Made by a program: the position numbers and the translations under genes
Origin: Auanema rhodensis
Taxonomy: Eukaryota; Animalia; Nematoda
Length of the DNA: 64,000 nt
Direction of reading: 5' to 3'
Assembly (NCBI GenBank): GCA_964057225.1
Contig: OZ059895.1
Location: 3,596,001 to 3,660,000 of the forward strand
Shown here: one piece after another, positions 1 to 64,000 of the stretch
How the letters are laid out: every line of letters begins with the position of its first letter
How positions within the stretch are numbered: position 1 is the stretch's first letter
The notes under the pieces: generated by a model
The model's database searches: none
What the model saw: the letters and a program-made list of their open reading frames with translations, nothing else
Told to the model about the DNA's origin: nothing

Positions 1-60
1 GCAGCACAGGTTACTCTTAAATAATGAACTGACCGACTAATCAGACACGGATCTTTCCTA

Positions 61-127
61 GTTCTGTTGCTTGAATGGATGTTTTCCTACGTAGGCTAGT
101 AAAACATGCCCTTCAAAGCATCAGAAC
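61..127. other. 67-nt imperfect inverted repeat (hairpin/cruciform potential), present in every monomer at monomer positions 61-127
   Basis: The left arm gttctgttgctt-gaatgg-atgttttccta aligns with the reverse complement of the right arm gttctgatgctttgaagggcatgttttacta: 26 pairs, 3 mismatches, 2 single-base bulges, loop cgtaggc. Confidence 0.9.
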
Positions 128-139
128 ATGTGATCACAT
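86..139. other. Perfect palindromes cctacgtagg (86-95) and atgtgatcacat (128-139) in the consensus monomer
   Basis: Both are self reverse-complementary. The second is broken in gtgaCc, gtTatc and gatcaG variant copies. Confidence 0.9.
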
Positions 140-294
140 TCCAATTTTTTTGTATCTATTTTGTAAAGATAGTAATATATCATATGTTGAACACTATGTT
201 GGAAAGATTTTAATTCAGATTTTCTAACTTTTATTCAGTTTGTTTTTTAAACTTTGATTAAGAACTTTGATTTTTGTACACCCATAAATTATAC

Positions 295-503
295 GCAGCA
301 CAGGTTACCCTTAAATAATGAACTGACCGACTAATCAGACATGGATCTTTCCTAGTTCTGTTGCTTGAATGGATGTTTTCCTACGTAGGCTAGTAAAACA
401 TGCCCTTCAAAACATCAGAACATGTGATCACATTCCAATTTTTTTGTATCTGTTTTGTAAAGATAGTAATAAACTTTGATTTTTGTACACCCATAAATTA
501 TAC
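295..503 (+). repeat. Representative 209-bp short monomer (lacks monomer positions 178-262, 85 bp)
   Basis: The junction reads gatagtaata|aactttgattttt, whereas long copies have tatcatatg...ttgattaag between these. Starts at 295 and 504. Confidence 0.97.
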
Positions 504-658
504 GCAGCACAGGTTACCCTTAAATAATGAACTGACCGACTAATCAGACATGGATCTTTCCTAGTTCTGTTGCTTGAATGGATGTTTTCCTACGTAGGCT
601 AGTAAAACATGCCCTTCAAAGCATCAGAACATGTGATCACATTCCAATTTTTCTGTAT

Positions 659-675
659 CTATCTTGTAAAGATAG
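659..675. other. Short stem-loop ctatctt-gta-aagatag (monomer positions 156-172), present in each monomer
   Basis: ctatctt is the exact reverse complement of aagatag, with a 3-nt loop. Confidence 0.85.
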
Positions 676-2136
676 TAATAAACTTTGATTTTTGTACACC
701 CATAAATTATACGCAGCACAGGTTACCCTTAAATAATGAACTGACCGACTAATCAGACATGGATCTTTCCAAGTTCTGTTGCTTGAACGGATGTTTTCCT
801 ACGTAGGCTAGTAAAACATGCCCTTCAAAGCATCAGAACATGTGATCACATTCCAATTTTTTTGTATCTATTTTGTAAAGATAGTAATATATCATATGTT
901 GAACACTATGTTGGAAAGATTTTAATTCAGATTTTCTAACTTTTATTCAGTTTGTTTTTTAAACTTTGATTAAGAACTTTGATTTTTGTACACCCATAAA
1001 TTATACGCAGCACAGGTTACCCTTAAATAATGAACTGACCGACTAATCAGACATGGATCTTTCCTAGTTCTGTTGCTTGAATGGATGTTTTCCTACGTAG
1101 GCTAGTAAAACATGCCCTTCAAAACATCAGAACATGTGATCACATTCCAATTTTTTTGTATCTGTTTTGTAAAGATAGTAATAAACTTTGATTTTTGTAC
1201 ACCCATAAATTATACGCAGCACAGGTTACCCTTAAATAATGAACTGACCGACTAATCAGACATGGATCTTTCCTAGTTCTGTTGCTTGAATGGATGTTTT
1301 CCTACGTAGGCTAGTAAAACATGCCCTTCAAAGCATCAGAACATGTGATCACATTCCAATTTTTCTGTATCTATCTTGTAAAGATAGTAATAAACTTTGA
1401 TTTTTGTACACCCATAAATTATACGCAGCACAGGTTACCCTTAAATAATGAACTGACCGACTAATCAGACATGGATCTTTCCAAGTTCTGTTGCTTGAAC
1501 GGATGTTTTCCTACGTAGGCTAGTAAAACATGCCCTTCAAAGCATCAGAACATGTGATCACATTCCAATTTTTTTGTATCTATTTTGTAAAGATAGTAAT
1601 ATATCATATGTTGAACACTATGTTGGAAAGATTTTAATTCAGATTTTCTAACTTTTATTCAGTTTGTTTTTTAAACTTTGATTAAGAACTTTGATTTTTG
1701 TACACCCATAAATTATACGCAGCACAGGTTACCCTTAAATAATGAACTGACCGACTAATCAGACATGGATCTTTCCTAGTTCTGTTGCTTGAATGGATGT
1801 TTTCCTACGTAGGCTAGTAAAACATGCCCTTCAAAACATCAGAACATGTGATCACATTCCAATTTTTTTGTATCTGTTTTGTAAAGATAGTAATAAACTT
1901 TGATTTTTGTACACCCATAAATTATACGCAGCACAGGTTACCCTTAAATAATGAACTGACCGACTAATCAGACATGGATCTTTCCAAGTTCTGTTGCTTG
2001 AATGGATGTTTTCCTACGTAGGCTAGTAAAACATGCCCTTCAAAGCATCAGAACATGTGATCACATTCCAATTTTTTTGTATCTATCTTGTAAAGATAGT
2101 AATAAACTTTGATTTTTGTACACCCATAAATTATAC

Positions 2137-2431
2137 GCAGCACAGGTTACCCTTAAATAATGAACTGACCGACTAATCAGACATGGATCTTTCCAAGTTC
2201 TGTTGCTTGAACGGATGTTTTCCTACGTAGGCTAGTAAAACATGCCCTTCAAAGCATCAGAACATGTGACCACATTCCAATTTTTTTGTATCTATCTTGT
2301 AAAGATAGTAATATATCATATGTTGAACACTATGTTGGAAAGATTTTAATTCAGATTTTTTCAACTTTCACTCAGTTTGTTTTCTAAACTTTGATTAAGA
2401 ACCTTGTTGTTTGTACACCCATAAAATATAC
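2137..2431 (+). repeat. Representative 295-bp monomer, tail type B (ttcaactttcactcag...accttgttgtttg...aaaatatac); type C has accttgagttttg...aaattatac
   Basis: Starts at 2137 and 2432. The tail differs from type A at about 9 positions including a 1-bp indel. Confidence 0.95.
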
Positions 2432-5400
2432 GCAGCACAGGTTACCCTTAAATAATGAACTGACCGTCTAATCAGACATGGATCTTCCCAAGTTCTGTTG
2501 CTTGAATGGATGTTTTCCTACGTAGGCTAGTAAAACATGCCCTTCAAAGCATCAGAACATGTGATCACATTCCAATTTTTTTGTATCTATCTTGTAAAGA
2601 TAGTAATAAACTTTGATTTTTGTACACCCATAAATTATACGCAGCACAGGTTACTCTTAAATAATGAACTGACCGACTAATCAGACACGGATCTTTCCTA
2701 GTTCTGTTGCTTGAATGGATGTTTTCCTACGTAGGCTAGTAAAACATGCCCTTCAAAGCATCAGAACATGTGATCACATTCCAATTTTTTTGTATCTATT
2801 TTGTAAAGATAGTAATATATCATATGTTGAACACTATGTTGGAAAGATTTTAATTCAGATTTTCTAACTTTTATTCAGTTTGTTTTTTAAACTTTGATTA
2901 AGAACTTTGATTTTTGTACACCCATAAATTATACGCAGCACAGGTTACCCTTAAATAATGAACTGACCGACTAATCAGACATGGATCTTTCCTAGTTCTG
3001 TTGCTTGAATGGATGTTTTCCTACGTAGGCTAGTAAAACATGCCCTTCAAAACATCAGAACATGTGATCACATTCCAATTTTTTTGTATCTGTTTTGTAA
3101 AGATAGTAATAAACTTTGATTTTTGTACACCCATAAATTATACGCAGCACAGGTTACCCTTAAATAATGAACTGACCGACTAATCAGACATGGATCTTTC
3201 CTAGTTCTGTTGCTTGAATGGATGTTTTCCTACGTAGGCTAGTAAAACATGCCCTTCAAAGCATCAGAACATGTGATCACATTCCAATTTTTCTGTATCT
3301 ATCTTGTAAAGATAGTAATAAACTTTGATTTTTGTACACCCATAAATTATACGCAGCACAGGTTACCCTTAAATAATGAACTGACCGACTAATCAGACAT
3401 GGATCTTTCCAAGTTCTGTTGCTTGAACGGATGTTTTCCTACGTAGGCTAGTAAAACATGCCCTTCAAAGCATCAGAACATGTGATCACATTCCAATTTT
3501 TTTGTATCTATTTTGTAAAGATAGTAATATATCATATGTTGAACACTATGTTGGAAAGATTTTAATTCAGATTTTCTAACTTTTATTCAGTTTGTTTTTT
3601 AAACTTTGATTAAGAACTTTGATTTTTGTACACCCATAAATTATACGCAGCACAGGTTACCCTTAAATAATGAACTGACCGACTAATCAGACATGGATCT
3701 TTCCTAGTTCTGTTGCTTGAATGGATGTTTTCCTACGTAGGCTAGTAAAACATGCCCTTCAAAACATCAGAACATGTGATCACATTCCAATTTTTTTGTA
3801 TCTGTTTTGTAAAGATAGTAATAAACTTTGATTTTTGTACACCCATAAATTATACGCAGCACAGGTTACCCTTAAATAATGAACTGACCGACTAATCAGA
3901 CATGGATCTTTCCTAGTTCTGTTGCTTGAATGGATGTTTTCCTACGTAGGCTAGTAAAACATGCCCTTCAAAGCATCAGAACATGTGATCACATTCCAAT
4001 TTTTCTGTATCTATCTTGTAAAGATAGTAATAAACTTTGATTTTTGTACACCCATAAATTATACGCAGCACAGGTTACCCTTAAATAATGAACTGACCGA
4101 CTAATCAGACATGGATCTTTCCAAGTTCTGTTGCTTGAACGGATGTTTTCCTACGTAGGCTAGTAAAACATGCCCTTCAAAGCATCAGAACATGTGATCA
4201 CATTCCAATTTTTTTGTATCTATTTTGTAAAGATAGTAATATATCATATGTTGAACACTATGTTGGAAAGATTTTAATTCAGATTTTCTAACTTTTATTC
4301 AGTTTGTTTTTTAAACTTTGATTAAGAACTTTGATTTTTGTACACCCATAAATTATACGCAGCACAGGTTACCCTTAAATAATGAACTGACCGACTAATC
4401 AGACATGGATCTTTCCTAGTTCTGTTGCTTGAATGGATGTTTTCCTACGTAGGCTAGTAAAACATGCCCTTCAAAACATCAGAACATGTGATCACATTCC
4501 AATTTTTTTGTATCTGTTTTGTAAAGATAGTAATAAACTTTGATTTTTGTACACCCATAAATTATACGCAGCACAGGTTACCCTTAAATAATGAACTGAC
4601 CGACTAATCAGACATGGATCTTTCCAAGTTCTGTTGCTTGAATGGATGTTTTCCTACGTAGGCTAGTAAAACATGCCCTTCAAAGCATCAGAACATGTGA
4701 TCACATTCCAATTTTTTTGTATCTATCTTGTAAAGATAGTAATAAACTTTGATTTTTGTACACCCATAAATTATACGCAGCACAGGTTACCCTTAAATAA
4801 TGAACTGACCGACTAATCAGACATGGATCTTTCCAAGTTCTGTTGCTTGAACGGATGTTTTCCTACGTAGGCTAGTAAAACATGCCCTTCAAAGCATCAG
4901 AACATGTGACCACATTCCAATTTTTTTGTATCTATCTTGTAAAGATAGTAATATATCATATGTTGAACACTATGTTGGAAAGATTTTAATTCAGATTTTT
5001 TCAACTTTCACTCAGTTTGTTTTCTAAACTTTGATTAAGAACCTTGTTGTTTGTACACCCATAAAATATACGCAGCACAGGTTACCCTTAAATAATGAAC
5101 TGACCGTCTAATCAGACATGGATCTTCCCAAGTTCTGTTGCTTGAATGGATGTTTTCCTACGTAGGCTAGTAAAACATGCCCTTCAAAGCATCAGAACAT
5201 GTGATCACATTCCAATTTTTTTGTATCTATCTTGTAAAGATAGTAATAAACTTTGATTTTTGTACACCCATAAATTATACGCAGCACAGGTTACTCTTAA
5301 ATAATGAACTGACCGACTAATCAGACACGGATCTTTCCTAGTTCTGTTGCTTGAATGGATGTTTTCCTACGTAGGCTAGTAAAACATGCCCTTCAAAGCA

Positions 5401-7503
5401 TCAGAACATGTGATCACATTCCAATTTTTTTGTATCTATTTTGTAAAGATAGTAATATATCATATGTTGAACACTATGTTGGAAAGATTTTAATTCAGAT
5501 TTTCTAACTTTTATTCAGTTTGTTTTTTAAACTTTGATTAAGAACTTTGATTTTTGTACACCCATAAATTATACGCAGCACAGGTTACCCTTAAATAATG
5601 AACTGACCGACTAATCAGACATGGATCTTTCCTAGTTCTGTTGCTTGAATGGATGTTTTCCTACGTAGGCTAGTAAAACATGCCCTTCAAAACATCAGAA
5701 CATGTGATCACATTCCAATTTTTTTGTATCTGTTTTGTAAAGATAGTAATAAACTTTGATTTTTGTACACCCATAAATTATACGCAGCACAGGTTACCCT
5801 TAAATAATGAACTGACCGACTAATCAGACATGGATCTTTCCTAGTTCTGTTGCTTGAATGGATGTTTTCCTACGTAGGCTAGTAAAACATGCCCTTCAAA
5901 GCATCAGAACATGTGATCACATTCCAATTTTTCTGTATCTATCTTGTAAAGATAGTAATAAACTTTGATTTTTGTACACCCATAAATTATACGCAGCACA
6001 GGTTACCCTTAAATAATGAACTGACCGACTAATCAGACATGGATCTTTCCAAGTTCTGTTGCTTGAACGGATGTTTTCCTACGTAGGCTAGTAAAACATG
6101 CCCTTCAAAGCATCAGAACATGTGATCACATTCCAATTTTTTTGTATCTATTTTGTAAAGATAGTAATATATCATATGTTGAACACTATGTTGGAAAGAT
6201 TTTAATTCAGATTTTCTAACTTTTATTCAGTTTGTTTTTTAAACTTTGATTAAGAACTTTGATTTTTGTACACCCATAAATTATACGCAGCACAGGTTAC
6301 CCTTAAATAATGAACTGACCGACTAATCAGACATGGATCTTTCCTAGTTCTGTTGCTTGAATGGATGTTTTCCTACGTAGGCTAGTAAAACATGCCCTTC
6401 AAAACATCAGAACATGTGATCACATTCCAATTTTTTTGTATCTGTTTTGTAAAGATAGTAATAAACTTTGATTTTTGTACACCCATAAATTATACGCAGC
6501 ACAGGTTACCCTTAAATAATGAACTGACCGACTAATCAGACATGGATCTTTCCTAGTTCTGTTGCTTGAATGGATGTTTTCCTACGTAGGCTAGTAAAAC
6601 ATGCCCTTCAAAGCATCAGAACATGTGATCACATTCCAATTTTTCTGTATCTATCTTGTAAAGATAGTAATATATCATATGTTGAACACTATGTTGGAAA
6701 GATTTTAATTCAGATTTTCTCAACTTTCACTCAGTTTGTTTTCTAAACTTTGATTAAGAACCTTGAGTTTTGTACACCCATAAATTATACGCAGCACAGG
6801 TTACCCTTAAATAATGAACTGATCGACTAATCAGACATGGATCTTCCCAAGTTCTGTTGCTTGAATGGATGTTTTCCTACGTAGGCTAGTAAAACATGCC
6901 CTTCAAAGCATCAGAACATGTGATCACATTCCAATTTTTTTGTATCTATCTTGTAAAGATAGTAATAAACTTTGATTTTTGTACACCCATAAATTATACG
7001 CAGCACAGGTTACCCTTAAATAATGAACTGACCGACTAATCAGACATGGATCTTTCCAAGTTCTGTTGCTTGAACGGATGTTTTCCTACGTAGGCTAGTA
7101 AAACATGCCCTTCAAAGCATCAGAACATGTGACCACATTCCAATTTTTTTGTATCTATCTTGTAAAGATAGTAATATATCATATGTTGAACACTATGTTG
7201 GAAAGATTTTAATTCAGATTTTTTCAACTTTCACTCAGTTTGTTTTCTAAACTTTGATTTAGAACCTTGTTGTTTGTACACCCATAAAATATAGGCAGCA
7301 CAGGTTACCCTTAAATAATGAACTGACCGTCTAATCAGACATGGATCTTCCCAAGTTCTGTTGCTTGAATGGATGTTTTCCTACGTAGGCTAGTAAAACA
7401 TGCCCTTCAAAGCATCAGAACATGTGATCACATTCCAATTTTTTTGTATCTATCTTGTAAAGATAGTAATAAACTTTGATTTTTGTACACCCATAAATTA
7501 TAC

Positions 7504-7739
7504 GCAGCACAGGTTACCCTTAAATAATGAACTGACCGACTAATCAGACATGGATCTTTCCAAGTTCTGTTGCTTGAACGGATGTTTTCCTACGTAGGCT
7601 AGTAAAACATGCCCTTCAAAGCATCAGAACATGTGATCACATTCCAATTTTTTTGTATCTATCTTGTAAAGATAGTAATATATCATATGTTGAACACTAT
7701 GTTGGAAAGATTTTAATTCAGATTTTCGAACTTTTATAC
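7504..7739 (+). repeat. 236-bp monomer (58-bp deletion of monomer positions 235-292)
   Basis: The junction reads cgaacttttat|acgcagc. The deleted segment is flanked by ttat microhomology. Confidence 0.95.
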
Positions 7740-9125
7740 GCAGCACAGGTTACCCTTAATTAATGAACTGACCGACTAATCAGACATGGATCTTTCCAAG
7801 TTCTGTTGCTTGAATGGATGTTTTCCTACGTAGGCTAGTAAAACATGCCCTTCAAAGCATCAGAACATGTGATCACATTCCAATTTTTTTGTATCTATCT
7901 TGTAAAGATAGTAATATATCATATGTTGAACACTATGTTGGAAAGATTTTAATTCAGATTTTCTAACTTTTAATCAGTTTGTTTTTTAAACTTTGATTAA
8001 GAACTTTGATTTTTGTACACCCATAAATTATACGCAGCACAGGTTACCCTTAAATAATGAACTGACCGACTAATCAGACATGGTTCTTTCCTAGTTCTGT
8101 TGCTTGAATGGATGTTTTCCTACGTAGGCTAGTAAAACATGCCCTTCAAAGCATCAGAACATGTGATCACATTCCAATTTTTTCGTATCTATCTTGTAAA
8201 GATAGTAATAAACTTTGATTTTTGTACACCCATAAATTATACGCAGCACAGGTTACCCTTAAATAATGAACTGACCGACTAATCATACATGGATCTTTCC
8301 AAGTTCTGTTGCTTGAACGGATGTTTTCCTACGTAGGCTAGTAAAACATGCCCTTCAAAGCATCAGAACATGTGATCACATTCCAATTTTTTTGTATCTA
8401 TCTTGTAAAGATAGTAATATATCATATGTTGAACACTATGTTGGAAAGATTTTAATTCAGATTTTCGAACTTTTATTCAGTTTGTTTTTTAAACTTTGAT
8501 TAAGAACTTTGATTTTTGTACACCCATAAATTATACGCAGCACAGGTTACCCTTAATTAATGAACTGACCGACTAATCAGACATGGATCTTTCCAAGTTC
8601 TGTTGCTTGAACGGATGTTTTCCTACGTAGGCTAGTAAAACATGCCCTTCAAAGCATCAGAACATGTGACCACATTCCAATTTTTTTGTATCTATCTTGT
8701 AAAGATAGTAATATATCATATGTTGAACACTATGTTGGAAAGATTTTAATTCAGATTTTTTCAACTTTCACTCAGTTTGTTTTCTAAACTTTGATTAAGA
8801 ACCTTGTTGTTTGTACACCCATAAAATATACGCAGCACAGGTTACCCTTAAATAATGAACTGACCGACTAATCAGACATGGATCTTTCCTAGTTCTGTTG
8901 CTTGAACGGATGTTTTCCTACGTAGGCTAGTAAAACATGCCCTTCAAAGCATCAGAACATGTGATCACATTCCAATTTTTTTGTATCTATCTTGTAAAGA
9001 TAGTAATATATCATATGTTGAACACTATGTTGGAAAGATTTTAATTCAGATTTTCGAACTTTTATTCAGTTTGTTTTTTAAACTTTGATTAAGAACTTTG
9101 ATTTTTGTACACCCATAAATTATAC

Positions 9126-12100
9126 GCAGCACAGGTTACCCTTAATTAATGAACTGACCGACTAATCAGACATGGATCTTTCCAAGTTCTGTTGCTTGAA
9201 CGGATGTTTTCCTACGTAGGCTAGTAAAACATGCCCTTCAAAGCATCAGAACATGTGACCACATTCCAATTTTTTTGTATCTATCTTGTAAAGATAGTAA
9301 TATATCATATGTTGAACACTATGTTGGAAAGATTTTAATTCAGATTTTTTCAACTTTCACTCAGTTTGTTTTCTAAACTTTGATTAAGAACCTTGTTGTT
9401 TGTACACCCATAAAATATACGCAGCACAGGTTACCCTTAAATAATGAACTGACCGACTAATCAGACATGGATCTTTCCTAGTTCTGTTGCTTGAATGGAT
9501 GTTTTCCTACGTAGGCTTTTAAAACATGCCCTTCAAAGCATCAGAACATGTGATCACATTCCAATTTTTTTGTATCTATCTTGTAAAGATAGTAATAAAC
9601 TTTGATTTTTGTACACCCATAAATTATACGCAGCACAGGTTACCCTTAAATAATGAACTGACCGTCTAATCAGACATGGATCTTCCAAAGTTCTGTTGCT
9701 TGAATGGATGTTTTCCTACGTAGGCTAGTAAAACATGCCCTTCAAAGCATCAGAACATGTGATCACATTCCAATTTTTTTGTATCTATCTTGTAAAGATA
9801 GTAATAAACTTTGATTTTTGTACACCCATAAATTATACGCAGCACAGGTTACCCTTAAATAATGAACTGACCGACTAATCAGACATGGATCTTTCCAAGT
9901 TCTGTTGCTTGAACGGATGTTTTCCTACGTAGGCTAGTAAAACATGCCCTTCAAAGCATCAGAACATGTGACCACATTCCTATTTTTTTGTATCTATCTT
10001 GTAAAGATAGTAATATATCATATGTTGAACACTATGTTGGAAAGATTTTAATTCAGATTTTTTCAACTTTCACTCAGTTTGTTTTCTAAACTTTGATTAA
10101 GAACCTTGTTGTTTGTACACCCATAAAATATACGCAGCACAGGTTACCCTTAAATAATGAACTGACCGTCTAATCAGACATGGATCTTACCAAGTTCTGT
10201 TGCTTGAATGGATGTTTTCCTACGTAGGCTAGTAAAACATGCCCTTCAAAGCATCAGAACATGTGATCACATTCCAATTTTTTTGTATCTATCTTGTAAA
10301 GATAGTAATATATCATATGTTGAACACTATGTTGGAAAGATTTTAATTCAGATTTTCTAACTTTTATTCAGTTTGTTTTTTAAACTTTGATTAAGAACTT
10401 TGATTTTTGTACACCCATAAATTATACGCAGCACAGGTTACCCTTAAATAATGAACTGACCGACTAATCAGACATGGATCTTTCCTAGTTCTGTTGCTTG
10501 AATGGATGTTTTCCTACGTAGGCTAGTAAAACATGCCCTTCAAAGCATCAGAACATGTGATCACATTCCAATTTTTTTGTATCTATCTTGTAAAGATAGT
10601 AATATATCATATGTTGAACACTATGTTGGAAAGATTTTAATTCAGATTTTTTCAACTTTCACTCAGTTTGTTTTCTAAACTTTGATTAAGAACCTTGAGT
10701 TTTGTACACCCATAAATTATACGCAGCACAGGTTACCCTTAAATAATGAACTGACCGACTAATCAGACATGGATCTTCCCAAGTTCTGTTGCTTGAATGG
10801 ATGTTTTCCTACGTAGGCTAGTAAAACATGCCCTTCAAAGCATCAGAACATGTGATCACATTCCAATTTTTTTGTATCTATCTTGTAAAGATAGTAATAA
10901 ACTTTGATTTTTGTACACCCATAAATTATACGCAGCACAGGTTACCCTTAAATAATGAACTGACCGACTAATCAGACATGGATCTTTCCAAGTTCTGTTG
11001 CTTGAACGGATGTTTTCCTACGTAGGCTAGTAAAACATGCCCTTCAAAGCATCAGAACATGTGACCACATTCCAATTTTTTTGTATCTATCTTGTAAAGA
11101 TAGTAATATATCATATGTTGAACACTATGTTGGAAAGATTTTAATTCAGATTTTTTCAACTTTCACTCAGTTTGTTTTCTAAACTTTGATTAAGAACCTT
11201 GTTGTTTGTACACCCATAAAATATACGCAGCACAGGTTACCCTTAAATAATGAACTGACCGTCTAATCAGACATGGATCTTCCCAAGTTCTGTTGCTTGA
11301 ATGGATGTTTTCCTACGTAGGCTAGTAAAACATGCCCTTCAAAGCATCAGAACATGTGATCACATTCCAATTTTTTTGTATCTATCTTGTAAAGATAGTA
11401 ATAAACTTTGATTTTTGTACACCCATAAATTATACGCAGCACAGGTTACCCTTAAATAATGAACTGACCGACTAATCAGACACGGATCTTTCCTAGTTCT
11501 GTTGCTTGAATGGATGTTTTCCTACGTAGGCTAGTAAAACATGCCCTTCAAAGCATCAGAACATGTGATCACATTCCAATTTTTTTGTATCTATTTTGTA
11601 AAGATAGTAATATATCATATGTTGAACACTATGTTGGAAAGATTTTAATTCAGATTTTCTAACTTTTATTCAGTTTGTTTTTTAAACTTTGATTAAGAAC
11701 TTTGATTTTTGTACACCCATAAATTATACGCAGCACAGGTTACCCTTAAATAATGAACTGACCGACTAATCAGACATGGATCTTTCCTAGTTCTGTTGCT
11801 TGAATGGATGTTTTCCTACGTAGGCTAGTAAAACATGCCCTTCAAAACATCAGAACATGTGATCACATTCCAATTTTTTTGTATCTGTTTTGTAAAGATA
11901 GTAATAAACTTTGATTTTTGTACACCCATAAATTATACGCAGCACAGGTTACCCTTAAATAATGAACTGACCGACTAATCAGACATGGATCTTTCCTAGT
12001 TCTGTTGCTTGAATGGATGTTTTCCTACGTAGGCTAGTAAAACATGCCCTTCAAAGCATCAGAACATGTGATCACATTCCAATTTTTCTGTATCTATCTT

Positions 12101-15100
12101 GTAAAGATAGTAATATATCATATGTTGAACACTATGTTGGAAAGATTTTAATTCAGATTTTCTCAACTTTCACTCAGTTTGTTTTCTAAACTTTGATTAA
12201 GAACCTTGAGTTTTGTACACCCATAAATTATACGCAGCACAGGTTACCCTTAAATAATGAACTGACCGACTAATCAGACATGGATCTTTCCTAGTTCTGT
12301 TGCTTGAATGGATGTTTTCCTACGTAGGCTAGTAAAACATGCCCTTCAAAGCATCAGAACATGTGATCACATTCCAATTTTTTTGTATCTATCTTGTAAA
12401 GATAGTAATAAACTTTGATTTTTGTACACCCATAAATTATACGCAGCACAGGTTACCCTTAAATAATGAACTGACCGACTAATCAGACATGGATCTTTCC
12501 TAGTTCTGTTGCTTGAATGGATGTTTTCCTACGTAGGCTAGTAAAACATGCCCTTCAAAGCATCAGAACATGTGATCACATTCCAATTTTTCTGTATCTA
12601 TCTTGTAAAGATAGTAATATATCATATGTTGAACACTATGTTGGAAAGATTTTAATTCAGATTTTCTCAACTTTCACTCAGTTTGTTTTTTAAACTTTGA
12701 TTAAGAACTTTGATTTTTGTACACCCATAAATTATACGCAGCACAGGTTACCCTTAAATAATGAACTGACCGACTAATCAGACATGGATCTTTCCTAGTT
12801 CTGTTGCTTGAATGGATGTTTTCCTACGTAGGCTAGTAAAACATGCCCTTCAAAGCATCAGAACATGTGATCACATTCCAATTTTTTTGTATCTATCTTG
12901 TAAAGATAGTAATAAACTTTGATTTTTGTACACCCATAAATTATACGCAGCACAGGTTACCCTTAAATAATGAACTGACCGACTAATCAGACACGGATCT
13001 TTCCTAGTTCTGTTGCTTGAATGGATGTTTTCCTACGTAGGCTAGTAAAACATGCCCTTCAAAGCATCAGAACATGTGATCACATTCCAATTTTTTTGTA
13101 TCTATTTTGTAAAGATAGTAATATATCATATGTTGAACACTATGTTGGAAAGATTTTAATTCAGATTTTCTAACTTTTATTCAGTTTGTTTTTTAAACTT
13201 TGATTAAGAACTTTGATTTTTGTACACCCATAAATTATACGCAGCACAGGTTACCCTTAAATAATGAACTGACCGACTAATCAGACATGGATCTTTCCTA
13301 GTTCTGTTGCTTGAATGGATGTTTTCCTACGTAGGCTAGTAAAACATGCCCTTCAAAGCATCAGAACATGTGATCACATTCCAATTTTTTTGTATCTATC
13401 TTGTAAAGATAGTAATATATCATATGTTGAACACTATGTTGGAAAGATTTTAATTCAGATTTTTTCAACTTTCACTCAGTTTGTTTTCTAAACTTTGATT
13501 AAGAACCTTGAGTTTTGTACACCCATAAATTATACGCAGCACAGGTTACCCTTAAATAATGAACTGACCGACTAATCAGACATGGATCTTCCCAAGTTCT
13601 GTTGCTTGAATGGATGTTTTCCTACGTAGGCTAGTAAAACATGCCCTTCAAAGCATCAGAACATGTGATCACATTCCAATTTTTTTGTATCTATCTTGTA
13701 AAGATAGTAATAAACTTTGATTTTTGTACACCCATAAATTATACGCAGCACAGGTTACCCTTAAATAATGAACTGACCGACTAATCAGACATGGATCTTT
13801 CCAAGTTCTGTTGCTTGAACGGATGTTTTCCTACGTAGGCTAGTAAAACATGCCCTTCAAAGCATCAGAACATGTGACCACATTCCAATTTTTTTGTATC
13901 TATCTTGTAAAGATAGTAATATATCATATGTTGAACACTATGTTGGAAAGATTTTAATTCAGATTTTTTCAACTTTCACTCAGTTTGTTTTCTAAACTTT
14001 GATTAAGAACCTTGTTGTTTGTACACCCATAAAATATACGCAGCACAGGTTACCCTTAAATAATGAACTGACCGTCTAATCAGACATGGATCTTCCCAAG
14101 TTCTGTTGCTTGAATGGATGTTTTCCTACGTAGGCTAGTAAAACATGCCCTTCAAAGCATCAGAACATGTGATCACATTCCAATTTTTTTGTATCTATCT
14201 TGTAAAGATAGTAATAAACTTTGATTTTTGTACACCCATAAATTATACGCAGCACAGGTTACCCTTAAATAATGAACTGACCGACTAATCAGACACGGAT
14301 CTTTCCTAGTTCTGTTGCTTGAATGGATGTTTTCCTACGTAGGCTAGTAAAACATGCCCTTCAAAGCATCAGAACATGTGATCACATTCCAATTTTTTTG
14401 TATCTATTTTGTAAAGATAGTAATATATCATATGTTGAACACTATGTTGGAAAGATTTTAATTCAGATTTTCTAACTTTTATTCAGTTTGTTTTTTAAAC
14501 TTTGATTAAGAACTTTGATTTTTGTACACCCATAAATTATACGCAGCACAGGTTACCCTTAAATAATGAACTGACCGACTAATCAGACATGGATCTTTCC
14601 TAGTTCTGTTGCTTGAATGGATGTTTTCCTACGTAGGCTAGTAAAACATGCCCTTCAAAACATCAGAACATGTGATCACATTCCAATTTTTTTGTATCTG
14701 TTTTGTAAAGATAGTAATAAACTTTGATTTTTGTACACCCATAAATTATACGCAGCACAGGTTACCCTTAAATAATGAACTGACCGACTAATCAGACATG
14801 GATCTTTCCTAGTTCTGTTGCTTGAATGGATGTTTTCCTACGTAGGCTAGTAAAACATGCCCTTCAAAGCATCAGAACATGTGATCACATTCCAATTTTT
14901 CTGTATCTATCTTGTAAAGATAGTAATATATCATATGTTGAACACTATGTTGGAAAGATTTTAATTCAGATTTTCTCAACTTTCACTCAGTTTGTTTTCT
15001 AAACTTTGATTAAGAACCTTGAGTTTTGTACACCCATAAATTATACGCAGCACAGGTTACCCTTAAATAATGAACTGACCGACTAATCAGACATGGATCT

Positions 15101-18100
15101 TCCCAAGTTCTGTTGCTTGAATGGATGTTTTCCTACGTAGGCTAGTAAAACATGCCCTTCAAAGCATCAGAACATGTGATCACATTCCAATTTTTTTGTA
15201 TCTATCTTGTAAAGATAGTAATAAACTTTGATTTTTGTACACCCATAAATTATACGCAGCACAGGTTACCCTTAAATAATGAACTGACCGACTAATCAGA
15301 CATGGATCTTTCCAAGTTCTGTTGCTTGAACGGATGTTTTCCTACGTAGGCTAGTAAAACATGCCCTTCAAAGCATCAGAACATGTGACCACATTCCAAT
15401 TTTTTTGTATCTATCTTGTAAAGATAGTAATATATCATATGTTGAACACTATGTTGGAAAGATTTTAATTCAGATTTTTTCAACTTTCACTCAGTTTGTT
15501 TTCTAAACTTTGATTTAGAACCTTGTTGTTTGTACACCCATAAAATATAGGCAGCACAGGTTACCCTTAATTAATGAACTGACCGACTAATCAGACATGG
15601 ATCTTTCCAAGTTCTGTTGCTTGAACGGATGTTTTCCTACGTAGGCTAGTAAAACATGCCCTTCAAAGCATCAGAACATGTGACCACATTCCAATTTTTT
15701 TGTATCTATCTTGTAAAGATAGTAATATATCATATGTTGAACACTATGTTGGAAAGATTTTAATTCAGATTTTTTCAACTTTCACTCAGTTTGTTTTCTA
15801 AACTTTGATTAAGAACCTTGTTGTTTGTACACCCATAAAATATACGCAGCACAGGTTACCCTTAAATAATGAACTGACCGACTAATCAGACATGGATCTT
15901 TCCTAGTTCTGTTGCTTGAATGGATGTTTTCCTACGTAGGCTTTTAAAACATGCCCTTCAAAGCATCAGAACATGTGATCACATTCCAATTTTTTTGTAT
16001 CTATCTTGTAAAGATAGTAATAAACTTTGATTTTTGTACACCCATAAATTATACGCAGCACAGGTTACCCTTAAATAATGAACTGACCGTCTAATCAGAC
16101 ATGGATCTTCCAAAGTTCTGTTGCTTGAATGGATGTTTTCCTACGTAGGCTAGTAAAACATGCCCTTCAAAGCATCAGAACATGTGATCACATTCCAATT
16201 TTTTTGTATCTATCTTGTAAAGATAGTAATAAACTTTGATTTTTGTACACCCATAAATTATACGCAGCACAGGTTACCCTTAAATAATGAACTGACCGAC
16301 TAATCAGACATGGATCTTTCCAAGTTCTGTTGCTTGAACGGATGTTTTCCTACGTAGGCTAGTAAAACATGCCCTTCAAAGCATCAGAACATGTGACCAC
16401 ATTCCTATTTTTTTGTATCTATCTTGTAAAGATAGTAATATATCATATGTTGAACACTATGTTGGAAAGATTTTAATTCAGATTTTTTCAACTTTCACTC
16501 AGTTTGTTTTCTAAACTTTGATTAAGAACCTTGTTGTTTGTACACCCATAAAATATACGCAGCACAGGTTACCCTTAAATAATGAACTGACCGTCTAATC
16601 AGACATGGATCTTACCAAGTTCTGTTGCTTGAATGGATGTTTTCCTACGTAGGCTAGTAAAACATGCCCTTCAAAGCATCAGAACATGTGATCACATTCC
16701 AATTTTTTTGTATCTATCTTGTAAAGATAGTAATATATCATATGTTGAACACTATGTTGGAAAGATTTTAATTCAGATTTTCTAACTTTTATTCAGTTTG
16801 TTTTTTAAACTTTGATTAAGAACTTTGATTTTTGTACACCCATAAATTATACGCAGCACAGGTTACCCTTAAATAATGAACTGACCGACTAATCAGACAT
16901 GGATCTTTCCTAGTTCTGTTGCTTGAATGGATGTTTTCCTACGTAGGCTAGTAAAACATGCCCTTCAAAGCATCAGAACATGTGATCACATTCCAATTTT
17001 TTTGTATCTATCTTGTAAAGATAGTAATATATCATATGTTGAACACTATGTTGGAAAGATTTTAATTCAGATTTTTTCAACTTTCACTCAGTTTGTTTTC
17101 TAAACTTTGATTAAGAACCTTGAGTTTTGTACACCCATAAATTATACGCAGCACAGGTTACCCTTAAATAATGAACTGACCGACTAATCAGACATGGATC
17201 TTCCCAAGTTCTGTTGCTTGAATGGATGTTTTCCTACGTAGGCTAGTAAAACATGCCCTTCAAAGCATCAGAACATGTGATCACATTCCAATTTTTTTGT
17301 ATCTATCTTGTAAAGATAGTAATAAACTTTGATTTTTGTACACCCATAAATTATACGCAGCACAGGTTACCCTTAAATAATGAACTGACCGACTAATCAG
17401 ACATGGATCTTTCCAAGTTCTGTTGCTTGAACGGATGTTTTCCTACGTAGGCTAGTAAAACATGCCCTTCAAAGCATCAGAACATGTGACCACATTCCAA
17501 TTTTTTTGTATCTATCTTGTAAAGATAGTAATATATCATATGTTGAACACTATGTTGGAAAGATTTTAATTCAGATTTTTTCAACTTTCACTCAGTTTGT
17601 TTTCTAAACTTTGATTAAGAACCTTGTTGTTTGTACACCCATAAAATATACGCAGCACAGGTTACCCTTAAATAATGAACTGACCGTCTAATCAGACATG
17701 GATCTTCCCAAGTTCTGTTGCTTGAATGGATGTTTTCCTACGTAGGCTAGTAAAACATGCCCTTCAAAGCATCAGAACATGTGATCACATTCCAATTTTT
17801 TTGTATCTATCTTGTAAAGATAGTAATAAACTTTGATTTTTGTACACCCATAAATTATACGCAGCACAGGTTACCCTTAAATAATGAACTGACCGACTAA
17901 TCAGACACGGATCTTTCCTAGTTCTGTTGCTTGAATGGATGTTTTCCTACGTAGGCTAGTAAAACATGCCCTTCAAAGCATCAGAACATGTGATCACATT
18001 CCAATTTTTTTGTATCTATTTTGTAAAGATAGTAATATATCATATGTTGAACACTATGTTGGAAAGATTTTAATTCAGATTTTCTAACTTTTATTCAGTT

Positions 18101-18713
18101 TGTTTTTTAAACTTTGATTAAGAACTTTGATTTTTGTACACCCATAAATTATACGCAGCACAGGTTACCCTTAAATAATGAACTGACCGACTAATCAGAC
18201 ATGGATCTTTCCTAGTTCTGTTGCTTGAATGGATGTTTTCCTACGTAGGCTAGTAAAACATGCCCTTCAAAACATCAGAACATGTGATCACATTCCAATT
18301 TTTTTGTATCTGTTTTGTAAAGATAGTAATAAACTTTGATTTTTGTACACCCATAAATTATACGCAGCACAGGTTACCCTTAAATAATGAACTGACCGAC
18401 TAATCAGACATGGATCTTTCCTAGTTCTGTTGCTTGAATGGATGTTTTCCTACGTAGGCTAGTAAAACATGCCCTTCAAAGCATCAGAACATGTGATCAC
18501 ATTCCAATTTTTCTGTATCTATCTTGTAAAGATAGTAATATATCATATGTTGAACACTATGTTGGAAAGATTTTAATTCAGATTTTCTCAACTTTCACTC
18601 AGTTTGTTTTCTAAACTTTGATTAAGAACCTTGAGTTTTGTACACCCATAAATTATACGCAGCACAGGTTACCCTTAAATAATGAACTGACCGACTAATC
18701 AGACATGGATCTT
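9126..18713 (+). repeat. Dispersed ~3.16-kb duplication (9126-12288 vs 15551-18713, offset 6425)
   Basis: Rare markers ttaattaatg, ggctttt, ttccaaag, cctattt, ttaccaa and cacgg all recur at exactly +6425 (e.g. 9981/16406, 10189/16614, 11483/17908). Confidence 0.88.
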
Positions 18714-20672
18714 CCCAAGTTCTGTTGCTTGAATGGATGTTTTCCTACGTAGGCTAGTAAAACATGCCCTTCAAAGCATCAGAACATGTGATCACATTCC
18801 AATTTTTTTGTATCTATCTTGTAAAGATAGTAATAAACTTTGATTTTTGTACACCCATAAATTATACGCAGCACAGGTTACCCTTAAATAATGAACTGAC
18901 CGACTAATCAGACATGGATCTTTCCAAATTCTGTTGCTTGAACGGATGTTTTCCTACGTAGGCTAGTAAAACATGCCCTTCAAAGCATCAGAACATGTGA
19001 CCACATTCCAATTTTTTTGTATCTATCTTGTAAAGATAGTAATATATCATATGTTGAACACTATGTTGGAAAGATTTTAATTCAGATTTTTTCAACTTTC
19101 ACTCAGTTTGTTTTCTAAACTTTGATTTAGAACCTTGTTGTTTGTACACCCATAAAATATAGGCAGCACAGGTTACCCTTAAATAATGAACTGACCGTCT
19201 AATCAGACATGGATCTTCCCAAGTTCTGTTGCTTGAATGGATGTTTTCCTACGTAGGCTAGTAAAACATGCCCTTCAAAGCATCAGAACATGTGATCACA
19301 TTCCAATTTTTTTGTATCTATCTTGTAAAGATAGTAATAAACTTTGATTTTTGTACACCCATAAATTATACGCAGCACAGGTTACCCTTAAATAATGAAC
19401 TGACCGACTAATCAGACATGGATCTTTCCAAGTTCTGTTGCTTGAACGGATGTTTCCCTACGTAGGCTAGTAAAACATGCCCTTCAAAGCATCAGAACAT
19501 GTGATCACATTCCAATTTTTTTGTATCTATCTTGTAAAGATAGTAATATATCATATGTTGAACACTATGTTGGAAAGATTTTAATTCAGATTTTCGAACT
19601 TTTATTCAGTTTGTTTTTTAAACTTTGATTAAGAACTTTGATTTTTGTACACCCATAAATTATACGCAGCACAGGTTACCCTTAAATAATGAACTGACCG
19701 ACTAATCAGACACGGATCTTTCCTAGTTCTGTTGCTTGAATGGATGTTTTCCTACGTAGGCTAGTAAAACATGCCCTTCAAAGCATCAGAACATGTGATC
19801 ACATTCCAATTTTTTTGTATCTATTTTGTAAAGATAGTAATATATCATATGTTGAACACTATGTTGGAAAGATTTTAATTCAGATTTTCTAACTTTTATT
19901 CAGTTTGTTTTTTAAACTTTGATTAAGAACTTTGATTTTTGTACACCCATAAATTATACGCAGCACAGGTTACCCTTAAATAATGAACTGACCGACTAAT
20001 CAGACATGGATCTTTCCTAGTTCTGTTGCTTGAATGGATGTTTTCCTACGTAGGCTAGTAAAACATGCCCTTCAAAACATCAGAACATGTGATCACATTC
20101 CAATTTTTTTGTATCTGTTTTGTAAAGATAGTAATAAACTTTGATTTTTGTACACCCATAAATTATACGCAGCACAGGTTACCCTTAAATAATGAACTGA
20201 CCGACTAATCAGACATGGATCTTTCCTAGTTCTGTTGCTTGAATGGATGTTTTCCTACGTAGGCTAGTAAAACATGCCCTTCAAAGCATCAGAACATGTG
20301 ATCACATTCCAATTTTTCTGTATCTATCTTGTAAAGATAGTAATATATCATATGTTGAACACTATGTTGGAAAGATTTTAATTCAGATTTTCTCAACTTT
20401 CACTCAGTTTGTTTTCTAAACTTTGATTAAGAACCTTGAGTTTTGTACACCCATAAATTATACGCAGCACAGGTTACCCTTAAATAATGAACTGACCGAC
20501 TAATCAGACATGGATCTTCCCAAGTTCTGTTGCTTGAATGGATGTTTTCCTACGTAGGCTATTAAAACATGCCCTTCAAAGCATCAGAACATGTGATCAC
20601 ATTCCAATTTTTTTGTATCTATCTTGTAAAGATAGTAATAAACTTTGATTTTTGTACACCCATAAATTATAC

Positions 20673-21589
20673 GCAGCACAGGTTACCCTTAAATAATGAA
20701 CTGACCGACTAATCAGACATGGATCTTTCCAAGTTCTGTTGCTTGAACGGATGTTTTCCTACGTAGGCTAGTAAAACATGCCCTTCAAAGCATCAGAACA
20801 TGTGATCACATTCCAATTTTTTTGTATCTATCTTGTAAAGATAGTAATATATCATATGTTGAACACTATGTTGGAAAGATTTTAATTCAGATTTTCGAAC
20901 TTTTATACGCAGCACAGGTTACCCTTAATTAATGAACTGACCGACTAATCAGACATGGATCTTTCCAAGTTCTGTTGCTTGAATGGATGTTTTCCTACGT
21001 AGGCTAGTAAAACATGCCCTTCAAAGCATCAGAACATGTGATCACATTCCAATTTTTTTGTATCTATCTTGTAAAGATAGTAATATATCATATGTTGAAC
21101 ACTATGTTGGAAAGATTTTAATTCAGATTTTCGAACTTTTATACGCAGCACAGGTTACCCTTAATTAATGAACTGACCGACTAATCAGACATGGATCTTT
21201 CCAAGTTCTGTTGCTTGAATGGATGTTTTCCTACGTAGGCTAGTAAAACATGCCCTTCAAAGCATCAGAACATGTGATCACATTCCAATTTTTTTGTATC
21301 TATCTTGTAAAGATAGTAATAAACTTTGATTTTTGTACACCCATAAATTATACGCAGCACAGGTTACCCTTAAATAATGAACTGACCGACTAATCAGACA
21401 TGGATCTTTCCAAGTTCTGTTGCTTGAACGGATGTTTTCCTACGTAGGCTAGTAAAACATGCCCTTCAAAGCATCAGAACATGTGATCACATTCCAATTT
21501 TTTTGTATCTATCTTGTAAAGATAGTAATATATCATATGTTGAACACTATGTTGGAAAGATTTTAATTCAGATTTTCGAACTTTTATAC
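20673..21589 (+). repeat. Cluster of three 236-bp monomers (20673-20908, 20909-21144, 21354-21589) around one 209-bp monomer
   Basis: The same cgaacttttatacgcagc junction occurs at about 20905, 21141 and 21586. Confidence 0.93.
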
Positions 21590-24500
21590 GCAGCACAGGT
21601 TACCCTTAATTAATGAACTGACCGACTAATCAGACATGGATCTTTCCAAGTTCTGTTGCTTGAATGGATGTTTTCCTACGTAGACTAGTAAAACATGCCC
21701 TTCAAAGCATCAGAACATGTGATCACATTCCAATTTTTTTGTATCTATCTTGTAAAGATAGTAATATATCATATGTTGAACACTATGTTGGAAAGATTTT
21801 AATTCAGATTTTCTAACTTTTAATCAGTTTGTTTTTTAAACTTTGATTAAGAACTTTGATTTTTGTACACCCATAAATTATACGCAGCACAGGTTACCCT
21901 TAAATAATGAACTGACCGACTAATCAGACATGGTTCTTTCCTAGTTCTGTTGCTTGAATGGATGTTTTCCTACGTAGGCTAGTAAAACATGCCCTTCAAA
22001 GCATCAGAACATGTGATCACATTCCAATTTTTTCGTATCTATCTTGTAAAGATAGTAATAAACTTTGATTTTTGTACACCCATAAATTATACGCAGCACA
22101 GGTTACCCTTAAATAATGAACTGACCGACTAATCAGACATGGATCTTTCCAAGTTCTGTTGCATGAACGGATGTTTTCCTACGTAGGCTAGTAAAACATG
22201 CCCTTCAAAGCATCAGAACATGTGATCACATTCCAATTTTTTTGTATCTATCTTGTAAAGATAGTAATATATCATATGTTGAACACTATGTTGGAAAGAT
22301 TTTAATTCAGATTTTCGAACTTTTATTCAGTTTGTTTTTTAAACTTTGATTAAGAACTTTGATTTTTGTACACCCATAAATTATACGCAGCACAGGTTAC
22401 CCTTAATTAATGAACTGACCGACTAATCAGACATGGATCTTTCCAAGTTCTGTTGCTTGAACGGATGTTTTCCTACGTAGGCTAGTAAAACATGCCCTTC
22501 AAAGCATCAGAACATGTGACCACATTCCAATTTTTTTGTATCTATCTTGTAAAGATAGTAATATATCATATGTTGAACACTATGTTGGAAAGATTTTAAT
22601 TCAGATTTTTTCAACTTTCACTCAGTTTGTTTTCTAAACTTTGATTAAGAACCTTGTTGTTTGTACACCCATAAAATATACGCAGCACAGGTTACCCTTA
22701 AATAATGAACTGACCGACTAATCAGACATGGATCTTTCCTAGTTCTGTTGCTTGAATGGATGTTTTCCTACGTAGGCTTTTAAAACATGCCCTTCAAAGC
22801 ATCAGAACATGTGATCACATTCCAATTTTTTCGTATCTATCTTGTAAAGATAGTAATAAACTTTGATTTTTGTACACCCATAAATTATACGCAGCACAGG
22901 TTAGCCTTAAATAATGAACTGACCGACTAATCAGACATGGATCTTTCCTAGTTCTGTTGCTTGAATGGATGTTTTCCTACGTAGGCTTTTAAAACATGCC
23001 CTTCAAAGCATCAGAACATGTGATCACATTCCAATTTTTTCGTATCTATCTTGTAAAGATAGTAATAAACTTTGATTTTTGTACACCCATAAATTATACG
23101 CAGCACAGGTTACCCTTAAATAATGAACTGACCGACTAATCAGACATGGATCTTTCCAAGTTCTGTTGCTTGAACGGATGTTTTCCTACGTAGGCTAGTA
23201 AAACATGCCCTTCAAAGCATCAGAACATGTGATCACATTCCAATTTTTTTGTATCTATCTTGTAAAGATAGTAATATATCATATGTTGAACACTATGTTG
23301 GAAAGATTTTAATTCAGATTTTCGAACTTTTATTCAGTTTGTTTTTTAAACTTTGATTAAGAACTTTGATTTTTGTACACCCATAAATTATACGCAGCAC
23401 AGGTTACCCTTAATTAATGAACTGACCGACTAATCAGACATGGATCTTTCCAAGTTCTGTTGCTTGAACGGATGTTTTCCTACGTAGGCTAGTAAAACAT
23501 GCCCTTCAAAGCATCAGAACATGTGACCACATTCCAATTTTTTCGTATCTATCTTGTAAAGATAGTAATATATCATATGTTGAACACTATGTTGGAAAGA
23601 TTTTAATTCAGATTTTTTCAACTTTCACTCAGTTTGTTTTCTAAACTTTGATTAAGAACCTTGAGTTTTGTACACCCATAAATTATACGCAGCACAGGTT
23701 ACCCTTAAATAATGAACTGACCGACTAATCAGACATGGATCTTCCCAAGTTCTGTTGCTTGAATGGATGTTTTCCTACAGAGGCTAGTAAAACATGCCCT
23801 TCAAAGCATCAGAACATGTGATCACATTCCAATTTTTTTGTATCTATCTTGTAAAGATAGTAATAAACTTTGATTTTTGTACACCCATAAATTATACGCA
23901 GCACAGGTTACCCTTAAATAATGAACTGACCGACTAATCAGACATGGATCTTTCCAAGTTCTGTTGCTTGAACGGATGTTTTCCTACGTAGGCTAGTAAA
24001 ACATGCCCTTCAAAGCATCAGAACATGTGACCACATTCCAATTTTTTTGTATCTATCTTGTAAAGATAGTGATATATCATATGTTGAACACTATGTTCGA
24101 AAGATTTTAATTCAGATTTTTTCAACTTTCACTCAGTTTGTTTTCTAAACTTTGATTAAGAACCTTGTTGTTTGTACACCCATAAAATATACGCAGCACA
24201 GGTTACCCTTAAATAATGAACTGACCGACTAATCAGACATGGATCTTTCCTAGTTCTGTTGCTTCAATGGATGTTTTCCTACGTAGGCTAGTAAAACATG
24301 CCCTTCAAAGCATCAGAACATGTGATCACATTCCAATTTTTTTGTATCTATCTTGTAAAGATAGTAATATATCATATGTTGAACACTATGTTGGAAAGAT
24401 TTTAATTCAGATTTTCTAACTTTTAATCAGTTTGTTTTTTAAACTTTGATTAAGAACTTTGATTTTTGTACACCCATAAATTATACGCAGCACAGGTTAC

Positions 24501-27500
24501 CCTTAAATAATGAACTGACCGACTAATCAGACATGGATCTTTCCTAGTTCTGTTGCTTGAATGGATGTTTTCCTACGTAGGCTAGTAAAACATGCCCTTC
24601 AAAGCATCAGAACATGTGACCACATTCCAATTTTTTTGTATCTATCTTGTAAAGATAGTAATAAACTTTGATTTTTGTACACCCATAAATTATACGCAGC
24701 ACAGGTTACCCTTAAATAATGAAATGACCGACTAATCAGACATGGATCTTTCCAAGTTCTGTTGCTTGAACGGATGTTTTCCTACGTAGGCTAGTAAAAC
24801 ATGCCCTTCAAAGCATCAGAACATGTGATCACATTCCAATTTTTTTGTATCTATCTTGTAAAGATAGTAATATATCATATGTTGAACACTATGTTGGAAA
24901 GATTTTAATTCAGATTTTCTAACTTTTAATCAGTTTGTTTTTTAAACTTTGATTAAGAACTTTGATTTTTGTACACCCATAAATTATACGCAGCACAGGT
25001 TACCCTTAAATAATGAACTGACCGACTAATCAGACATGGATCTTTCCTAGTTCTGTTGCTTGAATGGATGTTTTCCTACGTAGGCTAGTAAAACATGCCC
25101 TTCAAAGCATCAGAACATGTGATCACATTCCAATTTTTTTGTATCTATCTTGTAAAGATAGTAATATATCATATGTTGAACACTATGTTGGAAAGATTTT
25201 AATTCAGATTTTCTAACTTTTAATCAGTTTGTTTTTTAAACTTTGATTAAGAACTTTGATTTTTGTACACCCATAAATTATACGCAGCACAGGTTACCCT
25301 TAAATAATGAACTGACCGACTAATCAGACATGGATCTTTCCTAGTTCTGTTGCTTGAATGGATGTTTTCCTACGTAGGCTAGTAAAACATGCCATTCAAA
25401 GCATCAGAACATGTGATCAGATTCCAATTTTTTTGTATCTATCTTGTAAAGATAGTAATAAACTTTGATTTTTGTACACCCATAAATTATACGCAGCACA
25501 GGTTACCCTTAAATAATGAACTGACCGACTAATCAGACATGGATCTTTCCAAGTTCTGTTGCTTGAACGGATGTTTTCCTACGTAGGCTAGTAAAACATG
25601 CCCTTCAAAGCATCAGAACATGTGACCACATTCCTATTTTTTTGTATCTATCTTGTAAAGATAGTAATATATCATATGTTGAACACTATGTTGGAAAGAT
25701 TTTAATTCAGATTTTTTCAACTTTCACTCAGTTTGTTTTCTAAACTTTGATTAAGAACCTTGTTGTTTGTACACCCATAAAATATACGCAGCACAGGTTA
25801 CCCTTAAATAATGAACTGACCGTCTAATCAGACATGGATCTTCCCAAGTTCTGTTGCTTTAACGGATGTTTTCCTACGTAGGCTAGTAAAACATGCCCTT
25901 CAAAGCATCAGAACATGTGATCAGATTCCAATTTTTTTGTATCTATCTTGTAAAGATAGTAATATATCATATGTTGAACACTATGTTGGAAAGATTTTAA
26001 TTCAGATTTTTTCAACTTTCACTCAGTTTGTTTTCTAAACTTTGATTAAGAACCTTGTTGTTTGTACACCCATAAAATATACGCAGCACAGGTTACCCTT
26101 AAATAATGAACTGACCGTCTAATCAGACATGGATCTTACCAAGTTCTGTTGCTTGAATGGATGTTTTCCTACGTAGGCTAGTAAAACATGCCCTTCAAAG
26201 CATCAGAACATGTGATCACATTCCAATTTTTTTGTATCTATCTTGTAAAGATAGTAATATATCATATGTTGAACACTATGTTGGAAAGATTTTAATTCAG
26301 ATTTTTTCAACTTTCACTCAGTTTGTTTTCTAAACTTTGATTAAGAACCTTGTTGTTTGTACACCCATAAAATATACGCAGCACAGGTTACCCTTAAATA
26401 ATGAACTGACCGACTAATCAGACATGGATCTTTCCTAGTTCTGTTGCTTGAATGGATGTTTTCCTACGTAGGCTAGTAAAACATGCCCTTCAAAGCATCA
26501 GAACATGTGACCACATTCCAATTTTTTTGTATCTATCTTGTAAAGATAGTAATAAACTTTGATTTTTGTACACCCATAACTTATACGCAGCACAGGTTAC
26601 CCTTAAATAATGAAATGACCGACTAATCAGACATGGATCTTTCCAAGTTCTGTTGCTTGAACGGATGTTTTCCTACGTAGGCTAGTAAAACATGCCCTTC
26701 AAAACATCAGAACATGTGACCACATTCCAATTTTTTTGTATCTATCTTGTAAAGATAGTAATATATCATATGTTGAACACTATGTTGGAAAGATTTTAAT
26801 TCAGATTGTTTCAACTTTCACTCAGTTTGTTTTCTAAACTTTGATTAAGAACCTTGTTGTTTGTACACCCATAAAATATACGCAGCACAGGTTACCCTTA
26901 AATAATGAACTGACCGACTAATCAGACATGGATCTTTCCTAGTTCTGTTGCTTGAATGGATGTTTTCCTACGTAGGCTAGTAAAACATGCCCTTCAAAGC
27001 ATCAGAACATGTGACCACATTCCAATTTTTTTGTATCTATCTTGTAAAGATAGTAATAAACTTTGATTTTTGTACACCCATAACTTATACGCAGCACAGG
27101 TTACCCTTAAATAATGAAATGACCGACTAATCAGACATGGATCTTTCCAAGTTCTGTTGCTTGAACGGATGTTTTCCTACGTAGGCTAGTAAAACATGCC
27201 CTTCAAAACATCAGAACATGTGACCACATTCCAATTTTTTTGTATCTATCTTGTAAAGATAGTAATATATCATATGTTGAACACTATGTTGGAAAGATTT
27301 TAATTCAGATTTTTTCAACTTTCACTCAGTTTGTTTTCTAAACTTTGATTAAGAACCTTGTTGTTTGTACACCCATAAAATATACGCAGCACAGGTTACC
27401 CTTAAATAATGAACTGACCGTCTAATCAGACATGGATCTTCCCAAGTTCTGTTGCTTGAACGGATGTTTTCCTACGTAGGCTAGTAAAACATGCCATTCA

Positions 27501-30500
27501 AAGCATCAGAACATGTGATCACATTCCAATTTTTTTGTATCTATCTTGTAAAGATAGTAATGAACTTTGATTTTTGTACACCCATAAATTATACGCAGCA
27601 CAGGTTACCCTTAAATAATGAACTGACCGTCTAATCAGACATGGATCTTCCCAAGTTCTGTTGCTTGAATGGATGTTTTCCTACGTAGGCTAGTAAAACA
27701 TGCCCTTCAAAGCATCAGAACATGTGATCACATTCCAATTTTTTTGTATCTATCTTGTAAAGATAGTAATATATCATATGTTGAACACTATGTTGGAAAG
27801 ATTTTAATTCAGATTGTTTCAACTTTCACTCAGTTTGTTTTCTAAACTTTGATTAAGAACCTTGTTGTTTGTACACCCATAAAATATACGCAGCACAGGT
27901 TACCCTTAAATAATGAACTGACCGTCTAATCAGACATGGATCTTCCCAAGTTCTGTTGCTTGAATGGATGTTTTCCTACGTAGGCTAGTAAAACATGCCC
28001 TTCAAAGCATCAGAACATGTGATCACATTCCAATTTTTTTGTATCTATCTTGTAAAGATAGTAATAAACTTTGATTTTTGTACACTTATAAATTATACGC
28101 AGCACAGGTTACCCTTAAATAATGAACTGACCGACTAATCAGACATGGATCTTTCCAAGTTCTGTTGCTTGAACGGATGTTTTCCTACGTAGGCTAGTAA
28201 AACATGCCCTTCAAAGCATCAGAACATGTGATCACATTCCAATTTTTTTGTATCTATCTTGTAAAGATAGTAATAAACTTTGATTTTTGTACACCCATAA
28301 ATTATACGCAGCACAGGTTACCCTTAAATAATGAACTGACCGACTAATCAGACATGGATCTTTCCAAGTTCTGTTGCTTGAACGGATGTTTTCCTACGTA
28401 GGCTAGTAAAACATGCCCTTCAAAGCATCAGAACATGTGACCACATTCCAATTTTTTTGTATCTATCTTGTAAAGATAGTAATATATCATATGTTGAACA
28501 CTATGTTGGAAAGATTTTAATTCAGATTTTTTCAACTTTCACTCAGTTTGTTTTCTAAACTTTGATTAAGAACCTTGTTGTTTGTACACCCATAAAATAT
28601 ACGCAGCACAGGTTACCCTTAAATAATGAACTGACCGTCTAATCAGACATGGATCTTCCCAAGTTCTGTTGCTTGAACGGATGTTTTCCTACGTAGGCTA
28701 GTAAAACATGCCCTTCAAAGCATCAGAACATGTGATCAGATTCCAATTTTTTTGTATCTATCTTGTAAAGATAGTAATATATCATATGTTGAACACTATG
28801 TTGGAAAGATTTTAATTCAGATTTTTTCAACTTTCACTCAGTTTGTTTTCTAAACTTTGATTAAGAACCTTGTTGTTTGTACACCCATAAAATATACGCA
28901 GCACAGGTTACCCTTAAATAATGAACTGACCGTCTAATCAGACATGGATCTTACCAAGTTCTGTTGCTTGAATGGATGTTTTCCTACGTAGGCTAGTAAA
29001 ACATGCCCTTCAAAGCATCAGAACATGTGATCACATTCCAATTTTTTTGTATCTATCTTGTAAAGATAGTAATATATCATATGTTGAACACTATGTTGGA
29101 AAGATTTTAATTCAGAATTTGTAACTTTTATTCAGTTTGTTTTTTAAACTTTGATTAAGAACTTTGATTTTTGTACACCCATAAATTATACGCAGCACAG
29201 GTTACCCTTAAATAATGAACTGACCGACTAATCAGACATGGATCTTTCCTAGTTCTGTTGCTTGAATGGATGTTTTCCTACGTAGGCTAGTAAAACATGC
29301 CCTTCAAAGCATCAGAACATGTGATCACATTCCAATTTTTTTGTATCTATCTTGTAAAGATAGTAATATATCATATGTTGAACACTATGTTGGAAAGATT
29401 TTAATTCAGATTTTTTCAACTTTCACTCAGTTTGTTTTCTAAACTTTGATTAAGAACCTTGTTGTTTGTACACCCATAAAATATACGCAGCACAGGTTAC
29501 CCTTAAATAATGAACTGACCGTCTAATCAGACATGGATCTTCCCAAGTTCTGTTGCTTGAATGGATGTTTTCCTACGTAGGCTAGTAAAACATGCCCTTC
29601 AAAGCATCAGAACATGTGATCACATTCCAATTTTTTTGTATCTATCTTGTAAAGATAGTAATAAACTTTGATTTTTGTACACTTATAAATTATACGCAGC
29701 ACAGGTTACCCTTAAATAATGAACTGACCGACTAATCAGACATGGATCTTTCCAAGTTCTGTTGCTTGAACGGATGTTTTCCTACGTAGGCTAGTAAAAC
29801 ATGCCCTTCAAAGCATCAGAACATGTGATCACATTCCAATTTTTTTGTATCTATCTTGTAAAGATAGTAATATATCATATGTTGAACACTATGTTGGAAA
29901 GATTTTAATTCAGATTTTTTCAACTTTCACTCAGTTTGTTTTCTAAACTTTGATTAAGAACCTTGTTGTTTGTACACCCATAAAATATACGCAGCACAGG
30001 TTACCCTTAAATAATGAACTGACCGTCTAATCAGACATGGATCTTCCCAAGTTCTGTTGCTTGAATGGATGTTTTCCTACGTAGGCTAGTAAAACATGCC
30101 CTTCAAAGCATCAGAACATGTGATCACATTCCAATTTTTTTGTATCTATCTTGTAAAGATAGTAATAAACTTTGATTTTTGTACACCCATAAATTATACG
30201 CAGCACAGGTTACCCTTAAATAATGAACTGACCGACTAATCAGACATGGATCTTTCCAAGTTCTGTTGCTTGAACGGATGTTTTCCTACGTAGGCTAGTA
30301 AAACATGCCCTTCAAAGCATCAGAACATGTGACCACATTCCAATTTTTTTGTATCTATCTTGTAAAGATAGTAATATATCATATGTTGAACACTATGTTG
30401 GAAAGATTTTAATTCAGATTTTTTCAACTTTCACTCAGTTTGTTTTCTAAACTTTGATTAAGAACCTTGTTGTTTGTACACCCATAAAATATACGCAGCA

Positions 30501-33093
30501 CAGGTTACCCTTAAATAATGAACTGACCGACTAATCAGACATGGATCTTTCCTAGTTCTGTTGCTTGAATGGATGTTTTCCTACGTAGGCTAGTAAAACA
30601 TGCCCTTCAAAGCATCAGAACATGTGATCACATTCCAATTTTTTTGTATCTATCTTGTAAAGATAGTAATATATCATATGTTGAACACTATGTTGGAAAG
30701 ATTTTAATTCAGATTTTTTCAACTTTCACTCAGTTTGTTTTCTAAACTTTGATTAAGAACCTTGAGTTTTGTACACCCATAAATTATACGCAGCACAGGT
30801 TACCCTTAAATAATGAACTGACCGACTAATCAGACATGGATCTTCCCAAGTTCTGTTGCTTGAATGGATGTTTTCCTACGTAGGCTAGTAAAACATGCCC
30901 TTCAAAGCATCAGAACATGTGATCACATTCCAATTTTTTTGTATCTATCTTGTAAAGATAGTAATAAACTTTGATTTTTGTACACCCATAAATTATACGC
31001 AGCACAGGTTACCCTTAAATAATGAACTGACCGACTAATCAGACATGGATCTTTCCAAGTTCTGTTGCTTGAACGGATGTTTTCCTACGTAGGCTAGTAA
31101 AACATGCCCTTCAAAGCATCAGAACATGTGACCACATTCCAATTTTTTTGTATTTATCTTGTAAAGATAGTAATATATCATATGTTGAACACTATGTTGG
31201 AAAGATTTTAATTCAGATTTTTTCAACTTTCACTCAGTTTGTTTTCTAAACTTTGATTAAGAACCTTGTTGTTTGTACACCCATAAAATATACGCAGCAC
31301 AGGTTACCCTTAAATAATGAACTGACCGTCTAATCAGACATGGATCTTCCCAAGTTCTGTTGCTTGAATGGATGTTTTCCTACGTAGGCTAGTAAAACAT
31401 GCCCTTCAAAGCATCAGAACATGTGATCACATTCCAATTTTTTTGTATCTATCTTGTAAAGATAGTAATATATCATATGTTGAACACTATGTTGGAAAGA
31501 TTTTAATTCAGATTTTCTAACTTTTATTCAGTTTGTTTTTTAAACTTTGATTAAGAACTTTGATATTTGTACACCCATAAATTATACGCAGCACAGGTTA
31601 CCCTTAAATAATGAACTGACCGACTAATCAGACATGGATCTTTCCTAGTTCTGTTGCTTGAATGGATGTTTTCCTACGTAGGCTAGTAAAACATGCCCTT
31701 CAAAGCATCAGAACATGTGATCACATTCCAATTTTTTTGTATCTATCTTGTAAAGATAGTAATAAACTTTGATTTTTGTACACCCATAAATTATACGCAG
31801 CACAGGTTACCCTTAAATAATGAACTGACCGACTAATCAGACATGGATCTTTCCTAGTTCTGTTGCTTGAATGGATGTTTTCCTACGTAGGCTAGTAAAA
31901 CATGCCCTTCAAAGCATCAGAACATGTGATCACATTCCAATTTTTTTGTATCTATTTTGTAAAGATAGTAATATATCATATGTTGAACACTATGTTGGAA
32001 AGATTTTAATTCAGATTTTCTAACTTTTATTCAGTTTGTTTTTTAAACTTTGATTAAGAACTTTGATTTTTGTACACCCATAAATTATACGCAGCACAGG
32101 TTACCCTTAAATAATGAACTGACCGACTAATCAGACATGGATCTTTCCTAGTTCTGTTGCTTGAATGGATGTTTTCCTACGTAGGCTAGTAAAACATGCC
32201 CTTCAAAACATCAGAACATGTGATCACATTCCAATTTTTTTGTATCTGTTTTGTAAAGATAGTAATAAACTTTGATTTTTGTACACCCATAAATTATACG
32301 CAGCACAGGTTACCCTTAAATAATGAACTGACCGACTAATCAGACATGGATCTTTCCTAGTTCTGTTGCTTGAATGGATGTTTTCCTACGTAGGCTAGTA
32401 AAACATGCCCTTCAAAGCATCAGAACATGTGATCACATTCCAATTTTTTTGTATCTATCTTGTAAAGATAGTAATATATCATATGTTGAACACTATGTTG
32501 GAAAGATTTTAATTCAGATTTTTTCAACTTTCACTCAGTTTGTTTTCTAAACTTTGATTAAGAACCTTGAGTTTTGTACACCCATAAATTATACGCAGCA
32601 CAGGTTACCCTTAAATAATGAACTGACCGACTAATCAGACATGGATCTTCCCAAGTTCTGTTGCTTGAATGGATGTTTTCCTACGTAGGCTAGTAAAACA
32701 TGCCCTTCAAAGCATCAGAACATGTGATCACATTCCAATTTTTTTGTATCTATCTTGTAAAGATAGTAATAAACTTTGATTTTTGTACACCCATAAATTA
32801 TACGCAGCACAGGTTACCCTTAAATAATGAACTGACCGACTAATCAGACATGGATCTTTCCAAGTTCTGTTGCTTGAACGGATGTTTTCCTACGTAGGCT
32901 AGTAAAACATGCCCTTCAAAGCATCAGAACATGTGACCACATTCCAATTTTTTTGTATCTATCTTGTAAAGATAGTAATATATCATATGTTGAACACTAT
33001 GTTGGAAAGATTTTAATTCAGATTTTTTCAACTTTCACTCAGTTTGTTTTCTAAACTTTGATTAAGAACCTTGTTGTTTGTACACCCATAAAA

Positions 33094-36000
33094 TATACGC
33101 AGCACAGGTTACCCTTAAATAATGAACTGACCGTCTAATCAGACATGGATCTTCCCAAGTTCTGTTGCTTGAATGGATGTTTTCCTACGTAGGCTAGTAA
33201 AACATGCCCTTCAAAGCATCAGAACATGTGATCACATTCCAATTTTTTTGTATCTATCTTGTAAAGATAGTAATATATCATATGTTGAACACTATGTTGG
33301 AAAGATTTTAATTCAGATTTTCTAACTTTTATTCAGTTTGTTTTTTAAACTTTGATTAAGAACTTTGATATTTGTACACCCATAAATTATACGCAGCACA
33401 GGTTACCCTTAAATAATGAACTGACCGACTAATCAGACATGGATCTTTCCTAGTTCTGTTGCTTGAATGGATGTTTTCCTACGTAGGCTAGTAAAACATG
33501 CCCTTCAAAGCATCAGAACATGTGATCACATTCCAATTTTTTTGTATCTATCTTGTAAAGATAGTAATATATCATATGTTGAACACTATGTTGGAAAGAT
33601 TTTAATTCAGATTTTTTCAACTTTCACTCAGTTTGTTTTCTAAACTTTGATTAAGAACCTTGAGTTTTGTACACCCATAAATTATACGCAGCACAGGTTA
33701 CCCTTAAATAATGAACTGACCGACTAATCAGACATGGATCTTCCCAAGTTCTGTTGCTTGAATGGATGTTTTCCTACGTAGGCTAGTAAAACATGCCCTT
33801 CAAAGCATCAGAACATGTGATCACATTCCAATTTTTTTGTATCTATCTTGTAAAGATAGTAATATATCATATGTTGAACACTATGTTGGAAAGATTTTAA
33901 TTCAGATTTTTTCAACTTTCACTCAGTTTGTTTTCTAAACTTTGATTAAGAACCTTGAGTTTTGTACACCCATAAATTATACGCAGCACAGGTTACCCTT
34001 AAATAATGAACTGACCGACTAATCAGACATGGATCTTCCCAAGTTCTGTTGCTTGAATGGATGTTTTCCTACGTAGGCTAGTAAAACATGCCCTTCAAAG
34101 CATCAGAACATGTGATCACATTCCAATTTTTTTGTATCTATCTTGTAAAGATAGTAATAAACTTTGATTTTTGTACACCCATAAATTATACGCAGCACAG
34201 GTTACCCTTAAATAATGAACTGACCGACTAATCAGACATGGATCTTTCCAAGTTCTGTTGCTTGAACGGATGTTTTCCTACGTAGGCTAGTAAAACATGC
34301 CCTTCAAAGCATCAGAACATGTGACCACATTCCAATTTTTTTGTATTTATCTTGTAAAGATAGTAATATATCATATGTTGAACACTATGTTGGAAAGATT
34401 TTAATTCAGATTTTTTCAACTTTCACTCAGTTTGTTTTCTAAACTTTGATTAAGAACCTTGTTGTTTGTACACCCATAAAATATACGCAGCACAGGTTAC
34501 CCTTAAATAATGAACTGACCGTCTAATCAGACATGGATCTTCCCAAGTTCTGTTGCTTGAATGGATGTTTTCCTACGTAGGCTAGTAAAACATGCCCTTC
34601 AAAGCATCAGAACATGTGATCACATTCCAATTTTGTATCTATCTTGTAAAGATAGTAATATATCATATGTTGAACACTATGTTGGAAAGATTTTAATTCA
34701 GATTTTCTAACTTTTATTCAGTTTGTTTTTTAAACTTTGATTAAGAACTTTGATATTTGTACACCCATAAATTATACGCAGCACAGGTTACCCTTAAATA
34801 ATGAACTGACCGACTAATCAGACATGGATCTTTCCTAGTTCTGTTGCTTGAATGGATGTTTTCCTACGTAGGCTAGTAAAACATGCCCTTCAAAGCATCA
34901 GAACATGTGATCACATTCCAATTTTTTTGTATCTATCTTGTAAAGATAGTAATAAACTTTGATTTTTGTACACCCATAAATTATACGCAGCACAGGTTAC
35001 CCTTAAATAATGAACTGACCGACTAATCAGACATGGATCTTTCCTAGTTCTGTTGCTTGAATGGATGTTTTCCTACGTAGGCTAGTAAAACATGCCCTTC
35101 AAAGCATCAGAACATGTGATCACATTCCAATTTTTTTGTATCTATTTTGTAAAGATAGTAATATATCATATGTTGAACACTATGTTGGAAAGATTTTAAT
35201 TCAGATTTTCTAACTTTTATTCAGTTTGTTTTTTAAACTTTGATTAAGAACTTTGATTTTTGTACACCCATAAATTATACGCAGCACAGGTTACCCTTAA
35301 ATAATGAACTGACCGACTAATCAGACATGGATCTTTCCTAGTTCTGTTGCTTGAATGGATGTTTTCCTACGTAGGCTAGTAAAACATGCGCTTCAAAACA
35401 TCAGAACATGTGATCACATTCCAATTTTTTTGTATCTGTTTTGTAAAGATAGTAATAAACTTTGATTTTTGTACACCCATAAATTATACGCAGCACAGGT
35501 TACCCTTAAATAATGAACTGACCGACTAATCAGACATGGATCTTTCCTAGTTCTGTTGCTTGAATGGATGTTTTCCTACGTAGGCTAGTAAAACATGCCC
35601 TTCAAAGCATCAGAACATGTGACCACATTCCAATTTTTTTGTATCTATCTTGTAAAGATAGTAATATATCATATGTTGAACACTATGTTGGAAAGATTTT
35701 AATTCAGATTTTTTCAACTTTCACTCAGTTTGTTTTCTAAACTTTGATTAAGAACCTTGTTGTTTGTACACCCATAAATTATACGCAGCACAGGTTACCC
35801 TTAAATAATGAACTGACCGTCTAATCAGACATGGATCTTCCCAAGTTCTGTTGCTTGAATGGATGTTTTCCTACGTAGGCTAGTAAAACATGCCCTTCAA
35901 AGCATCAGAACATGTGATCACATTCCAATTTTTTTGTATCTATCTTGTAAAGATAGTAATATATCATATGTTGAACACTATGTTGGAAAGATTTTAATTC

Positions 36001-38308
36001 AGATTTTCTAACTTTTATTCAGTTTGTTTTTTAAACTTTGATTAAGAACTTTGATATTTGTACACCCATAAATTATACGCAGCACAGGTTACCCTTAAAT
36101 AATGAACTGACCGACTAATCAGACATGGATCTTTCCTAGTTCTGTTGCTTGAATGGATGTTTTCCTACGTAGGCTAGTAAAACATGCCCTTCAAAGCATC
36201 AGAACATGTGATCACATTCCAATTTTTTTGTATCTATCTTGTAAAGATAGTAATATATCATATGTTGAACACTATGTTGGAAAGATTTTAATTCAGATTT
36301 TTTCAACTTTCACTCAGTTTGTTTTCTAAACTTTGATTAAGAACCTTGAGTTTTGTACACCCATAAATTATACGCAGCACAGGTTACCCTTAAATAATGA
36401 ACTGACCGACTAATCAGACATGGATCTTCCCAAGTTCTGTTGCTTGAATGGATGTTTTCCTACGTAGGCTAGTAAAACATGCCCTTCAAAGCATCAGAAC
36501 ATGTGATCACATTCCAATTTTTTTGTATCTATCTTGTAAAGATAGTAATATATCATATGTTGAACACTATGTTGGAAAGATTTTAATTCAGATTTTTTCA
36601 ACTTTCACTCAGTTTGTTTTCTAAACTTTGATTAAGAACCTTGAGTTTTGTACACCCATAAATTATACGCAGCACAGGTTACCCTTAAATAATGAACTGA
36701 CCGACTAATCAGACATGGATCTTCCCAAGTTCTGTTGCTTGAATGGATGTTTTCCTACGTAGGCTAGTAAAACATGCCCTTCAAAGCATCAGAACATGTG
36801 ATCACATTCCAATTTTTTTGTATCTATCTTGTAAAGATAGTAATAAACTTTGATTTTTGTACACCCATAAATTATACGCAGCACAGGTTACCCTTAAATA
36901 ATGAACTGACCGACTAATCAGACATGGATCTTTCCAAGTTCTGTTGCTTGAACGGATGTTTTCCTACGTAGGCTAGTAAAACATGCCCTTCAAAGCATCA
37001 GAACATGTGACCACATTCCAATTTTTTTGTATTTATCTTGTAAAGATAGTAATATATCATATGTTGAACACTATGTTGGAAAGATTTTAATTCAGATTTT
37101 TTCAACTTTCACTCAGTTTGTTTTCTAAACTTTGATTAAGAACCTTGTTGTTTGTACACCCATAAAATATACGCAGCACAGGTTACCCTTAAATAATGAA
37201 CTGACCGTCTAATCAGACATGGATCTTCCCAAGTTCTGTTGCTTGAATGGATGTTTTCCTACGTAGGCTAGTAAAACATGCCCTTCAAAGCATCAGAACA
37301 TGTGATCACATTCCAATTTTGTATCTATCTTGTAAAGATAGTAATATATCATATGTTGAACACTATGTTGGAAAGATTTTAATTCAGATTTTCTAACTTT
37401 TATTCAGTTTGTTTTTTAAACTTTGATTAAGAACTTTGATATTTGTACACCCATAAATTATACGCAGCACAGGTTACCCTTAAATAATGAACTGACCGAC
37501 TAATCAGACATGGATCTTTCCTAGTTCTGTTGCTTGAATGGATGTTTTCCTACGTAGGCTAGTAAAACATGCCCTTCAAAGCATCAGAACATGTGATCAC
37601 ATTCCAATTTTTTTGTATCTATCTTGTAAAGATAGTAATAAACTTTGATTTTTGTACACCCATAAATTATACGCAGCACAGGTTACCCTTAAATAATGAA
37701 CTGACCGACTAATCAGACATGGATCTTTCCTAGTTCTGTTGCTTGAATGGATGTTTTCCTACGTAGGCTAGTAAAACATGCCCTTCAAAGCATCAGAACA
37801 TGTGATCACATTCCAATTTTTTTGTATCTATTTTGTAAAGATAGTAATATATCATATGTTGAACACTATGTTGGAAAGATTTTAATTCAGATTTTCTAAC
37901 TTTTATTCAGTTTGTTTTTTAAACTTTGATTAAGAACTTTGATTTTTGTACACCCATAAATTATACGCAGCACAGGTTACCCTTAAATAATGAACTGACC
38001 GACTAATCAGACATGGATCTTTCCTAGTTCTGTTGCTTGAATGGATGTTTTCCTACGTAGGCTAGTAAAACATGCGCTTCAAAACATCAGAACATGTGAT
38101 CACATTCCAATTTTTTTGTATCTGTTTTGTAAAGATAGTAATAAACTTTGATTTTTGTACACCCATAAATTATACGCAGCACAGGTTACCCTTAAATAAT
38201 GAACTGACCGACTAATCAGACATGGATCTTTCCTAGTTCTGTTGCTTGAATGGATGTTTTCCTACGTAGGCTAGTAAAACATGCCCTTCAAAGCATCAGA
38301 ACATGTGA
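33094..38308 (+). repeat. 2686-bp tandem duplication (10-monomer unit)
   Basis: The T4 tract (g at 34635/37321), gtattta (34343/37029) and catgcGc (35390/38076) all recur at +2686. Confidence 0.88.
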
Positions 38309-41300
38309 TCACATTCCAATTTTTTTGTATCTATCTTGTAAAGATAGTAATATATCATATGTTGAACACTATGTTGGAAAGATTTTAATTCAGATTTTTT
38401 CAACTTTCACTCAGTTTGTTTTCTAAACTTTGATTAAGAACCTTGAGTTTTGTACACCCATAAATTATACGCAGCACAGGTTACCCTTAAATAATGAACT
38501 GACCGACTAATCAGACATGGATCTTCCCAAGTTCTGTTGCTTGAATGGATGTTTTCCTACGTAGGCTAGTAAAACATGCCCTTCAAAGCATCAGAACATG
38601 TGATCACATTCCAATTTTTTTGTATCTATCTTGTAAAGATAGTAATAAACTTTGATTTTTGTACACCCATAAATTATACGCAGCACAGGTTACCCTTAAA
38701 TAATGAACTGACCGACTAATCAGACATGGATCTTTCCAAGTTCTGTTGCTTGAACGGATGTTTTCCTACGTAGGCTAGTAAAACATGCCCTTCAAAGCAT
38801 CAGAACATGTGACCACATTCCAATTTTTTTGTATCTATCTTGTAAAGATAGTAATAAACTTTGATTTTTGTACACCCATAAATTATACGCAGCACAGGTT
38901 ACCCTTAAATAATGAACTGACCGACTAATCAGACATGGATCTTTCCTAGTTCTGTTGCTTGAATGGATGTTTTCCTACGTAGGCTAGTAAAACATGCCCT
39001 TCAAAGCATCAGAACATGTGATCACATTCCAATTTTTTTGTATCTATTTTGTAAAGATAGTAATATATCATATGTTGAACACTATGTTGGAAAGATTTTA
39101 ATTCAGATTTTCTAACTTTTATTCAGTTTGTTTTTTAAACTTTGATTAAGAACTTTGATTTTTGTACACCCATAAATTATACGCAGCACAGGTTACCCTT
39201 AAATAATGAACTGACCGACTAATCAGACATGGATCTTTCCTAGTTCTGTTGCTTGAATGGATGTTTTCCTACGTAGGCTAGTAAAACATGCGCTTCAAAA
39301 CATCAGAACATGTGATCACATTCCAATTTTTTTGTATCTGTTTTGTAAAGATAGTAATAAACTTTGATTTTTGTACACCCATAAATTATACGCAGCACAG
39401 GTTACCCTTAAATAATGAACTGACCGACTAATCAGACATGGATCTTTCCTAGTTCTGTTGCTTGAATGGATGTTTTCCTACGTAGGCTAGTAAAACATGC
39501 CCTTCAAAGCATCAGAACATGTGATCACATTCCAATTTTTTTGTATCTATCTTGTAAAGATAGTAATATATCATATGTTGAACACTATGTTGGAAAGATT
39601 TTAATTCAGATTTTTTCAACTTTCACTCAGTTTGTTTTCTAAACTTTGATTAAGAACCTTGAGTTTTGTACACCCATAAATTATACGCAGCACAGGTTAC
39701 CCTTAAATAATGAACTGACCGACTAATCAGACATGGATCTTCCCAAGTTCTGTTGCTTGAATGGATGTTTTCCTACGTAGGCTAGTAAAACATGCCCTTC
39801 AAAGCATCAGAACATGTGATCACATTCCAATTTTTTTGTATCTATCTTGTAAAGATAGTAATAAACTTTGATTTTTGTACACCCATAAATTATACGCAGC
39901 ACAGGTTACCCTTAAATAATGAACTGACCGACTAATCAGACATGGATCTTTCCAAGTTCTGTTGCTTGAACGGATGTTTTCCTACGTAGGCTAGTAAAAC
40001 ATGCCCTTCAAAGCATCAGAACATGTGACCACATTCCAATTTTTTTGTATCTATCTTGTAAAGATAGTAATATATCATATGTTGAACACTATGTTGGAAA
40101 GATTTTAATTCAGATTTTTTCAACTTTCACTCAGTTTGTTTTCTAAACTTTGATTAAGAACCTTGTTGTTTGTACACCCATAAAATATACGCAGCACAGG
40201 TTACCCTTAAATAATGAACTGACCGTCTAATCAGACATGGATCTTCCCAAGTTCTGTTGCTTGAATGGATGTTTTCCTACGTAGGCTAGTAAAACATGCC
40301 CTTCAAAGCATCAGAACATGTGATCACATTCCAATTTTTTTGTATCTATCTTGTAAAGATAGTAATATATCATATGTTGAACACTATGTTGGAAAGATTT
40401 TAATTCAGATTTTCTAACTTTTATTCAGTTTGTTTTTTAAACTTTGATTAAGAACTTTGATATTTGTACACCCATAAATTATACGCAGCACAGGTTACCC
40501 TTAAATAATGAACTGACCGACTAATCAGACATGGATCTTTCCTAGTTCTGTTGCTTGAATGGATGTTTTCCTACGTAGGCTAGTAAAACATGCCCTTCAA
40601 AGCATCAGAACATGTTATCACATTCCAATTTTTTTGTATCTGTTTTGTAAAGATAGTAATAAACTTTGATTTTTGTACACCCATAAATTATACGCAGCAC
40701 AGGTTACCCTTAAATAATGAACTGACCGACTAATCAGACATGGATCTTTCCTAGTTCTGTTGCTTGAATGGATGTTTTCCTACGTAGGCTAGTAAAACAT
40801 GCCCTTCAAAGCATCAGAACATGTGATCACATTCCAATTTTTTTGTATCTATCTTGTAAAGATAGTAATATATCATATGTTGAACACTATGTTGGAAAGA
40901 TTTTAATTCAGATTTTTTCAACTTTCACTCAGTTTGTTTTCTAAACTTTCATTAAGAACCTTGAGTTTTGTACACCCATAAATTATACGCAGCACAGGTT
41001 ACCCTTAAATAATGAACTGACCGACTAATCAGACATGGATCTTCCCAAGTTCTGTTGCTTGAATGGATGTTTTCCTACGTAGGCTAGTAAAACATGCCCT
41101 TCAAAGCATCAGAACATGTGATCACATTCCAATTTTTTTGTATCTATCTTGTAAAGATAGTAATAAACTTTGATTTTTGTACACCCATAAATTATACGCA
41201 GCACAGGTTACCCTTAAATAATGAACTGACCGACTAATCAGACATGGATCTTTCCAAGTTCTGTTGCTTGAACGGATGTTTTCCTACGTAGGCTAGTAAA

Positions 41301-44300
41301 ACATGCCCTTCAAAGCATCAGAACATGTGACCACATTCCAATTTTTTTGTATCTATCTTGTAAAGATAGTAATATATCATATGTTGAACACTATGTTGGA
41401 AAGATTTTAATTCAGATTTTTTCAAATTTCACTCAGTTTGTTTTCTAAACTTTGATTAAGAACCTTGTTGTTTGTACACCCATAAAATATACGCAGCACA
41501 GGTTACCCTTAAATAATGAACTGACCGTCTAATCAGACATGGATCTTCCCAAGTTCTGTTGCTTGAATGGATGTTTTCCTACGTAGGCTAGTAAAACATG
41601 CCCTTCAAAGCATCAGAACATGTGATCACATTCCAATTTTTTTGTATCTATCTTGTAAAGATAGTAATATATCATATGTTGAACACTATGTTGGAAAGAT
41701 TTTAATTCAGATTTTCTAACTTTTATTCAGTTTGTTTTTTAAACTTTGATTAAGAACTTTGATATTTGTACACCCATAAATTATACGCAGCACAGGTTAC
41801 CCTTAAATAATGAACTGACCGACTAATCAGACATGGATCTTTCCTAGTTCTGTTGCTTGAATGGATGTTTTCCTACGTAGGCTAGTAAAACATGCCCTTC
41901 AAAGCATCAGAACATGTTATCACATTCCAATTTTTTTGTATCTATCTTGTAAAGATAGTAATGAACTTTGATTTTTGTACACCCATAAATTATACGCAGC
42001 ACAGGTTACCCTTAAATAATGAACTGACCGTCTAATCAGACATGGATCTTCCCAAGTTCTGTTGCTTGAATGGATGTTTTCCTACGTAGGCTAGTAAAAC
42101 ATGCCCTTCAAAGCATCAGAACATGTGATCACATTCCAATTTTTTTGTATCTATCTTGTAAAGATAGTAATATATCATATGTTGAACACTATGTTGGAAA
42201 GATTTTAATTCAGATTTTCTAACTTTTATTCAGTTTGTTTTTTAAACTTTGATTAAGAACTTTGATATTTGTACACCCATAAATTATACGCAGCACAGGT
42301 TACCCTTAAATAATGAACTGACCGACTAATCAGACATGGATCTTTCCTAGTTCTGTTGCTTGAATGGATGTTTTCCTACGTAGGCTAGTAAAACATGCCC
42401 TTCAAAGCATCAGAACATGTGATCACATTCCAATTTTTTTGTATCTATCTTGTAAAGATAGTAATATATCATATGTTGAACACTATGTTGGAAAGATTTT
42501 AATTCAGATTTTTTCAACTTTCACTCAGTTTGTTTTCTAAACTTTCATTAAGAACCTTGAGTTTTGTACACCCATAAATTATACGCAGCACAGGTTACCC
42601 TTAAATAATGAACTGACCGACTAATCAGACATGGATCTTCCCAAGTTCTGTTGCTTGAATGGATGTTTTCCTACGTAGGCTAGTAAAACATGCCCTTCAA
42701 AGCATCAGAACATGTGATCACATTCCAATTTTTTTGTATCTATCTTGTAAAGATAGTAATAAACTTTGATTTTTGTACACCCATAAATTATACGCAGCAC
42801 AGGTTACCCTTAAATAATGAACTGACCGACTAATCAGACATGGATCTTTCCAAGTTCTGTTGCTTGAACGGATGTTTTCCTACGTAGGCTAGTAAAACAT
42901 GCCCTTCAAAGCATCAGAACATGTGACCACATTCCAATTTTTTTGTATCTATCTTGTAAAGATAGTAATATATCATATGTTGAACACTATGTTGGAAAGA
43001 TTTTAATTCAGATTTTTTCAAATTTCACTCAGTTTGTTTTCTAAACTTTGATTAAGAACCTTGTTGTTTGTACACCCATAAAATATACGCAGCACAGGTT
43101 ACCCTTAAATAATGAACTGACCGTCTAATCAGACATGGATCTTCCCAAGTTCTGTTGCTTGAATGGATGTTTTCCTACGTAGGCTAGTAAAACATGCCCT
43201 TCAAAGCATCAGAACATGTGATCACATTCCAATTTTTTTGTATCTATCTTGTAAAGATAGTAATATATCATATGTTGAACACTATGTTGGAAAGATTTTA
43301 ATTCAGATTTTCTAACTTTTATTCAGTTTGTTTTTTAAACTTTGATTAAGAACTTTGATATTTGTACACCCATAAATTATACGCAGCACAGGTTACCCTT
43401 AAATAATGAACTGACCGACTAATCAGACATGGATCTTTCCTAGTTCTGTTGCTTGAATGGATGTTTTCCTACGTAGGCTAGTAAAACATGCCCTTCAAAG
43501 CATCAGAACATGTTATCACATTCCAATTTTTTTGTATCTATCTTGTAAAGATAGTAATGAACTTTGATTTTTGTACACCCATAAATTATACGCAGCACAG
43601 GTTACCCTTAAATAATGAACTGACCGTCTAATCAGACATGGATCTTCCCAAGTTCTGTTGCTTGAATGGATGTTTTCCTACGTAGGCTAGTAAAACATGC
43701 CCTTCAAAGCATCAGAACATGTGATCACATTCCAATTTTTTTGTATCTATCTTGTAAAGATAGTAATATATCATATGTTGAACACTATGTTGGAAAGATT
43801 TTAATTCAGATTTTCTAACTTTTATTCAGTTTGTTTTTTAAACTTTGATTAAGAACTTTGATATTTGTACACCCATAAATTATACGCAGCACAGGTTACC
43901 CTTAAATAATGAACTGACCGACTAATCAGACATGGATCTTCCCAAGTTCTGTTGCTTGAATGGATGTTTTCCTACGTAGGCTAGTAAAACATGCCCTTCA
44001 AAGCATCAGAACATGTGATCACATTCCAATTTTTTTGTATCTATCTTGTAAAGATAGTAATATATCATATGTTGAACACTATGTTGGAAAGATTTTAATT
44101 CAGATTTTCTAACTTTTATTCAGTTTGTTTTCTAAACTTTCATTAAGAACCTTGAGTTTTGTACACCCATAAATTATACGCAGCACAGGTTACCCTTAAA
44201 TAATGAACTGACCGACTAATCAGACATGGATCTTCCCAAGTTCTGTTGCTTGAATGGATGTTTTCCTACGTAGGCTAGTAAAACATGCCCTTCAAAGCAT

Positions 44301-47300
44301 CAGAACATGTGATCACATTCCAATTTTTTTGTATCTATCTTGTAAAGATAGTAATAAACTTTGATTTTTGTACACCCATAAATTATACGCAGCACAGGTT
44401 ACCCTTAAATAATGAACTGACCGACTAATCAGACATGGATCTTTCCTAGTTCTGTTGCTTGAATGGATGTTTTCCTACGTAGGCTAGTAAAACATGCCCT
44501 TCAAAGCATCAGAACATGTGATCACATTCCAATTTTTTTGTATCTATTTTGTAAAGATAGTAATATATCATATGTTGAACACTATGTTGGAAAGATTTTA
44601 ATTCAGATTTTCTAACTTTTATTCAGTTTGTTTTTTAAACTTTGATTAAGAACTTTGATTTTTGTACACCCATAAATTATACGCAGCACAGGTTACCCTT
44701 AAATAATGAACTGACCGACTAATCAGACATGGATCTTTCCTAGTTCTGTTGCTTGAATGGATGTTTTCCTACGTAGGCTAGTAAAACATGCGCTTCAAAA
44801 CATCAGAACATGTGATCACATTCCAATTTTTTTGTATCTGTTTTGTAAAGATAGTAATAAACTTTGATTTTTGTACACCCATAAATTATACGCAGCACAG
44901 GTTACCCTTAAATAATGAACTGACCGACTAATCAGACATGGATCTTTCCTAGTTCTGTTGCTTGAATGGATGTTTTCCTACGTAGGCTAGTAAAACATGC
45001 CCTTCAAAGCATCAGAACATGTGACCACATTCCAATTTTTTTGTATCTATCTTGTAAAGATAGTAATATATCATATGTTGAACACTATGTTGGAAAGATT
45101 TTAATTCAGATTTTTTCAACTTTCACTCAGTTTGTTTTCTAAACTTTGATTAAGAACCTTGTTGTTTGTACACCCATAAATTATACGCAGCACAGGTTAC
45201 CCTTAAATAATGAACTGACCGTCTAATCAGACATGGATCTTCCCAAGTTCTGTTGCTTGAATGGATGTTTTCCTACGTAGGCTAGTAAAACATGCCCTTC
45301 AAAGCATCAGAACATGTGATCACATTCCAATTTTTTTGTATCTATCTTGTAAAGATAGTAATATATCATATGTTGAACACTATGTTGGAAAGATTTTAAT
45401 TCAGATTTTCTAACTTTTATTCAGTTTGTTTTTTAAACTTTGATTAAGAACTTTGATATTTGTACACCCATAAATTATACGCAGCACAGGTTACCCTTAA
45501 ATAATGAACTGACCGACTAATCAGACATGGATCTTTCCTAGTTCTGTTGCTTGAATGGATGTTTTCCTACGTAGGCTAGTAAAACATGCCCTTCAAAGCA
45601 TCAGAACATGTGATCACATTCCAATTTTTTTGTATCTATCTTGTAAAGATAGTAATATATCATATGTTGAACACTATGTTGGAAAGATTTTAATTCAGAT
45701 TTTTTCAACTTTCACTCAGTTTGTTTTCTAAACTTTGATTAAGAACCTTGAGTTTTGTACACCCATAAATTATACGCAGCACAGGTTACCCTTAAATAAT
45801 GAACTGACCGACTAATCAGACATGGATCTTCCCAAGTTCTGTTGCTTGAATGGATGTTTTCCTACGTAGGCTAGTAAAACATGCCCTTCAAAGCATCAGA
45901 ACATGTGATCACATTCCAATTTTTTTGTATCTATCTTGTAAAGATAGTAATATATCATATGTTGAACACTATGTTGGAAAGATTTTAATTCAGATTTTTT
46001 CAACTTTCACTCAGTTTGTTTTCTAAACTTTGATTAAGAACCTTGAGTTTTGTACACCCATAAATTATACGCAGCACAGGTTACCCTTAAATAATGAACT
46101 GACCGACTAATCAGACATGGATCTTCCCAAGTTCTGTTGCTTGAATGGATGTTTTCCTACGTAGGCTAGTAAAACATGCCCTTCAAAGCATCAGAACATG
46201 TGATCACATTCCAATTTTTTTGTATCTATCTTGTAAAGATAGTAATAAACTTTGATTTTTGTACACCCATAAATTATACGCAGCACAGGTTACCCTTAAA
46301 TAATGAACTGACCGACTAATCAGACATGGATCTTTCCAAGTTCTGTTGCTTGAACGGATGTTTTCCTACGTAGGCTAGTAAAACATGCCCTTCAAAGCAT
46401 CAGAACATGTGACCACATTCCAATTTTTTTGTATTTATCTTGTAAAGATAGTAATATATCATATGTTGAACACTATGTTGGAAAGATTTTAATTCAGATT
46501 TTTTCAACTTTCACTCAGTTTGTTTTCTAAACTTTGATTAAGAACCTTGTTGTTTGTACACCCATAAAATATACGCAGCACAGGTTACCCTTAAATAATG
46601 AACTGACCGTCTAATCAGACATGGATCTTCCCAAGTTCTGTTGCTTGAATGGATGTTTTCCTACGTAGGCTAGTAAAACATGCCCTTCAAAGCATCAGAA
46701 CATGTGATCACATTCCAATTTTGTATCTATCTTGTAAAGATAGTAATATATCATATGTTGAACACTATGTTGGAAAGATTTTAATTCAGATTTTCTAACT
46801 TTTATTCAGTTTGTTTTTTAAACTTTGATTAAGAACTTTGATATTTGTACACCCATAAATTATACGCAGCACAGGTTACCCTTAAATAATGAACTGACCG
46901 ACTAATCAGACATGGATCTTTCCTAGTTCTGTTGCTTGAATGGATGTTTTCCTACGTAGGCTAGTAAAACATGCCCTTCAAAGCATCAGAACATGTGATC
47001 ACATTCCAATTTTTTTGTATCTATCTTGTAAAGATAGTAATAAACTTTGATTTTTGTACACCCATAAATTATACGCAGCACAGGTTACCCTTAAATAATG
47101 AACTGACCGACTAATCAGACATGGATCTTTCCTAGTTCTGTTGCTTGAATGGATGTTTTCCTACGTAGGCTAGTAAAACATGCCCTTCAAAGCATCAGAA
47201 CATGTGATCACATTCCAATTTTTTTGTATCTATTTTGTAAAGATAGTAATATATCATATGTTGAACACTATGTTGGAAAGATTTTAATTCAGATTTTCTA

Positions 47301-50300
47301 ACTTTTATTCAGTTTGTTTTTTAAACTTTGATTAAGAACTTTGATTTTTGTACACCCATAAATTATACGCAGCACAGGTTACCCTTAAATAATGAACTGA
47401 CCGACTAATCAGACATGGATCTTTCCTAGTTCTGTTGCTTGAATGGATGTTTTCCTACGTAGGCTAGTAAAACATGCGCTTCAAAACATCAGAACATGTG
47501 ATCACATTCCAATTTTTTTGTATCTGTTTTGTAAAGATAGTAATAAACTTTGATTTTTGTACACCCATAAATTATACGCAGCACAGGTTACCCTTAAATA
47601 ATGAACTGACCGACTAATCAGACATGGATCTTTCCTAGTTCTGTTGCTTGAATGGATGTTTTCCTACGTAGGCTAGTAAAACATGCCCTTCAAAGCATCA
47701 GAACATGTGATCACATTCCAATTTTTTTGTATCTATCTTGTAAAGATAGTAATATATCATATGTTGAACACTATGTTGGAAAGATTTTAATTCAGATTTT
47801 TTCAACTTTCACTCAGTTTGTTTTCTAAACTTTGATTAAGAACCTTGAGTTTTGTACACCCATAAATTATACGCAGCACAGGTTACCCTTAAATAATGAA
47901 CTGACCGACTAATCAGACATGGATCTTCCCAAGTTCTGTTGCTTGAATGGATGTTTTCCTACGTAGGCTAGTAAAACATGCCCTTCAAAGCATCAGAACA
48001 TGTGATCACATTCCAATTTTTTTGTATCTATCTTGTAAAGATAGTAATAAACTTTGATTTTTGTACACCCATAAATTATACGCAGCACAGGTTACCCTTA
48101 AATAATGAACTGACCGACTAATCAGACATGGATCTTTCCAAGTTCTGTTGCTTGAACGGATGTTTTCCTACGTAGGCTAGTAAAACATGCCCTTCAAAGC
48201 ATCAGAACATGTGACCACATTCCAATTTTTTTGTATCTATCTTGTAAAGATAGTAATAAACTTTGATTTTTGTACACCCATAAATTATACGCAGCACAGG
48301 TTACCCTTAAATAATGAACTGACCGACTAATCAGACATGGATCTTTCCTAGTTCTGTTGCTTGAATGGATGTTTTCCTACGTAGGCTAGTAAAACATGCC
48401 CTTCAAAGCATCAGAACATGTGATCACATTCCAATTTTTTTGTATCTATTTTGTAAAGATAGTAATATATCATATGTTGAACACTATGTTGGAAAGATTT
48501 TAATTCAGATTTTCTAACTTTTATTCAGTTTGTTTTTTAAACTTTGATTAAGAACTTTGATTTTTGTACACCCATAAATTATACGCAGCACAGGTTACCC
48601 TTAAATAATGAACTGACCGACTAATCAGACATGGATCTTTCCTAGTTCTGTTGCTTGAATGGATGTTTTCCTACGTAGGCTAGTAAAACATGCGCTTCAA
48701 AACATCAGAACATGTGATCACATTCCAATTTTTTTGTATCTGTTTTGTAAAGATAGTAATAAACTTTGATTTTTGTACACCCATAAATTATACGCAGCAC
48801 AGGTTACCCTTAAATAATGAACTGACCGACTAATCAGACATGGATCTTTCCTAGTTCTGTTGCTTGAATGGATGTTTTCCTACGTAGGCTAGTAAAACAT
48901 GCCCTTCAAAGCATCAGAACATGTGATCACATTCCAATTTTTTTGTATCTATCTTGTAAAGATAGTAATATATCATATGTTGAACACTATGTTGGAAAGA
49001 TTTTAATTCAGATTTTTTCAACTTTCACTCAGTTTGTTTTCTAAACTTTGATTAAGAACCTTGAGTTTTGTACACCCATAAATTATACGCAGCACAGGTT
49101 ACCCTTAAATAATGAACTGACCGACTAATCAGACATGGATCTTCCCAAGTTCTGTTGCTTGAATGGATGTTTTCCTACGTAGGCTAGTAAAACATGCCCT
49201 TCAAAGCATCAGAACATGTGATCACATTCCAATTTTTTTGTATCTATCTTGTAAAGATAGTAATAAACTTTGATTTTTGTACACCCATAAATTATACGCA
49301 GCACAGGTTACCCTTAAATAATGAACTGACCGACTAATCAGACATGGATCTTTCCAAGTTCTGTTGCTTGAACGGATGTTTTCCTACGTAGGCTAGTAAA
49401 ACATGCCCTTCAAAGCATCAGAACATGTGACCACATTCCAATTTTTTTGTATCTATCTTGTAAAGATAGTAATATATCATATGTTGAACACTATGTTGGA
49501 AAGATTTTAATTCAGATTTTTTCAACTTTCACTCAGTTTGTTTTCTAAACTTTGATTAAGAACCTTGTTGTTTGTACACCCATAAAATATACGCAGCACA
49601 GGTTACCCTTAAATAATGAACTGACCGTCTAATCAGACATGGATCTTCCCAAGTTCTGTTGCTTGAATGGATGTTTTCCTACGTAGGCTAGTAAAACATG
49701 CCCTTCAAAGCATCAGAACATGTGATCACATTCCAATTTTTTTGTATCTATCTTGTAAAGATAGTAATATATCATATGTTGAACACTATGTTGGAAAGAT
49801 TTTAATTCAGATTTTCTAACTTTTATTCAGTTTGTTTTTTAAACTTTGATTAAGAACTTTGATATTTGTACACCCATAAATTATACGCAGCACAGGTTAC
49901 CCTTAAATAATGAACTGACCGACTAATCAGACATGGATCTTTCCTAGTTCTGTTGCTTGAATGGATGTTTTCCTACGTAGGCTAGTAAAACATGCCCTTC
50001 AAAGCATCAGAACATGTTATCACATTCCAATTTTTTTGTATCTGTTTTGTAAAGATAGTAATAAACTTTGATTTTTGTACACCCATAAATTATACGCAGC
50101 ACAGGTTACCCTTAAATAATGAACTGACCGACTAATCAGACATGGATCTTTCCTAGTTCTGTTGCTTGAATGGATGTTTTCCTACGTAGGCTAGTAAAAC
50201 ATGCCCTTCAAAGCATCAGAACATGTGATCACATTCCAATTTTTTTGTATCTATCTTGTAAAGATAGTAATATATCATATGTTGAACACTATGTTGGAAA

Positions 50301-53300
50301 GATTTTAATTCAGATTTTTTCAACTTTCACTCAGTTTGTTTTCTAAACTTTCATTAAGAACCTTGAGTTTTGTACACCCATAAATTATACGCAGCACAGG
50401 TTACCCTTAAATAATGAACTGACCGACTAATCAGACATGGATCTTCCCAAGTTCTGTTGCTTGAATGGATGTTTTCCTACGTAGGCTAGTAAAACATGCC
50501 CTTCAAAGCATCAGAACATGTGATCACATTCCAATTTTTTTGTATCTATCTTGTAAAGATAGTAATAAACTTTGATTTTTGTACACCCATAAATTATACG
50601 CAGCACAGGTTACCCTTAAATAATGAACTGACCGACTAATCAGACATGGATCTTTCCAAGTTCTGTTGCTTGAACGGATGTTTTCCTACGTAGGCTAGTA
50701 AAACATGCCCTTCAAAGCATCAGAACATGTGACCACATTCCAATTTTTTTGTATCTATCTTGTAAAGATAGTAATATATCATATGTTGAACACTATGTTG
50801 GAAAGATTTTAATTCAGATTTTTTCAAATTTCACTCAGTTTGTTTTCTAAACTTTGATTAAGAACCTTGTTGTTTGTACACCCATAAAATATACGCAGCA
50901 CAGGTTACCCTTAAATAATGAACTGACCGTCTAATCAGACATGGATCTTCCCAAGTTCTGTTGCTTGAATGGATGTTTTCCTACGTAGGCTAGTAAAACA
51001 TGCCCTTCAAAGCATCAGAACATGTGATCACATTCCAATTTTTTTGTATCTATCTTGTAAAGATAGTAATATATCATATGTTGAACACTATGTTGGAAAG
51101 ATTTTAATTCAGATTTTCTAACTTTTATTCAGTTTGTTTTTTAAACTTTGATTAAGAACTTTGATATTTGTACACCCATAAATTATACGCAGCACAGGTT
51201 ACCCTTAAATAATGAACTGACCGACTAATCAGACATGGATCTTTCCTAGTTCTGTTGCTTGAATGGATGTTTTCCTACGTAGGCTAGTAAAACATGCCCT
51301 TCAAAGCATCAGAACATGTTATCACATTCCAATTTTTTTGTATCTATCTTGTAAAGATAGTAATGAACTTTGATTTTTGTACACCCATAAATTATACGCA
51401 GCACAGGTTACCCTTAAATAATGAACTGACCGTCTAATCAGACATGGATCTTCCCAAGTTCTGTTGCTTGAATGGATGTTTTCCTACGTAGGCTAGTAAA
51501 ACATGCCCTTCAAAGCATCAGAACATGTGATCACATTCCAATTTTTTTGTATCTATCTTGTAAAGATAGTAATATATCATATGTTGAACACTATGTTGGA
51601 AAGATTTTAATTCAGATTTTCTAACTTTTATTCAGTTTGTTTTTTAAACTTTGATTAAGAACTTTGATATTTGTACACCCATAAATTATACGCAGCACAG
51701 GTTACCCTTAAATAATGAACTGACCGACTAATCAGACATGGATCTTTCCTAGTTCTGTTGCTTGAATGGATGTTTTCCTACGTAGGCTAGTAAAACATGC
51801 CCTTCAAAGCATCAGAACATGTGATCACATTCCAATTTTTTTGTATCTATCTTGTAAAGATAGTAATATATCATATGTTGAACACTATGTTGGAAAGATT
51901 TTAATTCAGATTTTTTCAACTTTCACTCAGTTTGTTTTCTAAACTTTGATTAAGAACCTTGAGTTTTGTACACCCATAAATTATACGCAGCACAGGTTAC
52001 CCTTAAATAATGAACTGACCGACTAATCAGACATGGATCTTCCCAAGTTCTGTTGCTTGAATGGATGTTTTCCTACGTAGGCTAGTAAAACATGCCCTTC
52101 AAAGCATCAGAACATGTGATCACATTCCAATTTTTTTGTATCTATCTTGTAAAGATAGTAATAAACTTTGATTTTTGTACACCCATAAATTATACGCAGC
52201 ACAGGTTACCCTTAAATAATGAACTGACCGACTAATCAGACATGGATCTTTCCAAGTTCTGTTGCTTGAACGGATGTTTTCCTACGTAGGCTAGTAAAAC
52301 ATGCCCTTCAAAGCATCAGAACATGTGACCACATTCCAATTTTTTTGTATCTATCTTGTAAAGATAGTAATATATCATATGTTGAACACTATGTTGGAAA
52401 GATTTTAATTCAGATTTTTTCAAATTTCACTCAGTTTGTTTTCTAAACTTTGATTAAGAACCTTGTTGTTTGTACACCCATAAAATATACGCAGCACAGG
52501 TTACCCTTAAATAATGAACTGACCGTCTAATCAGACATGGATCTTCCCAAGTTCTGTTGCTTGAATGGATGTTTTCCTACGTAGGCTAGTAAAACATGCC
52601 CTTCAAAGCATCAGAACATGTGATCACATTCCAATTTTTTTGTATCTATCTTGTAAAGATAGTAATATATCATATGTTGAACACTATGTTGGAAAGATTT
52701 TAATTCAGATTTTCTAACTTTTATTCAGTTTGTTTTTTAAACTTTGATTAAGAACTTTGATATTTGTACACCCATAAATTATACGCAGCACAGGTTACCC
52801 TTAAATAATGAACTGACCGACTAATCAGACATGGATCTTTCCTAGTTCTGTTGCTTGAATGGATGTTTTCCTACGTAGGCTAGTAAAACATGCCCTTCAA
52901 AGCATCAGAACATGTTATCACATTCCAATTTTTTTGTATCTATCTTGTAAAGATAGTAATGAACTTTGATTTTTGTACACCCATAAATTATACGCAGCAC
53001 AGGTTACCCTTAAATAATGAACTGACCGTCTAATCAGACATGGATCTTCCCAAGTTCTGTTGCTTGAATGGATGTTTTCCTACGTAGGCTAGTAAAACAT
53101 GCCCTTCAAAGCATCAGAACATGTGATCACATTCCAATTTTTTTGTATCTATCTTGTAAAGATAGTAATATATCATATGTTGAACACTATGTTGGAAAGA
53201 TTTTAATTCAGATTTTCTAACTTTTATTCAGTTTGTTTTTTAAACTTTGATTAAGAACTTTGATATTTGTACACCCATAAATTATACGCAGCACAGGTTA

Positions 53301-53342
53301 CCCTTAAATAATGAACTGACCGACTAATCAGACATGGATCTT
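34837..53342 (+). repeat. ~9.1-kb near-tandem segmental duplication (34837-43940 vs 44239-53342, period 9402)
   Basis: Markers at +9402: 35390/44792, 37029/46431, 37321/46723, 38076/47478, 39292/48694, 40950/50352, 43022/52424, 43514/52916, 43559/52961. One discordant site was noticed (42546 c vs 51948 g). Confidence 0.9.
40690..43885 (+). repeat. 1596-bp tandem duplication (6-monomer unit) nested within the 9402-bp unit
   Basis: tttCatt at 40950/42546, caaAttt at 41426/43022, gtTatc at 41918/43514 and taatGaa at 41963/43559 all recur at +1596. Confidence 0.85.
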
Positions 53343-56300
53343 TCCTAGTTCTGTTGCTTGAATGGATGTTTTCCTACGTAGGCTAGTAAAACATGCCCTT
53401 CAAAGCATCAGAACATGTTATCACATTCCAATTTTTTTGTATCTGTTTTGTAAAGATAGTAATAAACTTTGATTTTTGTACACCCATAAATTATACGCAG
53501 CACAGGTTACCCTTAAATAATGAACTGACCGACTAATCAGACATGGATCTTTCCAAGTTCTGTTGCTTGAACGGATGTTTTCCTACGTAGGCTAGTAAAA
53601 CATGCCCTTCAAAGCATCAGAACATGTGACCACATTCCAATTTTTTTGTATCTATCTTGTAAAGATAGTAATATATCATATGTTGAACACTATGTTGGAA
53701 AGATTTTAATTCAGATTTTTTCAACTTTCACTCAGTTTGTTTTCTAAACTTTGATTAAGAACCTTGTTGTTTGTACACCCATAAAATATACGCAGCACAG
53801 GTTACCCTTAAATAATGAACTGACCGTCTAATCAGACATGGATCTTCCCAAGTTCTGTTGCTTGAATGGATGTTTTCCTACGTAGGCTAGTAAAACATGC
53901 CCTTCAAAGCATCAGAACATGTGATCACATTCCAATTTTTTTGTATCTATCTTGTAAAGATAGTAATAAACTTTGATTTTTGTACACCCATAAATTATAC
54001 GCAGCACAGGTTACCCTTAAATAATGAACTGACCGACTAATCAGACATGGATCTTTCCAAGTTCTGTTGCTTGAACGGATGTTTTCCTACGTAGGCTAGT
54101 AAAACATGCCCTTCAAAGCATCAGAACATGTGACCACATTCAAATTTTTTTGTATCTATCTTGTAAAGATAGTAATATATCATATGTTGAACACTATGTT
54201 GGAAAGATTTTAATTCAGATTTTTTCAAATTTCACTCAGTTTGTTTTCTAAACTTTGATTAAGAACCTTGTTGTTTGTACACCCATAAAATATACGCAGC
54301 ACAGGTTACCCTTAAATAATGAACTGACCGTCTAATCAGACATGGATCTTCCCAAGTTCTGTTGCTTGAATGGATGTTTTCCTACGTAGGCTAGTAAAAC
54401 ATGCCCTTCAAAGCATCAGAACATGTGATCACATTCCAATTTTTTTGTATCTATCTTGTAAAGATAGTAATATATCATATGTTGAACACTATGTTGGAAA
54501 GATTTTAATTCAGATTTTCTAACTTTTATTCAGTTTGTTTTTTAAACTTTGATTAAGAACTTTGATATTTGTACACCCATAAATTATACGCAGCACAGGT
54601 TACCCTTAAATAATGAACTGACCGACTAATCAGACATGGATCTTTCCTAGTTCTGTTGCTTGAATGGATGTTTTCCTACGTAGGCTAGTAAAACATGCCC
54701 TTCAAAGCATCAGAACATGTTATCACATTCCAATTTTTTTTGTATCTATCTTGTAAAGATAGTAATGAACTTTGATTTTTGTACACCCATAAATTATACG
54801 CAGCACAGGTTACCCTTAAATAATGAACTGACCGTCTAATCAGACATGGATCTTCCCAAGTTCTGTTGCTTGAATGGATGTTTTCCTACGTAGGCTAGTA
54901 AAACATGCCCTTCAAAGCATCAGAACATGTGATCACATTCCAATTTTTTTGTATCTATCTTGTAAAGATAGTAATATATCATATGTTGAACACTATGTTG
55001 GAAAGATTTTAATTCAGATTTTCTAACTTTTATTCAGTTTGTTTTTTAAACTTTGATTAAGAACTTTGATATTTGTACACCCATAAATTATACGCAGCAC
55101 AGGTTACCCTTAAATAATGAACTGACCGACTAATCAGACATGGATCTTTCCTAGTTCTGTTGCTTGAATGGATGTTTTCCTACGTAGGCTAGTAAAACAT
55201 GCCCTTCAAAGCATCAGAACATGTTATCACATTCCAATTTTTTTGTATCTGTTTTGTAAAGATAGTAATAAACTTTGATTTTTGTACACCCATAAATTAT
55301 ACGCAGCACAGGTTACCCTTAAATAATGAACTGACCGACTAATCAGACATGGATCTTTCCAAGTTCTGTTGCTTGAACGGATGTTTTCCTACGTAGGCTA
55401 GTAAAACATGCCCTTCAAAGCATCAGAACATGTGACCACATTCCAATTTTTTTGTATCTATCTTGTAAAGATAGTAATATATCATATGTTGAACACTATG
55501 TTGGAAAGATTTTAATTCAGATTTTTTCAACTTTCACTCAGTTTGTTTTCTAAACTTTGATTAAGAACCTTGATATTTGTACACCCATAAATTATACGCA
55601 GCACAGGTTACCCTTAAATAATGAACTGACCGTCTAATCAGACATGGATCTTCCCAAGTTCTGTTGCTTGAATGGATGTTTTCCTACGTAGGCTAGTAAA
55701 ACATGCCCTTCAAAGCATCAGAACATGTGATCACATTCCAATTTTTTTGTATCTATCTTGTAAAGATAGTAATATATCATATGTTGAACACTATGTTGGA
55801 AAGATTTTAATTCAGATTTTCTAACTTTTATTCAGTTTGTTTTTTAAACTTTGATTAAGAACTTTGATATTTGTACACCCATAAATTATACGCAGCACAG
55901 GTTACCCTTAAATAATGAACTGACCGACTAATCAGACATGGATCTTTCCTAGTTCTGTTGCTTGAATGGATGTTTTCCTACGTAGGCTAGTAAAACATGC
56001 CCTTCAAAGCATCAGAACATGTTATCACATTCCAATTTTTTTGTATCTATCTTGTAAAGATAGTAATGAACTTTGATTTTTGTACACCCATAAATTATAC
56101 GCAGCACAGGTTACCCTTAAATAATGAACTGACCGTCTAATCAGACATGGATCTTCCCAAGTTCTGTTGCTTGAATGGATGTTTTCCTACGTAGGCTAGT
56201 AAAACATGCCCTTCAAAGCATCAGAACATGTGATCACATTCCAATTTTTTTGTATCTATCTTGTAAAGATAGTAATATATCATATGTTGAACACTATGTT

Positions 56301-59300
56301 GGAAAGATTTTAATTCAGATTTTCTAACTTTTATTCAGTTTGTTTTTTAAACTTTGATTAAGAACTTTGATATTTGTACACCCATAAATTATACGCAGCA
56401 CAGGTTACCCTTAAATAATGAACTGACCGACTAATCAGACATGGATCTTTCCTAGTTCTGTTGCTTGAATGGATGTTTTCCTACGTAGGCTAGTAAAACA
56501 TGCCCTTCAAAGCATCAGAACATGTTATCACATTCCAATTTTTTTGTATCTGTTTTGTAAAGATAGTAATAAACTTTGATTTTTGTACACCCATAAATTA
56601 TACGCAGCACAGGTTACCCTTAAATAATGAACTGACCGACTAATCAGACATGGATCTTTCCTAGTTCTGTTGCTTGAATGGATGTTTTCCTACGTAGGCT
56701 AGTAAAACATGCCCTTCAAAGCATCAGAACATGTTATCACATTCCAATTTTTTTGTATCTATCTTGTAAAGATAGTAATGAACTTTGATTTTTGTACACC
56801 CATAAATTATACGCAGCACAGGTTACCCTTAAATAATGAACTGACCGTCTAATCAGACATGGATCTTCCCAAGTTCTGTTGCTTGAATGGATGTTTTCCT
56901 ACGTAGGCTAGTAAAACATGCCCTTCAAAGCATCAGAACATGTGATCACATTCCAATTTTTTTGTATCTATCTTGTAAAGATAGTAATATATCATATGTT
57001 GAACACTATGTTGGAAAGATTTTAATTCAGATTTTCTAACTTTTATTCAGTTTGTTTTTTAAACTTTGATTAAGAACTTTGATATTTGTACACCCATAAA
57101 TTATACGCAGCACAGGTTACCCTTAAATAATGAACTGACCGACTAATCAGACATGGATCTTTCCTAGTTCTGTTGCTTGAATGGATGTTTTCCTACGTAG
57201 GCTAGTAAAACATGCCCTTCAAAGCATCAGAACATGTTATCACATTCCAATTTTTTTGTATCTGTTTTGTAAAGATAGTAATAAACTTTGATTTTTGTAC
57301 ACCCATAAATTATACGCAGCACAGGTTACCCTTAAATAATGAACTGACCGACTAATCAGACATGGATCTTTCCAAGTTCTGTTGCTTGAACGGATGTTTT
57401 CCTACGTAGGCTAGTAAAACATGCCCTTCAAAGCATCAGAACATGTGACCACATTCCAATTTTTTTGTATCTATCTTGTAAAGATAGTAATATATCATAT
57501 GTTGAACACTATGTTGGAAAGATTTTAATTCAGATTTTTTCAACTTTCACTCAGTTTGTTTTCTAAACTTTGATTAAGAACCTTGTTGTTTGTACACCCA
57601 TAAAATATACGCAGCACAGGTTACCCTTAAATAATGAACTGACCGTCTAATCAGACATGGATCTTCCCAAGTTCTGTTGCTTGAATGGATGTTTTCCTAC
57701 GTAGGCTAGTAAAACATGCCCTTCAAAGCATCAGAACATGTGATCACATTCCAATTTTTTTGTATCTATCTTGTAAAGATAGTAATAAACTTTGATTTTT
57801 GTACACCCATAAATTATACGCAGCACAGGTTACCCTTAAATAATGAACTGACCGACTAATCAGACATGGATCTTTCCAAGTTCTGTTGCTTGAACGGATG
57901 TTTTCCTACGTAGGCTAGTAAAACATGCCCTTCAAAGCATCAGAACATGTGACCACATTCAAATTTTTTTGTATCTATCTTGTAAAGATAGTAATATATC
58001 ATATGTTGAACACTATGTTGGAAAGATTTTAATTCAGATTTTTTCAAATTTCACTCAGTTTGTTTTCTAAACTTTGATTAAGAACCTTGTTGTTTGTACA
58101 CCCATAAAATATACGCAGCACAGGTTACCCTTAAATAATGAACTGACCGTCTAATCAGACATGGATCTTCCCAAGTTCTGTTGCTTGAATGGATGTTTTC
58201 CTACGTAGGCTAGTAAAACATGCCCTTCAAAGCATCAGAACATGTGATCACATTCCAATTTTTTTGTATCTATCTTGTAAAGATAGTAATATATCATATG
58301 TTGAACACTATGTTGGAAAGATTTTAATTCAGATTTTCTAACTTTTATTCAGTTTGTTTTTTAAACTTTGATTAAGAACTTTGATATTTGTACACCCATA
58401 AATTATACGCAGCACAGGTTACCCTTAAATAATGAACTGACCGACTAATCAGACATGGATCTTTCCTAGTTCTGTTGCTTGAATGGATGTTTTCCTACGT
58501 AGGCTAGTAAAACATGCCCTTCAAAGCATCAGAACATGTTATCACATTCCAATTTTTTTTGTATCTATCTTGTAAAGATAGTAATGAACTTTGATTTTTG
58601 TACACCCATAAATTATACGCAGCACAGGTTACCCTTAAATAATGAACTGACCGTCTAATCAGACATGGATCTTCCCAAGTTCTGTTGCTTGAATGGATGT
58701 TTTCCTACGTAGGCTAGTAAAACATGCCCTTCAAAGCATCAGAACATGTGATCACATTCCAATTTTTTTGTATCTATCTTGTAAAGATAGTAATATATCA
58801 TATGTTGAACACTATGTTGGAAAGATTTTAATTCAGATTTTCTAACTTTTATTCAGTTTGTTTTTTAAACTTTGATTAAGAACTTTGATATTTGTACACC
58901 CATAAATTATACGCAGCACAGGTTACCCTTAAATAATGAACTGACCGACTAATCAGACATGGATCTTTCCTAGTTCTGTTGCTTGAATGGATGTTTTCCT
59001 ACGTAGGCTAGTAAAACATGCCCTTCAAAGCATCAGAACATGTTATCACATTCCAATTTTTTTGTATCTGTTTTGTAAAGATAGTAATAAACTTTGATTT
59101 TTGTACACCCATAAATTATACGCAGCACAGGTTACCCTTAAATAATGAACTGACCGACTAATCAGACATGGATCTTTCCAAGTTCTGTTGCTTGAACGGA
59201 TGTTTTCCTACGTAGGCTAGTAAAACATGCCCTTCAAAGCATCAGAACATGTGACCACATTCCAATTTTTTTGTATCTATCTTGTAAAGATAGTAATATA

Positions 59301-59391
59301 TCATATGTTGAACACTATGTTGGAAAGATTTTAATTCAGATTTTTTCAACTTTCACTCAGTTTGTTTTCTAAACTTTGATTAAGAACCTTG
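52765..59391 (+). repeat. ~2.8-kb duplication (52765-55572 vs 56584-59391, offset 3819)
   Basis: cAaattt at 54142/57961 and the T8 tract (g at 54742/58561) recur at +3819, with matching monomer order. Confidence 0.85.
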
Positions 59392-62300
59392 TTGTTTGTA
59401 CACCCATAAAATATACGCAGCACAGGTTACCCTTAAATAATGAACTGACCGTCTAATCAGACATGGATCTTCCCAAGTTCTGTTGCTTGAATGGATGTTT
59501 TCCTACGTAGGCTAGTGAAACATGCCCTTCAAAGCATCAGAACATGTGATCACATTCCAATTTTTTTGTATCTATCTTGTAAAGATAGTAATATATCATA
59601 TGTTGAACACTATGTTGGAAAGATTTTAATTCAGATTTTCTAACTTTTATTCAGTTTGTTTTTTAAACTTTGATTAAGAACTTTGATATTTGTACACCCA
59701 TAAATTATACGCAGCACAGGTTACCCTTAAATAATGAACTGACCGACTAATCAGACATGGATCTTTCCTAGTTCTGTTGCTTGAATGGATGTTTTCCTAC
59801 GTAGGCTAGTAAAACATGCCCTTCAAAGCATCAGAACATGTTATCACATTCCAATTTTTTTGTATCTATCTTGTAAAGATAGTAATGAACTTTGATTTTT
59901 GTACACCCATAAATTATACGCAGCACAGGTTACCCTTAAATAATGAACTGACCGACTAATCAGACATGGATCTTTCCAAGTTCTGTTGCTTGAACGGATG
60001 TTTTCCTACGTAGGCTAGTAAAACATGCCCTTCAAAGCATCAGAACATGTGACCACATTCCAATTTTTTTGTATCTATCTTGTAAAGATAGTAATATATC
60101 ATATGTTGAACACTATGTTGGAAAGATTTTAATTCAGATTTTTTCAACTTTCACTCAGTTTGTTTTCTAAACTTTGATTAAGAACCTTGTTGTTTGTACA
60201 CCCATAAAATATACGCAGCACAGGTTACCCTTAAATAATGAACTGACCGTCTAATCAGACATGGATCTTCCCAAGTTCTGTTGCTTGAATGGATGTTTTC
60301 CTACGTAGGCTAGTAAAACATGCCCTTCAAAGCATCAGAACATGTGATCACATTCCAATTTTTTTGTATCTATCTTGTAAAGATAGTAATAAACTTTGAT
60401 TTTTGTACACCCATAAATTATACGCAGCACAGGTTACCCTTAAATAATGAACTGACCGACTAATCAGACATGGATCTTCCCAAGTTCTGTTGCTTGAATG
60501 GATGTTTTCCTACGTAGGCTAGTAAAACATGCCCTTCAAAGCATCAGAACATGTGATCACATTCCAATTTTTTTGTATCTATTTTGTAAAGATAGTAAAA
60601 TATCATATGTCGAACACTATGTTGGAAAGATTTTAATTCAGATTTTCTAACTTTTATTCAGTTTGTTTTTTAAACTTTGATTAAGAACTTTGATTTTTGT
60701 ACACCCATAAATTATACGCAGCACAGGTTACCCTTAAATAATGAACTGACCGACTAATCAGACATGGATCTTTCCTAGTTCTGTTGCTTGAATGGATGTT
60801 TTCCTACGTAGGCTAGTAAAACATGCCCTTCAAAACATCAGAACATGTGATCACATTCCAATTTTTTTGTATCTATTTTGTAAAGATAGTAATAAACTTT
60901 GATTTTTGTACACCCATAAATTATACGCAGCACAGGTTACCCTTAAATAATGAACTGACCGACTAATCAGACATGGATCTTTCCTAGTTCTGTTGCTTGA
61001 ATGGATGTTTTCCTACGTAGGCTAGTAAAACATGCCCTTCAAAGCATCAGAACATGTGACCACATTCCAATTTTTTTGTATCTGTTTTGTGAAGATAGTA
61101 AAATATCATATGTTGAACACTATGTTGGAAAGATTTTAATTCAGATTTTCTAACTTTTATTCAGTTTGTTTTTTAAACTTTGATTAAGAACTTTGATTTT
61201 TGTACACCCATAAATTATACGCAGCACAGGTTACCCTTAAATAATGAACTGACCGACTAATCAGACATGGATCTTTTCTAGTTCTGTTGCTTGAATGGAT
61301 GTTTTCCTACGTAGGCTAGTAAAACATGCCCTTCAAAACATCAGAACATGTGATCACATTCCAATTTTTTTGTATCTATTTTGTAAAGATAGTAATAAAC
61401 TTTGATTTTTGTACACCCATAAATTATACGCAGCACAGGTTACCCTTAAATAATGAACTGACCGACTAATCAGACATGGATCTTTCCTAGTTCTGTTGCT
61501 TGAATGGATGTTTTCCTACGTAGGCTAGTAAAACATGCCCTTCAAAGCATCAGAACATGTGATCACATTCCAATTTTTTTGTATCTATCTTGTAAAGATA
61601 GTAATATATCATATGTTGAACACTATGTTGGAAAGATTTTAATTCAGATTTTCGAACTTTTATTCAGTTTGTTTTTCAAACTCTGATTAAGAACTTTGAT
61701 TTTTGTACACCCATAAATTATACGCAGCACAGGTTACCCTTAATTAATGAACTGACCGACTAATCAGACATGGATCTTTCCAAGTTCTGTTGCTTGAACG
61801 GATGTTTTCCTACGAAGGCTAGTAAAACATGCCCTTCAAAGCATCAGAACATGTGATCACATTCCAATATTTTTGTATCTATCTTGTAAAGATAGTAATA
61901 TATCATATGTTGAACACTATGTTGGAAAGATTTTAATTCAGATTTTTTCAACTTTCACTCAGTTTGTTTTCTTAACTTTGATTAAGAACCTTGAGTTTTG
62001 TACACCCATAAATTATACGCAGCACAGGTTACCCTTAAATAATGAACTGACCGACTAATCAGACATGGATCTTTCCTAGTTCTGTTGCTTGAATGGATGT
62101 TTTCCTACGTAGGCTAGTAAAACATGCCCTTCAAAGCATCAGAACATGTGATCACATTCCAATATTTTTGTATCTATCTTGTAAAGATAGTAATATATCA
62201 TATGTTGAACACTATGTTGGAAAGATTTTAATTCAGATTTTTTCAACTTTCACTCAGTTTGTTTTCTAAACTTTGATTAATAACCTTGATTTTTGTACAC

Positions 62301-63407
62301 CCATAAATTATACGCAGCACAGGTTACCCTTAAATAATGATTTGACCGACTAATCAGACATGGATCTTTCCAAGTTCTGTTGCTTGAATGGATGTTTTCC
62401 TACGTAGGCTAGTAAAACATGCCCTTCAAAGCATCAGAACATGTGATCACATTCCAATTTTTTTGTATCTATCTTGTAAAGATAGTAATATATCATATGT
62501 TGAACACTATGTTGGAAAGATTTTAATTCAGATTTTTTCAACTTTCACTCAGTTTGTTTTCTAAACTTTGATTAAGAACCTTGTTGTTTGTACACCCATA
62601 AAATATACGCAGCACAGGTTACCCTTAAATAATGAACTGACCGTCTAATCAGACATGGATCTTCCCAAGTTCTGTTGCTTGAATGGATGTTTTCCTACGT
62701 AGGCTAGTAAAACATGCCCTTCAAAGCATCAGAACATGTGATCACATTCCAATTTTTTTGTATCTATCTTGTAAAGATAGTAATAAACTTTGATTTTTGT
62801 ACACCCATAAATTATACGCAGCACAGGTTACCCTTAAATAATGAACTGACCGACTAATCAGACATGGATCTTTCCAAGTTCTGTTGCTTGAACGGATGTT
62901 TTCCTACGTAGGCTAGTAAAACATGCCCTTCAAAGCATCAGAACATGTGACCACATTTCTATTTTTTTGTATCTATCTTGTAAAGATAGTAATATATCAT
63001 ATGTTGAACACTATGTTGGAAAGATTTTAATTCAGATTTTTTCAACTTTCACTCAGTTTGTTTTCTAAACTTTGATTAAGAACCTTGTTGTTTGTACACC
63101 CATAAAATATACGCAGCACAGGTTACCCTTAAATAATGAACTGACCGTCTAATCAGACATGGATCTTCCCAAGTTCTGTTGCTTGAACGGATGTTTTCCT
63201 ACGTAGGCTAGTAAAACATGCCCTTCAAAGCATCAGAACATGTGATCAGATTCCAATTTTTTTGTATCTATCTTGTAAAGATAGTAATATATCATATGTT
63301 GAACACTATGTTGGAAAGATTTTAATTCAGATTTTTTCAACTTTCACTCAGTTTGTTTTCTAAACTTTGATTAAGAACCTTGTTGTTTGTACACCCATAA
63401 AATATAC

Positions 63408-63713
63408 GCAGCACAGGTTACCCTTAAATAATGAACTGACCGTCTAATCAAACATGGATCTTACCAAGTTCTGTTGCTTGAATGGATGTTTTCCTACGTA
63501 GGCTAGTAAAACATGCCCTTCAAAGCATCAGAACATGTGATCACATTCCAATTTTTTCGTATCTCTCTTGTAAAGATAGTAATATATCATATGTTGAACA
63601 CTATGTTGGAAAGATTTTAATTCAGATTTTAATTCAGATTTTCTAACTTTTATTCAGTTTGTTTTTTAAACTTTGATTAAGAACTTTGATTTTTGTACAC
63701 CCATAAATTATAC
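63408..63713 (+). repeat. 306-bp monomer carrying a 12-bp tandem duplication (agattttaattc x2)
   Basis: 63612-63635 reads agattttaattc agattttaattc, followed by agatttt. Confidence 0.93.
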
Positions 63714-64000
63714 GCAGCACAGGTTACCCTTAAATAATGAACTGACCGACTAATCAGACATGGATCTTTCCTAGTTCTGTTGCTTGAATGAATGTTTTCC
63801 TACGTAGGCTAGTAAAACATGCCCTTCAAAGCATCAGAACATGTGATCACATTCCAATTTTTTTGTATCTATCTTGTAAAGATAGTAATATATCATATGT
63901 TGAACACTATGTTGGAAAGATTTTAATTCAGATTTTTTCAACTTTCACTCAGTTTGTTTTCTAAACTTTGATTAAGAACCTTGAGTTTTGTACACCCATA

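Follow-up and report, generated by a model that had tools for sequence, protein, structure and literature searches.

The analysed window, a stretch of 64,000 nucleotides (64 kb), is occupied by a single uninterrupted head-to-tail satellite (Table 1). Monomers were delimited by a conserved 14-mer anchor, and every start was found on the + strand. In total, we found 248 monomer anchors and 247 complete monomers, with lengths of 209 bp (101 copies), 294 or 295 bp (136 copies), 236 bp (4 copies), 291 bp (3 copies), 210 bp (2 copies) and 306 bp (1 copy). The identity from monomer to monomer is 95–99%, Tandem Repeats Finder gave 94–99% matches between adjacent copies, and the GC content of the array (33%) is flat along the window. 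Long and short monomers alternate, and the best self-match lags revealed higher-order periods of 504, 712, 2640, 6425 and 9402 bp. The period of 504 bp corresponds to one long and one short monomer (295+209), that of 712 bp to one long and two short monomers (294+209+209) and that of 9402 bp to 36 monomers. The segment between 32 and 40 kb matches itself at the lag of 9402 bp in 79% of the columns, and the higher-order units are nested. The window is thus satellite DNA, a long and near-identical, non-coding head-to-tail array with higher-order units.

Table 1. Positions of the satellite array and of the features of its first monomer within the 64-kb window.
Feature	Position	Strand	Remarks
Satellite array	1..64000	+	Anchor mapping, Tandem Repeats Finder, self-match lags
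Basal extension, 5′ half	47..53		ATGGATC in most monomers, ACGGATC in the first monomer
Hypervariable tract TTTCCTA	54..60		Polymorphism within the core peaks at columns 56 (T/C/A) and 59 (A/T)
67-nt imperfect inverted repeat (quasi-palindrome)	61..127 (first monomer)	both	Folds as RNA and as DNA
Perfect 10-bp palindrome CCTACGTAGG	86..95		Hairpin apex; direct reading
Perfect 12-bp palindrome ATGTGATCACAT	128..139		Directly 3′ of the stem base; contains a BclI site
Basal extension, 3′ half GATCACAT	132..139		Altered in 68 of 247 monomers
85-bp segment	178..262	+	Long (294/295 bp) monomers only; partly diverged copy of neighbouring monomer sequence

The long monomer consists of the short monomer plus the 85-bp segment. 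Within the long monomer, positions 156–176 and 194–214 are 81% alike, and AACTTTGATT is present twice, at 250–259 and at 263–272. Four monomers of 236 bp lack a further 58 bp. The possibility that the 85-bp segment is an intron was rejected, since it ends in TA..AG and the short forms are present in the DNA itself. No open reading frames of at least 60 aa were found in the 3 kb checked, and ARAGORN predicted no tRNA genes in these 3 kb. Across all 64 kb, no Rfam family was found at the gathering score, which includes miRNA, ribozyme, snRNA and 5S relics. A satellite derived from a ribozyme, a tRNA or a 5S gene was rejected because of these missing Rfam matches (hammerhead included) and the absence of ARAGORN genes.

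A preliminary description of this DNA had reported a 67-nt inverted repeat in every monomer, amounting to about 250 tandem foldbacks. Folding of positions 61–127 showed that the inverted repeat is real and forms a significant hairpin on both strands, as RNA and as DNA. The + strand forms 27 pairs with a 4-nt loop, and the − strand forms 25 pairs with a 7-nt loop. The RNA MFE is −25.2 kcal/mol on the + strand and −25.3 kcal/mol on the − strand, with z-scores of −5.72 and −5.52, respectively. None of 200 shuffles folded as well, so that the comparison with dinucleotide-shuffled sequence, which had been suggested together with the inverted repeat, places the hairpin far beyond chance. With DNA parameters, the fold energies are −14.6 (+) and −17.7 (−), with z-scores of −5.3 and −7.2. 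As a control for the selection of the best hairpin, the best 70-nt local fold was determined in 150 dinucleotide shuffles of the whole 294-nt monomer. The observed value of −26.9 compares to −14.2 ± 2.2 in the shuffles, which had a minimum of −21.5 (z −5.9). Moreover, local alignment of the monomer with its own reverse complement returned exactly positions 61–127, with a score of 58 compared to 21.6 ± 5.1. The fold of the whole monomer has z-scores of −0.84 and −0.59, showing that the remainder of the unit is not unusually structured, and the hairpin persists in these whole-monomer folds. Since the hairpin folds equally well from either strand, and with DNA parameters too, it bears the signature of a dyad in DNA rather than of an RNA made from one strand.

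The hairpin is kept in all 247 complete monomers, as the earlier estimate had it, in 18 sequence variants with MFE values from −20.2 to −29.6. Its arms are ~30 nt long and ~85% complementary, with a short spacer between them. The three mismatches and two bulges in the arms are identical in all monomers, and the imperfection of the palindrome therefore predates the amplification. The ubiquity of the hairpin itself carries little weight, because the monomers are 95–99% identical and any feature of the founder recurs in every copy. A hairpin in every unit is expected from recent amplification alone and is not evidence of function.

The sequences adjoining the stem are less regular. It had been proposed that the stem is extended at its base by pairing of positions 47–53 with 132–139. 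This basal extension is part of the MFE structure in most monomers, namely 146 of 247 on the + strand and 177 of 247 on the − strand, but it is weak: the 7 pairs of this lower stem lie beyond an 11-nt internal loop. The first monomer, with C48, does not form it in the + strand MFE structure. Furthermore, it is changed in 78 of the 247 monomers (32%), and none of these changes is compensated. The changes in its 3′ half are T134C (48 monomers), G132T (16 monomers) and C137G (4 monomers). In the majority monomer type, the hairpin with the basal extension reaches −29.5 kcal/mol (z −4.1). The 12-bp palindrome, which is altered in 68 of the 247 monomers, competes with the basal extension through self-pairing. 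On the − strand, G-U pairs in a 113-nt fold lengthen the lower stem to ~14 pairs (−35.2 kcal/mol, z −4.3), and this fold is the best available case for a pri-miRNA shape. The hypervariable tract was correctly placed at the 5′ base of the stem, with columns 56 and 59 just 5′ of it.

Within the hairpin, the commonest variant is T76C, which is found in 63 of the 247 monomers and, as the preliminary description had observed, falls on a position that is already mismatched (ΔΔG 0 on the + strand and −2.6 on the − strand). Pair-breaking variants, which it had also listed, do occur: G118A in 23 monomers (+4.7 kcal), C110G in 6 monomers and AG98-99TT in 4 monomers (G99T in 5). Among the 16 distinct substitutions in the hairpin, none is compensated, and no compensatory double change was found at any pair across the 247 monomers, the divergence of which is low. 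The rare C111A (2 monomers) pairs the T76 mismatch and changes the fold by −4.4 kcal/mol on both strands; this is the kind of change that template switching in quasi-palindromes would produce.

The variant density in the stem had been proposed as a further check on the hairpin, and here the answer is divided. The mean diversity is 0.0064 in the paired columns compared to 0.033 in the core flanks, making the stem the least variable part, but the site-count tests are not significant (P 0.08–0.4). Columns with a variant in at least 10 copies number 1 of 54 among the paired positions and 15 of 142 in the flanks (Fisher P 0.075), and the other site-count contrasts gave P values of 0.1–0.4. The 67 nt of the hairpin rank as the 5th lowest in diversity of 209 circular 67-nt windows, a weak rank given the heavy overlap of these windows. 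In addition, the substitutions that occur disturb the fold less than random ones with matched transition/transversion status do: the mean ΔΔG is 0.71 compared to 1.57 kcal/mol, with P values of 0.05 (RNA parameters) and 0.03 (DNA parameters). Together, the low stem diversity and the mild substitutions are thin but not nil hints of structural constraint or templated mutation. They could reflect selection on structure, which a purely passive relic would not experience.

The eliminated DNA of the nematode Auanema rhodense is reported to contain germline-restricted tandem repeats with units of 167–504 nt, and its discarded chromatin carries H3K9me3 (bioRxiv 10.64898/2026.08.27.747507). Arrays of tRNA and 5S genes are described in the same preprint. 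For the chromosome-specific repeat blocks of this species, a role in meiotic pairing was speculated, while neither hairpins nor small RNAs are mentioned in the preprint (10.64898/2026.08.27.747507). The satellite described here shares with the germline-restricted repeats the unit size (209/295 bp, within the published range) and the very long homogeneous arrays. It differs from them in that none of the four published FISH probes (AT-1, XR-1, XT-1 and XT-2) could be placed on either strand of the monomer, even with as many as 6 errors allowed. Provided that the DNA comes from A. rhodense, the satellite is either another named family of that species or an unnamed one. The break-site motif SFE (sequence for elimination) is a degenerate palindrome of 29 bp whose conserved core is GGC-N3-GCC (PMC13060919); we found 0 matches to this core in the 64 kb. 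Judging partly from the preprint, the repeat probably belongs to the germline-restricted, eliminated DNA of a nematode with programmed DNA elimination. We found no paper with the monomer sequence in a literature search.

Public sequencing runs were also searched for the monomer. Of the 14 runs listed, 12 contain the repeat at least partly, and none is recorded as RNA. In the main DNA run of organism A, the monomer has a summed word depth of about one million. Near-identical monomers (1–3 differences) are present under the organism labels B and C (runs X5 and X6) at depths of 422 and 76. These copies, with a depth about a thousand-fold lower than in organism A, could result from sample carry-over or represent a very recent shared repeat. 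Because they are near-identical, covariation from the public runs is uninformative. Run X12, which was guessed to be RNA, contains one 239-nt contig with a word depth of 5.3 that is a closed circle of the short-form monomer, and none of the sampled monomer words was found in the two sister runs of X12. This contig is equally explained by carry-over of the very abundant genomic DNA, and the contigs hold no strand, end or level information. The main DNA run of organism A, X1, also has low-depth contigs in which position 53 is joined to 132 and position 54 to 133, so that 78 nt with the entire hairpin are passed over. The 53-to-132 contigs are a putative minor monomer variant that is devoid of the dyad, either ancestral or produced by a hairpin-mediated deletion, and intervening letters between the two sides are conceivable.

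We consider it fairly probable that the locus is a non-genic satellite with a quasi-palindrome in its founder monomer that was spread by amplification, and that any role of the dyad is most likely played as DNA. The 67-bp quasi-palindrome, an inverted duplication or foldback of some age, would already have been part of the founder monomer. Every unit would then have received the dyad when the array was recently amplified in tandem and homogenised. Amplification from a quasi-palindromic founder would account for the presence of the hairpin, together with its shared mismatches and bulges, in each of the 247 complete monomers. When replication or repair exposes single strands, these may fold back on themselves (with about −15 to −18 kcal/mol under DNA parameters), which could favour slippage, template switching and unequal exchange and thereby the turnover of the array. 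The dyad may also supply a symmetric protein-binding site or a heterochromatin-prone site. The repeat, the fold and its presence in every monomer were observed, and miRNA-type evidence was absent, whereas a role of the dyad at the DNA level is what we infer.

Compatible with amplification from a quasi-palindromic founder is an origin from a tandemised MITE or foldback transposon, in which the dyad would represent the terminal inverted repeats of a captured small DNA transposon. This origin is possible, though we regard it as rather unlikely. The length and complementarity of the arms and their short spacer would suit such an element, as would the low-depth contigs that join 53 to 132 and lack the hairpin block. 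A precedent is Tetris, from which a satellite of Drosophila virilis arose (PMC4079207). The Tetris/TIR-220 satellites (PMC4079207) resemble the present one in their inverted-repeat material and in having both long and short monomers, which arose by duplication or deletion inside the unit; they differ in that no parent element, target-site duplication or dispersed copies were seen here in the window and the metagenome scan. The dyad has no flanking target-site duplication, and the segment missing from the minor variant (54–131) is not bounded by the inverted repeat itself. The metagenome scan, which fixed both stem ends and left the interior free, gave no diverged relatives of the hairpin but 13 loci with unrelated interiors. 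The earlier suggestion of a tandemised foldback or dyad-bearing satellite fits all observations.

In the same scan, a marine metagenome hairpin family was found that shares the 12-nt stem ends (L004:1212-1278, L005:9017-9081, L007:2506-2571, L008:4727-4792 and L012:1567-1632). This family has its own flanking inverted repeat (cattaacaac...gttgttaatg) and is unrelated to the satellite.

The array might instead act as a source of siRNAs, a reading that we hold to be doubtful. Read-through transcripts of the array would fold into ~27-bp stems or pair as sense and antisense, and Dicer together with RNA-dependent RNA polymerase would convert them into germline siRNAs, leading to H3K9me3 heterochromatin before the somatic discard. 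As RNA, either strand gives a stable stem that persists in the whole-monomer folds, and the 113-nt fold of the − strand adds the ~14 lower pairs described above. However, a mismatched 27-bp stem is a poor trigger for Dicer compared to the long dsRNA that bidirectional satellite transcription would yield in any case. The monomer contig in the one putative RNA run would fit transcription, but the RNA status of X12 is a guess, its depth is 5 and the sampled words are absent from both sister runs. The H3K9me3-positive state of the eliminated chromatin in A. rhodense is consistent with this reading, and satellite-derived small RNAs are known in Drosophila (PMC8321551). The Rsp and 1.688 satellites of Drosophila, which give rise to piRNAs and siRNAs (PMC8321551), are likewise satellite blocks of the germline with the potential to be transcribed and to supply silencing pathways, but their small RNAs are independent of a hairpin in each monomer. 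For Ascaris, it is stated that no small RNAs directed at the eliminated satellites were found (10.1101/2022.03.19.484980), which also argues against an siRNA source.

It is distinctly improbable that the locus provides a symmetric protein-binding site, with the dyad or the adjoining palindromes being recognised by a dimeric DNA-binding protein, for example for meiotic pairing. Perfect palindromes are present at the apex (CCTACGTAGG) and beside the stem (ATGTGATCACAT), the diversity of the stem is low, and roles resembling those of pairing centres were proposed for repeat blocks in the discussion of the A. rhodense preprint (10.64898/2026.08.27.747507). On the other hand, the 12-bp palindrome is the one altered in 68 of the 247 monomers, neither a known motif nor the break-site core GGC-N3-GCC was found, and the proposal is purely speculative.

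The boldest variant of the small-RNA readings would make the germline-restricted satellite a factory of hairpin RNA. Thousands of identical hairpins would be transcribed in germ cells and in embryos up to the 8–12-cell stage and diced to one dominant small RNA, which would either mark the block for heterochromatin and elimination or regulate early embryonic messages, before the locus is deleted from the soma. We consider this very improbable. To our knowledge, no RNA guide is known for programmed DNA elimination in animals.

The preliminary description had also considered a hugely amplified hairpin or small-RNA locus. Its size argument stands, as the length of 67 nt and the MFEI of 0.90 lie within the pre-miRNA range and the fold has a z-score of −5.7, but no Rfam family, no covariation, a weak and variable lower stem, a small loop and the 23 copies of G118A speak against it. 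An animal miRNA gene has a stem of ~33–35 bp, including a lower stem flanked by single strands, and a sizeable apical loop. Here, the apical loop has only 4–7 nt, and the upper stem of 25–27 bp would be too short for both the Drosha and the Dicer cuts. Rfam was searched with a permissive scan of 1.3 kb in addition to the gathering-score scan of all 64 kb. The arms match no described miRNA family, as had been noted from the letters: the best match in Rfam 15, mir-2831, reached 16.3 bits compared to a gathering score of 90 (E 6.8) and is noise. The upstream motif of nematode type-I piRNAs, CTGTTTCA, is absent as a consensus feature of the monomer; with at most 1 mismatch it has 4 matches, compared to ~100 expected by chance. 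A scan for bacterial-type promoters and terminators, a type of scan that is not applicable to a nematode, returned nothing.

Clusters such as miR-430 in fish, miR-427 in Xenopus and mir-35-41 in nematodes share with the satellite many head-to-tail hairpins of pre-miRNA size. In contrast to these clusters, the satellite matches no family and shows no strand asymmetry; its lower stem is weak and varies, its loop is small and its copy number is far higher. A miRNA mega-cluster of the miR-430/miR-427 type, in which each monomer would be a pri-miRNA cut by Drosha/Pasha and Dicer for bulk output in the germline or early embryo, is extremely improbable, since its pre-miRNA length, MFEI, z-score and the presence of the basal extension in the MFE structure of most monomers are set against a best Rfam match of 16 bits compared to a threshold of 90, the small loop, a 7-pair lower stem that is changed in 32% of the monomers and never compensated, equal folds on both strands, the amplification of the stem-breaking G118A to 23 copies and the absence of promoter-type and piRNA-type motifs. 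The miRNA reading is not supported by positive evidence, and the locus looks like an ordinary satellite around an imperfect palindrome.

Nematode chromosomes are holocentric, and the centromeric satellite that had been offered as another reading is therefore unlikely. Satellites with dyads or non-B structures, for example centromeric ones (PMC9070824), share with the present satellite a tandem repeat with a built-in inverted repeat that is able to form a hairpin or cruciform. They differ in that the dyad here is unusually long, with its arms of ~30 nt, and in that a point-centromere role is inapplicable in holocentric nematodes.

If germline small RNAs did arise from this locus before it is discarded, satellite hairpins would be linked to programmed DNA elimination; present evidence makes such a link unlikely. 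Should the dyad be no more than a structural relic, the locus would be one more palindrome-bearing satellite, yet still a useful and well-defined case for hairpin-driven slippage and template switching in megabase arrays.
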